64,000 nucleotides of DNA from Dehalococcoidia bacterium (GTDB lineage Bacteria > Chloroflexota > Dehalococcoidia > UBA2979): positions 704,001 through 768,000 of the forward strand of contig OZ219872.1 of the NCBI GenBank assembly GCA_964291495.2, read 5' to 3'. The notes beneath the pieces are model-generated. The model made no database searches. It was not told where the DNA came from and worked only from the letters and a program-made list of their open reading frames with translations. Position numbers and translations under genes: made by a program. Every line of letters starts with the position of its first letter. Positions within the stretch are counted from its first letter, which is position 1. Shown here piece after piece: positions 1 through 64,000 of this stretch.

Positions 1-688
1 GCATCGCCGCCGCGTCCACCAGCACGTGTTCGAGCTCGACGTCGGGGTACTCGGGCCGTACCTCCTCGACCACCTCGCGCCAGAGCCGCGAGGTCTCGAG
101 GATGTTCGCCTTGTCCACGCTCGTCACGCGGCCGCGCCGCGCGCGCGCCAGTTGGAAGCCGAGGTGCGCGACGCGCGCGATCTCGTCCTCGTCGTAGGTC
201 ATCGAGTCGACCGCCGCGCGGCGGCCCTCCGGTGTGCGCCGCCGCTCCTGAGGCCGGCCGAAGTAGATGCCGCTCGTCAGCTCGCGGATCACGAGGATGT
301 CGACGCCGCGCAGCACCTCGGGCTTGAGCGTTGAGCTGTCGATCAGCGCCGGGTCGACCGTGACCGGGCGCAGGTTCGCCCAGAGGCCGAGCGCGGAGCG
401 CAGCGCCAGCAGGCCCTGCTCCGGGCGCACGCTGGCGCGCGGGTCGTCCCACTTCGGGCCACCGACGGCGCCCCAGAGCACCGCGTCGGCGCGCTCGGCC
501 GCCTCGATCGTCTCGGGCAGGATCGCGATGCCGTGCGCGTCGATGCAGGCGCCGCCGACCAGCTCCTCGCTCGTGCGGAAGTCGTGGCCGAAGCGCGCGC
601 CGATCGCTTCGAGGGCGCGCACGCCCTCGGCGGTCACTTCCGGCCCGATGCCATCGCCCGGCAGTACGAGGATGTCGAACTCGGCCAC
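1..688 (-). CDS. leuB: 3-isopropylmalate dehydrogenase (3' end runs off the window)
   Basis: Not in the ORF track. Manual translation from GTG at 688 gives MAEFDILVLPGDGIGPEV, later LWGAVGGPKWD and VRELTSGIYFG. SD AAGGAGGA at 693-700; lies downstream of leuCD. Confidence 0.95.
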   Translation of the reverse strand, partial: MAEFDILVLPGDGIGPEVTAEGVRALEAIGARFGHDFRTSEELVGGACIDAHGIAILPETIEAAERADAVLWGAVGGPKWDDPRASVRPEQGLLALRSALGLWANLRPVTVDPALIDSSTLKPEVLRGVDILVIRELTSGIYFGRPQERRRTPEGRRAAVDSMTYDEDEIARVAHLGFQLARARRGRVTSVDKANILETSRLWREVVEEVRPEYPDVELEHVLVDAAAM

Positions 689-730
689 GCCGTCCTCCTT
701 GCGCGCGGGCGGAGTGTAGCGCGGGGCGGG

Positions 731-1627
731 CTAGCGTCTATCGCGCCGCGTGGCGGCGGCGGCTTTCGCGGCGATGACACGCATGCCCGCGCGCGGATCG
801 GGTTGGCCACCGAGGTCGACGTCGAAACGGACCTGCCAGACCGGTAGCGCTTCAACGTAGAACGCGGCGCGGCGGCGCATGTCGGGGTCACGGCTCGCCG
901 GGCCGCCATACGCGGCGATCACCTGCTCGGCGAAGGCACGCGGGCACTCGGCGATCAGCGCCGCGAAGTCGTACGCGGGATCGGCGATCCGCGCCTCGGC
1001 CCAGTCGATCACACCCGTCAGCCTTCCGGCCCCGCTCGCCAGCAGGTGACTGCACGCCAGATCCCCGTGCACGAGCACGCGCGGGGCTCCGCGCGAGCCG
1101 CCGCCCTCGGTGAACGCGGCGAAGCGCCGCTCGAGCCATGCGCGCCCGCGCGGCCCGAGGCGTGGAAGGGACGCCTCGATCATCGGACGGTACAGCTCCT
1201 CGCCGAGGTCGATCTCTGGTACGCCCGGCGCGCGCGCCTCCTCGACGGGCACGGCGTGCAGCGTCGTCAGCATCGCGGCTACCTCGCGCGCGAGCGCCGC
1301 CCGCGCCGTGCGGCCGAGGGCGCCGACCGTGACGCCCTCGACGTAGTCGTAGGAGACGGCTGCGAGCCGCCCTTCGTCGCTGAGGATTGCCTCGGAGTTG
1401 GCGGGCGTGGGGATGCCCCGGCCCGCAAGCATGGCGTACAACGCGGGCTCGCGCGCGTAGCCCGCCTCGATGCTCCAAGCGTAGGCTCGCGGATTGAGCA
1501 CGCGGACGGTGCGGTCGCCGAGGCGGTAGGCGGTGGCGCCCCAGCCCTCGCCGATGACGCGCCCGCTCGCGGGGTCGGCGCCGGGAACGGCGCGGGCGAG
1601 GACGGCGGCGTGGTCGGGCGTGGTCAG
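731..1627 (-). CDS. Aminoglycoside phosphotransferase (APH/choline kinase-like) family protein
   Basis: Brenner-like HGDLACSHLL and GVIDWAEA..ADPAYD motifs. The frame extends 5' of the tracked GTG (1501) through a kinase-like IGEGWGATAYRL loop to a CTG overlapping the leuD stop; start uncertain. Confidence 0.8.
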   Translation of the reverse strand: MTTPDHAAVLARAVPGADPASGRVIGEGWGATAYRLGDRTVRVLNPRAYAWSIEAGYAREPALYAMLAGRGIPTPANSEAILSDEGRLAAVSYDYVEGVTVGALGRTARAALAREVAAMLTTLHAVPVEEARAPGVPEIDLGEELYRPMIEASLPRLGPRGRAWLERRFAAFTEGGGSRGAPRVLVHGDLACSHLLASGAGRLTGVIDWAEARIADPAYDFAALIAECPRAFAEQVIAAYGGPASRDPDMRRRAAFYVEALPVWQVRFDVDLGGQPDPRAGMRVIAAKAAAATRRDRR

Positions 1628-2220
1628 TCCGCCGTCACCGTGGGCAGCAGCGGCGATCGCGACTGCTCGAAGCGCTCGACGTCGGCCTCGTACTCGAGCG
1701 TCATCCCGATGTCGTCGAGGCCGCGCAGCAGGCGGTACTTGCGGAACGCGTCGATCTCGAAGCTGCGCTCCCAGCCGGGGCCGGCACGCACCATCTGCGT
1801 CTCGAGGTCAACCTCGATCTCCGCGTCGGGCGTCTCCTCGGCGCGCGCCATCAGCCAGTCGACGTCCTCCTGCGCCAGCTCCACCGTCAGGACGCCGCCC
1901 TGGAAGCAGTTGTTCTTGAAGATGTCGGCGAAGGAGGGCGCGATCAGCGCGCTCACGCCGAGGCCCTGGATCGCCCACACCGCGTGCTCGCGGCTGGAGC
2001 CGGAGCCGAGGTTCTGCTGCGCGATCAGGATCGGCGCGCCCTCGTAGGCCGGGTTGTTGAGCACGAAGTCGGGGTCGGCGCGCCAGGCCTCGAAGGCGAA
2101 CGGGCCGTAGCCCGTGCGCTCGATGCGCTTGAGGTACTTGGCGGGAATGATCTGGTCGGTGTCGACGTTGGCGCGGTTGAGCGGGATCGCCTTCCCGACG
2201 ACGCGGCTGACGGGGTCCAT
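1624..2220 (-). CDS. leuD: 3-isopropylmalate dehydratase small subunit
   Basis: NVDTDQIIPAKYLK, NLGSGSSREHAVWA, SFADIF; ATG at 2220 overlaps the leuC stop (TGATG). Confidence 0.96.
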   Translation of the reverse strand: MDPVSRVVGKAIPLNRANVDTDQIIPAKYLKRIERTGYGPFAFEAWRADPDFVLNNPAYEGAPILIAQQNLGSGSSREHAVWAIQGLGVSALIAPSFADIFKNNCFQGGVLTVELAQEDVDWLMARAEETPDAEIEVDLETQMVRAGPGWERSFEIDAFRKYRLLRGLDDIGMTLEYEADVERFEQSRSPLLPTVTAD

Positions 2221-3674
2221 CAGGCCAGCTCCCTCACATCGACGAAGCGGCCGGCGATCGCCGCCGCCGCCGCCATCGGCGGGCTCACCAGGTGCGTGCG
2301 GCCGCCCGGCCCCTGCCGGCCCTCGAAGTTGCGGTTGGAGGTGGAGGCGCAGCGCTCGCCCGGCAGCAGGATGTCCGGGTTCATGCCGAGGCACATCGAG
2401 CAACCGGCGTCGCGCCACTCGAAACCCGCCGCCGTGAAGATCGCGTCGAGGCCCTCCTGCTCCGCCTGCGCCTTCACGAGGCCGGAGCCGGGCACGACCA
2501 TCGCGTGCACGCTCGATGCGACCTGCTTGCCCTCGACGATGCTCGCCGCCGCGCGCAGGTCGTCGATGCGCGCGTTCGTGCAAGAGCCGAGGAACACGCG
2601 GTCGATCGCGATCTCGCGGATCGGCGTGCCGGCCTCGAGGTCCATGTACTCCAGCGCGCGCGTCGCCGCCTCGCGGCGGCTCGGCTCGTCGAAGCTCGAC
2701 GGGTCGGGCACCACGTCGCCGATCTGGACGCTCTGTCCGGGGTTCGTGCCCCAGGTGACGAAGGGCTCGATCGCCGCGCCGTCGAGGACGACCTCGCGGT
2801 CGAAGCGCGCGCCCTCGTCGGTGGGCAGGGTGCGCCAGTACTCAACCGCCTGCTCCCAGGCCTCGCCCTGCGGGGCGCGGGGGCGGCCCTTCACGTACTC
2901 GAAGGTGGTCTCGTCCGGGGCGATCAGGCCGGCGCGCGCGCCGCCCTCGATCGACATGTTGCAGACCGTCATGCGGCCTTCCATCGAGAGGCTGCGGATC
3001 ACCTCGCCGCGGTACTCGATGACGTAGCCGACGCCGCCGTCGACGCCGATCTCGTTGATGATCGCGAGGATCACGTCCTTCGCCATGACGCCGGGGCCGA
3101 GCTGCCCCGTGACCTCGACCGACATCGTCAGCGGGCGCGACTGGCGCAGCGTCTGCGTCGCCAGCACGTGCTCGACCTCGGACGTGCCGATGCCAAAGGC
3201 GAGCGCGCCGAAGGCGCCGTGCGTCGAGGTGTGGCTATCGCCGCAGACGATGGTCAAGCCCGGCTGGGTCACGCCCTGCTCCGGCCCGATCACGTGCACG
3301 ATGCCCTGGCGCGTGTCGAAGATGCCGTACAGCTCCAGCCCGAACTCGCGGCAGTTGTCGGACATCACCTGGATCTGCGTCGCCGAGAGCGGATCCGGGT
3401 TCGGCTGGTCCCGCCCGATCGTCGGCACGTTGTGGTCGACGGTCGCGAGCGTGAGGTCCGGGCGGCGCACCGTGCGGCCGGACAGGCGCAGCCCCTCGAA
3501 GGCCTGCGGCGAGGTCACCTCGTGCACGAGGTGCAGGTCGATGTAGAGCAGGTCGGCCTGCGGGCCCGCGTCCGCCTCGGCGCCGAGCGCCTCGCGGCGG
3601 GCGGCGTCGGCGAGCGGACTCTCGACGACGTGCGCGTCCCAGATCTTCTCGGACAGCGTGCGCGGCTCGGTCAT
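2220..3674 (-). CDS. leuC: 3-isopropylmalate dehydratase large subunit
   Basis: [48 protein letters not shown]. Confidence 0.97.
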
Positions 3675-3744
3675 CCGTACTCCCGTCTCCTGCAGCGCCG
3701 CCCATTCTACGAGCCAACGCTTGACTGCCGCAGCGCACTCCCTC

Positions 3745-3875
3745 CGGTCCCCTCTCCCCGAGGGAGAGGGTTAGGGTGAGGGCGCCTCCGACGCCACGTT
3801 GCGCCATCGGGGGTCTCGGGGTGGGCGGTAGGCCTCCCCCTCACCCCCGCCCTCTCCCCAAGGAGAGGGGCCGGC
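3745..3875. repeat. Inverted pair of BoxC-like palindromic repeats
   Basis: CCCCTCTCCCCGAGGGAGAGGGTTAGGGTGAGGG followed by an opposite-orientation copy CCCTCACCCCCGCCCTCTCCCAAGGAGAGGGG. Confidence 0.85.
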
Positions 3876-3901
3876 TTCTCACTCCCGTCCGGCCGCCGGA
3901 G

Positions 3902-5443
3902 CTAGCTCACCGCCGCGGCCTGCGGCGTGGTCGTGTTGAGGTAGCGGTTGAGCGCGTGCATGTAAGCGCGCGCCGAGGCCACGAGGATGTCCGTGTCGGC
4001 GGCGCGGCCCGTGTAGGTGCGACTCCCCACCTCGATCCGGATCGTGACCTCGCCGACGGCGTCGATGCCCTCGGTCACGGACTTCACGCTGAACTCCGTC
4101 AGCTCGTTCTCGACGCCCATCACGCGGTTGATCGCCTGGTAGATCGCGTCCACCGGGCCGGTCCCGATGGCGGCGTCCTGCTGCAACTCGCCCTCGGGGT
4201 CCACCAGCCGCACCGTCGCCGTCGGGGAGGAGTGGTCGCCCGCCGAGACCTGCACGAGGTCGAGCTGCCACTGCTCGCGGACCTGCACCTGCGCCTGCTC
4301 GCTGAGGATCGCCTGCAGGTCGCGGTCATCCACCTCGTCCTTGCGGTCGGCGACGTCCTTGAACGCCTCGTAGACGCGGTCGAGCGCCTCGTCGTCGAGG
4401 TCCACGCCGAGGTCGGCGATGCGCGAGCGCAGGCCGTGGCGGCCGGAGACCTTGGTCAGCACGATCGAGTCGCCCGTGGGGATGCCGATGTCGGCCGGGT
4501 CCATGATCTCGTAGGTCTCGCGCAGCTTGAGCACGCCGTCCTGGTGGATGCCCGAGGAGTGGCGGAAGGCGTTCTTGCCGACCACCGCCTTGTTGGACTG
4601 CACCGCCATGCCCGAGACGCGCTCGACGATGCGGCTCGCCTGGTGCAGCTCGGGCGTGTTGACGTCCGTGTGGAGGCCGGCGAAGTCGGCGCGGGTCTTG
4701 ATCGCCATGATCACCTCCTCGAGAGAGGTGTTGCCCGCGCGCTCGCCGATGCCGTTGATCGCGCCTTCCACCTGGCGCGCTCCGTTGAGCACGCCCGACA
4801 GCGAGTTCGCCGTCGCCAGCCCGAGGTCGTTGTGGCAGTGCACGGAGATGCGCGCCTTGTCGATGTTCCGCACGTTCGCCGCCACCGAGGCGATCAGGTC
4901 GCCGAATTCAGGCGGCAGCGCATAGCCGACCGTGTCCGGGATGTTGACCGTCGTCGCGCCCTCCTCGATCGCCGCCTCGAGCAGCTGGTAGACGAAGTCC
5001 GAGTCGGAGCGCGTGGCGTCCATCGGCGAGAACTCGACGTCCGGGCAGTAGCCGGCGGCGCGCGCGACGGCGGCGCGCGCCATCTCCATCACGTCCTCGC
5101 GGTTCTTGCGCAGCTGGTGCGCCATGTGGATCTCGCTGGCCGAGATGAAGACGTGGATCCGAGGCGTCTCCGCCTGCGAGACCGCGTTCCAGCACGAGTC
5201 CACGTCGTCCGGGTGCGCCCGCGCGAGGCCCGCGATCATCGGGCCGCGCACCTCGCGTGCGATCAGCGAGACGGCCTCGAAGTCCCCCGGCGAGGAGAAC
5301 GGGAAGCCCGCCTCGATGATGTCCACGTTGAGGCGGGCGAGCTGCCGCGCCACCTCGAGTTTGTCCTCGATCGTGAAGCCCACGCCGGCGGATTGCTCGC
5401 CGTCGCGGAGCGTGGTGTCGAAGATATAGACCTTGTCGCTCAT
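3902..5443 (-). CDS. leuA: 2-isopropylmalate synthase
   Basis: DTTLRDGEQS, HCHNDLG, GIGERAGN, HSSGIHQDGVLK and a C-terminal regulatory domain (GTGPVDA). Confidence 0.96.
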   Translation of the reverse strand: MSDKVYIFDTTLRDGEQSAGVGFTIEDKLEVARQLARLNVDIIEAGFPFSSPGDFEAVSLIAREVRGPMIAGLARAHPDDVDSCWNAVSQAETPRIHVFISASEIHMAHQLRKNREDVMEMARAAVARAAGYCPDVEFSPMDATRSDSDFVYQLLEAAIEEGATTVNIPDTVGYALPPEFGDLIASVAANVRNIDKARISVHCHNDLGLATANSLSGVLNGARQVEGAINGIGERAGNTSLEEVIMAIKTRADFAGLHTDVNTPELHQASRIVERVSGMAVQSNKAVVGKNAFRHSSGIHQDGVLKLRETYEIMDPADIGIPTGDSIVLTKVSGRHGLRSRIADLGVDLDDEALDRVYEAFKDVADRKDEVDDRDLQAILSEQAQVQVREQWQLDLVQVSAGDHSSPTATVRLVDPEGELQQDAAIGTGPVDAIYQAINRVMGVENELTEFSVKSVTEGIDAVGEVTIRIEVGSRTYTGRAADTDILVASARAYMHALNRYLNTTTPQAAAVS

Positions 5444-5531
5444 CGTTCCGTCACTGTCCTCACCCGTGCCGCTGCTGCTCGTGCGGGCGTTCCGTCGTCA
5501 CGCCCTCGCTCTCCGGAGCCCTCCCAGCCGC

Positions 5532-5624
5532 TCACGCGGCGGAGGGCCGGAGAAGCATGAGGCCGCCCGGTAGGGCGAGGGCGGCGCGGACGCCACCGGC
5601 GGACGCGAGGACGAGAGAGGACAT
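5532..5624 (-). promoter_or_regulatory. Putative Leu-rich leader ORF with overlapping hairpin upstream of leuA
   Basis: MSSLVLASAGGVRAALALPGGLMLLRPSAA (7 Leu of 30, including CTA and CTT codons) starts 2 nt after the ilvC stop. A long GTGA-loop hairpin (5510-5553) covers its last codons. Confidence 0.55.
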
Positions 5625-5626
5625 CG

Positions 5627-6625
<999 letters not shown>

Positions 6626-6692
6626 GTCTCGTCCTCTCCGCGCCGCGCTCCCGACTGGCCCGGGTGGCCGGCGTCGCCCGCTCCGCGGGCCG

Positions 6693-7283
6693 CTAGTCGC
6701 TTACGTACGGCAGCTCGCCCGCCGGCCGGCGGCCGGAGCTGTGGCGGAAGCGCTGCAACTCCTCGGACTCCGGGTCGTGCACGGCGGTGGTCTGGTCGCC
6801 CCGCAGCATCGCGATCCGGCCCGTGCGGGTCAGCTCGAGGATCCCGTACGGCTCGAGGTTCTCGATCAGCGAGTTGAACTGCCGCTCCTCCGCGACGATC
6901 TGGATGATCAGGCTGCCCGGCGCGACGTCCACCGCGCGCGCCCGGAAGATGTCGACCAGGTCCAGCACCTCGCGGCGCTGCTCCGTAGTGCACGCCACCT
7001 TGATCAGCGCCAGCTCGCGGATCACCGCGTCCTCGCCGGTCAGGTCGGCGACCTCGACCACGTCGATCAGCTTCGCGAGCTGCTTCTGCACCTGGTCGAC
7101 GATGCCGTTCTCGCTCGCGACGACGATCGTCATGCGCGAGATGCCCGGCTCCTCGGTGGTGCCGACGGCGAGCGAGTCGATGTTGAAGCCGCGCCGGCGG
7201 AACAGCGAAGCGACGCGGTTGAGGACGCCGGGGCGGTCCTCGACGAGCGCGACGACGGTGTGCTTGCGCAGTTCGCCGCTCAT
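6693..7283 (-). CDS. ilvN: Acetolactate synthase small (regulatory ACT) subunit
   Basis: [40 protein letters not shown]; ATG at 7283 overlaps the ilvB stop (ATGA). Confidence 0.95.
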
Positions 7284-8983
7284 CGGGCCACCTCGCTCGG
7301 GGTCTCGGGGCGGGGCGCCTCGACGGTCTCGGAGAGCGCCGAGCCGGCGGGGACCATCGGCCAGACGTTGCCCTCGGCCTCCACCTGGAAGTCGACGAGG
7401 ACGGGGCCGTCGTGGTCGTTGGCCTCCTCGATGGCGCCGTCGATCTTGTCGGCGTCGGTGACGCGCAGCGCCTTGACGCCGTACGCCTCGCCGAGCTTGA
7501 CGAAGTCGGGCTGGCTGATCGCGACGGCGACGTAGTTGTCCTCGTAGAACAGCTCCTGCCACTGGCGGACCATGCCGAGGTAGCCGTTGTTGATGATCGC
7601 CATCTTCACCGGCAGGTTCTCGTCCACCATCGTCGCCAGCTCCTGCAGCGTCATCTGGAAGCCGCCGTCGCCGCAGATCGACCAGACCAGCGCGTCCGGC
7701 TTTGCCACCTGCGCGCCCATCGCTGCGGGAACCTCGAAGCCCATCGTGCCGAGGCCGCCCGATGTGATCAGCTGGTGCGGGTAGCTGAAGCGCATGTGCT
7801 GCGCGGCCCACATCTGGTGCTGGCCGACGCCGGTGACGATCACCGTCTCGTCGTCGCAGCGCTCGGAGATGCGCTTGATCACGCCCTGCGAGGTCATCTG
7901 CGGCCCGCTCGGGATCGCCATCGAGTGCGAGTGGTCGTCACGCACCTCGTCGATCCAGCGGATCCAGTCGAGGTGCGAGCGCTGCCGCGTCGCATCACGC
8001 AGTTGCGGCAGCACGTCCTTGACGTCGCCGAGGATCGGGACGGCGGTCGGCAGGTTCTTGCCGTGCTCGCCGGGGTCGACGTCGACGTGGATCAGCTTGG
8101 CGTGGTGATTGAAGTCGTTGAAGCGACCGATCGCGCGGTCGTCCATGCGGTTGCCGATGCCGATCACGAGGTCGGCGTTGGAGGCGGCCATGTTCGCCTC
8201 GTAGGAGCCGTGCATGCCCATCATCCCGTAGGAGAGGACGTGCGTGCGCGGGATGCTGCCGAGGCCGAGCAGCGTGTTGAGCACCGGGATGCCGGTGTGC
8301 TCGGCGAACTGCCGCAGCTCTTCCCAGGCCTCGCCGAGGATCACGCCGTGACCGGCGATGATCAGCGGTCGCTCGGCAGTGTCGATCAGCTCGGCCGCGC
8401 GAGCGATGTCGGCCTCGTCAGCGGCGCCGGGGAGGTGGTAGCCGCGGACGGAGACCTCCTCCGGCCAGACGAACTCGGCCTCGTCGATGAAGACATCCTT
8501 CGGGATGTCGATGTGAACCGGGCCGGGCCGGCCGGTGGTCGCGAGGTAGGCGGCCTCGGCGAAGGTGTGCGCGAGGTTCTCGGTGTGCATGACGAGGTAG
8601 TTGTGCTTGACGCAGGGCGTCAGGATGCCGGTCGCGTCGGCCTCCTGGAACCCGTCCCGGCCGATCAGGTTGCGCGCGACGTTGCCGGTCACGAACAGCG
8701 TCGGCACCGAGTCCATCATCGCGTTCTGGACCGCCGTGACGAGGTTCGTCGCGCCCGGCCCGGAGGTGGCGAGGGCGCAGCCGAGGCGTCCCGCGGCGCG
8801 GGCGTAGCCGTCGGCGGCGTGGCCGCCGCCCTGCTCGTGGCGCACCAGGATGTGGCGCACCTCGGGGTGGGCGGGCCAGCGGTCGTAGAGCGGGAGGACG
8901 ACCCCGCCGGGGTAGCCGAATACGGTGTCGATGCCCACGCGCTTCAGACTCTCGAGGACGATATCGGCGCCGCTCATTCTCAT
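7280..8983 (-). CDS. ilvB: Acetolactate synthase large subunit
   Basis: FGYPGG, RHEQ, TSGPGATN, VGQHQMW, TPP motif GDGGFQMT...NN. Confidence 0.97.
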   Translation of the reverse strand: MRMSGADIVLESLKRVGIDTVFGYPGGVVLPLYDRWPAHPEVRHILVRHEQGGGHAADGYARAAGRLGCALATSGPGATNLVTAVQNAMMDSVPTLFVTGNVARNLIGRDGFQEADATGILTPCVKHNYLVMHTENLAHTFAEAAYLATTGRPGPVHIDIPKDVFIDEAEFVWPEEVSVRGYHLPGAADEADIARAAELIDTAERPLIIAGHGVILGEAWEELRQFAEHTGIPVLNTLLGLGSIPRTHVLSYGMMGMHGSYEANMAASNADLVIGIGNRMDDRAIGRFNDFNHHAKLIHVDVDPGEHGKNLPTAVPILGDVKDVLPQLRDATRQRSHLDWIRWIDEVRDDHSHSMAIPSGPQMTSQGVIKRISERCDDETVIVTGVGQHQMWAAQHMRFSYPHQLITSGGLGTMGFEVPAAMGAQVAKPDALVWSICGDGGFQMTLQELATMVDENLPVKMAIINNGYLGMVRQWQELFYEDNYVAVAISQPDFVKLGEAYGVKALRVTDADKIDGAIEEANDHDGPVLVDFQVEAEGNVWPMVPAGSALSETVEAPRPETPSEVAR

Positions 8984-9101
8984 CGTGGGTTCCGTCTCTT
9001 CCGCTTCGGGCGATTCGCGCTGTGTTGGGTGTGGTTGTTGTGAACGACCGGCAGCCCGTCACGCGGGCTGATTGGCGGCGCGACCTCGGTGGCGGCGCCG
9101 C

Positions 9102-9197
9102 CTAGCGCAGTACGAGCAGGAGGACAAGCAGGCGCGTTGAGGCGGCGACGGCCACGCGCCATTCGGGCAGGTGTGGTCTGGGGAGTGTTGCCCTCAT
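9102..9197 (-). promoter_or_regulatory. Putative ilv leader peptide (attenuator uORF)
   Basis: ATG 9197 to TAG 9102 encodes MRATLPRPHLPEWRVAVAASTRLLVLLLVLR, with eight consecutive Leu/Val codons. Followed by hairpins at 9074-9102 and 9052-9070. Confidence 0.75.
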
Positions 9198-9207
9198 AAC
9201 AGCGGAC

Positions 9208-9237
9208 AGTATCCGCGCGCCCCGCACGCAGCGTCAA
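9208..9237 (-). promoter_or_regulatory. Sigma70-type promoter for the ilv leader/operon
   Basis: TTGACG (9237-9232), 18 nt spacer, GATACT (9213-9208), 10 nt before the leader ATG. Confidence 0.55.
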
Positions 9238-9317
9238 CAGCGCGTGATGCGACTCACAAGCAGGCTGGCGCGTGGGACATGCCGTGGAAGTGCAGCGATG
9301 GCAGGCATCGAGCCCCC

Positions 9318-10508
9318 TTACGGCCGCCCGTAGCGCCGCCGCGTGATCGAGCGCGCGAGGGCGCCGAGGGGGTGCACGATGTGCGCGAAGGGGCCACCCG
9401 TGCGCACCACGTCGGCGTACGTCTCGTCGCCGCGGATCAGCTTCGCGCAGTGGGTCCAGACGCGGCTCGATCGCTGCAACGCCCAGATGAACGGCGGCGG
9501 GTAGAGGTAGAAGACCTCCATCAGACCCTTTGAGATCGCGATCTCGGGCAGCAGGTCGCGCTCCATGAGCTGCTGGTAGTCGCGCATCGAGTCGCGCTCG
9601 CCTCGCAGGTAGTCGTGCGCGACCGGCGCGACCGCGGCTCCCGAGGAGATCGCGGCGAGGATGCCCTCGCCCGAGAGCGGGTCGATCAGGCCCGCCGCGT
9701 CGCCGATCAGCGCCGACCCGCCGGCCGCGAGCGCGCTGCCGCCACGCCGCATCGGCAGGTGGTGCCCGCGCAGCGACTCGAGGCGGTCCGGGTCGATGCC
9801 GTAGTCGCGACACAGCGCGTCGAGCTGCCGGCGCAGATCGCCGGCGGTGGCCTTCCAGCACCCGACGCCGACGTTGACGTGGTCCTCCTTCGGGAACAGC
9901 CAACCGTACCCGCCGGTCATCGCGCCGAGCTGCAGCACCACGTTGCCGCGCAGCCACTCCGGCACGCCGTCCGGACACGGGAAGTTGCCCTCGAGGCCGA
10001 CCCCGCTCTCCTCGGCGTGCTCGTAGCCGAGCGAGGAGCCGACGACGCCGTTCGCACCGTCCGCGCCGATCACGACGCGCGCGCGGTGCAGCTCCGGCGC
10101 GGCGCCGTTGCCGGCGCTGACCTCGTAGCTGCCGTCGCCCTGGCGCATCACCTGGCGCACGCGCTGCCCGTCGCGGAACTCGGAGCCCGCCTCCTGCGCG
10201 CGCTCGACGAGGAAGTGGTCGAGGCGGCTGCGCTGCGTGATGTAGGTCAGCGGCTCGTCGTGACGGAGGGAGACGCGGTGGCCGCGGCGCATCTGGATCA
10301 CCGCGCCGTAGACGACGTCCTCGACGACGGGTTCGAGCGAGAAGGGCAGGAGCGCGTCGCAGCGCACGGTGACGCCGCCGCCGCACGGCTTGTCGCGAGG
10401 GAAGCGCGCGCGGTCGAGCAACAGCGTGTCGATGCCGCGCTGCGCCAGCTCGCGGGCGGCGGTGCTGCCGGCCGGGCCGGCTCCGACGACGATCGCCTCG
10501 ACATCCAC
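9318..10508 (-). CDS. Geranylgeranyl reductase family FAD-dependent oxidoreductase
   Basis: VGAGPAGS, FPRDKPCGGG, GYGWLFP, GDAAGLIDPLSGEGI. Confidence 0.9.
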   Translation of the reverse strand: MDVEAIVVGAGPAGSTAARELAQRGIDTLLLDRARFPRDKPCGGGVTVRCDALLPFSLEPVVEDVVYGAVIQMRRGHRVSLRHDEPLTYITQRSRLDHFLVERAQEAGSEFRDGQRVRQVMRQGDGSYEVSAGNGAAPELHRARVVIGADGANGVVGSSLGYEHAEESGVGLEGNFPCPDGVPEWLRGNVVLQLGAMTGGYGWLFPKEDHVNVGVGCWKATAGDLRRQLDALCRDYGIDPDRLESLRGHHLPMRRGGSALAAGGSALIGDAAGLIDPLSGEGILAAISSGAAVAPVAHDYLRGERDSMRDYQQLMERDLLPEIAISKGLMEVFYLYPPPFIWALQRSSRVWTHCAKLIRGDETYADVVRTGGPFAHIVHPLGALARSITRRRYGRP

Positions 10509-10555
10509 GCGCGGATGCTACTCCCGGTCGCCGTTGCGGTCAGGCGCGCGGCGGC

Positions 10556-11440
10556 TCAGCCGATCGCGATCGCGGTGGCGGCGAGGAAGATCACCTGCAC
10601 GACGGCCGCCGCCGCAAAGACGAGGCGCCCGGCCACGCGCTCGCGAGCGTGCACCAGCACCCCGATCACCAGCCCGGCGACGAGGATGGCGGTGGCGGCG
10701 CTCCCCATCTCCAGCAGCGTGTGGCGCGCGATGAACTCCGAGGCCTCGCCGGCGGTGAGGTGCAGCGGAACCGTTGTCGGCACGGCGCTGTGGCGGAGGG
10801 CGATCTGCAGCCAAACGGAAACGCCGCCGAGCACGGCGAGAAGGACGATCAGCAGCGCGATGCGGTCGTTCGTGCGCAGCAACGCGGGACCGCCGCGGCG
10901 CACCTGGTGCTGCAGCCGGGCGGTCGGACCAAGTTCCTGCCGGATCAGCACCTCCCGCGCGAACTCCTGCGGATCCTCGATCGTGAGGGCGTACGTCTGC
11001 TGCGCGGTCACCACGTAGACCAGCTGCTCCGGAAGGCGGCCGCTGGCATAGCACAGCACCGGGCCGATCGGCTCGACGATCGCCCGCCCGATCTGGCTCC
11101 CCCACCAGGAGACGCCTCCCGGACGCGGGATGGCGACGGCGCTGGCCGGCACGAGCCGTTCGATCGAGCCGAGCGGAATCACCTGTTGCGTCCAGCCCCA
11201 GCGAATCAGCAGCGCGTTGCGGTCCAGGTCATAGGACAGCGTCCACAACGCCCAGGTCCAGTAGCCGAACAGCACCGCGATTACCGCCGCCACCAGCGAG
11301 GCGCTGTAGGCGAGCCAGCCCTCGAAGCCGAGCTCCCGGCCCACACCGATCGCCAACAGCAGCAGCGCGGCGGCGAGCGCCCAGCCGGTGAGCAGGCTGC
11401 CCGCGACGAGGCCGGGGGTGCGAGCCGGTCGGTACTGCAT
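10556..11440 (-). CDS. Membrane protein with probable bacterial PH domain
   Basis: Two N-terminal TM helices, then LSYDLDRNALLIRWG...IPLGSI...YALTIEDP (bPH-like) and three further TM segments. Confidence 0.65.
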   Translation of the reverse strand: MQYRPARTPGLVAGSLLTGWALAAALLLLAIGVGRELGFEGWLAYSASLVAAVIAVLFGYWTWALWTLSYDLDRNALLIRWGWTQQVIPLGSIERLVPASAVAIPRPGGVSWWGSQIGRAIVEPIGPVLCYASGRLPEQLVYVVTAQQTYALTIEDPQEFAREVLIRQELGPTARLQHQVRRGGPALLRTNDRIALLIVLLAVLGGVSVWLQIALRHSAVPTTVPLHLTAGEASEFIARHTLLEMGSAATAILVAGLVIGVLVHARERVAGRLVFAAAAVVQVIFLAATAIAIG

Positions 11441-11490
11441 CGGTCCTGTCGAGCCGCCTCGCCGCGGGTCTCAGCGCCGGCGCGCCGCCG

Positions 11491-12429
11491 TCATGCGCCG
11501 ACGGCGGCGCCGGAGTAGACGGGCGTCAGCCACTCGGCGTACTGGGGGAGGCGGCCGGTGATCGCCTGGAAGTAGCGGTTCTGGAGCTGCATCGTGACCG
11601 GCCCCGGACGCCCGTCGCCGACCGGCACGCGGTCGACCTCGACCACGGGCGTGACGTGCGCGGCGGTGCCCGTCATGAACACCTCGTCGGCGATGTAGAG
11701 CTCGGAGCGGTCGATCGTGCGCTCCTCGACCTCGATGCCAAGCTCCTCGCGCGCGATCTGCAACGCGGTCTCCAGCGTGATGCCCTCGAGGATGTTGTCC
11801 TGCGGCGGTGGGGTGATGATCCGGCCGCGACGCAGGATCACGATGTTCTCGCCGGAACCCTCGGAGACGTGGCCGTCCTGGTTGAGCAGGATCCCCTCGT
11901 CGAAGCCGGAGAGCTGCGCCTCCGTCTTCGCCATCGCGTTGTTGACGTAGAGCCCGTTCACCTTCGCCCGCGCCGGAATCGAGGTGTCGTCCACGCGCCG
12001 CCAGGACGAGGTCATGCAGCGCGCGCCCGCCTCGGGGTCCAGGTAGGCGCCGAACGGCGCGAGGAAGAGCAGGTAGTCGTCCTGCAGGTCGTGCATGCGG
12101 ACCCCGAGCGCCTCGGTGGACTTGTAGACGATCGGGCGAATGTAGACGTCCTCGCGGAACTCGCTGCGTACGGCCAGCTCGTGGATCTGGCCGACCAGCT
12201 CGTCGTCGCTCGCCGTCAGCTCCATGCGCATGATCTTCGCGCTCTGGCGCAGGCGCTCGACGTGCTCACGCACGCGGAAGAGGTAGAGCTCGCCCTGGTC
12301 GTCGTTCCAGTTACCGCGGATGCCCTCGAATACGGCGGTTCCGTAGTTGAAGGCGTGGGTCATGATGCCGATCTTCGCGTCCGCGAGCGGCATGAACTCG
12401 CCGCGGATGTACGCCATCGGTATCGACAT
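11491..12429 (-). CDS. ilvE: Branched-chain amino acid aminotransferase
   Basis: Real start MSIPMAYI at 12429; HAFNYGTAVFEGIRG, AKVNGLY, EGSGEN, ILEGIT, FMTGTAA. Confidence 0.95.
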   Translation of the reverse strand: MSIPMAYIRGEFMPLADAKIGIMTHAFNYGTAVFEGIRGNWNDDQGELYLFRVREHVERLRQSAKIMRMELTASDDELVGQIHELAVRSEFREDVYIRPIVYKSTEALGVRMHDLQDDYLLFLAPFGAYLDPEAGARCMTSSWRRVDDTSIPARAKVNGLYVNNAMAKTEAQLSGFDEGILLNQDGHVSEGSGENIVILRRGRIITPPPQDNILEGITLETALQIAREELGIEVEERTIDRSELYIADEVFMTGTAAHVTPVVEVDRVPVGDGRPGPVTMQLQNRYFQAITGRLPQYAEWLTPVYSGAAVGA

Positions 12430-12588
12430 TCGTGTGCTCCAGCCGTCGCCGCGATGTAGGGCGATGATATGGGCCGCGCGGATCGAGCGGCAACCGCCCG
12501 CACGGGGCTGCGCCGTCCCGGGCGCGCTATGCTCGCCTCCCGACAAGCGCGCAACGAAGCGCGCACGGCGCAGCAGGAGGGCGGGGCG

Positions 12589-13446
12589 ATGCCCAGACTT
12601 AGCGAGAGCTTCACCATCGGCGGACTCGAGATCGCGGCGCTCAGCGACGGCGCGCCCGAGCGCGCCCTCGGCGGCTTCTTCCGCGACGTGGATCCCGCGG
12701 CCTGGACGAGCGCGATCGGCATCACAGACCCCGAGGACCCCGTGCCCTTCAACTTCGGCTCGTTCCTGATCCGCGGCGACGGCCACCTCACGCTGATCGA
12801 CAGCGGCTACGGCGTGCCCGCGCTCGCGATGGGCATCCCCGGCGGCGGTGAGCTGCCGCAACGCATCGCCGAGGTCGGCGTGGGGCTCGAGGAGATCGAC
12901 CGCGTGATCCACACGCACCTGCACGGCGACCACGTCGGCTGGAACATCCACGACAACGAGGACGACCGGTTGATGTTCCCCAACGCGACCTTCTACGTGC
13001 ACGAGAACGAGCTGAACTACTGGACCAGCAGCGCCTCCGACGACAATCCGATGGCGGAGAACGTGCGGCGCCGCATCAACCCCGTCGTCGCGGCCGGCCG
13101 CGTCGAGACCACCGAGGGCGAGTACGCCGTCAGCGAGGCGCTCACGATGATCCCCGCGCCGGGCCACACGCCCGGCCACTGCACCGTCCTCGCCGCCTCG
13201 CGGGGGACCAACCTGCTACTGCTCGGCGACGCGGCGCACCACCCCGTCCACCTCGAGCACCACGACTGGATCCCGCAGGTCGACCTCGATCCGGCCGAGT
13301 CCACGCGATCGCGCGGCAAGATCGCGCGGCTGGCGGTCGAGAAGGAGGCGATCGTGACTAGCGGTCACTTCCCGATTCTCTCGCTCGGCTGCATCCGCGA
13401 GGTCGAGGGCGGCTACAGGTGGGAGCTGATCGAGGAGCTCGGCTAG
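12589..13446 (+). CDS. MBL-fold metallo-hydrolase (lactonase/YtnP-like)
   Basis: THLHGDHVG, PGHTPGH, GDAAH, GHF; SD AGGAGG before ATG 12589. Confidence 0.9.
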   Translation: MPRLSESFTIGGLEIAALSDGAPERALGGFFRDVDPAAWTSAIGITDPEDPVPFNFGSFLIRGDGHLTLIDSGYGVPALAMGIPGGGELPQRIAEVGVGLEEIDRVIHTHLHGDHVGWNIHDNEDDRLMFPNATFYVHENELNYWTSSASDDNPMAENVRRRINPVVAAGRVETTEGEYAVSEALTMIPAPGHTPGHCTVLAASRGTNLLLLGDAAHHPVHLEHHDWIPQVDLDPAESTRSRGKIARLAVEKEAIVTSGHFPILSLGCIREVEGGYRWELIEELG

Positions 13447-14075
13447 CCGCCCTGCCCCCCTCGAGGTTCGCGCCACATCGGCCACAGCGAGGGGCCGCCG
13501 TCCGGCAGCTCGACACGCGCACTGACGGCGAAGCCGTGCCGCTCGTAGAGCGGGAGGTTGCGCTCCCTCGTGCTGATCAGGGATGCCGGTATCCCCTCCC
13601 GATCGCAGCGCTCGAGGACGGCGCGGATCAGCCGCGAGCCGAGCCCGCCGCGCTGCACTGCGGGCAGCACGCCGATCGCGCCGAGGTAGAAGTTTGGCGG
13701 CTCCGTGGGGTGGTGCTCCGCCATCAGGTCCGCGAACTGCGCGAAGCGCCGACGACCCTCCGGCGTGTCGCAGATCTCGGAGGCGAGGCGTTCGCGTCCG
13801 TCGGGATCGGGTGGCGGCCCCTCGTAGCCGGGAGGCTGCCACACCGCCGCGCCGCGTCCATCCGCGAGGATGTAGCACTCGCCGTGCTCGCGCACGGCGC
13901 GCTCCACGCCGCCTCGCAGCAGCCGCTCGGTCGCCTCACCGTGCCGCTCGTCCTGGCGGATAAACCAGTTGAACACCGGGTCGTCGTCGAAGGCAGCGGC
14001 GAGGATCCGCGAGACCGTCGCGATGTCGGCCTCGCCGGCGCGGCGCACCTCCACCTGCGCGGCGGGCGAGTTCAC
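13443..14075 (-). CDS. GNAT family N-acetyltransferase
   Basis: YLGAIGVLPAVQRGGLGSRL, NLPLYERHGF. Confidence 0.88.
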   Translation of the reverse strand: MNSPAAQVEVRRAGEADIATVSRILAAAFDDDPVFNWFIRQDERHGEATERLLRGGVERAVREHGECYILADGRGAAVWQPPGYEGPPPDPDGRERLASEICDTPEGRRRFAQFADLMAEHHPTEPPNFYLGAIGVLPAVQRGGLGSRLIRAVLERCDREGIPASLISTRERNLPLYERHGFAVSARVELPDGGPSLWPMWREPRGGQGG

Positions 14076-15370
14076 GCCAGCGCCGGCTCGCGCACCACCG
14101 GCGCCGCCTGCTGCCCGTACGGCAGCACGCCGATGCTCGCCGGCCGGCCCTCACGCGCCTCGATCTCCGAGGCGAGCGCCGCGACCGTCTCGCCCACGTC
14201 GGCGCAGTAGCGCAGGTGCGTGGCGCGCGTTTCGTCCTCGTCGAGGGAGGAGTGGAGCCAGACCGTGCCGCGCTCCTGTGCGAGCGCCTGCAGCTGCGCC
14301 TGCCACTGCTCCTCGACCGTCGTCCAGGCGCCGCCGCGCATCGCCTCGAGCAGCTCGAGGTGGCTGCCGTAGCGCGTCAGCAGCACGCCGTACTCGCCGT
14401 GCCCGACGCCCTCGATGCACTCGGCGGCGAGGATCAGGTGGCCGCCGGGGCGCAGCGCCCGCGCCGCGACGGCGATGCCCTTGACCGACTGGTAGAGGTC
14501 GAGATCGGCGGGGTAGCCACCGTTGCTCGTCACGACGACGTCGTACGGCTCGTCGATCTCGACGATCGCCTGGCGGCGGCAGTGCTCGATGCCTGCATCG
14601 TGCGCGGCGACCAGCTCGCCCGCGAAGACGCCGGTCACGCGCTGCTCGGCGTCCATCGTGACGTTGAGCAGGAAGCACTCCCCGGCGAGCAACGCGAAGC
14701 GGCGCATCTCCTCGAAGATCGGGTTGCCCTCACTGATCCCGAAGGTTGCGTTGGGGTGACCGACCATAGAGGCGGAGTGGTTGGACATCACGGTCTCGCG
14801 CCCGGCGATGCCGGGCATCACGCCCTTGCCGCCGCCCGAGTAGCCGGCGAAGAGGTGCGGCTCGATGAAGCCGGTGACGATGCGCAGATCGGCGTCGAGG
14901 TAGTCACCGCGGATCAGCACAGGCTCGCCTCGCGGGTCCGTCGCGATCTGCCGCAGCGCCGAGGTCTCCCGCGAGTCGTGGTTGACGATGCGGTAGCGGC
15001 GCACGATCTCCTCGCCGTACATCTCGGCCAACTCCTCGGCCGTGTTGCCGCGGTGCATCCCCGTGCCGTTGAGGATCAGCACGTCCTCGACGGCTACGCC
15101 GGCGGCGTGGAGCGTCTCCAGCAGCGCGTCCAGCAGCAGCTCGTTCGGTACCGGCCTCGTCAGGTCCGAGGTCACGATCGCGACCCGCTTGCCGGGCGCT
15201 GCGAGGGCCGAGAGCGGCGGCCCGGCGATCGGCTCGCGCAACGCCGAGCGCACGGCGGCGGGCGCATCGGCGAGCGGCGGTTGCTCGTGCGGCGCGATCA
15301 CCTCGGCCGCGTCCGGGAACGCGACATCGAGGCCCGTGCGGCCGTAGGCGAGACGGATGTTGCGCGGCAT
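14072..15370 (-). CDS. larA: Nickel-pincer-dependent lactate racemase family protein
   Basis: SDLTRP, GTGMHR, IVNHD, EPHLFAGYSGGGKGVMPG, MSNHS, GYPADLDLYQSVKG. Confidence 0.9.
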   Translation of the reverse strand: MPRNIRLAYGRTGLDVAFPDAAEVIAPHEQPPLADAPAAVRSALREPIAGPPLSALAAPGKRVAIVTSDLTRPVPNELLLDALLETLHAAGVAVEDVLILNGTGMHRGNTAEELAEMYGEEIVRRYRIVNHDSRETSALRQIATDPRGEPVLIRGDYLDADLRIVTGFIEPHLFAGYSGGGKGVMPGIAGRETVMSNHSASMVGHPNATFGISEGNPIFEEMRRFALLAGECFLLNVTMDAEQRVTGVFAGELVAAHDAGIEHCRRQAIVEIDEPYDVVVTSNGGYPADLDLYQSVKGIAVAARALRPGGHLILAAECIEGVGHGEYGVLLTRYGSHLELLEAMRGGAWTTVEEQWQAQLQALAQERGTVWLHSSLDEDETRATHLRYCADVGETVAALASEIEAREGRPASIGVLPYGQQAAPVVREPALA

Positions 15371-15415
15371 GGCTCCATCCTAATACGCGGAGCGCGATTG
15401 GCAGGCCGCGCGCCT

Positions 15416-15755
15416 GCCCTCGATCCGGCCCCCTCGCCTGGGGGTGAGGGTTATCCGCCCCCCTCTCCTGGGGGAGAGGGTTGGGGTGAGGGGGCTCGCC
15501 GGACCTTCGCCGCCCGCGGAACGTTCGTGCGCCCTCGATCCGACCCCCTCTCCTGGGGGAGAGGGTTGGGGTGAGGGGGCTCGCCGGACCGTTCGCCGCC
15601 CGCGGAAGGCTCGTGCGCCCTCGATCCGGCCCCCTCTCCCGGGGGAGAGGGTTGGGGTGATTGGGGTGAGGGGGCTCGCCGGACCGTTCGCCGCCTGCGG
15701 AAGGCTCGTGCGCCCTCGACAGTCCGACGTGGGGGTGTGGGGGCTCTGCCCCACG
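15416..15755. repeat. Tandem array of BoxC-like units (about 86-95 bp) ending in a GGGGGTGTGGGG..CCCCAC hairpin element
   Basis: Repeated CCCCTCTCC(T/C)GGGGGAGAGGGTTGGGGTGAGGGGGCTCGCCGGACC; GTGCGCCCTCGA recurs at 15527, 15613 and 15708. Confidence 0.9.
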
Positions 15756-15763
15756 AAAGGGCA

Positions 15764-16258
15764 TCAAAAGATGATGCTGACTGCTCCGTGCCAGGACAGG
15801 GCTTCCAGATCCAGCACCGCGCGGCGGTAGGCGATTCTCAACTCCCCGTTGTCTCGCCGCAGGATGTAGTGGACGCTGCCGACGAAGGGCGCTCCTTCGC
15901 CGCTGCGGAACCGGTAGACCATGACGTTTGCCGTGACCGACAGCTCGCCGTCTCCCGTTTCCGCCACCCGCACGTTGGAGACAAACCGGCGGGTACGCGA
16001 CCACGGATACTCGCGGTGAGCATGGCGGCTGTTCAACCGCACCGCCCGGGCGCGCAGACGGGTGATGTCGTCGTCTATGAAGACCAGGTCGCGCTTCGGG
16101 TCACCCTCCGGCAAGTCGGTGGTGGGGACCACGTACCGGCCATCTTCGGTAAACAAACCGACCCAATCGTCCAGGCGCCAGTCATCGAGGAGCTCCGCCT
16201 CCCTGAACAGGAAGTCCTCCACCAATTCGCGCAGCGAGGGCGTGTGATCGGTTGTCAT
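15764..16258 (-). CDS. Aromatic ring-hydroxylating dioxygenase beta subunit
   Basis: VEDFLFREAELLDDW, EYPWSRTRRFVSNV; ATG at 16258; directly downstream of the alpha subunit. Confidence 0.93.
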   Translation of the reverse strand: MTTDHTPSLRELVEDFLFREAELLDDWRLDDWVGLFTEDGRYVVPTTDLPEGDPKRDLVFIDDDITRLRARAVRLNSRHAHREYPWSRTRRFVSNVRVAETGDGELSVTANVMVYRFRSGEGAPFVGSVHYILRRDNGELRIAYRRAVLDLEALSWHGAVSIIF

Positions 16259-16295
16259 CGTTCCACTTATCCAGCGGGCCCTGAACGCGGCTGTG

Positions 16296-17618
16296 TCAGT
16301 CGTCCGTTGCCAGCGCGGGTTCTGCTTCCAGCGGCGGGCCGTCCTGTACATCGGCGTGGCTCAAGCCCTGCATATGGGCGTGCCATTGCCGCCAGAAGCC
16401 GCGCATTTGCAGTTCGTCCGACGTTCCCGGGTCGGGTTTCAGCATACCCCTGGAGATGTCGGACCACTCGACCTCGGTGGCGCGGTAGCCGGCCTGACAT
16501 GATTCCAGAGCTTCCACGTCATCGGGGGTGGCAAAACCGCTCGGCCCCAGGAAGGTGAGGAAGCTGTCCAGCCGGGTGGCGAGCATGGCGTCCGACTCCA
16601 CCTTCGGGACCAGGTGCCAGGCGGTGACGTCCATGCTGTCGGGCGCCAGGGGTTCGAAGTACCTGATCGTGATGGCCACGAAGTCGTTGATGACCAGGTT
16701 GGGATAGATGAGCAGATTCCTCGAGGTGTCGGCCATCTGGTAGGCGCGCTCTTCCCCGTACTTCTCCACCAACCGCTGGCGGACCTGTGCGATTGGCTCC
16801 CTGGCCTCCTCGCCGAACAGCGGGTGCCAGTGGGCGATGGGGCGACCGTTCCGGGCGATGTTCTCCGCCACGCAGTGCCCGTTGCCCAGGGCTCTCGATG
16901 CGCCGGGAGGGCGTGCATCCAGTGTGACCCCGCTGTCGTCGGTTCCGAGACTGCTCATGTAGTCGAGGTATGTCTGGTGCGTCGGCACCAGGTGATACCC
17001 GTCGAGGCTGTTCTCCGCCAGCAACTTCCAGTTGGCCTTGATGGCGTACTTGTTGGAGCCGGCGACCACCCGCATTCCTTCTTCGACCGGGTCCACGATC
17101 AGGTCCAGGTAGTCCCTGGCCCCCGCGAGGTAGGTGACCAGGTCTTCGACATGGGCGTTGAAGCTCACGAAGATGAAGCCCCTGTAGCTCTCGACCCTGG
17201 GCGGCTGCTTCAGGCCCAGCTCGCTGCGGTCGAACGAGGGCCCGTAGGCGTCTTCGCCGGGGACGCCAATCAGATCTCCGTTCGTGTCGAATGTCCACGC
17301 GTGATAGAAGCACTGGAGGACCTCGGCGTTCCCCTTGTCGTGGCGGCAGATCAGGGCGCCCCGGTGGGGGCAGGTGTTGAGGAACACCCGCACCTCGCCG
17401 TCCTTGCCACGAGCGAAGAAGAGTGGCCGCCCGGCCACCGTGCGGCGGCGGTAGTCGCCGGGTTCCTCCACCTCCGACTCGTGCCCCAGGTAGATCCAGC
17501 ACCGGTTGAAGATCAGCTCGCGTTCCCGCTGGAATAACTCGTCGGAGGTCATGGCGGACCGGTGGACCCTGAACATCCCTCTCTCACGGTCGTCGATGAT
17601 CAGGTTTCTTATCTCCAT
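16296..17618 (-). CDS. Aromatic ring-hydroxylating dioxygenase alpha subunit, p-cumate 2,3-dioxygenase (CmtAb)-like
   Basis: Rieske CPHRG...CFYHAW, mononuclear Fe motif NWKLLAENSLDGYH....H, and FLGPSGFATPDDVEALESCQ and DELQMRGFW as I recall from CmtAb. Confidence 0.92.
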   Translation of the reverse strand: MEIRNLIIDDRERGMFRVHRSAMTSDELFQRERELIFNRCWIYLGHESEVEEPGDYRRRTVAGRPLFFARGKDGEVRVFLNTCPHRGALICRHDKGNAEVLQCFYHAWTFDTNGDLIGVPGEDAYGPSFDRSELGLKQPPRVESYRGFIFVSFNAHVEDLVTYLAGARDYLDLIVDPVEEGMRVVAGSNKYAIKANWKLLAENSLDGYHLVPTHQTYLDYMSSLGTDDSGVTLDARPPGASRALGNGHCVAENIARNGRPIAHWHPLFGEEAREPIAQVRQRLVEKYGEERAYQMADTSRNLLIYPNLVINDFVAITIRYFEPLAPDSMDVTAWHLVPKVESDAMLATRLDSFLTFLGPSGFATPDDVEALESCQAGYRATEVEWSDISRGMLKPDPGTSDELQMRGFWRQWHAHMQGLSHADVQDGPPLEAEPALATDD

Positions 17619-17660
17619 AGCCCCCACCTGTATCCCCCGCGGCGGCCCGAATCTGCTGCC

Positions 17661-17688
17661 AGCCTAGAATCCTCTCCGGGGCTGTCAA
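17661..17688 (-). promoter_or_regulatory. Sigma70-type promoter for the dioxygenase pair
   Basis: TTGACA (17688-17683), 16 nt spacer, TAGGCT (17666-17661). Confidence 0.6.
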
Positions 17689-17799
17689 CAAGAGGGTTCA
17701 GGGCCTATCGGGACCGTTACGAGGCCATCGCTGGCTCCCCCCACGACCTCGATCCGCCTGCGGAGCGCGCTCCCTACGGCGTGTGGCGGGCTGCGCCCG

Positions 17800-17960
17800 C
17801 TCCCCCTCACCCGCCAGGGGAGAGGGGGCCGGATCGCTGATGCCCCGGCTGGATTCCGGCTTTCGCCGGAATGACGGGAAGGGGGGCGGGAATGACGAAG
17901 GCGCCGGACGCTCCCTCACCCTCCTCCCTCTCCCGCGGGGAGAGGGACCGGATCCGGCCT
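17800..17960. repeat. BoxC-like repeats flanking a GTCATTCCGGCGAAAGCCGGAATCCA (RPE/dRS3-like) palindrome
   Basis: CCCTCACC...GGGGAGAGGG copies near 17803 and 17913; TGGATTCCGGCTTTCGCCGGAATGAC at 17850-17875. Confidence 0.8.
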
Positions 17961-18008
17961 CGAGAGGTTGGTGCGCCCTCGGAAGCTCCGGGCTGCTAGC
18001 CTCGATCG

Positions 18009-18833
18009 GTGGACGAGTATCTGAGGGCTGCGCTGCTCGGACTCGTGCAGGCGCTGACTGAGTTCCTGCCGATCTCCTCCTCAGGCCACCTCGTGGTGGC
18101 CTCCGAGCTGTTCGGCGACGAGCTCAACGACCTCACCTTCGACGTCGGCCTGCACCTCGGCACGACGCTCGCCGTGCTGCTCTACTTCCGCCGCGACTGG
18201 GTGCTGTTCGGCGCGAGTCTGGGCCGCGACCTGAGTGCGCACGGAGGGAGCATCGGGAGCTGGCGTCCACGCTCGCGGCTCGCGCTGCTGATCGCGCTCG
18301 GCTCCCTCCCCGCCTTTGCCGTCGGCGCAGCCTTCGCTCTCACGCTCGAGGACGGACTGCGCGAGCCGGTGCTGGTCGGCGTCATGCTGATCGCCGTCGG
18401 GCTGGCAATCTGGGCGCTCGACCGCGCAGCGCAGTCGCGAGGGCTGCGCGACCTCGGCGCACCGGGGGCGCTGCTGATCGGCGTGGCGCAGGCCACGGCG
18501 CTCGTCCCGGGCGTCTCGCGCTCCGGGGCAACGATCGCGGCCGCGCGAGGGCTCGGCCTGCGCCGCGAGGCCGCGACGCGCTTCTCGTTCCTGCTCTCCG
18601 CGCCGGTGGTGGTAGGCGCGGCGGCCGCGCTGCTCGGCGAGGCGATCCTCGGCGGCGAGGAGGTCGCCTGGGGCCCGCTGCTGTTCGGGGCGCTGGTCGC
18701 GGCGGTCGTCGGGATGGCGGTGATCCGCTGGCTGCTGCGGTTCGTGCGCCGCCACAGCCTCGCCGTCTTCGTCTGGTACCGCCTCGCGGCCGGCGTCGCG
18801 GTGCTCGCCGCCGTCGCGGCGGGCGTGCTGTAG
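18009..18833 (+). CDS. uppP: Undecaprenyl-diphosphate phosphatase (BacA)
   Basis: GLVQALTEFLPISSSGH, PGVSRSGATI, FSFLLSAP. Confidence 0.95.
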   Translation: MDEYLRAALLGLVQALTEFLPISSSGHLVVASELFGDELNDLTFDVGLHLGTTLAVLLYFRRDWVLFGASLGRDLSAHGGSIGSWRPRSRLALLIALGSLPAFAVGAAFALTLEDGLREPVLVGVMLIAVGLAIWALDRAAQSRGLRDLGAPGALLIGVAQATALVPGVSRSGATIAAARGLGLRREAATRFSFLLSAPVVVGAAAALLGEAILGGEEVAWGPLLFGALVAAVVGMAVIRWLLRFVRRHSLAVFVWYRLAAGVAVLAAVAAGVL

Positions 18834-18880
18834 CGCCGCGGGCTACCATCGGCGCGCGACCGCACGACGGCGAGGAACCG

Positions 18881-19699
18881 ATGAGCGACCTCGACAGCCT
18901 CGCGATGCCGGACCCGGACGGCCTGCTCGGCCGCCGCGCGCTGGTGATCGGCGCCGAGACCACGACCGGCAGGGCGATCGCGCGCGCCCTCGGCGAGGCG
19001 GGCGCGGACGTGGCGCTGGCGGTGCTGCGCCCCGACGAGGGCGTCCTGGTCGCTCGCAGGCTGCAGCGCGAGTTGCGCGAGCGCGGCCGCCAGGCCCTGA
19101 CCTACGCGATGGACGTGACGCTCGGGCGCAACGTACAGGTCACCACGCGCCAGGTCGCGAAGGAGCTGGGCGGCCTCGACCTGGTGGTGAGCGCGCCGGA
19201 CGAGGCCTTCCTCGCACCGCTCGCGCAGACCTCGGACGCGCAGCTCGCACAGACGATGACGCTCAACGGCTACGCGCACGCCTTCGCCGCGCGCTCCGCC
19301 TTCGACGAGTTCCGGCGGCAGAGCGAGGGCCCGCGCGCCTTCATCCTCGTCACGCACGCGCTCGGCGAACGCGCCGCCGAGGGCGCGGTCGCCATCTCGA
19401 TGTCGGCCGCGGCCGCCCTCGGGCTGCTGCGCGCGCTCGAGCTCGAGCACGGCGGCGGCGAGGTCGCCGCCGCCGGCCTGCTGCGCGGCGCGAGCCTGCC
19501 CGAGGACGCCGGAGCCACGCCCTCCGGCCTGCGCGAGGCGCTGGAGGCAACCGACGCCGCCGAGGCCGAGGCGCTCGGCCGGCTCGCCTGCGCCCTCGCC
19601 ACGGCCCCGCCGGCGGCGATCCACGGGCGTGTCTTCTCCGCCCTCGACGCGGCTGCCCTCGCCGAACCGGCGGCGGCGAGCGGAAGCGGCGCATCGTGA
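18881..19699 (+). CDS. SDR-fold protein lacking the catalytic YxxxK
   Basis: ALVIGAETTTGRAIARAL..AGADV, DVT, LGGLDLVV; the YxxxK position reads ISMSA. Confidence 0.75.
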   Translation: MSDLDSLAMPDPDGLLGRRALVIGAETTTGRAIARALGEAGADVALAVLRPDEGVLVARRLQRELRERGRQALTYAMDVTLGRNVQVTTRQVAKELGGLDLVVSAPDEAFLAPLAQTSDAQLAQTMTLNGYAHAFAARSAFDEFRRQSEGPRAFILVTHALGERAAEGAVAISMSAAAALGLLRALELEHGGGEVAAAGLLRGASLPEDAGATPSGLREALEATDAAEAEALGRLACALATAPPAAIHGRVFSALDAAALAEPAAASGSGAS

Positions 19700-20322
19700 C
19701 CGGCGGCGACCTCGCCGGGCGGCACGCCCTCGTCGCCGGGGCTGCCGAGGGGCTGGGCCGCGCCCTCGCGACCGGACTCGCGGCGGCAGGCGCCGACGTC
19801 TCCGTCACGACGCGTCACGACGACCCCGGCGAGGAGGTCACGGCGAACTCGATCCTCAACGAGTGCTGGAGCCATGGGCGCGAGGGGCGGGCGCTGCGGC
19901 TGGACCTCACCGACCTTGAAGCGGTCGTCGAGGCGTTCGTGCAGCTCGAGGAGGAGCTCGCGCCGATCGACCTGCTCGTCAGCCTCGCCTTCGACGCCCC
20001 GCCGCTACCGGCTGACAGCGCACCCGGCGACTGGAGCGCGGCGATCGAGGCGGGCGCGACGCCCGCGTTCGTGCTGGCGCGCGCGATCGGGCCCTCGATG
20101 GTCTCGCGCCGCACGGGGCTGATCGCGGCGGTCTTGCCCCCGGAGCCGGAGGCGCGCGCCGACGCACCGCTGCGCGCGGCGCGCGCCGCCGTCGTCGGGC
20201 TGTGCGAGGGGCTGGCGGCGGAGTGGGCCGAGAGCGGCGTCGCCGTCGAGTGGCTCGACGAGGCCGAGCCGGAGCAACTGCTCGCCCGGCTACGCTCCGG
20301 CGCGGACGGGACGACCTCGTGA
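19696..20322 (+). CDS. SDR-fold protein lacking the catalytic YxxxK
   Basis: LAGRHALVAGAAEGLGRALA, DLTD, IDLLV; the YxxxK position reads LRAAR; GTGA overlap with the previous gene. Confidence 0.75.
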   Translation: MTGGDLAGRHALVAGAAEGLGRALATGLAAAGADVSVTTRHDDPGEEVTANSILNECWSHGREGRALRLDLTDLEAVVEAFVQLEEELAPIDLLVSLAFDAPPLPADSAPGDWSAAIEAGATPAFVLARAIGPSMVSRRTGLIAAVLPPEPEARADAPLRAARAAVVGLCEGLAAEWAESGVAVEWLDEAEPEQLLARLRSGADGTTS

Positions 20323-20906
20323 GCAGCGAAGCAACGGGCGCCGACCGCCTGGGCATGGCCGACCCGATCGGGCGGCCGGGTCCGACCTGGAGCGGCGAAG
20401 CGGCGGAGCGCCCGGCCGCCGACGTGGCGAGCGACCTCGCCGCGTTACCGGCGCTGCTCGAGCCCTGCTCGCTGCGGCGGCGGCTGATCTGCTTCGCGAT
20501 CGACCAGGCGCTGGTCTGGGGAATCGTGCTGGTGCTGACGAGCATCGCGCTTGCGGTGGCGGGCGTCGGGGAGGAGCCCGTGCCCGGCACCCGCGAGGAG
20601 CGGATCTTCCAGGCGACCGGCTTGATCTCGCTGGTCGCGCCGTTCTTCTACTTCTGGATCTGGAACAGCGCGGGGTTCTCGCCGGGCAAGCAGATGCTGG
20701 GCGTGCGCATCGTCACCGCCGAGGGCGCGCCGCCCGGCGTGATGCGCGGCTTCGGGCGCACCGTCGCATCGCTGCTCGTCCCACTCACCCTCGGCCTCAG
20801 CTACGCCTGGGCGGCCTGGGACTCGGACAGCGAGCGCCCCTTCGCCGAGGGCTACGCCCAGGCCTGGCACGACAAGCTCTCGGGGACGTTCGTCGTCCGC
20901 GCGTAG
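20319..20906 (+). CDS. RDD family membrane protein
   Basis: RRLICFAID, SPGKQMLGVRIV, QAWHDKLSGTFVV; GTG 20319 overlaps the upstream stop. Confidence 0.88.
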   Translation: MSSEATGADRLGMADPIGRPGPTWSGEAAERPAADVASDLAALPALLEPCSLRRRLICFAIDQALVWGIVLVLTSIALAVAGVGEEPVPGTREERIFQATGLISLVAPFFYFWIWNSAGFSPGKQMLGVRIVTAEGAPPGVMRGFGRTVASLLVPLTLGLSYAWAAWDSDSERPFAEGYAQAWHDKLSGTFVVRA

Positions 20907-20909
20907 CCC

Positions 20910-21908
20910 TCAGCGCCCCGGCGGCGCCGGCGCCCAGGGCAGCGATCGCGGCTGCAGCAGCTGCCGCACCTGCCCGTCGGCGACCAGCGCCACGAGGTCG
21001 ACCCCGCCGTAGGTCGCCGGGCTCATCCCGCGCAGCGCCGCCGTCGCCATCTCCTCGCCGATGTGCGCCAGCGACGCCCCGAGGGCGAGCACGGTCATCT
21101 CGACCGGCTCGCCGGCGGCCTCGGCGGCCTCGCGCTGCGCGACGGCGCGGCGCAGCTGCATGCGCAGGCTGCGGCGCACCCAGGCGCCGTCGCTCGCGTC
21201 GAAGGCCGGAGGCGCGCCGAACACGGTGACGCCTCGAGGCTCGTCGGCGGGGAGGCGTGAGACGAGCCAGTAGTCGTGCGCGTCCACCGCCGTGACCTCG
21301 CCCTGCTCCAGCAGCGCCGCGCGGTCGCGGATCTGCGTCAGTACGATCTCCAGCTCGGCGCGCTCCTCGGGCAGCCGCCGCAGCGAGCGGCCGTCGAGGT
21401 GGAACGCGCCGCCGATGCCCTCGGAGAGCACGGTCCACTCGCTGGCGATCGGCCCGCTCACGGACATGTAGGCGCCCTCCGCGTCCACCTTCGCCAGCGG
21501 CAGCGTCACCGGCAGGCGCACCTCGCGGCGCTCGCCCGGCTCGAGCCCTCCGAGGGCGCGCGTGAGCGCGAGCCGCAGGCTGGACTGCCGCGGCTCGGCG
21601 GGCGGCAGCTCGCCCCCGGGCGGCGTCCAGACGACGTAGCCGCCCTCGTCGTCCTCGAGGTCGTCCTCGATCAGCTCGGCGAGCTCGGCCGCCCCGGGCG
21701 GCCCGCCGCCCTCCCAGAGCAGGCCGCAGCTGACGCCGATGCGCCGCTCGCGCTGCGCGAACAGCGCGTCGAAGGCACTGGCGCCGGGGTCCAGCGGCCG
21801 GAACGTGCGGTAGTAGCGCTCGCCCATCCAGGCCGCGACGAGCGAGGTCGTAACGGCGCGGGCGCTCGCCTCCGCGGCGTCGGCGTCGGAAGGCGGTTCG
21901 TCGCTCAC
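20910..21908 (-). CDS. Hypothetical protein
   Basis: 332-aa ORF with host-like codon usage and globular composition; no motif recognised. Confidence 0.7.
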   Translation of the reverse strand: MSDEPPSDADAAEASARAVTTSLVAAWMGERYYRTFRPLDPGASAFDALFAQRERRIGVSCGLLWEGGGPPGAAELAELIEDDLEDDEGGYVVWTPPGGELPPAEPRQSSLRLALTRALGGLEPGERREVRLPVTLPLAKVDAEGAYMSVSGPIASEWTVLSEGIGGAFHLDGRSLRRLPEERAELEIVLTQIRDRAALLEQGEVTAVDAHDYWLVSRLPADEPRGVTVFGAPPAFDASDGAWVRRSLRMQLRRAVAQREAAEAAGEPVEMTVLALGASLAHIGEEMATAALRGMSPATYGGVDLVALVADGQVRQLLQPRSLPWAPAPPGR

Positions 21909-21933
21909 GGGAGTCGCGGTCGGGCGGTGGGCG

Positions 21934-22356
21934 TCAGCGCTCGGCGGCCCGCCGCGCGCGCCACTCGTCGAAGCGGTCGAGCAGCGGGAGGAGGCCGTTG
22001 GTCACGAGCTGCCAGAGCACGGCGACGTTGAGCACGACGAAGGCGACCACGCCGGCCCACTTCACGCCCGTGGCCAGCCTCGTGCCGTCGTTGCCGCTGA
22101 CCTGCAGCCACTTCACCGCCCCAACGACGGCGAGGATCGCGAGGATCGCGCTCAGCGGCACGTCCCACTTGAGGATGAAGCGCGAGAACAGCGCCGCGAG
22201 CCCGGCGGCGAGGCCGAGGTTGCCCGCCATGAAGCCGAGCAGCGGCGTCCCCTTGTGCCCCCAGGTCTCGCTCGCCGCGAGGAATAACAGCATCAGCGCC
22301 GGACCCGCCAGCAAGGCGATCGTGATGCCGGGCCAGTCGGATCGTGAGAATCGCAT
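21934..22356 (-). CDS. Hypothetical membrane protein (about 4 TM)
   Basis: Four hydrophobic segments; SD AGGAGG upstream. Confidence 0.75.
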   Translation of the reverse strand: MRFSRSDWPGITIALLAGPALMLLFLAASETWGHKGTPLLGFMAGNLGLAAGLAALFSRFILKWDVPLSAILAILAVVGAVKWLQVSGNDGTRLATGVKWAGVVAFVVLNVAVLWQLVTNGLLPLLDRFDEWRARRAAER

Positions 22357-22380
22357 CGAGCGCCCTCCTGCGCCGTCCGC

Positions 22381-23139
22381 CTAGATATTAGAGCGTGACT
22401 GGCCGCCGTCGACGTTCAGCGTCGCCCCCACGACCCACGAGGCTCGCGGCGAGGCGAGGAAGACCACGAGCGCCGCGACCTCCTCGGGACGCCCGAAGCG
22501 GCCGCCGGGAATCTCCTGCTCGACGAAGACGCGCATGCCCTCGGGATCGTCGCGCAACCGGTTGCCCCAGGAGCCGCCCTCGAAGGCGATCGAACCGGGC
22601 GCGACGCTGTTGACACGGATGCCCTCGCCGATCCACTCGCGGGCGAGCGCCTTGGACATCGCGATTTGCGCGGCCTTGGAGGCGTTGTACTCGACGGCCC
22701 CGCCGCTCTCGCGCCCGAAGATGGAGGAGATGTTGACGATCGCCCCCCCGGCGGCGGCGAGGTGCGGGCGCGCCTGCTCCGACATCAGCCGCGCCGACAG
22801 CAGGTTCGCGTCCAGCGAGGCGCGCATCCGCCCCTCGACGTCGCCCTCGCGGATCGAGCCGCCGGCGTTGTTGACGAGCGCGTCGACGCCGCCGTGGGCC
22901 GCGACGGCCGCCTCCACGACGCGCGCGCAGTCCTCGGCGCGGGTCACGTCGGCGGCGACGCCCTGCGCCTCGGCGCCGGCGGCGCGCAGGCGTTCGCTGG
23001 CGGCCTCGACGCCCTCGGCGCCGCGCGCGCAGATCGTGAGCCGCGCGCCCTCGGCGGCGAACGCCTCGGCGATCGAAAGACCGATGCCGCGGCTCGCGCC
23101 GCTGACGATCACGGAGCGCCCGGCCAGTTCGAGGTCCAT
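22381..23139 (-). CDS. Classical SDR family oxidoreductase
   Basis: SGASRGIG, VNNAG, NISS, YNASK, VNSVAPG, VDGG; ATG 23139 with SD GAGGAGG. Confidence 0.93.
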   Translation of the reverse strand: MDLELAGRSVIVSGASRGIGLSIAEAFAAEGARLTICARGAEGVEAASERLRAAGAEAQGVAADVTRAEDCARVVEAAVAAHGGVDALVNNAGGSIREGDVEGRMRASLDANLLSARLMSEQARPHLAAAGGAIVNISSIFGRESGGAVEYNASKAAQIAMSKALAREWIGEGIRVNSVAPGSIAFEGGSWGNRLRDDPEGMRVFVEQEIPGGRFGRPEEVAALVVFLASPRASWVVGATLNVDGGQSRSNI

Positions 23140-23292
23140 CGCGCCTCCTCCTCGCTCCGAGAATCGCAGCCCTGCGATGCGGCGTCCAGCGGCCCGGCGG
23201 GGCGAGGCGCGGTACACTGCTCCAATGAGGCCCTTGCAGCGATCTCCGGGCATCCCCGAGCCCACCCACGCGCTGCCCGCCCCCGAGGTGGC

Positions 23293-24057
23293 ATGTCACT
23301 GACCGCCCTCTCCTTCGAAGGCTCCGTCGCCACGCTGACCATCGACCCCCCCGAGGGCGGCTACGACCGCGCGCTGCTCGACGGGATCGCGGACGCGGCC
23401 GCGGAGCTGGAGGCGCGCCACCCGGCGATCAGCGCCGTGGTCGTGGCGAGCGCGGGGCCGGACTTCGGCGCGGGCTGGAGCGGCGAGGCGCTCGCCGCCT
23501 CCGAGGGCATCGCCGCGCTGATCGCCCCGGCGGGCGCGGCCTTCGACGCGCTGGCGGCGCTGCCGCAGCCGCTCGTCGCCGCGATCGGCGGGCGAGCGCA
23601 CTCGGCCGGCCTCGAGCTGGCGCTCGCCTGCGACATCCGCGTGGCCTCCGATGGCGCGAGCTTCGTGCTGCCGGAAACCGGCGCCGGGCGCATCCCGCAC
23701 GGCGGCGGCACGCAGCGCCTCCCGCGCGCCGTCGGCCGCGCGCAGGCGCTGCGCCTGCTGCTCACCGGCGAGGAGATCGACGCCGCCGAGGCGAAGCGCA
23801 TCGGCCTCGTCTCCTCGGTCGTGGCGGACGGCGGGGAGCTCGAGGCGGCAAGCGAGATCGCGCGCACGATCGCCTCGCGCGGCCCGCTGGCGACGCGCTT
23901 CGCGAAGGAGGCGATCCGGCGCGGGATGGATCTCTCGCTGGACCAGGGATTGAACCTCGAACTCGAACTGACCGTGCTGCTGCAGACGACGGAGGACCGC
24001 GCCGAGGGCGTGCGCGCCTTCATCGAGCGGCGCGACCCGAAGTTCAAGGGGCGCTGA
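23293..24057 (+). CDS. Enoyl-CoA hydratase/isomerase family protein
   Basis: AGLELALACDIRVA, FVLPE..G..P.GGGTQRLPR, DRAEGVRAFIERRDPKFKGR; ATG at 23293. Confidence 0.92.
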   Translation: MSLTALSFEGSVATLTIDPPEGGYDRALLDGIADAAAELEARHPAISAVVVASAGPDFGAGWSGEALAASEGIAALIAPAGAAFDALAALPQPLVAAIGGRAHSAGLELALACDIRVASDGASFVLPETGAGRIPHGGGTQRLPRAVGRAQALRLLLTGEEIDAAEAKRIGLVSSVVADGGELEAASEIARTIASRGPLATRFAKEAIRRGMDLSLDQGLNLELELTVLLQTTEDRAEGVRAFIERRDPKFKGR

Positions 24058-24206
24058 GCGGGCACAAGCTGAACCGGACGCGACCCAGCGCCGCACTCGC
24101 GGTAAAGTTGAGCACTGCGACCGCGGCTCTCCGCGGCGACCAACTATCCGAGGGCGCATCGAGGCAGCGCTCGATGCGCGGCGAACGTGACGGAGACGGA
24201 GGGAAG

Positions 24207-24476
24207 ATGAACATCATCCTCAATCCGAACGAGGTGGCGACGGTGATCTCAATCTTCACCGCGCACGTCCTCGACGGGGTCGATCTCAGCGACGAGGGCA
24301 AGGACGTCATTCGCGAGTGGCGCACCGATCGGGCGCCCGGACGCGAAGGCCTCGAGGCCTTCGCCGACGACTTCAACGAGGCGCTGATGGGACACATCGA
24401 GGCGGCCACGCTGCGGCGTTACGTCCGGGGTGGGCGCATGAGCCGCGGCACGGCGGAGGAGCGGGCACGAGCATGA
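24207..24476 (+). CDS. Small hypothetical protein (paralog A)
   Basis: MNIILNPNEV... 89 aa with SD GGAGG; similar to the next ORF. Confidence 0.75.
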   Translation: MNIILNPNEVATVISIFTAHVLDGVDLSDEGKDVIREWRTDRAPGREGLEAFADDFNEALMGHIEAATLRRYVRGGRMSRGTAEERARA

Positions 24477-24709
24477 AGGTCGAACTCTCCATCGACGAAG
24501 TCCTGGTGATGGCGGACGCGATCCTCGACGGGATCGCCGAGGCGGGGTTGAGCCGGAAGGACGCGGCGACGCTCAGGCGCTGGCGCAACGACAGGGTGAC
24601 GGCCACCGCCCCGGAGATGAAGCTGCTGACGGAGAAGGTCAACAGCGAGCTGCAGCACGCGCACGACAGCAGCCTCAAGACCGGCATCATCAAGCCAGAC
24701 TGGGCCTGA
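24473..24709 (+). CDS. Small hypothetical protein (paralog B)
   Basis: MKVELSIDEV... 78 aa; ATGA overlap with the previous ORF. Confidence 0.75.
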   Translation: MKVELSIDEVLVMADAILDGIAEAGLSRKDAATLRRWRNDRVTATAPEMKLLTEKVNSELQHAHDSSLKTGIIKPDWA

Positions 24710-24764
24710 GCGGCGGCGCCACCGCCATGCGCCAGCCAGCGAGCGGATCCGCCGAGGCCGCCCC

Positions 24765-25484
24765 GTGAGCGGCCCCTTCGTCCTGGCCGAGCGCGAGGGC
24801 GACGTCGTCTGGCTCACGCTCAACCGCCCGGAGCGACTGAACGCCGTCCACCTCGAGCTGCGCGATGAGCTGTGGATGCAGCTCGAGTTGCTGCGCGACG
24901 ACCCCTCCGTCCGCGCCGCCGTCTTCCGCGGCGCCGGCGATCGCGCCTTCAGCGCCGGCGCCGACATCACCGAGTTCGGCACCGCGCCCTCCTACCTCGA
25001 GGCACGCGACGCGCGCGTGCGGCGCGACCTCTGGGGCCTGATGGCGAGCCTCGACCTGCCGCTGATCGCGGCGATCCAGGGCTTCGCCTACGGCGCCGGC
25101 CTCGAGCTCTCGCTCTACTGCGACCTGCGCGTCGCCTCAGAGGACGCCCGCTTCGCCATCCCGGAAGTCACGCTCGGCTACATCCCCTCGGCCGGGGGCA
25201 CCCAGACCGTCCCCCGCCACGTCGCCTCCAGCGAGGCGCTGCGCATGGCCACCGGCGGCGAACCGATCAGCGCCCGCGAGGCCTACGACCTCGGCTTCGT
25301 GCAGCGCGTCGTGTCTCGTGAGCAGCTCGACGCAGCGGCGCGCGAGTGGGCGCAGGCGCTCGCCGATCGCGATCCGGCTGCGCTGCGTGCGGCCAAGCGC
25401 GCAGTCCGCGACGGCTTCGACCAGCCGCTCGAGGCCGGGCTCGCCCTCGAGCGGCGGCTCGCGGCGGTGGTCGCGGGCTCGTGA
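24765..25484 (+). CDS. Enoyl-CoA hydratase/isomerase family protein
   Basis: LNRPERLNA, FSAGADI, GAGLEL.LYCD, FAIPEVTLG. Confidence 0.93.
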   Translation: MSGPFVLAEREGDVVWLTLNRPERLNAVHLELRDELWMQLELLRDDPSVRAAVFRGAGDRAFSAGADITEFGTAPSYLEARDARVRRDLWGLMASLDLPLIAAIQGFAYGAGLELSLYCDLRVASEDARFAIPEVTLGYIPSAGGTQTVPRHVASSEALRMATGGEPISAREAYDLGFVQRVVSREQLDAAAREWAQALADRDPAALRAAKRAVRDGFDQPLEAGLALERRLAAVVAGS

Positions 25485-26023
25485 GCGAGGAGCAGGCTGC
25501 GCCGGAGCCGGGCTCGCTGCCGCCCAACCGCCCGTTCGGGATGATCGCGCTGATTGTGATCGTCATCGTCGGCGTCGCCGCGATTCTCTGGGGCCGCTTC
25601 GTCATCAACCCGCAGCCGGAGGTGTTCCTGTTCGACGCCGGGCCGGCCGAGCAGTTCCAGGTCGGCGAGCCGGTCTGGTTCCCGGAAGTGCGCATCTTCG
25701 TGATCGCGGTGGACGACGACGGCGAGCGCAAGCTGATCCGCGCCCTCGACGCGATCGCGCGCGGCACCGGCTGCACGATCGAGCTGCGCCCGGACGACCC
25801 ACGAGGCGCCGCGCGCAACCCGCTCGGGCGCGACGGGGTCTACACCGATCCCTGCTCGGCCGGCGTGTGGGCGCTGGGCGGCGAGGCGATCGACGGCACC
25901 GCCTCGCCGCTGCGCACGTTCCGCATCACGAGACCGCAGCCCGTCGACGCCCAGGACCGCCCGCTGATCGAGGTCGAGGTGATCGGCCGCCCCGAGCCCA
26001 CCGCGACTGAGACCGCGCCCTGA
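25481..26023 (+). CDS. Membrane-anchored Rieske-fold-like protein without [2Fe-2S] ligands
   Basis: One TM helix, then ALDAIARGTGCTI and YTDPCSAGVWALGGEAIDGTASPL, aligned by eye to Rieske boxes CTHLGC and CPCHGS. Confidence 0.65.
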   Translation: MSEEQAAPEPGSLPPNRPFGMIALIVIVIVGVAAILWGRFVINPQPEVFLFDAGPAEQFQVGEPVWFPEVRIFVIAVDDDGERKLIRALDAIARGTGCTIELRPDDPRGAARNPLGRDGVYTDPCSAGVWALGGEAIDGTASPLRTFRITRPQPVDAQDRPLIEVEVIGRPEPTATETAP

Positions 26024-26043
26024 CGGGCGAGGACCGCGGCGCC

Positions 26044-26535
26044 ATGAGCGCAGAACGTCGCGAGCTGCCGCGGACCTGGGGCCAGCACGGCACGGAGCCG
26101 ACCGGTGTGCGGCCCGGCTGCGTCGTCGGCTTCGTGCTGATCGCGGTGGGGCTGGCCATCGGGATTGCCTACGGGGCGTCCGGCCTCCGGGGCGGAGGGA
26201 TCGATCTCGGCTACGCGGAGGATTATGCTCTCGCGTCGGTCGTGTATCGCAGCACGGACGGGCTGTTCGTGGTGCGGCTGCCGGACGGCGAGGTGATCGC
26301 GCTTTCCGATGTCGATCCGCATAATCCGCCGGGTGGCGAGTGCCGGGTGTCGTTTCGGCCGGACCTCGCCGGAGCGGACGGACAGGGACAGTTCTTCGAC
26401 ATCTGCAGCGGGGCGATGTATGACATCAGCGGCCGGGGACTGGGCGACGACGGCCTCGATCTCCGGCGCCTCCCGCTGAGGCGAGGCGAGGACGGGAAGC
26501 TCGAACTCGCGGGCGAACCGGCGGACGTAGACTAG
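26044..26535 (+). CDS. Membrane-anchored Rieske-fold-like protein with degenerate ligands
   Basis: One TM helix, FVVRLPDGEVIALSDVDPHNPPGGEC, FFDICSGAMYDISG...LRRLPL. Confidence 0.68.
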   Translation: MSAERRELPRTWGQHGTEPTGVRPGCVVGFVLIAVGLAIGIAYGASGLRGGGIDLGYAEDYALASVVYRSTDGLFVVRLPDGEVIALSDVDPHNPPGGECRVSFRPDLAGADGQGQFFDICSGAMYDISGRGLGDDGLDLRRLPLRRGEDGKLELAGEPADVD

Positions 26536-26604
26536 GGCGCGGCCAGGACCGCGGCGCAGGGAACGCGCCGCACGCGCCCACAGCGCAGAGGGGGACTCCG
26601 AGCG

Positions 26605-28176
26605 ATGAATACCGCAGACATCCTGATGATTGCCGGCAGCATGGTGCCGGACCGCGTCGCCGTGGCCGACGCGGACAAGAGCGTGACCTACATGGAGCTG
26701 CAGTCGCGGGTGAACCGCCTCGCTCACGCCCTCAGCGCCATCGGCGTCGGCAAGGGCCAGAACGTCGGCATCATGTCGGTGAACTCCAACGAGTTCGTCG
26801 AGCTCTACTACGCGACGGCCAGCGTCGGCGCCACCTTCGTCCCGCTCAACTTCCGGGCCAAGACGGACGAGCTCCAGTACATGGCCGACGTCTCCGACGT
26901 CAACGTCTTCTTCTGCTCCGAGCGCTACTGGCCGATCCTCCAGGAGATCCGCAGCCAGCTCCCCAAGGTCGAGCACATCTACACCCTCGACTTCGAGGCG
27001 AGCGGCTACGAGACGTATGAGCAGCTGCTGGCGAGCGGCGCCGACGAGCCGTTCTTCGCCGCCGTCGACGACGACGACCCGGCGATGGTGATCTACACCT
27101 CCGGCACCACCGCCCTGCCCAAGGGCGTGGTGCTGACCCACAAGACCCTCACCGCCTACGTCGTGAACACCCAGAACCCGGTGGACCCGACGACCGACCA
27201 GGACGTGACGATGGTCTCCGTGCCCTTCTTCCACGTCGCCGGCGCAACGACGATGCTCGGCTCGCTCTGGGCGGGACGCAAGCTGACGATCCTGCCGCAG
27301 TTCGACCCCGCCGCCTGGCTCGACACCGTCGAGCGCGAGCGCGTCACCCACGCCTTCGTCGTGCCCACGATGCTCAAGCGCATCATGGAGGTGGACGACT
27401 TCGACGAGTACGACATCGACTCGCTGCAGCTCATCACCTACGGCGCCGCACCGATGCCGTACGAGGTGGTGCGTCAGGCCGTCGACGTCTTCGAGTGCGG
27501 GTTGATGAACGCCTACGGTCAGACCGAGTCGACCTCGACGATGAGCTACCTCGGGCCGGACGACCACCGGCTCGACGGCACGCCCGAGGAGAACGACCTC
27601 AAGCTCAAGCGCCTGCGCTCCGTCGGGCGGCCGATGCCGGACATCGAAGTCGGCATCCTCAAGCCGGACGGCGCGCCGCAGCCGCAGGGCGAAGAGGGCG
27701 AGATCTGCATCCGCGGCGACCGCATCATGCGCGAGTACCAGAAGCGCGAGGAGGAGACCGCCTCCGCGATCAGCGGCGGCTGGCTGCACACCGGCGACGT
27801 CGGCTACCTGGACCCGGACAACTACCTGTTCATCACCGGGCGGCTGAAGGACCTGATCATCCGCGGCGGCGAGAACATCTCGCCCGGCGAGGTCGAGGGC
27901 GTGCTCGAGGAGCACCCGGAGATCGCCGAGGCGGCCGTGATCGGCGTCCCCGACATCGAATGGGGCGAGGTGGTGAAGGCCGTCATGGTCATGACCGAGG
28001 GCGGCGACGCACCTTCCGACGACGACCTGACCGGCTACGTGAAGTCGCGCCTCGCCTCCTACAAGGCGCCCGCGCTCTACGAGTGGGTGAACGAGCCGCT
28101 GCCGCGCAACCACATGGGCAAGCTGCTGAAGAACGACATCCGCGATCGCTGGGGGGCGGCCAGCGCCGCGTCCTGA
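26605..28176 (+). CDS. Acyl-CoA synthetase (AMP-forming, long-chain-fatty-acid-CoA ligase family)
   Basis: YTSGTTALPKG, YGQTE, GWLHTGD, GRLKDLIIRGGENI, LPRNHMGK. Confidence 0.95.
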   Translation: MNTADILMIAGSMVPDRVAVADADKSVTYMELQSRVNRLAHALSAIGVGKGQNVGIMSVNSNEFVELYYATASVGATFVPLNFRAKTDELQYMADVSDVNVFFCSERYWPILQEIRSQLPKVEHIYTLDFEASGYETYEQLLASGADEPFFAAVDDDDPAMVIYTSGTTALPKGVVLTHKTLTAYVVNTQNPVDPTTDQDVTMVSVPFFHVAGATTMLGSLWAGRKLTILPQFDPAAWLDTVERERVTHAFVVPTMLKRIMEVDDFDEYDIDSLQLITYGAAPMPYEVVRQAVDVFECGLMNAYGQTESTSTMSYLGPDDHRLDGTPEENDLKLKRLRSVGRPMPDIEVGILKPDGAPQPQGEEGEICIRGDRIMREYQKREEETASAISGGWLHTGDVGYLDPDNYLFITGRLKDLIIRGGENISPGEVEGVLEEHPEIAEAAVIGVPDIEWGEVVKAVMVMTEGGDAPSDDDLTGYVKSRLASYKAPALYEWVNEPLPRNHMGKLLKNDIRDRWGAASAAS

Positions 28177-28251
28177 TCTGGCGGGCGCTGGCGTGGGGAG
28201 CCCACAGCGCGAAGCGGTGATAGGCTCGCGCCGGACTCCGGAAGGACTGGC

Positions 28252-30513
28252 ATGAGCGTCTCAGAGCGGGATTCGGCGGCGCCTGTCCGCCCTGCCGGGC
28301 GCCGGGGCAAGCCCCGCCCGGTCCGGCTCACCGGCGCCTGGTGGGCTCCGGCCGTGGGCCTCAGCGGCCTCGGCCTGATTTCCGCCATCGAGCTGGAGCG
28401 CACCAACGCCGGCCGCGAGGTCTTCTTCAACGTCCAGCAGCCCTGGATCGTCTACATCCTGCTCGCGGCCCTCACCGGCCTGCTGGTCTACGGCTTCGCG
28501 CGCCACGCCACGCTCTGGACCGTCGGCAAGCCCACGCCCGGACTGCTGCGCGAGATCCCGATGCGCGCACGCAACGCCGTGCGGCTGGGACTCGGCCAGG
28601 AGAAGGTGCGGCGCGACCGCTACGCCGGGATCATGCACCTCTGCATCTTCTCCTCGATCATCGTGCTCACCGCCGTGACGGCGCAGGTCGCGCTCGATGA
28701 CGAGACGCCGCTCAGCTTCCTGCGCGGCGACTACTACCTGTTCTTCTCGTTCTACGGCGACCTGTTCGGCCTGATCGGCATGATCGGCGTCGGGATGGCG
28801 CTCTACCGGCGCTACTTCGACGACTTCCACCGCATCCGCTGGGACGAGCGCCTCGAGGACCACGTGATCATCTGGGGCCTCGGCCTGATCCTCATCACCG
28901 GATTCGGCGTGGAGGCGGCGCGGATCAGCGTCACCGAGCTGAACGGCTTCATCCTGGAGGACGGCACGCAGCTCGCGGCGCACCCGGACTGGGCGCGCTG
29001 GTCCTTCGTCTCCTACGTCATCGCCGAGGCGCTCGGCATCCTCGATCTCACGCAGGCCCAGGTGCTCGCGGGCCACACCTGGATGTGGTGGATCCACGTG
29101 ATCCTCGCCTTCGCCTGGCTCGGCCTGCTCGTCTTCACGCGCCTCGACCACATGATCTTCGCTCCCGTGAACGCCTTCCTGCTGCGCACCGACGCCCCCG
29201 GCCGCCTCACGAAGATCGAGGACATCGAGGAGCAGGAGGTCTTCGGCGTCGGCCAGATCCAGGACTTCACCTGGAAGCAGCTCTTCGAGCTCGACGCCTG
29301 CGTGCGCTGCGGGCGCTGCACCGAGGTCTGCCCCGCCGACCTCTCCGGCCAGCCGCTCTCGCCGATGCACCTGATCCAGGACCTCAAGGCACACCTCGCC
29401 TCGGTCGGGCCGGAGGTGCAGCGGCGCGGCCACCTCGGCGGCGACGTGCGCGAGGTCGCGCAGCAGGAGATGGTCGGCGAGGTGATCAGGGACGAGACGC
29501 TCTGGGCCTGCCGCACCTGCGGCGCCTGCGTGCAGGAATGCCCGGTGATGATCGAGCACGTGCCGACCATCGTGGACATGCGCCGCTACCTGGTGATGGA
29601 CGAGGCGCGGGTACCCGCCACGGCACAGACCGCCCTCGAGAACATGGAGATGCGCGGCCACCCCTGGCGCGGCACCAACCTCACTCGCGAGTCGTGGATG
29701 GAGGGCCTGGGCGAGGTCCCGGTCTTCGACGGCTCGCAGGACTACCTCTACTGGGTCGGCTGCTCGGGCGCGCTCGTCGAGCGCAACCTGCCGGTCACGC
29801 AGGCCGTCTTCCGGCTGCTGCGCGAGTCCGGGGCCAGCTTCGGCGTGCTGGGGCAGGAGGAGACCTGCAACGGCGACCCGGCGCGGCGTCTCGGCAACGA
29901 GTACCTCTACCAGATCCTCGCCGAGCAGCTGATCGAGACGTTCAAGGCGAAGAACGTGCAGCGCGTGATCACCAACTGCCCGCACTGCTTCAACACCTTC
30001 AAGAACGAGTACCCGCAGTTCGACGGCCGCTTCGAGGTGCTCCACCACACCGAGTTCCTCGAGGGCGCGCTCGCCGACGGCTCGCTCACGCCGAAGCACT
30101 CGCTCGACTCCAGCGTCACGTACCACGACTCCTGCTACCTGGGGCGGATGAACGGCGTCTACGACCCGCCGCGCCAGATCATCGAGCTGCTGCCGGGCGT
30201 CGATCTCACGGAGATGCGGCGCAGCCGCAGCAAGGGCCTGTGCTGCGGCGCGGGTGGCGGCAACATGTGGCAGGAAGAGGTCGGCGAACGCCGCGTCAAC
30301 CACGTGCGCACCGAGGAAGCCGTGGGCACGGGCGCCTCGGAAGTGGTCTCCAACTGCCCGTTCTGCATCCAGATGTTCGATGACGGCGTGCCCGCCATCC
30401 AGCCGGAGGAAGAGGGGCGGATCCGCCCCTTCGATATCGCCGAACTGGTCGAGCGCTCCGTGCTCGGCGAGAACGGGGCGAGCAGCAACGGCACGCCCGC
30501 CGCGACCTCGTAG
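28252..30513 (+). CDS. Membrane-bound heterodisulfide-reductase-related Fe-S oxidoreductase (FadF / ETF:menaquinone oxidoreductase type)
   Basis: Multi-TM N-terminus with His residues, CVRCGRCTEVCP and CRTCGACVQECP, two CCG domains (HDSCYLGR, CCGAGGG, NCPFC); adjacent to etfBA. Confidence 0.92.
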   Translation: MSVSERDSAAPVRPAGRRGKPRPVRLTGAWWAPAVGLSGLGLISAIELERTNAGREVFFNVQQPWIVYILLAALTGLLVYGFARHATLWTVGKPTPGLLREIPMRARNAVRLGLGQEKVRRDRYAGIMHLCIFSSIIVLTAVTAQVALDDETPLSFLRGDYYLFFSFYGDLFGLIGMIGVGMALYRRYFDDFHRIRWDERLEDHVIIWGLGLILITGFGVEAARISVTELNGFILEDGTQLAAHPDWARWSFVSYVIAEALGILDLTQAQVLAGHTWMWWIHVILAFAWLGLLVFTRLDHMIFAPVNAFLLRTDAPGRLTKIEDIEEQEVFGVGQIQDFTWKQLFELDACVRCGRCTEVCPADLSGQPLSPMHLIQDLKAHLASVGPEVQRRGHLGGDVREVAQQEMVGEVIRDETLWACRTCGACVQECPVMIEHVPTIVDMRRYLVMDEARVPATAQTALENMEMRGHPWRGTNLTRESWMEGLGEVPVFDGSQDYLYWVGCSGALVERNLPVTQAVFRLLRESGASFGVLGQEETCNGDPARRLGNEYLYQILAEQLIETFKAKNVQRVITNCPHCFNTFKNEYPQFDGRFEVLHHTEFLEGALADGSLTPKHSLDSSVTYHDSCYLGRMNGVYDPPRQIIELLPGVDLTEMRRSRSKGLCCGAGGGNMWQEEVGERRVNHVRTEEAVGTGASEVVSNCPFCIQMFDDGVPAIQPEEEGRIRPFDIAELVERSVLGENGASSNGTPAATS

Positions 30514-30587
30514 TCGGGGCGTAGTAGTCTGATGATCGGCGCGGGCTCGGCCGACCGCTGGCCGGGCTCGCTGTTGAGGGGGTAACC

Positions 30588-31391
30588 ATGCATTTCGTCG
30601 TCTGCGCCAAGCAGATTCCGGACCCGGAGACGCCGCCCTCGGCGTTCCGCATCGACGAGGCGAACAACGAGGTGATCCCGGCGCCGGGCATCTCGCCGGT
30701 GCTCAGCCAGTTCGACGGCATGGCCGCCGAGGCGGCCCTGCGCATCGTCGAGGCGGCCGGCGACGGCAAGATCACCGTCATCTCGCTCGGCCAGGAGAGC
30801 GCCCAGGCCGCCATCAAGCAGGTGCTCGCGATGGGCGCCGACGAGGGCATCCTGCTCGAGGACGACGCCCTGCAGGGCGGGGACTCCTACACGACCGCAC
30901 GCACCCTCGCGGCGGCGATCGAGAAGCTCGGCGACGTGGACGCCGTGTTCTGCGGCCGCCAGGCCGCCGACTGGGACATGGGCCAGGTCGGCCTCGGACT
31001 GGCCGAACTGCTCGGCTGGCCCTCGGCGATCATCGCCAAGGACGTGCAGATCGAGAACGGCACGATGCACGTCCAGCGCGTGCTCGCTGACGGCTTCGAG
31101 ACGGTCGCGCTGCCGCTGCCGGCGGTGGTCACGATCTCCAACGAGATCGGCGACCCGCGCTACCCGAAGCTGCAGCAGATCATGCGCGCGGCGCGGAAGA
31201 CCGTGAACCGCTGGAGCGCCGAGGACCTGGGGCTCGACCCCTCGACCGTGGGCGACGCCGGCGCGCGGCTCAAGCTGGAGCGGCTGTTCATCCCCGAGCT
31301 CGGCGGCGACGTCGAGATCATGGAGGGCGAGAGCGCGGAAGAGCAGGCACAGAACCTCGCCACGACGCTCCGCGAAGCGAAGGTCCTGTAG
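30588..31391 (+). CDS. etfB: Electron transfer flavoprotein beta subunit
   Basis: VVCAKQIPD, LAMGADEG, CGRQAADWDMGQVG, PRYP. Confidence 0.95.
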   Translation: MHFVVCAKQIPDPETPPSAFRIDEANNEVIPAPGISPVLSQFDGMAAEAALRIVEAAGDGKITVISLGQESAQAAIKQVLAMGADEGILLEDDALQGGDSYTTARTLAAAIEKLGDVDAVFCGRQAADWDMGQVGLGLAELLGWPSAIIAKDVQIENGTMHVQRVLADGFETVALPLPAVVTISNEIGDPRYPKLQQIMRAARKTVNRWSAEDLGLDPSTVGDAGARLKLERLFIPELGGDVEIMEGESAEEQAQNLATTLREAKVL

Positions 31392-31475
31392 GCCGCCGCG
31401 GGCGGTCCCTGAACGCTGCATAGCCGGTCCCGTGGCCCTCGAGGGCCGGACGGGCCGGGCGGGAGGCAAGCAACG

Positions 31476-32453
31476 ATGGCCAGAAACATCCTCGTGATCG
31501 GCGAGCTCGACGGCGGCGCGCTGTCCAGCACCACCGCCGAGCTGGTGGGCGGCGCCAGCCGCCTCGCGGACGGCGGGCAGGTCTCCGTGACCCTCACCGG
31601 CGCCGGCGCGAGCGGGCAGGCGAACGCGGCCTTCGCCGCGGGCGCCGACCGCGCCTTCGTCAACGACGACGCGACCTACGACGACTTCCGCTCCGACCAG
31701 TGGGTCGGCGCGGCGGAAGAGGCGATCGACCAGGCCGCCCCCGACGTGATCCTGATCGCCCAGTCGATCGTCGGTCGCGACCTCGGGCCGCGCCTCGCGT
31801 TCCGCCGCGACACCGCCGTGGCGATGGACTGCGTGAGCATCGAGGACAGCGGCGGGGCCTTCAAGGCGACGCGGCCCTGCTACGGCGGCAACGCCCAGGC
31901 GACCTACGCCTTCGCGACCTCGCCGGCGATCGCGACGGTGCGCGCCAAGTCGCAGGAGCCGCTCGACCCGCCCCGCGAGGGCGCGAGCGGCGAGGTGGTC
32001 GAGCTCTCCGGCGCCGGCGAGAGCCGCGCCGAGATCGTCGGCCGCGAGGCGGCAGTCGCCGAGGGCCTGCAGCTGCAGGACGCCCCGGTCGTCGTCTCCG
32101 GCGGGCGCGGGCTCGGCGCTCCCGAGGGCTTCGGGCTGGTCGAGGAGCTGGCCGAGGCGATCGGCACGGACAAGGCAGCTGTCGGGTCCTCGCGGGCCGC
32201 GTGCGACCTCGGCTGGTACCCGCCGAGCCAGCAGGTGGGCCTGACGGGCAAGGTGGTGACGCCGGACCTCTACATCGCGATCGCCATCTCCGGGGCCAGC
32301 CAGCACATGGCCGGCTGCAGCGGATCGAAGACGATCATCGCCATCAACAAGGACCCGGAGGCCAACATCTTCAAGGCCGCCCGCTACGGCATCGTGGGCG
32401 ACTACAAGGAGGTGCTGCCGCCACTGATCGAGGCGGTGAAGAACCTGGACTGA
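31476..32453 (+). CDS. etfA: Electron transfer flavoprotein alpha subunit
   Basis: [40 protein letters not shown]. Confidence 0.96.
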
Positions 32454-32482
32454 CGGGCGCGTACGGCCGCCGCGGGCGTTTC

Positions 32483-32511
32483 TTGCGCCCCCTCTGGCCG
32501 GTCCATACAAT
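32483..32511 (+). promoter_or_regulatory. Sigma70-type promoter for coaE / AAA+ / phosphoesterase / VWA
   Basis: TTGCGC (32483-32488), 17 nt spacer, TACAAT (32506-32511). Confidence 0.6.
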
Positions 32512-32571
32512 CGCCCGGCAACCGGATTCCAGCGCCACCGCCCACGCGCGATACGCGCTCTTGGAGGATCC

Positions 32572-33258
32572 ATGCGCGTTCTCGGACTGACCGGAGGGAT
32601 CGCCTCCGGCAAATCAACTGCGGCTGCCCAGCTCAAGGAGCTGGGAGTGATCGTGCTGGACGCCGACCGCTACGGGCACCGCGTCTACGAGCCGGACACG
32701 CCGGGCTTCCACGCCGTGGTCAACGAGTTCGGCCACGACATCGTCGGCGCGGACGGCGAGATCGACCGCCGCATCCTCGGCGGCAAGGTTTTCGGCGATC
32801 CGGAGAAGATGGACCGCCTCACGGACATCGTCTGGCCGGAGATCCGGCGCATCGCCGCCGAGGAGATCGCCGAGCTGCGCGACCGCGAGCCGGAGACGAT
32901 CATCTGCCTCGAGGCCGCCGTGATGATCGAGGCCGGCTGGCAGGACCTCTGCGACGAGGTCTGGGTCATCGCCACCGAGCCGGAGACGGCGATCAAGCGG
33001 CTCAGGGATCGCAACGGCCTCAACGCGGAGCAGGCCCAGGCGCGCCTCGACTCGCAGCTCACCAACCGGGAGCGGCGCAGGCACGCCAAGATCTACATCG
33101 ACAACTCCGGAACGCAGAAGCAGTTCCGCGACCAGATCGACCACGAGTGGATGCGCCTCCACCGCCGCATCAAGCAGGCGGTGGGACGCGCCCGCGCCCA
33201 GGCCCGCCGCGAGGCCGAGGCACGCGCCGCCGCCGACGCCGCGGCCAGGGGCGGATAA
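32572..33258 (+). CDS. coaE: Dephospho-CoA kinase family protein
   Basis: [42 protein letters not shown]. Confidence 0.9.
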
Positions 33259-33262
33259 CCCG

Positions 33263-34135
33263 GTGACCACAACCGAGGCCCGCCCCGACCACGACTACAA
33301 GCAGATCGAGGTCCAGGAGTTCCGGCTCACCGAGGAGCCCTTCTACCTGCCCGTCGCCGACGAGGTCGACCTCTTTGAGATCGCCTACGAGGAACAGATC
33401 CCGGTCCTGCTCAAGGGCCCGACCGGCTGCGGCAAGACCCGCTTCGTCGAGTACATGTCCTGGCGGCTGCACCAGCACCTCGGCGACGAGACGCAGGGCG
33501 TGCCGCTGATTACCGTCGCCTGCCACGAGGACCTCAGCGCCTCCGATCTCGTCGGCCGCTACCTGCTGGAGGGCGACGAGACGGTCTGGATCGACGGGCC
33601 GATCACGCGCGCCGTGAAGGCAGGCGCGATCTGCTACCTCGACGAGATCGTCGAGGCGCGCAAGGACACGACCGTCCTCATCCACCCGCTCACCGACTAC
33701 CGGCGGCTGTTGCCCCTCGACAAGCGCGGCGAGTTGCTCGAGGCGGCCGAGGGCTTCCTGCTGGTGCTCTCCTACAACCCCGGCTACCAGTCCGCGCTCA
33801 AGGACCTCAAGCACTCCACGCGGCAGCGCTTCGTCGCGATCGAGTTCAACTACCCACCGCGCGACCAGGAGGCGGAGATCATCCGCCGCGAGTCGAACTG
33901 CAGCGCCGAGGACGCGATGGAGCTCGCCAAGCTCGGCGAAAAGGTCCGCAACCTCAAGGAACACGGCCTCGCCGAAGGCGTCTCGACCCGCCTGCTCGTC
34001 TACGCCGGCCGGCTGATCAGCCGCGGCATCGCGCCCCGCCGCGCCTGCCAGACGGCGGTCGTCTGGGGGCTCACCGACGAGTTCGAGGTCCAGCGCTCCA
34101 TCGAAGAGGTCGTGACCTCGATCTTCCCGGAATAG
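33263..34135 (+). CDS. CbbQ/NirQ/NorQ family MoxR AAA+ ATPase
   Basis: [66 protein letters not shown]. Confidence 0.95.
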
Positions 34136-34146
34136 GGAACCCGCCC

Positions 34147-34749
34147 GTGCGCCTCGGGATCGTCTCGGACATCCACTGCAACGCAGAGGCGCTGGACATC
34201 GCCATCGAGCGCATGGGCAACGTCGACGAGCTGCTCTGCGCGGGTGACGCGATCTTCCAGTTCCGCTTCTCCAACGACGTGATCAGCCGCCTCCGCGAGA
34301 TCGGCGCGCGCATGGTCCTCGGCAACCACGAGGACGTCGTGCTCGGCCCGCTCGGCGACCGCGTGCGCGCGCACCACACCACCGACCCGGAGCTGCTGAA
34401 GTGGCTCTCCGAGCAGCCCCGCCGCATCGACACCGAGATCGGCGGCAAGAAGTTCACGATGTTCCATGCCTGCCCGGACGAGCCGCCCTACGAGTACGTC
34501 TACTCGGACAGCCCGCGCATCAAGGAGTTCGGCGAAACCGGCGCGGACTACGTCGTCTACGGCCACACCCACTACGAGCTGCTGCACCGCGTGAACAGCA
34601 CGCTGGTGATCAACCCCGGCTCCACGGGGCAGCCGCGCAACCCCTCCAACGGCTTCCGCGTCTCCTACGCGATCCTCGACACGCAGAGCGGCGAGGTTAC
34701 CTTCGACGTCTTCGACGACCCGCTGCGGCCGGGAATCAGGTCCACATGA
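34147..34749 (+). CDS. YfcE-like metallophosphoesterase
   Basis: SDIH, AGD, GNHE, FH, GHTH, NPGS. Confidence 0.92.
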   Translation: MRLGIVSDIHCNAEALDIAIERMGNVDELLCAGDAIFQFRFSNDVISRLREIGARMVLGNHEDVVLGPLGDRVRAHHTTDPELLKWLSEQPRRIDTEIGGKKFTMFHACPDEPPYEYVYSDSPRIKEFGETGADYVVYGHTHYELLHRVNSTLVINPGSTGQPRNPSNGFRVSYAILDTQSGEVTFDVFDDPLRPGIRST

Positions 34750-37700
34750 GCGCCGCCGCGGACGTCACCGCCCGCTACGACGCCGAGCTGCGCGGCTACG
34801 GCCCCACCCTGGCCGACGACCTCGCGAACGGCGCGCGCGCCCTCGAGGGCCGGCTGAGCGAGGAGCAGCTCGGCGAGTGGGCCAACGCCGGCGTCGAGCT
34901 CTCGCGCCACTCGCTGCGCTCCTGGGAGGCGGCCGCCGAGTACTTCCGCGCCAGCCCCCGGCTGCTGCCCGCCTTCTCGTTCGAGGAGCTGCTGGACTGG
35001 GCCGCCGTCGCGCGCGAGCTGTCCGAACAGTCCTCGATGATCGCCGCCGCCTTCCTGCGCGCGACGCCGGAGGTGCTGCAACCGCTGCAGGGCGCCGACG
35101 ACAAGGATCTCGGCATCATGGGCGAGTGGATCGGCCGCCCCGGCGAGCAGATCCGCCCCTGGTCCGCCCTCGGGCGGCGGCTCGCCCGAGGCAACTGGAA
35201 GTCCGTCGCGCTCGCCGCCTCCTTCTTCGAGCAGAGCCCGGCGCTGCTGCACGCGCTGCCACTCGACGCCGTGCGCGACCTGGTCGAGATCGTCGACCGG
35301 CTCTCGGAGCGCTCGTACCAGCTCGCCGCCTCCTGCCTGGAGCGCTCGGGCGAGCTGTTCGGGGGGCTGGCGCCGCCGGACCGGCGGCCCTTCCTGGAGT
35401 TCGCCGGCGCCGTGGCGAAGGCCTCGTGGGCGGACACGCGGCTCTACTTCGAGCGCGGGCCCGGACTGCTGGCCCCGATCGCGCAGGACGAGCGCGGCGC
35501 CTTCCTGCGCCTCGCCGCCGACGTCGCGGGCGAGACCGGCCGCCAGGGCTACCCGCTCTTCGTCGAGGCCGCCGAGGCGCTCGCCGAGGTCCAGCCCACC
35601 TACCACGGCACGCTGCTCGAGCTGTCCTCGCGGCTCGCGACCGGCAGCCCCGCCGCCGCGATGGCGTTCCTGCGCTCCTCGCCGCACGTGCTCACCCGGC
35701 TCACCGCCGACCAGCTGGAGCGCTGGCTGCAAACCGGCTGGGAGCTGCTCTTCGAGCAGGGCAACGTCGAGGGCGCCGAGGCCTACTTCCGCCTCGAGTC
35801 GTCGCGAGCCGAGGAGATGCTCGGCAACCTCTCCGCCCGCGTCGAGCTGCGCGACGTCAGCAACACGCTGCGGCTCTACTCGAAGGCGCTTACCGGCGAG
35901 CAGATCGCCATCCGCTCCACCGAGGAGCTGGTGGACGCCGGCATCGGCTGGGTCCAGGAGTCGGTCGCGACCACCGAGGGCAACGCGATCTACCTGCCGC
36001 CCTACGTCGGCACCTTCCCGGAGCAGCCGGAGAACTTCCAGAGCTACAAGGTCTTCACCACGCACCAGACCGGCCGCATCGAGTTCGGCTCGTTCCGCTT
36101 CGTGTTCGGCGCGTCCGGCGCCTACCTCGCATCGAGCATGGAGGAGCGCGAGGCTGCGCACGTCAACGGCGACGCGCCGGCCGGCGGGAACGGCGCGACG
36201 GAAGCCGCGCCGACCACGCCGATGGAGCGCTACTTCGACCTGTTCGCGGACCGCACGCTGATCTCCGGCCTGTTCACGATCGTCGAGGACGCGCGCGTCG
36301 ACGCCTACATCGCCCGCGAGTACGGCGGCATCCGCCCCGCCCTGCAGCGCATGCAGGCCCACGAGGCGGAGAGCCGGCGCAGCCCCGCCGAGATGGGCCT
36401 GCGCGCCGCCTACCTCGAGAACCTGCTGCGCGCCTCGCTCGGCCAGCCGCAGACGATGCGCTACCCGGCCGACCTGATGCCGCTGCTGCGCGAGGGCCTC
36501 GACCAACTCGAAGCGGTCGCCGAGCGCGACGCCACCGTGCAGGACTCGGCCGAGGCGGCCGCGGCGATCTACGCGATCGCCGAGCGCATCCCCAACATCC
36601 AGGGCGCCTACGAGGCCGTCGACTGGGAGGCCCTCGGCGACGAGATGATCGAGGTCAACCCGGATGTCTCCGGCGGCCCCGGCGCGGAGATGCCCTCCGG
36701 TGACGAGATCGACTTCGAGACGCCGCCGCAGCCCGAGTTCCGCGGCGACTTCAAGCCGGAGCTCGTGCAACTGATGATGCGCCTCCAGGAACAGCGCGAC
36801 GGCGCCGACCCGGCCGGCGCGCCGCTCACACAGGAGCAGCTCCAGGCGCTGCTCGAGAAGTCCGTCGAGATCACGATCTCCGACATCGCCGAGGGCGACC
36901 TCGCCTCCTCGATGGGCATGTTCCTCACCAACCTCGAGCGCGAGGCGCTGGACGCCAAGCAGGGCCCACCCGGCCAGGTGCCGGACGGCGCCGACGCCGG
37001 CGACTCCTCCGGCGAGGGCGACGTGATGGAGGAGCTGCCGATCGAGATCTCGTGGACCTACTACGACGAGTGGGACTTCCGCGCCGGCGACTACCGCCCG
37101 CGCTGGTGCCGCGTCGGCGAGCGCCGCGGCGAGGAGGGCGAGCTCGAGTACTACGAGGACACCCTGCGCCGCCACCACGGCCTCGTCTCCGAGACGCGCC
37201 GCCAGTTCGAGCTGCTGCGCCCGGAGCACTTCCGCCGCATCAAGCGCCTCGAGGACGGCGAGGACGTCGACCTCGACGAGGCGATCTCCTTCATCATCGA
37301 CAAGCGCGCCGGCGTCGGGCCCCTCGGGCGCGTCTACTGGCGGCGCAACAAGGTGGAGCGTGACGTCGCGGTCGCCTTCCTGCTCGACATGTCGGCCTCG
37401 ACCGACGAGGAGATCGACAAGCCGCAGACCAGCTACCAGCCGTCCGACGACGACTTCGACGACGACCCGCGCAAGTACTTCCAGTGGCTCGCCGAGCGCC
37501 GCGCGCGCTTCACCGCCGAGCCGCCGAAGCGAATTATCGACCTCGAGCGCGAGTCGCTGGTGCTGATCGTCGAGGCGCTCGAGGCGATCGGCGACGCGTA
37601 CGGCATCTACGGCTTCTCCGGCTACGGCCGCGACAACGTCGAGTTCCACGTGATCAAGGACCTGCACGACACCTTCGGCGACCGCACGCGGCGCCGCATC

Positions 37701-38057
37701 GACAAGATCCAGCCGATCCGGTCGACGCGCATGGGCCCGGCGATCCGCCACACGATCAGCAAGCTCGAGGCCTACGACGCGAAGGTGAAGCTCTTGATCC
37801 TCGTCTCCGACGGCCGCCCGCAGGACCACGGCTACGGGCGCGACCGCACGGAGAAGGAGTACGCGGTGCACGACACGCACCAGGCGTTGGTCGAGGCGAA
37901 GCAGCTGGGCATCACGCCCTTCCTGATCACCGTCGATAAGGAGGGCCACGACTACCTGAAGGAGATGTGCGACGACGTCGGCTACGAGGTCGTCGCCGAC
38001 ATCGAATCGCTCCCCCGCCGCCTCACCTCCCTCTACCGCGTCCTCGCCACGGACTAA
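34746..38057 (+). CDS. CbbO/NorD-type VWA adaptor protein (1103 aa)
   Basis: ATG 34746 (ATGA overlap); VEDARVD, YDEWDFRAGDYRP.WC, MIDAS DMSAS / TRMGPAIRH / SDGRPQD. Confidence 0.92.
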   Translation: MSAAADVTARYDAELRGYGPTLADDLANGARALEGRLSEEQLGEWANAGVELSRHSLRSWEAAAEYFRASPRLLPAFSFEELLDWAAVARELSEQSSMIAAAFLRATPEVLQPLQGADDKDLGIMGEWIGRPGEQIRPWSALGRRLARGNWKSVALAASFFEQSPALLHALPLDAVRDLVEIVDRLSERSYQLAASCLERSGELFGGLAPPDRRPFLEFAGAVAKASWADTRLYFERGPGLLAPIAQDERGAFLRLAADVAGETGRQGYPLFVEAAEALAEVQPTYHGTLLELSSRLATGSPAAAMAFLRSSPHVLTRLTADQLERWLQTGWELLFEQGNVEGAEAYFRLESSRAEEMLGNLSARVELRDVSNTLRLYSKALTGEQIAIRSTEELVDAGIGWVQESVATTEGNAIYLPPYVGTFPEQPENFQSYKVFTTHQTGRIEFGSFRFVFGASGAYLASSMEEREAAHVNGDAPAGGNGATEAAPTTPMERYFDLFADRTLISGLFTIVEDARVDAYIAREYGGIRPALQRMQAHEAESRRSPAEMGLRAAYLENLLRASLGQPQTMRYPADLMPLLREGLDQLEAVAERDATVQDSAEAAAAIYAIAERIPNIQGAYEAVDWEALGDEMIEVNPDVSGGPGAEMPSGDEIDFETPPQPEFRGDFKPELVQLMMRLQEQRDGADPAGAPLTQEQLQALLEKSVEITISDIAEGDLASSMGMFLTNLEREALDAKQGPPGQVPDGADAGDSSGEGDVMEELPIEISWTYYDEWDFRAGDYRPRWCRVGERRGEEGELEYYEDTLRRHHGLVSETRRQFELLRPEHFRRIKRLEDGEDVDLDEAISFIIDKRAGVGPLGRVYWRRNKVERDVAVAFLLDMSASTDEEIDKPQTSYQPSDDDFDDDPRKYFQWLAERRARFTAEPPKRIIDLERESLVLIVEALEAIGDAYGIYGFSGYGRDNVEFHVIKDLHDTFGDRTRRRIDKIQPIRSTRMGPAIRHTISKLEAYDAKVKLLILVSDGRPQDHGYGRDRTEKEYAVHDTHQALVEAKQLGITPFLITVDKEGHDYLKEMCDDVGYEVVADIESLPRRLTSLYRVLATD

Positions 38058-38072
38058 CCCCGCGCCGCCTTC

Positions 38073-38217
38073 CTCCGGCCCCCTCTCCCGGGGGAGAAGG
38101 CGGGGGTGAGCGCAATCCGGTCCCCTCTCCTGGGGGAGAGGGCGGAGGGTGAGGGGGCTCGCCGGACACACGACTGGCTGCTGAGGGACGCGCCCTGCCG
38201 CAGTCCGGAACCACCAC
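38073..38217. repeat. BoxC-like repeats, including a dispersed copy of the 106-bp unit of the 42.5-kb array
   Basis: CCCCTCTCCTGGGGGAGAGGGCGGAGGGTGAGGGGGCTCGCCGGACACACGACTGGCT...CCGGAACCA. Confidence 0.85.
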
Positions 38218-38262
38218 CCGGGAGCTGTCACCTAAGCTCGAAGTAGCCGGGAGGGGACCGCG

Positions 38263-40026
38263 ATGCTCGTAGGCCGCGCGCACCGTTCGCTGCCGCCCCT
38301 GCTCGCCGCCGCCATCGCGCTCGCGCTCACCGCCGCGCTGGCTGCCTGCACCAGCGAACCGGAGGAGCCCCCGCCGCCCGCAGCAGCCACGCCCGCCGCG
38401 GCACCAGCATCCGCCCCCGAGGCGACGCCATCCCCGACCCTCACCTCGACGCCCGCATCCACGCCGACGGCGACACCATCGCCCTCGCCAACTCCTACCG
38501 CCTCGCCAACTCCTACCGCCTCGCCAACTCCTACCGCCTCGCCAACTCCTACCGCCTCGCTGACTCCGACGCCCTCGCCCACGCCAGCGGCAACGCCCGA
38601 ACCCACGCCGACGGCGACGCCGTCGCCCACGCCAACTCCGACGCCGATCGCCCCACCCGTCACGTTCCTGTTCGCGGAAGGCTTCTCATCCTCGGACCGA
38701 TCCGACGTCCGGCGCGAGATGGCGAACATCATGACTGTGTTCGCCGAGCGCTTCGGCGCACAGGCAACCGCGTTTACCGTCTCTGTCGGGGACCGCGATC
38801 CTGGTAGAGCCAGACCCGGCTTCATGGCTACCACGGCTAGTTTCTGGGACGCTGCCCACGAGTACTTCCACGTGCTCCAGTACGAGCTTGCCGACGGCCG
38901 CTCCCGGGGACCGCACTGGCTGGTCGAGGGTTCGGCGACTTACGCGGAAGAAACGTACGACGGAGACCTGGACTTCCGCCGCGCCATAGCGCCTGCCGGA
39001 GCGTCGTTTGTCGCCAGTATCAGAGAGACGGAGTCGGCAGACCAGGTTCGCCTCAACTACCACCTCGGCTTCCTTGCCGCCGACTGGCTTGTCGGTCACG
39101 CAGGTGAGCTCTCGCTGCTCGAGTTCTACCGCCTCCTGCCTGCCCATGACGGCTGGGAAGACGCGTTTGCGGCAGCCTTCGGCCTAACAATCGACGAGTT
39201 CTACAAACGGTTCGAGGAGCACCGTACGAGGATCGCTCCGCCGTTGCCCCACGTGACGGACGACGCCGTGACGCCAGTTGCCGTCTTCGTCGGGAACGTC
39301 CCAGATCACGTCCGTTCCGAAATCCAGGCCGAAATGAGCAGCGTGAGTGCATTCCTTGCCGAACGCTTTGGCGCCGAGGCGACCGAGTACTCCGTCTACG
39401 TCGGAGCGGACTGGGACAGCGTTGCCGCTCACAGTCGCCGGCTCTCGCTGAACCTCTGGTGGGACGACCGCATCCGGCGCCACTCACTGCCCCTGCCGTG
39501 GGCTTCCGGGTGCTCGAGAGGAGCGACGGGCTGGGTGATTCACGTGACCGGCTGCGGCTACTCGCCGGGTCCCAGCGTCTACATCAACTCCCACCTGCGC
39601 GTGCTGCTCGAGGGCAAGGACCAGAGGGACCTACCCCCGCTGTGGATGGAAGCGGGTGGAGGGGCGTACGTCGCGCTTGCCTACACCGCCACCACGGGGC
39701 CGGGACTCAGTGCTGAACTCTCCCGGCATAGGAGTGTGGTCGAGCAGTCAACCGTTCCACTCGCACAACTGGCGGCGACAGATGGCTGGGAGGAAGCAGG
39801 GGACGACGAACGGCTGGCGCTCAGCGTCGTGGCAGTGGACTGGCTGCTTCGACGAGCAGGAGACGCGGCCCTGTTCAACTACCTTCGGCTCCTTCCGGAA
39901 GGAACCCTTGGCCTACCGTCGGAGGTTGCGACGGCGGCGTCGGCATTCGAGCAGGCGTTCGGACTTACGATCGACGAATTCTATGACCAGTTCGACGTGT
40001 ACCGGTCCACTCTGACGGCCGAGTAG
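38263..40026 (+). CDS. Lipoprotein with Pro/Thr stalk, HEXXH gluzincin-like domain and a second degenerate copy of the domain
   Basis: Lipobox LAAC, PT linker, AHEYFHVLQ...WLVEGSATY; [13 protein letters not shown] recurs as [13 protein letters not shown]. Confidence 0.85.
38483..38560 (+). repeat. Coding 18-bp VNTR, CCTCGCCAACTCCTACCG x4 plus a partial copy
   Basis: Four perfect copies encoding SPTPTA. Confidence 0.92.
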
Positions 40027-40086
40027 CGGCCCCTCGCCTGCCTCGAACGGCTGTCGATCAAGTAGCGGGCGCGGGAGCGTCCGGCG

Positions 40087-42384
40087 CTAGCCGCCCTTCG
40101 ACTCGATCGCGTCGAGGACCGCTCCGGGGGTGATCGGCAGCCGGTTGATGCGCACGCCGATGGCGTGCGAGACCGCGTTCGCGACGGCGGCGAGCGGCGG
40201 GATGATCGAGGCCTCGCCGACGCCGCGCAGGCCGAACGGGTGGTGGGGGTTGGGCACCTCGATCATGACCGAATCGATCATCGGGATGTCCATCGCCGTC
40301 GGCATCCGGTAGTCGAGGAAGCTGCTGTTCAGCATCGCGCCCTCGGCGTCGTAGTAGTACTCCTCGTTCAACGCCCAGCCGATGCCCTGCACGGTGCCGC
40401 CCTGGATCTGCCCCTCGACGTAGCTGGGATGCACCGCCGTGCCCACGTCCATGAACGCGGTGTAGCGCAGGATCTGCACCTTGCCGGTCTCCGGATCGAC
40501 CTCGACATCCACGATGTTGCCCGCGATGACCGGGCCGACGCCCGTGGTCGGGACCGAGACCGAGCAGGTCACCGGGCCGCCGCTGCCCGGCAACTCGGCC
40601 GCCAGCTCCGCGAACGTGAACGTCAGCGCCGGATTCCCGGCGCAGCTGAACGCGCCGTCCTCGAAGGTCACGTCCTGCTCCTCGACCTCCCAGATCGCCG
40701 CCGCCCGAGCCCTCATCTGCCGGATCACTCCCTGCGCCGCCTCGATCGCCGCGAGGCCCGTGTCGAAGGCGGTGTGGCTGCCGCTGGTGGCGCCGGTGAG
40801 CGCGATGGTGTCGGTGTCGACCACCGTCGGCGTCACGTCCTCGGCGCTCAGGCCCAGCACCTCGGCGGCCTGCATTGCCACGGCGGTGCGCGAACCGCCG
40901 ATGTCCACCGAGCCGGTGACGAGGTTGATGGTGCCGTCGCTGTTGACGTGGATCGTCGCCGCCGAGCTCTGGCCTCCCTGCCAGCGGAAGCCGACGGCCA
41001 CGCCTCGCCCGCGGTTGGGGCCGCCGAGCCGCGCGTTGTAGTGGTCGTGGGCCTGCATCGCCTCTTCCAGCTCCTCGATGCCCAGCAGCAGGTGCGCGAC
41101 GCCGTTGGGCATGCGGTCGCCCTGCCTGGCGACGTTCAGGAGCCGGAGCTCGAGGGGGTCGATGTCCAGCAGCTCCGCGAGCTCGTCGATGACGGGCTCG
41201 ACGGCGAACGCGCCCTGCGGCTGTCCCGGCGCGCGATAGGCCTGGGTCTTGTTCTTGTTGACGACCACGTCGTAGCCGTCGACGAGGAGATTCTCGATGT
41301 TGTACGGACCGGTGGCGCAGAGCGTGCCCCCGCCGACGGCCGAGCCGGGGAAGGCGCCCGCCTCGAAGGTCAGCGTGATCTGAGCGGCAGTGATCCGGCC
41401 GTCCCGGGTCGCGCCGATCTTCGTGCGCGCGTGGCTCGCCGAGGCGGGGCCGGTGCCCTCGAAGACGTCCTTGCGGGTCATCACGACCTGCACGGGCCGC
41501 CCGCTCTTGCGCGAGAGGATCGCGGCGACGGGCTCGACGTACGCGACGAGCTTGGCCCCGAACCCGCCGCCGATCTCGGTCGGCACGACCTTCACCGTCG
41601 ACTCGGGCACATCGCAGATCGCGGCGGTCGCCGCGCGGATCGGGAAGGCCCCCTGGGTGCAGGTATGTACCGTGAGGCGGCCGTCACGCGCCCAGGTGGC
41701 AGTGGCCGCGTGAGGCTCGATGTAGCCCTGGTGGACGGTCTCCGTGAAGAACTCACGCTCGACGACCACGTCGGCCTGCCGGAAGCCCTCCTCGACATCG
41801 CCGAGCTTGTGCTGGATGTGGGAGGCGACATTGCCGCGAACCCCGGTGTCGTCCCCGCGGGCGAAGCGCGCGAGCCGGAAGAAGGTCGTCAGGTCCTCGT
41901 GGATGATGGGTGCGTCGTCCGCCATGGCCTCGGCCAGCGAGAGGACCGCCGGAAGCACCTCGTAGTCCACCTCGATCAGCGCGAGGGCGTCCTCGGCCAC
42001 GTGGGGACTGCTTGCGGCGACCGCCGCGACCGCATGCCCCTTGTAGAGGGCCGTCCTGTGGGCCATGACGTGCTCGGCCATCAACCGCATGTTCCCGCGA
42101 ACGAGCGCCAGGTCGAGATCCTGATCGCCGATGATCGGAATGTCGGCCGAGGTCATCACGGCGAACACGCCGGGGAGCGCCTCCGCCTCACTGGTGTCGA
42201 TGGACCGGATGCGCGCGTGGGCGTGCGGGCTCCTGAGGATCCTCCCGTGGAGCATGCCGGGAAGCCGGATGTCGGCCCCGTACCGGGCCTCGCCGGTGAC
42301 CTTCTCCGAGCCGTCGTGCCGGATCGGCCTCGTCCCGACGACGGCGTAGCCGCCGCTCACCCGGGGTCGTTCGGTTGTCGTCAT
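40087..42384 (-). CDS. Xanthine dehydrogenase family molybdopterin-binding large subunit
   Basis: ATG 42384; RSPHAHARI, HQGYIEP, IGGGFGAK, AYRAPG, EGQIQGG, GVGE. Confidence 0.93.
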   Translation of the reverse strand: MTTTERPRVSGGYAVVGTRPIRHDGSEKVTGEARYGADIRLPGMLHGRILRSPHAHARIRSIDTSEAEALPGVFAVMTSADIPIIGDQDLDLALVRGNMRLMAEHVMAHRTALYKGHAVAAVAASSPHVAEDALALIEVDYEVLPAVLSLAEAMADDAPIIHEDLTTFFRLARFARGDDTGVRGNVASHIQHKLGDVEEGFRQADVVVEREFFTETVHQGYIEPHAATATWARDGRLTVHTCTQGAFPIRAATAAICDVPESTVKVVPTEIGGGFGAKLVAYVEPVAAILSRKSGRPVQVVMTRKDVFEGTGPASASHARTKIGATRDGRITAAQITLTFEAGAFPGSAVGGGTLCATGPYNIENLLVDGYDVVVNKNKTQAYRAPGQPQGAFAVEPVIDELAELLDIDPLELRLLNVARQGDRMPNGVAHLLLGIEELEEAMQAHDHYNARLGGPNRGRGVAVGFRWQGGQSSAATIHVNSDGTINLVTGSVDIGGSRTAVAMQAAEVLGLSAEDVTPTVVDTDTIALTGATSGSHTAFDTGLAAIEAAQGVIRQMRARAAAIWEVEEQDVTFEDGAFSCAGNPALTFTFAELAAELPGSGGPVTCSVSVPTTGVGPVIAGNIVDVEVDPETGKVQILRYTAFMDVGTAVHPSYVEGQIQGGTVQGIGWALNEEYYYDAEGAMLNSSFLDYRMPTAMDIPMIDSVMIEVPNPHHPFGLRGVGEASIIPPLAAVANAVSHAIGVRINRLPITPGAVLDAIESKGG

Positions 42385-42480
42385 TTCGCCGCTCCTCGCC
42401 GGTTCCGAAGGCCGCCGCCCCGATACTACGCGCTGCGCGAGCGGCTCGAGGAATAGCGCCCCGCATCGGCCCCCTCCCCT

Positions 42481-42927
42481 CCGGCCCCCTCTCCTGGGGG
42501 AGAGGGCGGGGGTGAGGGGGCTCGCCGGACCCACGGCTGGCTCTTGAGGTGCGCACCCCGCCGCTCGCCGGAACCATCGCCTCCCTCCGGCCCCCTCTCC
42601 TGGGGAGAGGGCGGGGGTGAGGGGGCTCGCCAGACCCACGACTGGCTCTTGAGGCACGCACCCTGCCGCTCGCCGGAACCATCGCCTCCCTCCGGCCCCC
42701 TCTCCTGGGGGAGAGGGCGGGGGTGAGGGGGCTCGCCAGACCCACGACTGGCTCTTGAGGCACGCACCCTGCCGCTCGCCGGAACCATCGCCCCCCCTCC
42801 GGCCCCCTCTCCTGGGGGAGAGCCGTGTCTTGTGGGGGATCCCCCCACACCCCCCCGCGGGTGAGGGGGCTCGCCGGACCTGCGACCGGCTCTTGAGGCA
42901 CGCACCCTGCCGCTCGCCGGAACCATC
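42481..42927. repeat. Four tandem units of about 106 bp with BoxC-like cores
   Basis: Units start at 42481, 42587, 42692 and 42799; the fourth carries an inserted TGTGGGGGATCCCCCCACA hairpin. Confidence 0.93.
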
Positions 42928-43954
42928 ACGACGCGAGGCGGTGCAGCAGCACGCCGTCGCGCGGCTCGCAGGCCGCCTCGCCGCGGGCGACGAGGACGTC
43001 GAGCTGGCCGATCAGCTCCGTCAGCGCCTGCGCGATGCGCGCGTCCGGGAGGTGCGGGAAGAGGCGGCGCACGAGGCCATAGGCGCTGTCCGGTCGCTCC
43101 TCGAGCAGCCCGCGCACGAGCGCCTGGCGGCGGGCGTGGTGGCGCTCGAAGCGGACGAACAGCCGCTCCGCCGCCTCGCCGTCGACCGGCGCGCCGTGGC
43201 CCGGCAGCACGCGCCGCACGCCCAGCCCGCGCAGCCGCTCGACGGAGGCCACGAACGGCGGCAGCGAGGGCCAGCGCTCGCCCGGCGCGCCGCCGGGGGC
43301 GGCGGGGAAGTGCAGCCCCGGCGTCGGCGTCGTGTGCGGCAGCAGGGTGTCGCCGGAGTAGAGGTCGCCCGTCGCCTCGACGAAGGCGACGAGGTTGCCC
43401 GGCGTGTGCCCCGGCGCGGCGACCACCCGCAGGCTCGCGCCACCCTCGAGGGCGAACTCCGCGCCGTCGGCGACCGCCTCGATGACCTCGCGCGGGCAGG
43501 CCCGCCAGCGGTAGACGGGCGGCCTGCGCCGCGTCGGCTGGCCGAAGCGGGCAACGAGCTCCGGCGGGCAGCCGTGCTCGACAAGCGTGCGCAGGCGCGT
43601 CTCGACGCGGGCGTCGTTCCAGGGCTGGCCAGTCGCGATCGGCTCGATGTCGTCCGCGCCGGCGAGGATGCGCGCGCCCTCGGCGGCCCAGCGCCAGGCG
43701 AGCCCGCAATGATCGAGGTGCCAGTGGGTGAGCAGCACCACACGCACGTCACCGGGCGCGAACCCGCCCGCCGCGAGCAGCGCGACGACCTCCCCCCACG
43801 TTCCACCCTCGAGGTCCGTGTCGCCCTCGGAGCCCTCGCCGTCCGCTGCGCCGGGTATGTCCGGCCCGGCGTCGACGAGCAGCACGCCGCCCTCGGCGAG
43901 CGGCAGCGCGTAGGCCGCGTTGTCGCCGAGCGGGAGGGGGAGCGGGTCAGTCAT
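42926..43954 (-). CDS. MBL-fold metallo-hydrolase with C-terminal winged-helix-like tail
   Basis: ATG 43954; LVDAG, THWHLDHCG, PGHTPG, SGDTLL, LPGHG. Confidence 0.9.
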   Translation of the reverse strand: MTDPLPLPLGDNAAYALPLAEGGVLLVDAGPDIPGAADGEGSEGDTDLEGGTWGEVVALLAAGGFAPGDVRVVLLTHWHLDHCGLAWRWAAEGARILAGADDIEPIATGQPWNDARVETRLRTLVEHGCPPELVARFGQPTRRRPPVYRWRACPREVIEAVADGAEFALEGGASLRVVAAPGHTPGNLVAFVEATGDLYSGDTLLPHTTPTPGLHFPAAPGGAPGERWPSLPPFVASVERLRGLGVRRVLPGHGAPVDGEAAERLFVRFERHHARRQALVRGLLEERPDSAYGLVRRLFPHLPDARIAQALTELIGQLDVLVARGEAACEPRDGVLLHRLAS

Positions 43955-44014
43955 GCGGGTACACTGCGAACCGCCAGCGCCGGGCGCAAGTCGCCGGGCT
44001 CGACGGGAGGCGAC

Positions 44015-44980
44015 ATGAGCAAGGGACCGCTGTTCTCCACCTACAGGCAGGGCGAGAACAGGGTGACGGCCTCGATGCTCGCGGTGCTCGAGCGGATCGA
44101 TCTGGCGCTGCTGGAGCGGCTGCTCGGTGCAGCGAGCGGTGAGTCCGAGTTGCAGATGGTGAGCTTTCGGAACCAGATCGCTGGCACAGGCTCGGTCCCG
44201 GACGCCGGTATCTCCGCGCACTTCAACTACCTGTTCGAGGTCAAGACCACTCGCGAGGCTGTGGGAGTGCGGCAGTTGCGAGCGCACCTCGGTTCCTTGG
44301 GGGGCGAGGGCGACCAGCGTCTGTTCGTGGTCACACCTGACATTGATGAGCCCGGAGCAGTTGCGGCTCTCCGGGACGAGGACTCACGGGTCTCATGGAT
44401 CGGCTTCGCGGCGCTAACCGATGCGATCGGCGAACTGCTAGTGAGTCCGGACGGCGCCGTTGCGGAACGCGAAGCCTTCCTCTTGCGCGAGCTAGTGCAA
44501 CTCTTCGAAGCTGACGGACTACTCGCCACGCCCGAAGACGTGGTTATCGTCCCGGCGAGGAAGGCCTACCCGTCTTACCAGAACTACAGCCAGTACTTCT
44601 GTCAGCCAGGTCGCACCTTCCGTCCCGGCCTCCGCTACCTCGGCTTCTACACGAGCAAGGCGATCCAGCCAGAAGTCGCAGCGATTCTCGACCACAGGGA
44701 TCACGTTCCGATCTCTCAATCGTCTGCGGACGAACTCGCCATGAGCGAGGACCCCTCGGATCGCAACTTTGCGGACGTGATTCGCTACATCATCGACGAG
44801 ACCGGTAATGAAGACTGGGAGGCTCAAGTCTTCCTGCTCAGTGACCCCGGGGACGAGCGGACCATCCTCCTTCCACGCCCGATCCAACACGAGGGACGAG
44901 GAGCGTGGACGCAGAACCAACGCTACGTCTCTTCCGACATCTTGCGGTCAGAACCGACGACCACGGATGAACTTGGCTGA
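44015..44980 (+). CDS. PD-(D/E)XK nuclease-like protein
   Basis: ATG 44015 with SD GGAGG; ENRVT, SVPDA...FEVKT...QLRAH; many A/T-ending codons. Confidence 0.75.
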   Translation: MSKGPLFSTYRQGENRVTASMLAVLERIDLALLERLLGAASGESELQMVSFRNQIAGTGSVPDAGISAHFNYLFEVKTTREAVGVRQLRAHLGSLGGEGDQRLFVVTPDIDEPGAVAALRDEDSRVSWIGFAALTDAIGELLVSPDGAVAEREAFLLRELVQLFEADGLLATPEDVVIVPARKAYPSYQNYSQYFCQPGRTFRPGLRYLGFYTSKAIQPEVAAILDHRDHVPISQSSADELAMSEDPSDRNFADVIRYIIDETGNEDWEAQVFLLSDPGDERTILLPRPIQHEGRGAWTQNQRYVSSDILRSEPTTTDELG

Positions 44981-44984
44981 CCCG

Positions 44985-45242
44985 ATGACGCCAGCCGCCC
45001 TCCCACCGACCAATGCCGACGTGCTGCAAGCCGTCCGCCAGACCCTCGCCGCTGGCCCGCGCGAGTACCTCCTGCCCGACTTCCTCGCCGCCGTGGACTG
45101 GTCCGAGGCCGTACGGCCAGCGCCCGAGGTCGCGGATCTGCTCGGCCGTCTCGAGCTGTGGGACTCCGAGTACCGCGAGGGCGATCTGGGCTGGGACGAG
45201 TTCGCCACAGCGCTCAGCGCCCTAGACGCCGACGCGGCGTAA
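44985..45242 (+). CDS. Small acidic hypothetical protein
   Basis: MTPAALPP... 85 aa, 4 nt after the nuclease stop; host-like codons. Confidence 0.6.
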   Translation: MTPAALPPTNADVLQAVRQTLAAGPREYLLPDFLAAVDWSEAVRPAPEVADLLGRLELWDSEYREGDLGWDEFATALSALDADAA

Positions 45243-45248
45243 CCGCCC

Positions 45249-46475
45249 TCACGCCCCCAGCAGCCAGCGCCGCACGAGGTCGAGTGCGACCGTGGTGGCG
45301 CGGCGCTTGGCGGCGTCGCGGCCCTGGTAGTAGGAGTACGTCTGGTACTCGGTGCGCTCGCCGTCCGTCAGCGCGATGTGCATCGTGCCCGGCGGCTGGC
45401 CCTCGATCTCGTCGCCGCCCGCGATTCCCGTGAGGCCGAGGCCGAGGTCCGCGCCGAGCTGCTCTCGCGCCGCCGCCGCCATCGCCTCCGCCGTCTCGCG
45501 CGAGATCACGCCGTGCAGCAGCGGCACTTCGGCGGGCACGCCGTGCGCGATCTTCGCCTCGGTGGCGTACGTCACCAGGCTGCCGCGGAAGTAGTCCGAG
45601 GACCCCGCCACGTCCGTGATGGCGCTCGCGATCGCCCCGCCCGTCGCCGACTCCATCACCGCCAGCGTCAGGCCGCGATCGCGCAGCAGCCGGCCGACGC
45701 CCGCCGGCAGCGTGTCGTCGTCCTCGCCCCAGACGGAACCCCCGAGGATGCCGCGCACCTTCTCGGCGAGCGGGTGGATCAGCCGCCACGCGTCCTCGCG
45801 CGTCGGCGCCTTCGCGCTGAGCCGCACGTGGATGCCGTCGCGGCGCGCGTAGATGCCGATCGAGGGGTTCGTGGTGTCCAGCAGGTCGGCCAGCATCTGG
45901 TCGACCTGCGACTCGCCGAGGGTGGCGGTCTTGATCGTGTGCGAGACGAGGATCGCGCTCGCCCGCTCCTCGAGGCGCGGCGCGACCTGCTGCTCCCACA
46001 TGAAGGTCATCTCCTGCGGCGGGCCGGGCACCAGCACGATCACGTGGCCGCCGCGCTCCACCCACCAGCCGGGCGCGGTGCCGCGCGGGTTGGGCAGCGC
46101 CTGCGCCGAGGGGATCAGCCACGCCTGCTTCATGTTGCGCTCGACGAGCGCGGCCCCGCGGTGGCCGAAGCGCTGCTCCAGCAGCGCGCGCTGCTCCTCG
46201 TCGATGTAGACCTCCTCGCCGAGGACGGCGGAGACGGCCTCGCGCGTCACGTCGTCCTCGGTGGGACCGAGGCCGCCGCTGGCGATGGTCAGCTCGGAGC
46301 GTTCCCAGGCGCGGGCGAAGACCTCGCGCAGCCGCGCCGGGTTGTCGCCCACCTGCGAGACGTGCAGCAGGTCGATGCCGAACTCCGGCAGTTGCGAGGC
46401 GATGAAGGCGGCGTTGGTGTCGACGATCTCGCCGAGCAGGATCTCGGTCCCGATGGAGACGATCTCAGCGCGCAT
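45249..46475 (-). CDS. cinA: CinA competence/damage-inducible protein with PncC-like NMN deamidase domain
   Basis: IGTEILLGEIVDTN, GGLGPTEDDVT, GTAPG, PGPPQEM, ESATGG, TGIAG. Confidence 0.94.
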   Translation of the reverse strand: MRAEIVSIGTEILLGEIVDTNAAFIASQLPEFGIDLLHVSQVGDNPARLREVFARAWERSELTIASGGLGPTEDDVTREAVSAVLGEEVYIDEEQRALLEQRFGHRGAALVERNMKQAWLIPSAQALPNPRGTAPGWWVERGGHVIVLVPGPPQEMTFMWEQQVAPRLEERASAILVSHTIKTATLGESQVDQMLADLLDTTNPSIGIYARRDGIHVRLSAKAPTREDAWRLIHPLAEKVRGILGGSVWGEDDDTLPAGVGRLLRDRGLTLAVMESATGGAIASAITDVAGSSDYFRGSLVTYATEAKIAHGVPAEVPLLHGVISRETAEAMAAAAREQLGADLGLGLTGIAGGDEIEGQPPGTMHIALTDGERTEYQTYSYYQGRDAAKRRATTVALDLVRRWLLGA

Positions 46476-46554
46476 CAGGCCTCCTCGCCCGCGCCGCCCG
46501 TACGGGGCGCGTGGAGGATAGCAAGGGATGCTGCTGCGGGAGGCACGGCAGCGC

Positions 46555-47208
46555 CTACACGCGCAGCGGCGGCGCGCCCGCCGGGCGCCACGTCATGGCC
46601 TCGACGCGCTCGCCGGCGAGCGAGGCCTCGACGAGGCGGTCGCGCCCGATGACGACCGAGGCGGCCGTGCAGGGGTTGGGCGCGCCCGGCGTCTCGCCGA
46701 TCGGGACGATCGAGGCGCGCAGCAGGTCCGGCTCCAGTTCGAGCAGCGCGATCGCGCCGAGGCGCGTCGTGCGGTGGTGCGGGAAGCTCGGGCTGGCCGG
46801 GTCGAGCAGCAGCACGCCGTCGCGGTACTCGAGCCGCTCGTAGTGCGAGTCGCCGGCGATCAGCACGTCGAGCTCGGCGTCGCCGTAGACCTCGCGCGAG
46901 AGATCTCGAGGCGTCTCGATGCCGCGCGGGATCGCCTCCACGTCGTGGACCATGCCGATCCGCCAGCCGGCGTGCTCGACGAGCTGGACGGGAGCGCAGC
47001 GCGCGTCCTCGAAGTGGTCGTGCCCACCGAGCGAGCAGCGCACGGGCGCGAACTGCTCGCACCAGTCCAGCACCGAGGGCTCCGTCACGTCGCCGCCGTG
47101 GAGGATCAGGTCCGCCGAGGCGAGCTGGTCCTCGAGCGTGCCGCCCAGCTCGCCGGGGTGGCGCATGGTGCTCGGCATGTGGGTGTCGGAGAGGACGGCG
47201 ATACGCAT
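46555..47208 (-). CDS. YfcE-like metallophosphoesterase (divergent motifs)
   Basis: ATG 47208; SDTH, HGGD, GGHD (for GNHD), GDSH (for GHTH), DPAS (for NPGS). Confidence 0.85.
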
Positions 47209-47330
47209 CGCGCGATGGTACGCGCGATGCCGCTCAGCCGCGCGCAGTCGCCGTCGAGGCCGCGCACGGCGGACCGTCGTGCGCGACAATGGATCGCGGG
47301 GGCCAGGCGATCGCGAAAGGACGCACGGCG

Positions 47331-48119
47331 ATGGCGAAGCGCAGTCACGAGGTCGACTACCAGATCCACGGAGACGACTTGCAGTTCGTCGAGGTCGAGC
47401 TGGACCCCGGCGAGACGGTGATCGGCGAGGCGGGGGCGATGATGTTCCTCGACTCCGGCGTCACCTTCGAGGCGAAGATGGGCGACGGCGCGGAGCCCGA
47501 GCGGGGGATGTTCGGGAAGCTGATGGACGCCGGCAAGCGCGCGCTGGCGCAGGAGTCGATCTTCATCACGCACTTCACGAACAGCGGCCGCGGCAAGCAG
47601 GTGGTCGCCTTCTCGACCGAGTTCCCCGGCCGGATCGTGCCGATCGACCTCGACGAACTGGGCGGCGAGATCATCGCCCAGAAGGACGCCTTCCTCTGCG
47701 CCGCGCTCGGCACGAAGATCGACATCGCCTTCCGGCGCAACCTCGGCGTCGGCCTGTTCGGCGGCGAGGGCTTCATCCTGCAGCGCCTGCAGGGCGACGG
47801 CATGGCCTTCCTCTCGGTCGGCGGCACGGTGATCGAGAAGCGCCTCGAGGGCGACCAGCTGCTGGTCGATACCGGCTGCCTGGTCGCGATGGAGCCGGGC
47901 ATCGACTACGACATCCAGCGCGCCGGCAACCTCAAGTCGATGCTGTTCGGCGGGGAGGGCCTGTTCCTCGCGAGCCTCTCCGGGCATGGCCGGGTCTGGC
48001 TGCAGTCGATGCCCTTCTCACGGCTGGCCGGGCGCATCCTCGCCTACGCGCCCACGCCCGGAAACCAGACCCGCGGCGAGGGCTCAATCATCGGCGGGCT
48101 CGGGCTCGGCGGCCGCTAG
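47331..48119 (+). CDS. TIGR00266 / AIM24 family protein
   Basis: [57 protein letters not shown]. Confidence 0.92.
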
Positions 48120-48132
48120 CGCACGGCCAGCC

Positions 48133-48390
48133 TCCCTCACCCTCCGCCCTCTCCCTCGGGGAGAGGGGACCGGATCCGACCCCCTCTCCTGGGGGAGAGG
48201 GTTGGGGTGAGGGGGCTCGCCGGCCGGACTGCCGCCTCGATGGAGTGTTTGCGCCCGGAGCCCCGTGTCCGACGGAGGCGAAGGGCGCGCTGCGCGCGCT
48301 CCCCCTCACCCCCCGCCCTCTCCCGCGAGGGGAGAGGGAGCCGGATCCGCCCTCACCCCCACCCTCTCCCCGGGCGGGAGAGGGGGTCGG
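48133..48390. repeat. Cluster of BoxC-like repeats in both orientations
   Basis: At least four CCCTCACC..CCCTCTCC..GGGAGAGGG units between convergent genes. Confidence 0.88.
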
Positions 48391-48406
48391 AGCGTGTGCG
48401 TGCTCG

Positions 48407-49222
48407 TCAGCCCTCGAGGCGGGCGGCCCAGTCGATGATGCGCTCGGCGGTTGGGCCGGACTGCTCGCGTGGGAGGAAGTGGCCCGCCGGGTAGAACCAG
48501 TGCAGCTCGGCCTCCGGGAGCACGCGCAGCAGCTCGTAGCCGTGTTCCGGAACACCGAGGCGGTCGTGTGTCCCGTAAAGGAGCAGCGTCGGCTGCGTCC
48601 ACTTCCCCCAGTAGCGCATGCGGTCCACGTCGCGCATCGCGTAGCCGTGCCAGCTGGGGCCGCTGCGCGCGCGGCTCGCGGCGTAGTACTCGCGCAGGAA
48701 GGCGTCGCCCTCCGGCGTGTCGGGGTAGTTCATGCCGGTGTAGATCGGGCCGAGCTGCGCTTTGTACTCCTCGTACTCGACGCGCTTCGGGTTGATCGCC
48801 AGGCCCGCCTGCAGCAGGCCCGGCGGCGGCGCGAAGAAGCCGGCGAGGCTGCACAGGACCAGCGCGCGCACCGCCTCCGGCTCGCGGATTGCATGCACGA
48901 AGGCGACCCACGCCCCCGAGGCGTGACCCATCGAGATCACCGGCTCGTCTCCAAACGCCGCCTCGATCACCGCCTGCAGGTCGTCGGCCGCGTCCTCCAT
49001 CGAGCAGCTGTCGGCGGTGGCCTCGCTCTCGCCCATGCCGCGCTGGTCGTAGCTGACGAGGCGGAAGTGGTCGGACAGCAGCGAATAGAACCCCGCGAAC
49101 AGCGAGGCCTTCACCGCCTGCGCCATGGAGAAGACGAGAGGCGGGCGCCCGTCGGCGTCGGCGCCCGGCGTCCAGTGCCGCTCCCAGTGCAGGCGCGCGC
49201 CGGGCGACTCCGCGAAGGGCAT
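48407..49222 (-). CDS. Alpha/beta hydrolase fold protein with atypical nucleophile elbow (GHASG)
   Basis: ATG 49222; YDQRGMGES, MGHASGA, PTLLLYGTHD, AGHF. Confidence 0.85.
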   Translation of the reverse strand: MPFAESPGARLHWERHWTPGADADGRPPLVFSMAQAVKASLFAGFYSLLSDHFRLVSYDQRGMGESEATADSCSMEDAADDLQAVIEAAFGDEPVISMGHASGAWVAFVHAIREPEAVRALVLCSLAGFFAPPPGLLQAGLAINPKRVEYEEYKAQLGPIYTGMNYPDTPEGDAFLREYYAASRARSGPSWHGYAMRDVDRMRYWGKWTQPTLLLYGTHDRLGVPEHGYELLRVLPEAELHWFYPAGHFLPREQSGPTAERIIDWAARLEG

Positions 49223-49227
49223 CGCCG

Positions 49228-50607
49228 CTACGATCCTTCCTCGGGCCAGCGCAGCGGGCCGACACGCTCGCCGAAGCGCTCGCTGAGCACCTCGAGGTAG
49301 TCGGGCGCGGGCAGCGCGCCGCCGTCGTGGATCATCGCCTCGGTATCGAGCGGCGTCGCCCAGGCGCGGCCGAAGCGGGTGCTCGGTCCGTCCGCCGCCA
49401 CACCCGCCTCGTAGAGCGCGTCGATGCGCTCGTCGGAGTAGCCGAGGACCTCGCGGAAGACCTCGCGGTTGTCGCGCCCGAGGTCGCGCGGCGGGTCGCG
49501 CAGCTCCGTTCCGCGCGCCCCGAGCACGCGCACGGGGAAGGCGCGCCCGAACGGCCGCGACCCGATCTCCGGGTCGGTGTGGCGGCAGAGTGCGTAGACG
49601 TCGCGCTCCTCGAAGTGCGGGTCGAGCAGGATGTCGCGCCCGGTCTGCACCGGCGCGGCGGCGACGCCCGCCGCCTGCAGCGCGGCAGCCACCTCGTGGC
49701 GGTCGGCCGCGGCGGCGGCGCGCACGACCTCCTCGGGCGGGTCGTCCGGGTCGGCGGGCGGATCGGGCGGGTCCGCGATGCCGAGCACGCCGCAGAGCTG
49801 CGCCCACTCCTCGGCGTCGCGGTAGCAGACGACGAGCCACTCCTCGTCGCCGGCGCAGCCGAGGATCAGGGTGGAGTAGACGCGCTCACCCGGCTGATCC
49901 GGCGGGAGCTGCGAGCCGAGCACGAAGCCGGCGCCCATCGCCATCCCGCCCTCGCGGCCGGCCATGTCGATGCGCTCGCCCTCGCCGGTCAGGCGCACCC
50001 GGCGCAGCGCCACGAGGATCGAGGTGGCCGCGCTGATGCCCGCGTACATGTCCGCGAGCGAGGTCGTCGGCAGGTACGGCGCGGGGCCCGGCTCGCCCAT
50101 CGCGTAGGCGAGTCCGGCGGCGGCGAGCATGCCGAAGGCGTTGGCCGGGGCGTTGGCGAGCGGGCCCTCCTGGCCGTAGCCGGAGAGCGAGATGTGGATC
50201 AGCCCCGGCTTGCGCTGCTTCAGCTGCTCGTACTCGAAGCCGAAGTGGCGCATCACCCGCGGCGTGTAGTTCTCCGCGAGGATGTCCGAGACGTCGAGCA
50301 GGTCGTAGAAGACCTCCTTGCCCTCGTCCGTCGTCAGGTCGACGGTGATGCCGCGCTTGTTGATGTTGCGCTCCGCCCAGTAGGCGGTGCGGGTCCACCA
50401 GTGGTTCGTCGGCCGGTTGTCCGTCGGGACAAGCCCGCGCGAGACCATGTCCATGTGGCGCGCGGCCTCGACCTTGTTCACCTCGGCGCCGAGGTCGGCG
50501 AGGATGCGCGTGATCTGCGAGCCCGCGTACTGCCCGGTCAGGTCCAGCACGCGCACGCCCGCGAGCGGCTGGTAGATCGGCTCGTCGCTCACGGTCTCGT
50601 CCGTCAT
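49228..50607 (-). CDS. Class III CoA transferase (CaiB/BaiF family)
   Basis: PLAGVRVLDL, LADLGAEVNKVE, NINKRGITVDL, ENYTP, SGYGQEGP, SLADMYAG. Confidence 0.92.
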   Translation of the reverse strand: MTDETVSDEPIYQPLAGVRVLDLTGQYAGSQITRILADLGAEVNKVEAARHMDMVSRGLVPTDNRPTNHWWTRTAYWAERNINKRGITVDLTTDEGKEVFYDLLDVSDILAENYTPRVMRHFGFEYEQLKQRKPGLIHISLSGYGQEGPLANAPANAFGMLAAAGLAYAMGEPGPAPYLPTTSLADMYAGISAATSILVALRRVRLTGEGERIDMAGREGGMAMGAGFVLGSQLPPDQPGERVYSTLILGCAGDEEWLVVCYRDAEEWAQLCGVLGIADPPDPPADPDDPPEEVVRAAAAADRHEVAAALQAAGVAAAPVQTGRDILLDPHFEERDVYALCRHTDPEIGSRPFGRAFPVRVLGARGTELRDPPRDLGRDNREVFREVLGYSDERIDALYEAGVAADGPSTRFGRAWATPLDTEAMIHDGGALPAPDYLEVLSERFGERVGPLRWPEEGS

Positions 50608-51761
50608 TGGGGCGTCTCCAGCGGCTCCAGTGGGAGCCCCTCGGCGTCGAACTCGCGGTAGCGGTAGGGCAGGCCCGGCATGCGCACGGGCTCCTCGAGG
50701 CCCGGCACGGCGACCTCGACGAGGCTCTGGCGGTGCGCCAGCTGCGTGTCCGTCAGCAGCTCCGAGGGCCGCAGCACGTAGCCGAACGGCATCCGCAGCT
50801 CGTGCGCCTTGGTCACGATCTCCTCGGCCTCGTGCGCCAGGAACCAGGGCAGGATCAGCTCGTCGAACTCGTCGGGGCGGCGGTGCCGCTCGAGGCGGTC
50901 CTGGAACAGCGGGTGCTCCTCGAGCTCCGGCTGCTCGACCAGCAGCGCCATCATCTGGATCGGCGATCCGGCCATCGCGACCATCACGTAGCCGTCCTTG
51001 CAGGGGTAGAGCCCGCCGGGATGCCCGGCGAAGTGGCGATGCATGCCGTGCCCGCGCAGGTGGATCAGCCCGAGGTGCGAGTAGAACATCGTCACCCGCT
51101 CGAGGTTGGCCGCGAGGCAGTCGGCGACCGAGACGTCGAAGTAGCGCCCCGCCGCCGGGTTGAGCAGACCGAGCAGCGCGGACTGGAAGCCGAAGACGCC
51201 GCCGACGAAGTCCGCCATCGGCACGCGCACGTGCCGCGGCGGCCCCTTCGACTGCCCGAGCGTGCTCATCGAGCCGCCGTAGGCGAGCAGCACCTCGTCC
51301 GTCGCCTGGTAGTCGGCGTACGGCCCGTCGAGGCCGAACGGCGTGCAGGAGACGGCGACGCGATCGCCGGGCAGGTCGAACAGCGCCTCACTGAGCCCGC
51401 GCTCCAGCAGCTCGTCGCGCGCGAAGCTGGAGATCACGACGTCCGCGCGGAAGATCTGGTCGTGCAGCTCGGACTGGCCCTCGTCGCTGCCGTAGTCGAG
51501 CGAGACGCTCTCCTTGCCGGCGTGCAGCGCGGCGAACATCGAGCGGCGCTCGGAGCGGCGCCAGCCGTCCGGCGTCAGATCCTCCCGCCGCAGGCGATCG
51601 CCGCCCGTCGTCGCGTCCTCGACCTTGATCACGGTCGCGCCGTGGAGGCGCAGCCAGCGCCCGCAGTAGGCCGCGGCGAGGCCCTCGCCGAGCTCGACGG
51701 CGACGACGTCCGAGAGCCGGGTGTTCTGTCCGCGAGCCTCGCCGGCCACCTGATCGCTCAC
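50604..51761 (-). CDS. Class III CoA transferase (second subunit, BbsE-like)
   Basis: AAAYCGRWL..HGATVIKVE, GDRLR, GKESVSLD, PFGLDGPY, YPCKDGYV. Confidence 0.9.
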   Translation of the reverse strand: MSDQVAGEARGQNTRLSDVVAVELGEGLAAAYCGRWLRLHGATVIKVEDATTGGDRLRREDLTPDGWRRSERRSMFAALHAGKESVSLDYGSDEGQSELHDQIFRADVVISSFARDELLERGLSEALFDLPGDRVAVSCTPFGLDGPYADYQATDEVLLAYGGSMSTLGQSKGPPRHVRVPMADFVGGVFGFQSALLGLLNPAAGRYFDVSVADCLAANLERVTMFYSHLGLIHLRGHGMHRHFAGHPGGLYPCKDGYVMVAMAGSPIQMMALLVEQPELEEHPLFQDRLERHRRPDEFDELILPWFLAHEAEEIVTKAHELRMPFGYVLRPSELLTDTQLAHRQSLVEVAVPGLEEPVRMPGLPYRYREFDAEGLPLEPLETPQ

Positions 51762-51774
51762 CTCGCCGCGCCGG

Positions 51775-52686
51775 CTAGATAATCGGACCGCGCGGGTTGA
51801 AGCGCTCGATCGCGTCGCGGAAGCGCTGGTCGCGCCGCCGGTAGGCCTCCTTCGCGCCGTGGTCGCGCCGCTCGGTGAAGAGGTTCCAGTCGTGCTCGCC
51901 GAGGCGCTGCTGCACCTGCAGCGTGTGCGACATGTTGGAGGCCGCCAGCGTCGACTCGAAGCCCAGCGTGTTGTAGGCGAGCCGCGACTGCAGCTTGTGG
52001 ATCGCGATGCCGTCGGTGGGGATCAGGCTCGCGAGGTCCGCCGCCGCCTGCGTCGTCTCCTCGAGGTCATCGAGCGGCACGACGCGGTTGATGAGGCCAC
52101 GCTCGTAGCCCTCCTCGGCGCTGATGAAGCGGCCGAGCAGCATCATCTCGGCGTAGAGCGCGGGACCGAGGCGGAGGATGCTGAAGCTGCTGCTCATCCC
52201 CGCCGCCGCGACCATGCGCGCGGGCGGGCTGCCGATGATCGTGCCCTCCGCCGCGACCAGGATGTCGCAGCCCAGCACGAACTCGAAGGCCCCGCCGAGG
52301 ACGTAGCCCTTGAGCTCGCCGATCACCGCCTTCCTCGACTGGAAGACGGCGCGCAGCACGTTGCGGCCCTCGGCGTCGACGTGGAGGCGGCGGCGCTGGG
52401 TGGGGCGGGTCTTGGTGTCCTCGCCCGGCTCCCAGTACTGCGTGCCCAGCTCCGTCACGTCGTAGCCGCTGGAGAAGCTGCGGCCCTCGCCGCGGAAGAT
52501 GATCGCCTTGACGTCCTCGTGCTCCTTGCCGTTGAGCTGCTCGAACGCCCTCGCGATCTCCAGCTCCTGGCCGGTCAGCCAGCAGTTGAGCCGCTCCGGG
52601 CGGTTGAGGACGACCTGCGCGACCGGCGCCTCCTTGATCACCTTCACGTACTGGCTCTCGTCGTCGATGTACCAGGTCTCGCTCAT
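51775..52686 (-). CDS. Enoyl-CoA hydratase/isomerase family protein
   Basis: ATG 52686; LNRPERLN, FSSGYD, GYVLGGAFEFVLGCD. Confidence 0.9.
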   Translation of the reverse strand: MSETWYIDDESQYVKVIKEAPVAQVVLNRPERLNCWLTGQELEIARAFEQLNGKEHEDVKAIIFRGEGRSFSSGYDVTELGTQYWEPGEDTKTRPTQRRRLHVDAEGRNVLRAVFQSRKAVIGELKGYVLGGAFEFVLGCDILVAAEGTIIGSPPARMVAAAGMSSSFSILRLGPALYAEMMLLGRFISAEEGYERGLINRVVPLDDLEETTQAAADLASLIPTDGIAIHKLQSRLAYNTLGFESTLAASNMSHTLQVQQRLGEHDWNLFTERRDHGAKEAYRRRDQRFRDAIERFNPRGPII

Positions 52687-52794
52687 CGCCCCGCCTGTCT
52701 CGCTGCTCATCGAGGGCGCGGCCCATCGGCCGCGCGCTCCGGGCATTCTGGCGCAGCACGGGTAACGCGGCAACGAGCGCCCTGGTGCCCCGTA

Positions 52795-53205
52795 CGCGGA
52801 GAGAGGGGACCGGACCGGCCTTCGGGGCGTTGCCCGCTCTCCCTCACCGCGGGGGGTGTGGGCGGATTCCCCCACAACGCACTGGCTCTCCCTCCGCGAG
52901 GGGAGGGACGGACCGGGCTCGAAGCGACGTTGCGCCCTCGAAATCCCGGCGGGGGCGTGGGGCTTCGCCCCCACAAAAAAAGAAATCCGAGGGCGGGTGG
53001 GTGGGCCCGAGCCGCGCGGAGCGCGTGCTCGTTCCGACTCCCGCCGGGCATGCGCCCCGAGGGCGCAACAACTCCTTGAGCCCGGAGCAGCGTCAGCGAG
53101 CCCCCTCACCCCAACCCTCTCCCCCAGGAGAGGGGGCCGGAAGGGAGCCGGAGCGCCCCGGCGAAGTTGAGCAAAAGGTCTCCTCGGGGAGAGGGAGCCG
53201 GATCG
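52795..53205. repeat. Composite repeat-rich intergenic region (BoxC-like and GGGGG(T/C)GTGGG..CCCCACA elements)
   Basis: BoxC-like unit at about 53100-53140; hairpins GGGGGGTGTGGGCGGATTCCCCCACA and GGGGGCGTGGGGCTTCGCCCCCACA. Confidence 0.8.
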
Positions 53206-53257
53206 GGCTTGTGGGAGTTCGCAAAGGTCTCCCTGGGTAGTGGCGCCGCCGTCCGCG

Positions 53258-54436
53258 CTACGAGCCGTCGCCGGAGGAGTTGCCCCCGAAGTAGGCCTCG
53301 GTGGCCGTGCGGACGCCGAGCACGCGGCGCGCGTGGATCGGCTCGCGGTTCACCCGCGCCCACTGGTTGGAGGCCTGGAGGGGCGCGACGCTGCCCTGGT
53401 AGTGCGGCATCACGTAGCGCGCCAGTAGCTCGTAGCTGCGCAGGATCTTCTCGCGCGGCGCCCAGTCCTCGACGCGCACGAGCATGCCGCCGAAGCCGCC
53501 GCTGATCTCCTGCAGCCGCTCGATCGCCTCGATCATGTCGTCGGGGGTGCCGACGATCACGCCGTGGCGCTCCATCACATACTCGAGCAGGCTGTCGTCG
53601 GACACGTCGGGCCCGGCGTGGCCGAGCGTCTTCTCGAAGTACTCGCGGGTCACGTTCCGGTGGCCGCGGCGCACGTCCTCCATCGCCTCGGCGCGGCTGT
53701 CGGCGAGGTGCACGGGGATCGAGAGCCGCCAGCCCTCGCGCGGCATCTCGTTGCCGTGCTCGGCGGCGGTCTCCTCGGCGATCGACCACAGCTCGGCCAG
53801 CGAGGTCTCGCGCACCAGCCCGCGCGGCGTACTCAGCGAGATCACGCCGGCGCCGTGCTTGCCCGCCGCCGTCACGCCCGCCGGCGTCTGCACGGAGGCG
53901 ACGACGAGCGGGATCGAGGGGTGCTGGTAGGGCCGGATCTGGAGCATCCCGTCGTTCAGCTCGAACCAGTCGCTCTTCACCGTGAACGGCTCGGTCTCCG
54001 TGAAGAGCCGCTTGATGACGCCCAGGCCCTCGTCCATCATCTCGCGCTGCCGCGCCGGGTCGACGCCCATCATGTAGGCGTCCGACGCCAGCGCCCCCGG
54101 CCCCACGCCGAGGATCACGCGCCCCCTCGTGAGGTGGTCGAGCAGCACCATGCGGTCGGCGACCATGAAGGGGTGGTGGTAGGGGATGCTGACCACGCCG
54201 GTGCCGAAGCGGATGTAGCGCGTGCGCTGGGCTGCGGCGGCGATGAACACCTCGGGGCTGGCGATCGTCTCCCAGCCCGCGCTGTGGTGCTCGCCGATGA
54301 ACGCCTCGTCGTAGCCGAGCGCGTCGAGCCACTCGAGCAGCTCGAGGTCGCGCTCGAAGGCGAGCGTCGGGTTCTCGTTGGTGGGGTGGAACGGCGCCAG
54401 GAAGACGCCGAAGGTCATGCGCTCGGGTCGGGCCAT
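53258..54436 (-). CDS. LLM class flavin-dependent oxidoreductase (LimB-like)
   Basis: FGVFLAPFH, GYDEAFIGEHHSAGWE, LDHLTRGR..GVGPGALASDA. Confidence 0.93.
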   Translation of the reverse strand: MARPERMTFGVFLAPFHPTNENPTLAFERDLELLEWLDALGYDEAFIGEHHSAGWETIASPEVFIAAAAQRTRYIRFGTGVVSIPYHHPFMVADRMVLLDHLTRGRVILGVGPGALASDAYMMGVDPARQREMMDEGLGVIKRLFTETEPFTVKSDWFELNDGMLQIRPYQHPSIPLVVASVQTPAGVTAAGKHGAGVISLSTPRGLVRETSLAELWSIAEETAAEHGNEMPREGWRLSIPVHLADSRAEAMEDVRRGHRNVTREYFEKTLGHAGPDVSDDSLLEYVMERHGVIVGTPDDMIEAIERLQEISGGFGGMLVRVEDWAPREKILRSYELLARYVMPHYQGSVAPLQASNQWARVNREPIHARRVLGVRTATEAYFGGNSSGDGS

Positions 54437-54569
54437 CTCTCGCCTCCCTCGGCTGCGCACCTTACCGCACCTCGCGCGCTACGTGACCGCCCCGGCGTTC
54501 ACATTACGCAACCGGGCCCCACGTAGATGCGGCGGCGGCTATGCTCGGCGGCACAGCAGGAGGCGCACG

Positions 54570-55766
54570 ATGGTCGACTTCACGGACACTCCCGAGCAGG
54601 CGGAATTCCGCGCGCGGGTGCGCGACTTCATCGAGGAGACCGCGACGGTCGCCGAACGCCCGGGGGACGACCCGCTCATGGAGCGGGCCGGGTCCGACTC
54701 GGAGGGCGTCACGCTGCGCTGGCGCAAGGCGCTCGCCGAGCGCGGCTGGCTGGGGCCGCACTGGCCGAAGGAGTACGGCGGCCTCGGCCTCACCGTCACC
54801 GAGCAGTTCATCCTCAACCAGGAGCTCGCCGGGCGCGTCGGGGGGATCTCCGGGCTGCTCGGCATCGCCGTGATGATGTTCGGCCCGACGCTGATCCTGA
54901 CCGGCAGCGAGGAGCAGAAGCAGCAGCACCTGCCGAAGATCCTCACGGACGAGTTCGAGTGGTGCCAGGGCTGGTCCGAGCCGAGCGCCGGCTCCGACCT
55001 CGCCTCGCTGCAGACGCGCGCCAAGCGCGACGGCGACGACTTCATCATCAGTGGGCAGAAGATCTGGACCAGCCGCGCCCACAAGGCGGACGGCATGTAC
55101 TTCATCGCCCGCACGAACCCGGACGCGCCGAAGCACCGCGGCATCTCCTTCTTCTGGATGTACATGGACCTGCCCGGCATCAGCGTGCGCCCGCTGGTCA
55201 ACCTGGCGAACCGCCACAGCTTCAACGAGGTCTTCTTCGAGGACGTGCGCATCCCCGCCGCCAACATGATCGGCGAGGAGGACCGCGGCTGGTACGCCGC
55301 CGCCACCCTGCTCGACTTCGAGCGCTCCGGCATCGGCAACTCGATCGGCGCCAGCCAGCTGGTGAATCGCATCGTCGACCTCGCGAACGAGCTGCCCGAG
55401 GAGGAGACGCATCTCAGCGAGCGTCCGATGCTGCGCGCGCAGTTCGCCGACCGCGCGATCGAGGCGGAGGTGGGAATGCTGTTCTCGTTCCGCATCATGA
55501 CGATGCAGGTGGAGGGCCTGGTCCCGAACATGGAGGCCTCGGTCGCGAAGCTGTTCAACTCGGAGATGACCCAGCGCATCGCGCAGCTGCACATGTCGCT
55601 GCTCGGTCTCTACGGCAACCTCTGGGACGAGCATCGCGAGGAGGGTCAGCACGGCGCGGCGGCGCAGCGCTACCTGCAGGCCGCCTCGTCGACGATCGGC
55701 GGCGGGACGAGCGAGATCCAGCGCAACATCATCGCCACCCGCGGCCTCGCGCTGCCCCGGGGGTAG
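54570..55766 (+). CDS. Acyl-CoA dehydrogenase family protein
   Basis: ATG 54570 with SD AGGAGG; [46 protein letters not shown]. Confidence 0.95.
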
Positions 55767-55827
55767 CGCCCCGCCCTCGAGGGCTCCTGCGCCCGGCGAT
55801 TTGCCTGCGCGCTACAATTGTCGCGCG

Positions 55828-57648
55828 ATGAATCTAATGCGCCGGGTCGCCGTGCTCGCCGTCCTCGGTCTGATCCTCGCGGGCTGCACGGGCGGCGGAG
55901 ATACGGAGCCCACGCCGACGCCGAGCGCGGCGACGCCCGTAGCGACGCCGACGGCCACGCCTTCGCCAACGCCCACTCCGACACGAACGCCCACCCCGAC
56001 TGCCACGCCCTCGCCTACTCCGATGCCGACCGCCACCCCGACCCCGACCCCTACCGCCTCGCCGACTTCAACACCCACGCCGACTCCCACACCGACACCA
56101 ACGCCGACGCCCACGCCCTCACCAACCCCGTCGCCCTCACCAACCCCGTCGCCCTCACCGGCAGCGAGCGCCACGCCCACTGCCACGCCCTCGCCAACGC
56201 TGGCGCCCACACCCACTCCGACACCGGTCTCGACCTACCCGGAGATCGTGTTCGTCGGCGACGTCTCGGCCGATCGGCAGGCGGTGTACCACGCTGCCAT
56301 GGAAGACGTGGTGACGTACTACGCCGACCGGTACGGAGTGCAGGCGCCGGCGTTCGCCCTATTCATCGGTACCGATGTTGAAGCTGTCCGCGCCGTCTAT
56401 CGGGAGCTCGGCGCAGCCCGTCCCGAGACGTTCGGATCGGGAGGTAGGGTCGCGCGCCTCCGTGGAGGCACTGATGCCATGTTCCTTGCTGGGTCATTCG
56501 TGAGCGGAGACGGGCCCGCGCACAAGCTCCTCATGGCTCACGAGTACTTCCACGTGTTGCAACGACACCTCAGTGAATTCGCTCCCGGGCCACCGCCATG
56601 GCTGGTCGAAGGTTCCGCTCACTACACCGCGCTCCTGTACATCTCCGATGAAGGAATCCGGCCCTATGACGTGGATCGAAGAAATGTGATTTCATTCGCG
56701 GCCGGACTGGACATCCCGTTCAGAGACTTGGACCACGACCTTGCCCATTGGCGAGAGCAATTGGGGGAGGTATACAACGCCGGCGTGCTGGCAAGTGAGT
56801 GGCTAATCAATGAGGTGGGCACGAGCGCATACATCGACTTCTGGCGACTCCTCGCAACCGAGACAACCTGGCAGGCGGCGTTCTCAGCCGCGTTCGGTAT
56901 TTCCGTCGACGAGTTTCACGACGCCTTCGAGGAGCACACGACCGATCTGTTCGCGGATCTCCAGCGGATCGAAGGTGTCGTGCTCGGGCCGGACGGAGAG
57001 CCGCTCAACGGGGTCGGTGTGGAAGCGTGGCATGGCGGAAGGGTCGGCAGTGGCACCGCCGAGACGAGGGCGCAGGGTGCATTTGCCGTCCGCGTCTGGG
57101 ATGGCACGTACCACCTGCACATATACCCGGACCGCTCGGCCCTGACCCGGTTCGCAGGCTGGTTGAAGGCGGGCGGCGGCCTGACCGCAGAATGCGACGA
57201 AGCTGCCATCGTCGCCGTCGAAGGCGCCGACGTCACAGGTATCGTCATCAGGCTCCCGGCCGGCTGGGACGAGAACCTTCCCACGCTGGCGTCCACCCAA
57301 TGGGCCTGTGTCGCCCTGCCGAAGGTTCGCGGCGCCGTCCTCGGCCCCGATGGAGCACCGGCCGAACGGATCGGCCTGTGGTTGTGGGGCGGATCGAACG
57401 ACAACAGCAAGTTCGCGGGGAACGCCCCCGACGGCACATTCGATCTCGCGCACCAGAACGGCACCTTCGTCCTCAGGGTGTACGTCTGGCGCGATGCCGC
57501 CTGGGATCACATCGGTTGGTACGGCGGCGACACCAGCTTCACGACCGACTTGGCGCAGGCCACCAGGATCGAGGTGGACGATGCGAACGTGACCGGCATC
57601 GAGATCCGCCTCCCCGCCGACCCCGCCGACCTGCCAACCATCGAGTAG
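55828..57648 (+). CDS. Lipoprotein with Pro/Thr stalk, HEXXH domain and two C-terminal beta-sandwich-like repeats
   Basis: Lipobox LAGC, PT stalk, AHEYFHVLQ...WLVEGSAHY, repeats starting EGVVLGPDG and RGAVLGPDG. Confidence 0.85.
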
Positions 57649-57732
57649 CACACGCCCCCTCCCGCGACGCGCTACCCTGCCCACGCCCCACCGAGGGCGC
57701 ACGAGGGCGCGCGGACGCGGAGGAGCGGCGCG

Positions 57733-59304
57733 ATGGTCTGGCAGGACAGGCTCGACGAGATCAAGCAACGCACCGAGCTGGCGCGCGCCGGCGGCGAGCC
57801 CGACCGCATCGAGCGCCAGCACGCGCGCGGCCAGCACACGATCCGCGAGCGCCTCGACATCCTGCTCGACGACGGCTCCTTCCACGAGGTCGGCGCCCTC
57901 GCAGGCGCGGGGCTCTACGAGGACGGCCGCCTCACGGACTTCACCCCCGCGCCCTACGTCATGGGCCTCGGCAAGATCGACGGGCGGCATGTCGCGATCG
58001 GCGGCGAGGACTTCACGATCCGCGGCGGCTCCGCCAAGCACTTCCACCAGCGCGTCAAGGGCGGCGACGTCGGCGGCTTCCCCGAGGAGCTCGCCCGCGA
58101 GTACCTGATCCCGCTCGTCCTGCTGATCGAGGGCGGCGGCGGCAACGTCCAGCGCATCGCCTCGGAGGGCGCGCCGCCGCTCTTCGCCGGCAACCACCAG
58201 TTCATGCCCGCCGTCGAGGCGATGATGTACGTCCCGGTCGTCGGCGCGGTGCTCGGCTTCGCCGCCGGCGGCCCGGCCGGCCGCTCCCAGCTCGTGCACT
58301 GGAGCGTGATGACGAAGGAGACGTCCGCCGTCTTCGCCGCCGGGCCGCCGGTCGTGCGGCGGGCGATGGGCCAGGAGCTGACACCTCGCGAGCTCGGTGG
58401 CCCGCAGATCCACGTCCGCGAGTCCGGCTGCATCGACAACGAGGCGGCCGACGAGGAGGACGCCTTCCGCCAGATCAAGGCGTTCCTCTCCTACATGCCC
58501 TCCAACGTCTTCGAGCTGCCACCCGTCGCCGAGTTCAACGACGCGCCGCCCGACCCCGGGCCGATCGCCGACATCGTGCCGCGCGACCGGCGGCGCCCCT
58601 ACCAGATGCACAAGATCCTGCAGGCGACGCTGGACCGCGGCTCGATCTTCGAGATCAAGCCGCACTACGGGCTGAGCCTGATCACGGCGCTCGCGCGCGT
58701 GAACGGGCACCCGGTCGGCGTGATCGCCAACAACCCGCTGGCCTACGGGGGCGCCCTCGACGGCGACGGGGCGGAGAAGCAGGCGCACTTCATCGACATG
58801 TGCGACTACTTCCATATCCCGCTCGTCTTCTTCGTCGACGTGCCCGGCTTCGCCGTCGGCCCCGAGGCGGAGCGCGCGGCGACCCTCAAGCGCGGCATCC
58901 GCGCCGCCTGGGCGGGGATGCAGGCGACCGTGCCCGCGCTGTCGATCGTCGTGCGCAAGTGCTACGGCATGGCCGGCATGATCCCCGGCGACTCGCGGCT
59001 GCGCTACAAGGTCGCCTGGCCGAGCGCGGACTGGGGCATCCTGCCCATCGAGGGCGGCGTCGAGGCCGCCTACCGCCGTGAGATCGAGGCCTCGCCAGAC
59101 CCGGACGCGCGCCGCCGCGAGCTGGAGGACGAGTTCGCGGAGATGAGCAACATCTTCCGCACCGCCGAGGCCTTCGGCGTCGAGGAGATCATCGACCCCC
59201 TGGAGACGCGCACGCACCTCGAGCGCTTCGTCGAGCACGCCTACCGCGTGCTCCCGCACGAGCTGGCCGACGGCCCGAAGTCGCGCCCCGGCGTGCGGCC
59301 GTAG
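57733..59304 (+). CDS. Acyl-CoA carboxylase carboxyltransferase (PccB-like), copy 1
   Basis: [40 protein letters not shown]. Confidence 0.92.
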   Translation: MVWQDRLDEIKQRTELARAGGEPDRIERQHARGQHTIRERLDILLDDGSFHEVGALAGAGLYEDGRLTDFTPAPYVMGLGKIDGRHVAIGGEDFTIRGGSAKHFHQRVKGGDVGGFPEELAREYLIPLVLLIEGGGGNVQRIASEGAPPLFAGNHQFMPAVEAMMYVPVVGAVLGFAAGGPAGRSQLVHWSVMTKETSAVFAAGPPVVRRAMGQELTPRELGGPQIHVRESGCIDNEAADEEDAFRQIKAFLSYMPSNVFELPPVAEFNDAPPDPGPIADIVPRDRRRPYQMHKILQATLDRGSIFEIKPHYGLSLITALARVNGHPVGVIANNPLAYGGALDGDGAEKQAHFIDMCDYFHIPLVFFVDVPGFAVGPEAERAATLKRGIRAAWAGMQATVPALSIVVRKCYGMAGMIPGDSRLRYKVAWPSADWGILPIEGGVEAAYRREIEASPDPDARRRELEDEFAEMSNIFRTAEAFGVEEIIDPLETRTHLERFVEHAYRVLPHELADGPKSRPGVRP

Positions 59305-59329
59305 GGGCCTCGAGGGCGAGGAGCGGCGC

Positions 59330-60901
59330 ATGGTCTGGCAGGACAGGCTCGACGAGATCAGGCGGCGCACCGAGCTGGCGCATGCGGGCGGCGAGCCGGA
59401 CCGCATCGCCCGGCAGCACTCACGCGGCCAGTACACGATCCGCGAGCGCCTCGACCGGCTACTCGACAAGGGCTCGTTCCATGAGGTCGGCGTGCTCGCC
59501 GGCGCGGGCGAGTACGAGGACGGGAGCCTCACCGGGTTCACCCCCGCGCCGTACGTGATGGGCCTCGGCAAGATCGACGGGCGGCACGTCGCCATCGGCG
59601 GCGAGGACTTCACGATCCGCGGCGGCTCCGCCAAGCAGTTCAAGCAGCGTGACAAGGGCGGCGACACCGGCGGCTTCCCCGAGGACGTCGCGCGCGAGTA
59701 CCTCGTCCCGCTCGTCCTGCTGATCGAGGGCGGCGGCGGCAGCGTCACGACCATGGCCACCGAGGGCGCCCCGCAGCTCGTCATCGGCAACTACCAGTTC
59801 CAGGAAGCCGTCGAGGCGATGCTCCATGTGCCCGTCGTCGGGGCGATCCTCGGTTACGCGGCGGGCGGTCCGGCCGGCCGCTCGCAGCTCGTGCACTGGA
59901 GCGTGATGACGAAGGAGACCTCCGCCGTCTTCGCCGCGGGGCCTCCTCTCGTCCGCCGCGCCATGGGCCAGGAGCTGACGCCGCGCGAGCTTGGCGGGCC
60001 GCAGATCCACGTCCGCGAGTCCGGCTGCATCGACAACGAGGCGGCCGACGAGGAGGACGCCTTCCGCCAGATCCGCGCCTTCCTCTCCTACATGCCCTCG
60101 AACGTCTACGAGCTGCCCCCCGTGGCCGAGTTCAACGGCGGCCTCCCCGACCCCGAGCCGCTGGCCGACATCGTCCCGCGCGACCGCCGCCGCCCCTACT
60201 CGATGCACAAGATCCTGCAATCGACGCTCGACGAGGGCTCGATCTTCGAGATCAAGCCGCACTACGGGCTGAGCCTGATCACCGCCTTCGCGCGCATCAA
60301 CGGCCATCCCGTGGGCGTCGTCGCCAACAACCCGCTCGCCTACGGGGGCGCCCTCGACGGCGACGGGGCGGAGAAGCAGGCGCACTTCGTCGACATGTGC
60401 GACTACTTCCACATCCCCCTCGTGTTCTTCGTCGACGCGCCCGGCTTCGCGATCGGCCCCGAGGCCGAGCGCGCGGCCACGCTGCGCCGGGGCATCCGCG
60501 CCGCCTGGGCGGGCATGCAGGCGACCGTCCCGGCGATCACGATCATCGTGCGCAAGTGCTACGGCATGGGCGGCATGGTCCCCGGCGACTCGCGGCTGCG
60601 CTATCGCATCGCCTGGCCGAGCGGCGAGTGGGGCAGCCTGCCGATCGAGGGCGGCGTCGAGGCCGCCTACCGCCGCGAGATCGAGGCCTCCCCTGACCCG
60701 GACGCCCGCCGCCGCGAGCTGGAGGACGAGTTCGCGCGGATGAGCAACATCTTCCGCACCGCCGAGGCCTTCGGCGTCGAGGAGATCATCGACCCGCGCG
60801 AGACGCGCTCGCACCTCGAGCGCTTCGTGGAGCACGCCTACCGCGTGCTCCCGCACGAGCTGGGCGGCGGCCCGAAGCGCCGCCGCGGCGTGCAGCCGTA
60901 G
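59330..60901 (+). CDS. Acyl-CoA carboxylase carboxyltransferase (PccB-like), copy 2
   Basis: Same motifs and same length (523 aa) as copy 1. Confidence 0.92.
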
Positions 60902-60942
60902 GCACGAGCGTCCGCGCGGCCGACGGCCGTGTAGGCTCGGGC

Positions 60943-62409
60943 GTGATGACCCTCGTGATTCGCTCGATCGCTGCGCTTGCTGTCCTCGCCATGGCCCTCG
61001 CGGGCTGCACGGGCGGCGAGGAGGACGCGGAGCCGGCAGCCGCGACGAGCGTCGCCACGCCCGTGGCGACGGCGCCGGCGACACCAACGCCCGCACCGGC
61101 GGCGACGCCCACGCCTGCCTCGACCGCCACGCCCTCGCCGACTGCGACGCCGACCTCGACGCCCACTCCAGCTCGCACCCCAACCCCGCCGACGCCGACC
61201 GCGACGGCGACTCCAACCGCCACGCCCCCACCAACCCCGTCGCCCACGTCGACCCCGACGCCCTCACCTACTCCGACGCGGACTCCCACGCCTGCGCCCA
61301 CAGCCACGCCTTCGCCCACTCCCACTGCGACCGCGACGCTGACGCCAGCATCAACACCGACGCCAGCCTCAGTCCCGCTGTATCCGGAGATCGTGTTTGT
61401 GGGCGACGTGGATCCCACCACGCAGGCCGCCTACCGCGCGTCGATGGAGGAAGTGGTGGCGTCCTACTCCGATCGGTACGGTGTGGAGTTCGACTTCGCC
61501 GTATACATCGGCGCTGACATCGAGGCTATTCGGGGCGCGCTTCAAGATCTGGGAATAAGAAACCCCGCCCTACACAACGTCAGGGGTACGATCTGGAACA
61601 TTCGGGGTACATGGGCGCTGCTCGTCGCTGGTAGCTACGGTGTCGCATGGGCCGACGCCGGAGTTCTGGCCCACGAGTACTTTCATATTCTGCAGCAAGT
61701 GCTGTCCGACGCTTCCCGGCTCGCGACCCCGCGCTGGCTCGTCGAGGGGGGCGCCGTATACCAACAGTGGCTCTACAGCGGACGCTGGGAGGGCTACCGC
61801 CAGAGGGCCATCATCTACAGCTCGAATTGCGAGGGCGAGCTGCGCGACTTCGAGAGCTTCGAGATAACCGCCATCGAAGTGGCGTGCGGCTATCCTGCGG
61901 GCGCATTCGCGAGCGAATGGCTCGCCCGGCACGCCGGAGCCTATTCGCACATTCGCTACTGGGAACTGCTTAGCGCGAGCAGGACCTGGGGGGACGCGTT
62001 CACCTCGGCCTTCGAGATTGCGCCCGACCAGTTCTACGAGGCGTTCCAGGAGCACCTCGAGGAGTCACTCTCCGAGCTCGACGCCGGGAGGGTAGAGGGC
62101 GTCGTGCTCGGGCCAGACGGCGAGGGGTTCGACGGCATCGGCCTCACATTGCGGGGGCACTCGGTTTGGATCGCCGAGCCGAATCAAGCAGGTAGCTTCG
62201 GTCTCTACCTCTTCAGTGGGACGTACAGGATCATGCTGCACGCCCTGGCAGGGGCCACAGGCCCGCGTCACATCGGGTGGTATGGCGGTGAGAGCGGGTT
62301 CACCGCCGACGATGCACTCGCAACAGCGATCGAGGTCGACGGCGCCGACGTCACCGGCATCGAGATCCGCCTCCCCGCCAACCCCGCCGACCTGCCGACG
62401 ATCGAATAG
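60943..62409 (+). CDS. Lipoprotein with Pro/Thr stalk, HEXXH domain and one C-terminal beta-sandwich-like repeat
   Basis: Lipobox [13 protein letters not shown]...[19 protein letters not shown]-terminus [18 protein letters not shown]. Confidence 0.85.
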
Positions 62410-62476
62410 CCGGCGCCCCCCGAGTCGTACGCCGCCCGCGCCCGGACGCAGGTGGCCCTAGCCTCGACCGCTCTCG

Positions 62477-63748
62477 CTACGCCCCGGCGCCCGCGAGGAG
62501 CTGCGGCGGGATCGCGGGCTCGACGTCGTCGGGGATGCCCTCGATGACGGCGCGCTCCACCGTCTCGGCGGCGCGGTCGATGTCCACCTCGCTGTTGAAG
62601 GCGTGCAGCGAGAGCCGGACGCTGTTGAACTGCGCGACCGAGCGGCAGACGACCTTTGCCTCCTGCTGCAGGAAGGCGTTCACGTCGGCCGCCTCGAGGC
62701 CATCGACCGTGAAGCAGAACAGCCCCGTGCGCGTCGCGTCGTGGCGCGGGCTGACGACCGTCACGCCCTCGATGCGCCCGAAGCGCTGCTCGGCGTAGCG
62801 GTTGAGCGCGCGCGTTCGCTCGAAGACCGCCACCGGGCCGGAGTCGAGGTACCACTCGGCCGCCTCGATCGTGCCGGCGATCAGCGCCGTCGCCGTCGTC
62901 GTCAGTTCGTACTTCGTGATCTTCTCGCGCTCCGGCTCGAAGCCGCCCTCGAGGTCGTACTCCGCGGCGGCGCGGCCCGATACCTTCGTGGGCGCGACCA
63001 GCGGGATCAGATCCTCGCGCACGTAGAGCGCGCCCATGCCGTCGGGCCCGCACAGCCACTTGTGCGAGGGGATCGCGTAGAAGTCGACGCCGCTCTCCCG
63101 CACGTCGATCGGGATGTGCCCCGCGGTCTGCGCGCCGTCGACGAGCACGAGGCCGCCGCGGCGGTGCGTCTCCTCGACGATCGCGTTGAGCGGCAGCAGC
63201 TGCCCCGTCGAGTACGAGATCTCCGAGAGGATGACCAGCGTGATCGGACACTCCGCGCCGTCGAGGGCCGCGACGAACGACTCCAGCTGCTGCCCGGGCG
63301 AGTCCTGCGCGTCGATGGGCACGATCGCCAGTTCGCAGCCACGCGCCCGCTGGTAGTAGGCGGGCACGATGCCGGAGCCGTGTTCGACGCCGGTCGTCAC
63401 GACGCACTGCCCGGACTCGAGGCCGAGGCCGTTGACGACGATGTTGATGCCCTCGGAGGTGTTGCCGGTGATCGCGATCTCGTCCGGCGAGACGCCGCCG
63501 ACCAGCTGCCCCATGACCGTGCGGTAGCGTTCGGCCAGCTCGTAGCGGTCGTCGAGCGCGCGGCGCGATGTCGAGCCGTGTAGCAGCTCAAGGTCGAGGC
63601 GGCGCCGCATCGCGGCGTGGACGGCGATCCGTTCAGGTCCGGCGAAGCCGGAGTTCATGTAGGCGTACTCGCGCAGCGCGGGTGTCTGCTCGCGCCACTC
63701 GATCCAGCGCTGGTGCTCGTCCGCGGTCTCGCCGTCCGTCACGCGCAC
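62477..63748 (-). CDS. Class V PLP-dependent aminotransferase-fold enzyme (CefD/EgtE/cystine lyase-like)
   Basis: NTSEGIN, EH, LVDGAQTAG, SHKWLCGP, RLSLHAFN; no SufS-type catalytic Cys loop seen. Confidence 0.88.
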   Translation of the reverse strand: MRVTDGETADEHQRWIEWREQTPALREYAYMNSGFAGPERIAVHAAMRRRLDLELLHGSTSRRALDDRYELAERYRTVMGQLVGGVSPDEIAITGNTSEGINIVVNGLGLESGQCVVTTGVEHGSGIVPAYYQRARGCELAIVPIDAQDSPGQQLESFVAALDGAECPITLVILSEISYSTGQLLPLNAIVEETHRRGGLVLVDGAQTAGHIPIDVRESGVDFYAIPSHKWLCGPDGMGALYVREDLIPLVAPTKVSGRAAAEYDLEGGFEPEREKITKYELTTTATALIAGTIEAAEWYLDSGPVAVFERTRALNRYAEQRFGRIEGVTVVSPRHDATRTGLFCFTVDGLEAADVNAFLQQEAKVVCRSVAQFNSVRLSLHAFNSEVDIDRAAETVERAVIEGIPDDVEPAIPPQLLAGAGA

Positions 63749-63782
63749 CCCCTCACAGCCGACACGTTGGCTGGCTCCCCCG

Positions 63783-64000
63783 CTAGCGGAACTTCGGGAT
63801 GATGTCCTCGGCGATCTGCTGCAGGCCCTCCTTCGCCGCCTCGATCGTCGGCTGCCAGGCCTGGATGAAGACGTGGTCGATGCCCGCCTCGGCGAGCTGC
63901 TCGAGGTAGTCCGGGTCGGGCGCGCCGCCGGCGGAGAGCTCGATCGCGTCGGGGTCGCGGCCGGCCTGCTCGGCGGCCTCGCGCATCGCGTCCATGAACT
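63783..64000 (-). CDS. C-terminus of a probable LLM class (F420-dependent) oxidoreductase, truncated by the window edge
   Basis: AEQAGRDPDAIEL...LAEAGIDHV...IAEDIIPKF is a typical luciferase-like C-terminus. Confidence 0.65.
   Translation of the reverse strand, partial: FMDAMREAAEQAGRDPDAIELSAGGAPDPDYLEQLAEAGIDHVFIQAWQPTIEAAKEGLQQIAEDIIPKFR

Follow-up and report, generated by a model that had tools for sequence, protein, structure and literature searches.

A probable Dehalococcoidia-wide branch of the CbbQ/NorQ and CbbO/NorD AAA+/VWA machines encoded with the sole coaE gene

Introduction

NorQD is reported to insert the non-haem iron FeB into cytochrome c nitric-oxide reductase (PMC13036017, PMC9976466), and CbbQ/CbbO to release inhibitory sugar phosphates from Rubisco (PMC4660213, PMC5437159); excerpts of the first two reports call the N-terminal domains of NorD and CbbO unconserved or unrelated. 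Solved structures are available for NorQ/NorD (PDB 9qh4-9qhg) and for the CbbQ/CbbO system (PDB 5c3c, 6l1q). Here we examine a related pair of genes in a sponge-associated Dehalococcoidia bacterium whose genome is 93.7% complete; the 64,000-nucleotide stretch of this genome that was analysed is referred to as the window. A preliminary description of this DNA proposed an activase or metabolite-repair module in which the AAA+/VWA pair acts with a CoaE-like kinase and a phosphoesterase. That proposal stands in part: the pair is an orphan, the kinase linkage is conserved, and the slot that holds the phosphoesterase here carries a CoA-type Nudix gene in many relatives, but the kinase is not accessory, the phosphoesterase linkage does not hold, and the ETF proteins suggested as client are disfavoured. 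By the terms that the preliminary description itself set for refutation, the kinase and phosphoesterase findings count against it, each by half. We read the system as probably a branch of known machinery that has not been described before.

Results

Organization of the operon

The four genes lie on the forward strand in the order coaE, a gene for a CbbQ/NorQ-type AAA+ ATPase (here termed Q), a gene for a YfcE-type metallophosphoesterase, and a gene for a VWA adaptor. They are real and tightly coupled as first described, with a gap of 4 nt between coaE and Q, a gap of 11 nt between Q and the phosphoesterase gene, and an ATGA at 34746-34749 in which the ATG of the VWA gene overlaps the phosphoesterase TGA; in one relative (L054) the coaE and Q genes themselves overlap. 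The proposed TTGCGC-17 nt-TACAAT candidate promoter (32483..32511, + strand; hexamers at 32483-32488 and 32506-32511) is present inside the 118-nt gap 3' of etfA, and its TCTTGCG and TA..AT motifs are conserved at a fixed 17-nt spacing in all seven aligned relatives, in two of which the rest of the spacer has diverged. No promoter was listed by a consensus scan of positions 30500-40200, which omits this candidate because TTGCGC agrees with TTGACA at only three of six positions. A G+C-rich palindromic repeat occurs twice directly 3' of the VWA stop (38080..38152, + strand), with the 18-mer CCCCTCTCCYGGGGGAGA, found 49 times in the genome, at 38080 and 38122; the two repeats possibly mark the 3' boundary of the operon, and their fold is no better than that of shuffled sequences (z -1.44). 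Contigs from one sponge metatranscriptome run are short and 90-97% alike, and none spans two genes, so that transcript support for transcription of the four genes together is weak.

The first gene (32572..33258, + strand) starts with ATG, has GGAGGA 5 nt upstream, and encodes a 228-residue dephospho-CoA kinase (PF01121, 167 bits; TIGR00152, 152.6 bits against an equivalog cut-off of 65.55) with the P-loop GGIASGKST and an Ala/Arg-rich C-terminal tail. It is the sole match in a PF01121 search of the genome with eight candidates scored, and therefore a housekeeping gene; judged by these family scores, the window kinase is the cell's CoaE and not the 'CoaE-like' accessory kinase that had been supposed.

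Q is related to CbbQ and NorQ and belongs to neither clade

Q (33263..34135, + strand; GTG start, TAG stop) has 290 residues in which an AAA_5 domain (104.2 bits, cut-off 22) is followed by CbbQ_C (96.6 bits, cut-off 20.6), and no other CbbQ_C match occurs in the genome; its domain composition assigns it to the CbbQ/NorQ (CGN) subfamily of MoxR AAA+ ATPases. Its best sequence match in the PDB is CbbQ 5c3c (E 1e-98), and it also aligns end to end with NorQ 9qhd (E 9e-96). In alignment with these solved proteins, Walker A (residues 52-59, GPTGCGKT) and Walker B (D127-E128) are intact as claimed, and Q, which has Cys56 and Cys87, retains the two cysteines that form a disulfide in NorQ. It differs from both in a 9-residue insertion near residues 70-79. 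More distantly, the AAA_5 modules of Rea1/Midasin match Q with an E value of 1.5e-38, and CobS, which, as predicted for Q, works as an AAA+ ring with a VWA partner (CobT, in the aerobic cobaltochelatase motor), differs in that Q is of the CbbQ_C type. The tree called for in the preliminary description, a 79-row quick search with a midpoint root, SH-aLRT support only and long-branch warnings, places Q within a 25-row Dehalococcoidia clade (SH-aLRT 99), outside both the NorQ clade (6 rows, SH-aLRT 100) and the clade of Rubisco-adjacent CbbQ (12 rows, SH-aLRT 99), and closer to CbbQ than to NorQ.

The window had been noted to lack Rubisco, NOR and NirS genes, and this absence extends to the whole 93.7%-complete genome: PF00016 (Rubisco large subunit) has no match, NirS or cytochrome d1 was not found, and the one haem-copper oxidase is of the CtaD type, with no norCB. 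Rubisco was likewise found in none of five other Q-carrying genomes. The high similarity of Q to solved CbbQ and NorQ would suit a conventional activase of Rubisco or NO reductase, with its client gene merely beyond the window, but given these absences, and the position of Q outside both clades, we regard this as extremely improbable. We thus reject both CbbQ/CbbO proper and NorQ/NorD proper, and with neither Rubisco, cytochrome d1 nor norB found in the 93.7%-complete genome, the AAA+/VWA genes are genuine orphans. Our literature search returned no paper linking CbbQ with Dehalococcoidia and, for CbbQ with SAR202, no description of the system; the match, to judge from its excerpt, concerns SAR324.

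The adaptor is predicted to carry an additional helical arm

The VWA gene (34746..38057, + strand) encodes a NorD/CbbO-like adaptor of 1103 residues, longer than NorD in five annotated nor loci (633-654 residues) and than the CbbO sampled (743 residues). It follows Q, as in nor loci, and a VWA gene is found 3' of Q in 77/80 loci. The adaptor scores 22.3 bits against the VWA family PF00092, below the cut-off of 23.8, but its residues 772-1100 align with NorD 355-643 of the solved structure (9qhd_G, E 6e-34), including the hairpin region and the MIDAS. In an AF2 model, residues 1-365 (34746..35840, + strand) form a helical-repeat arm (block pLDDT mostly about 90) that has no Pfam match and, at about 360 residues, is predicted to be an addition relative to NorD and CbbO. 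Residues 366-630 (35841..36635, + strand) are modelled as a compact alpha/beta domain (pLDDT 90.3 when this part is modelled alone), followed by an acidic, low-confidence linker at residues 631-768 (36636..37049, + strand; 32 D+E against 7 K+R). Next come a predicted long beta-hairpin, YDEWDFRAGDYRPRWCRV, at residues 769-794 (37050..37127, + strand; strands 769-777 and 782-794), which is a candidate pore 'finger', and a VWA domain with a complete MIDAS at residues 795-1103 (37128..38057, + strand).

The 26-residue hairpin aligns with NorD 355-380, from which its entry into the pore is predicted by analogy, and Y773, E775, W776, D777, D782 and W787 are invariant in the alignment of relatives. 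In Foldseek the adaptor's VWA domain is structurally closest to that of NorD (9qh6_G, E 2.5e-12, TM to target 0.73), followed by the Rea1/MDN1 MIDAS domain. The MIDAS motif is intact as described, its columns being kept across 35 relatives, with no change at D881, S883, S885 or D1022 and almost none at T994. Midasin, the eukaryotic remodeller of pre-60S ribosomes, joins six AAA modules in a single giant chain, unlike Q and its separate adaptor, and we take it to share the adaptor's order of helical stretch, acidic linker and MIDAS domain.

The alpha/beta domain is a likely counterpart of the NorD/CbbO N-terminal domain on the basis of profile alignments (hhalign probability 38% with NorD, and 66% with CbbO residues 189-264). 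It has the invariant residues H440, E446, E514 and R517, and an H440-x5-E446 motif in place of the HExxH that zincins carry, with a third ligand, on an active-site helix beside a sheet. Foldseek returned no match for it at E<=0.001; the top structural hits (VIA) are almost all zincins, with Z scores of 4.5-6.1 that lie in a range rated uninformative. The N-domain of the core may be weakly zincin-like. Signals for CobT, all below significance, come from Pfam, whose CobT family is touched by 5/35 N-domain sequences (best E 0.039), and from the Atlas, where clusters of CobT-domain proteins are the nearest named ones to the adaptor N-region (score 0.88). The new element would be an extra 360-residue helical arm on a modelled NorD/CbbO/CobT-like core.

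Distribution, neighbourhoods and the variable slot

Q is present in 163/251 sampled Dehalococcoidia genomes, a count that takes in the unpublished genome G514, and in 123/182 of those of high quality; in a phylum-wide sample it occurs in 9/301 genomes, all Dehalococcoidia. Carriers include streamlined genomes of 1.2-1.4 Mb. A coaE gene lies upstream of Q within 1 kb in 72/87 loci and at about 1.2 kb in seven more, i.e. in 79 of the 83 loci with room (four of the 87 have none), and neighbourhood mapping shows the linkage of kinase and Q to be conserved far past close relatives. Shared ancestry within one class could explain much of this linkage. Four loci whose Q is nested in the Dehalococcoidia clade have a TetR gene in place of coaE, and coaE is upstream of Q in three of four streamlined genomes, no match being found upstream of Q in the other (G159). 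Core genes surround the operon in relatives (selA, mgsA, mnmA, RNase HII, cinA). In Pyrinomonadaceae, Nitrospira and Thermoleophilia, relatives with a long adaptor do not adjoin coaE; those in Pyrinomonadaceae neighbour SerRS, SppA and MnmA, and acyl-CoA genes are often near relatives in other phyla, for example AMP-ligase and thiolase/DUF35 genes in Thermoleophilia.

The third gene (34147..34749, + strand; GTG start) encodes a 200-residue protein that its scores assign to the YfcE family of metallophosphoesterases (PF12850, Metallophos_2, 92 bits; TIGR00040, 66.2 bits against a cut-off of 56.25). Its translation contains SDIH, AGD, GNHED and YGHTH, and we take DxH, GD, GNHE and GHTH to be the metal-binding motifs of this family. 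The position between Q and the adaptor is an optional, swappable slot that in 87 loci holds a Nudix gene (35), a phosphoesterase (16) or a cyclophilin (5), or is empty (32); of the kinase/phosphoesterase linkage put forward earlier, the second half is therefore not conserved, and the phosphoesterase is an occupant of the slot and no core part of the system. The best family of all three slot Nudix proteins compared is CoA pyrophosphatase NF007980 (94-99 bits, cut-off 134). Slot genes come and go, since the CoA-type Nudix homologue of the window genome sits elsewhere, unlinked to the operon.

Discussion

These observations probably reflect a Dehalococcoidia-wide, undescribed branch among the MoxR AAA+/VWA machines of the CbbQ/NorQ-CbbO/NorD family, one that is cotranscribed with the sole housekeeping coaE. 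By homology with NorQD, six Q subunits would form a ring, the beta-hairpin finger of the adaptor would enter its pore while the adaptor C-terminus and N-domain dock on the ring, and ATP hydrolysis would twist and stretch the acidic linker. A client gripped by the MIDAS site, the N-domain and the extra 360-residue arm would be opened, letting a metal or tightly bound ligand in or out. In this reading no gene beside the operon encodes the client. Core genes surround the operon, which persists in genomes of 1.2-1.4 Mb, and for this reason a broadly retained core enzyme is the probable client, not one serving niche catabolism.

That the machine inserts a metal centre into an unlinked metalloenzyme, in the style of NorQD, CoxDE or CobST, with coaE and the slot gene merely sharing its promoter, is a tentative possibility. 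Housekeeping genes frequently ride in mixed operons, which suits such an arrangement. Structurally, the adaptor N-domain is matched best by metallopeptidases of the zincin type, and it has an invariant His and Glu where zincins bind metal as well as the faint CobT resemblance noted above. The closest solved relative, NorQD, inserts non-haem iron (PMC13036017). However, no candidate metalloenzyme recurs beside the pair across lineages, the Z scores are uninformative, the adaptor lacks HExxH, and the retention of coaE in particular is left unexplained. It is plausible that the coaE link instead reflects a CoA-related function, and one such function, which we consider rather unlikely, is that the pair rids a CoA-dependent enzyme of a dead-end CoA-derived nucleotide, after which the slot hydrolase destroys the nucleotide and CoaE rebuilds CoA. 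Consistent with this, coaE is the one neighbour retained while the flanks change, the two commonest slot genes both encode nucleotide phosphohydrolases (Nudix in 35/87 loci, phosphoesterase in 16/87), the slot Nudix is nearest to a CoA pyrophosphatase, and CbbQO provides a precedent in freeing Rubisco of inhibitory sugar phosphates. On the other hand, coaE is a sole, essential copy, which is enough to account for its presence; 32/87 loci have an empty slot, the Nudix scores fall under the family cut-off, the Nudix homologue of this genome is unlinked, and the long-adaptor relatives in three other groups are not beside coaE. The nearness of acyl-CoA genes in other phyla is weak evidence because such genes are very common in these genomes.

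In this family a conserved neighbour is usually the client, as with Rubisco genes beside CbbQO and norCB beside NorQD, and here that neighbour is coaE; yet CoaE is an ordinary equivalog-scoring enzyme and related long-adaptor systems of other phyla do not lie beside its gene, and we think it improbable that the remodeller acts with or on CoaE itself. Still less credit is due to the adjacent ETF/FadF-type oxidoreductase complex (CCG, Fe-S, b-haem), which the preliminary description had put forward. In the window, etfB, etfA and a FadF-like gene immediately precede the operon, and ETF genes adjoin the operon in 28/80 related loci, across both halves of the clade; but members of the large Nudix-type clade no longer show this arrangement and have selA and mgsA upstream, and ETF (PF01012) was not found in two of five streamlined carriers, each 95% complete.

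To our knowledge, the clients of MoxR AAA+/VWA systems are a handful: Rubisco, NO reductase, CO dehydrogenase, methanol dehydrogenase and chelatases. Should the signal of a zincin-like or CobT-like N-domain be confirmed, it would bear on NorD and CbbO too. The conserved link to the final reaction of CoA synthesis, together with CoA-type hydrolases, gives a concrete, testable hypothesis, a rather unlikely one, that here a CoA-dependent core enzyme has its first 'activase', which expels a dead-end CoA-derived nucleotide. If so, one operon would join cofactor breakdown (Nudix or phosphoesterase) and rebuilding (CoaE) to an activase, and the principle of Rubisco activation would be extended to cofactor damage control. 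Roughly two thirds of the Dehalococcoidia species genomes sampled encode Q, streamlined ones included, and this branch is therefore likely to serve an important client in these bacteria, which abound in the ocean and in sponges.

A four-gene operon headed by coaE

Four co-directional genes on the plus strand make up the cluster: coaE (32572–33258), separated from etfA by 118 nt; Q, a CbbQ/NorQ-type MoxR AAA+ ATPase (33263–34135); a YfcE-type metallophosphoesterase (34147–34749); and the adaptor, a 1103-residue NorD/CbbO-like VWA protein (34746–38057). Family assignments are clear for CoaE, Q and the phosphoesterase; the Pfam VWA model is barely touched by the adaptor, whose residues 772–1100 align to solved NorD (E = 6e-34). 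The open reading frames and junctions of the preliminary description are confirmed (in operon order, spacers of 4 and 11 nt and then an overlap at ATGA), and its claim of intact motifs is borne out by the alignments, for Walker A and Walker B in Q and for the MIDAS in the adaptor.

The candidate promoter proposed ahead of coaE, TTGCGC and TACAAT 17 nt apart (32483–32511, plus strand), is present as described. A consensus scan reported no promoters, these hexamers included, because TTGCGC agrees with TTGACA at only three places. When the etfA–coaE spacers of the window and six relatives are aligned, TCTTGCG and TA..AT occur at equal spacing in 7/7 sequences, and this footprint is retained in two relatives (loci L007 and L008) whose other spacer sequence has diverged. 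The pattern supports a putative functional element ahead of coaE, so that the transcription unit probably begins there. At the other end, a terminator scan found no T-rich terminator after the adaptor; its one terminator-like site is on the minus strand within Q, and shuffled sequences gave more. Instead, a G+C-rich palindromic repeat follows the adaptor stop in two copies (38080–38152). This REP-like repeat, with the core CCCCTCTCCYGGGGGAGA, has 49 copies genome-wide and 10 in the window, the others at 15460, 15545, 15631, 42486, 42697, 42804, 48181 and 53135 (minus strand). As a terminator we rejected the post-adaptor repeat, its fold being no better than that of shuffles (z −1.44). Public metagenome contigs accumulate at the repeat, with many small indels.

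The window belongs to a genome of 3.08 Mb (70% G+C, 8 contigs, 93.7% complete, 3.68% contamination). Its closest public relatives are Dehalococcoidia/Chloroflexota MAGs; 26–32% of the sampled words of the window are present in DNA runs labelled sponge metagenome, and contigs from one of these runs (X4) are 90–99% alike to it. An RNA-labelled sponge run (X22) gives short contigs, 90–97% alike, that cover etfA, Q and the adaptor, with DNA carry-over possible, and contains no contig bridging two genes. The RNA nature of a further run (X23) is a guess only.

Several other genes of the window deserve description. A 587-residue open reading frame (38263–40026, plus strand) lacks a Pfam match. Its product combines a signal peptide, with lipobox LAAC, and a long linker rich in Pro, Thr, Ala and Ser with two repeats inside the chain; both repeats contain FGLTIDEFY, and the first also carries the HExxH-type motif HEYFH. 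It appears to be a secreted lipoprotein with a metalloprotease function, from a family not yet described. On the minus strand, 40087–42657 encodes a xanthine-dehydrogenase-family molybdenum subunit (best NCBIfam 4-hydroxybenzoyl-CoA reductase alpha, 437 bits, far under cut-off), and 45249–47289 holds cinA (MoCF_biosynth, KH and CinA domains) adjoining a second YfcE-type phosphoesterase gene; in relatives, cinA often lies beside the adaptor gene and convergent to it (35 loci in clustering). Two tandem 523-residue carboxyltransferase paralogues (57733–60901, plus strand; PF01039, 322 and 316 bits) are surrounded by many acyl-CoA dehydrogenase, CoA-transferase, crotonase and luciferase-like monooxygenase genes.

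An additional arm ahead of a NorD/CbbO-like core

In an AlphaFold2 model of the adaptor (35 sequences, mean pLDDT 80.7), residues 1–365 are helical repeats, 366–630 a compact alpha/beta domain and 631–768 an acidic low-confidence linker (32 D+E versus 7 K+R). There follow a long beta-hairpin (769–794), which contains invariant residues and aligns to NorD 355–380, and the VWA domain, for which structure comparison ranks NorD first and the MIDAS domain of Rea1/MDN1 second. MIDAS residues D881, S883, S885 and D1022 are invariant, and T994 is present in at least 90% of the 35 sequences. NorQ/NorD (NorQD) is a solved AAA+/VWA pair, and its cryo-EM structure places a finger in the NorQ pore (PMC13036017); a position immediately ahead of the VWA core makes the modelled hairpin a candidate equivalent of that finger.

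The 366–630 domain aligns weakly to the N-terminal domains of both NorD (probability 38%, E = 3e-4) and CbbO (probability 66%, E = 5e-5), and the novelty of the adaptor is therefore confined to an additional arm of about 360 residues ahead of a NorD/CbbO-like core. Modelled separately, this N-domain reaches pLDDT 90.3; Foldseek returned no match for it at E≤0.001, and a Pfam search of arm, N-domain and linker gave no significant match. The top rows of a wide structural search with residues 366–630 are nearly all zincin-type metallopeptidases, including BepA, ZMPSTE24, abylysin, selecase and YbeY, at Z 4.5–6.1, a range rated as perhaps merely a common arrangement. The helix following the small sheet carries H440 and E446, both invariant, and a later helix carries E514 and R517, likewise invariant; the CbbO stretch aligned to this domain reads H-A-A-A-H, and a weak CobT signal was seen repeatedly. 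The terms zincin, metalloprotease and peptidase are absent from the main texts of two papers on NorQD (PMC13036017, PMC9976466), which do not mention such a fold. We treat the zincin/CobT resemblance as a lead. A profile search with the N-domain matched 1605 cluster representatives at E≤0.001, of which 1050 also pass E≤1e-10, and because most matches are about 1000–1130 residues long, adaptors of the long form make up a large family.

An orphan pair in a clade of its own

The orphan status first noted for the 64-kb window extends to the genome. The Rubisco large subunit model (PF00016) has no match in the 93.7%-complete assembly, nor does that for cytochrome d1 (PF02239), and the single PF00115 match, the sole haem-copper oxidase, is a CtaD-type cytochrome c oxidase subunit I. 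The genome holds one CbbQ_C gene and one adaptor, and the pair is an orphan in it.

The MoxR/CbbQ tree also places Q apart from the known clades. In this 79-row quick tree, a quick search with midpoint root and long-branch warnings, Q falls within a 25-row Dehalococcoidia clade (SH-aLRT 99). The NorQ sequences group separately from it (6 rows, SH-aLRT 100), as do the CbbQ sequences adjacent to Rubisco genes (12 rows, 99), and its sister clades are from Thermoleophilia, Pyrinomonadaceae, Nitrospira and Desulfobacteraceae. References were annotated plasmids with the Rubisco cbbLS-Q-O cluster of Cereibacter, the norEF-linked pair of Thiothrix and norCB-Q-D of Ruegeria, Phaeobacter, Azospirillum, Methylocella and Agrobacterium, together with Rubisco-adjacent gammaproteobacterial loci. 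Compared with solved CbbQ and NorQ, Q has a nine-residue insertion around HQHLGDETQ at about residues 70–79 (33470–33499), after the Walker A helix. Two cysteines of NorQ form an inhibitory disulfide (PMC13036017); both are retained in Q, so redox control of Q is possible.

At a presence threshold of E≤1e-30, a phylum-wide sample of 301 genomes yielded Q in 9, all of them Dehalococcoidia. Within the class it occurs in 163/251 sampled genomes (162/250 when the unpublished genome G514 is excluded), in 123 of 182 high-quality genomes and in 101 of 163 genera.

A constant coaE and a variable slot

The kinase linkage is well supported: coaE is upstream of Q in 73 of 80 loci retrieved with Q as query (68–98% identity). 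A stricter census of 87 loci, four of them too short upstream to judge, places coaE within 1 kb in 72 and about 1.2 kb upstream in a further 7. The coaE-Q linkage persists with CoaE identity down to about 40% and both flanks changed, the upstream flank being ETF and FadF in one locus set and selA and mgsA in another; coaE and Q overlap at locus L054. Three of four streamlined 1.2–1.4 Mb genomes retain coaE-Q-Nudix-adaptor, and coaE was not found upstream of Q in streamlined genome G159. The linkage is strongly conserved, and coaE is the sole constant neighbour of the pair in Dehalococcoidia. What had been described as a 'CoaE-like' accessory kinase is the housekeeping CoaE and not a dedicated paralogue, since the operon gene is the only PF01121 match in the genome and its product scores as equivalog CoaE.

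A TetR gene replaces coaE in 4 of the 87 loci (L021, L026, L029 and L075; Q 76–77% identical). These are labelled delta-proteobacterium or Microthrixaceae, and their Q nests in the Dehalococcoidia clade; either the genes were transferred or the bins carry wrong labels. A divergent Mo-bisPGD oxidoreductase and its 4Fe-4S subunit are encoded at the three that were Pfam-scanned (L021, L029, L075). Downstream, L021 and L029 have an Eis-like GNAT/SCP2 acetyltransferase, and in long-read assemblies of TetR-type loci the adaptor reading frames appear broken.

The slot between Q and adaptor genes holds a Nudix gene in 35 of 87 loci (9 with an additional PhnB/VOC-like gene), a YfcE-type phosphoesterase in 16, a cyclophilin in 5 (one with a phosphoesterase too) and nothing detectable in 32. 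Nucleotide phosphohydrolases account for two of the three fillers that recur; the slot Nudix scores best against CoA pyrophosphatase, at 94–99 bits, under the cut-off of 134. A homologue of the slot Nudix (46% identity) is located elsewhere in the window genome, and a second YfcE-type gene lies at 46555–47289. Because slot contents vary and homologues sit elsewhere in the genome, the gene in this position is optional and mobile. The phosphoesterase linkage is not conserved, and this gene does not belong to the core of the operon.

Contexts in other phyla

The pair has different companions in other lineages. In Thermoleophilia a ThDP enzyme adjoins it in 22/25 loci, genes for thiolase/DUF35 and AMP-ligase lie close by, and the adaptor is split in two, with the arm and the VWA domain on separate proteins. 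The split form includes that of cultured Miltoncostaea oceani (plasmid NZ_CP064358.1, loci L085/L089, 34779–38920), with a 362-residue arm and a 548-residue VWA protein; this 46.6-kb plasmid also carries F420 biosynthesis, thiolase/DUF35, AMP-ligase, ThDP enzyme and acetoacetate-decarboxylase-family genes. Pyrinomonadaceae have the long adaptor between mnmA (25/30 loci) and hydantoinase B (19/30), and Desulfobacteraceae have the pair among corrinoid-methyltransferase-type genes, with the order in one MAG (L122, 8751–14443) being a URO-D/MtaA-like methyltransferase, Q, a 739-residue VWA protein, DUF2284 and DUF1638. Plasmid pBN4 of Paraburkholderia aromaticivorans (L171, 2908–8479) has the order amiE-Q-VWA-amiC-amiR, encoding an aliphatic amidase, a CbbQ-type ATPase, a 581-residue VWA protein, an AmiC-like binding protein and an ANTAR regulator; this pair, within an amidase operon, clusters with CbbQ of the Rubisco type, its own branch being long. 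No neighbour is common to all lineages compared, which suggests that the Q/adaptor family serves many clients.

Mechanism and candidate clients

By analogy with NorQD (PMC13036017), hexameric Q would admit the adaptor finger into its pore, and the adaptor C-terminus and N-domain would dock onto the Q ring. ATP hydrolysis would then rotate the VWA domain and stretch the linker, and a client gripped at the MIDAS and N-terminal parts would be levered open.

Among five streamlined carriers, Rubisco is found in none, ETF in 3 and COX1 in 4, which argues against ETF or the haem-copper oxidase as a general client, and hence against the earlier suggestion that the adjacent ETF/FadF complex is remodelled. 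We also rejected candidates suggested by neighbourhood or likeness. The xanthine-dehydrogenase-family gene 2 kb downstream of the operon, which would make a molybdenum enzyme the client, recurs in only 3/80 loci (L003, L065, L070); the Mo-bisPGD enzyme was seen at the three Pfam-scanned TetR-type loci; and the hydantoinase of Pyrinomonadaceae and the ThDP enzyme and thiolase of Thermoleophilia are lineage-specific neighbours. A Midasin-like role in ribosome assembly, prompted by AAA_5/MIDAS likeness and by nearby tRNA and translation genes in some lineages, is a resemblance only.

Three readings of the client are speculative. The client may be an unlinked metalloenzyme with coaE merely a transcriptional companion, a reading we hold tentatively. 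Alternatively, at slightly lower odds, the client may handle CoA nucleotides. That CoaE itself is the client we regard as quite improbable.

The observations of the preliminary description thus stand, and its interpretation is supported in part, for the orphan pair and its kinase linkage and not for the phosphoesterase or ETF/FadF. The parts, their integrity, the clade, operon structure, synteny and prevalence are established computationally. For a client search, the Miltoncostaea oceani plasmid is a small, tractable system, and the operon itself is an undescribed and widespread branch of a known machine.
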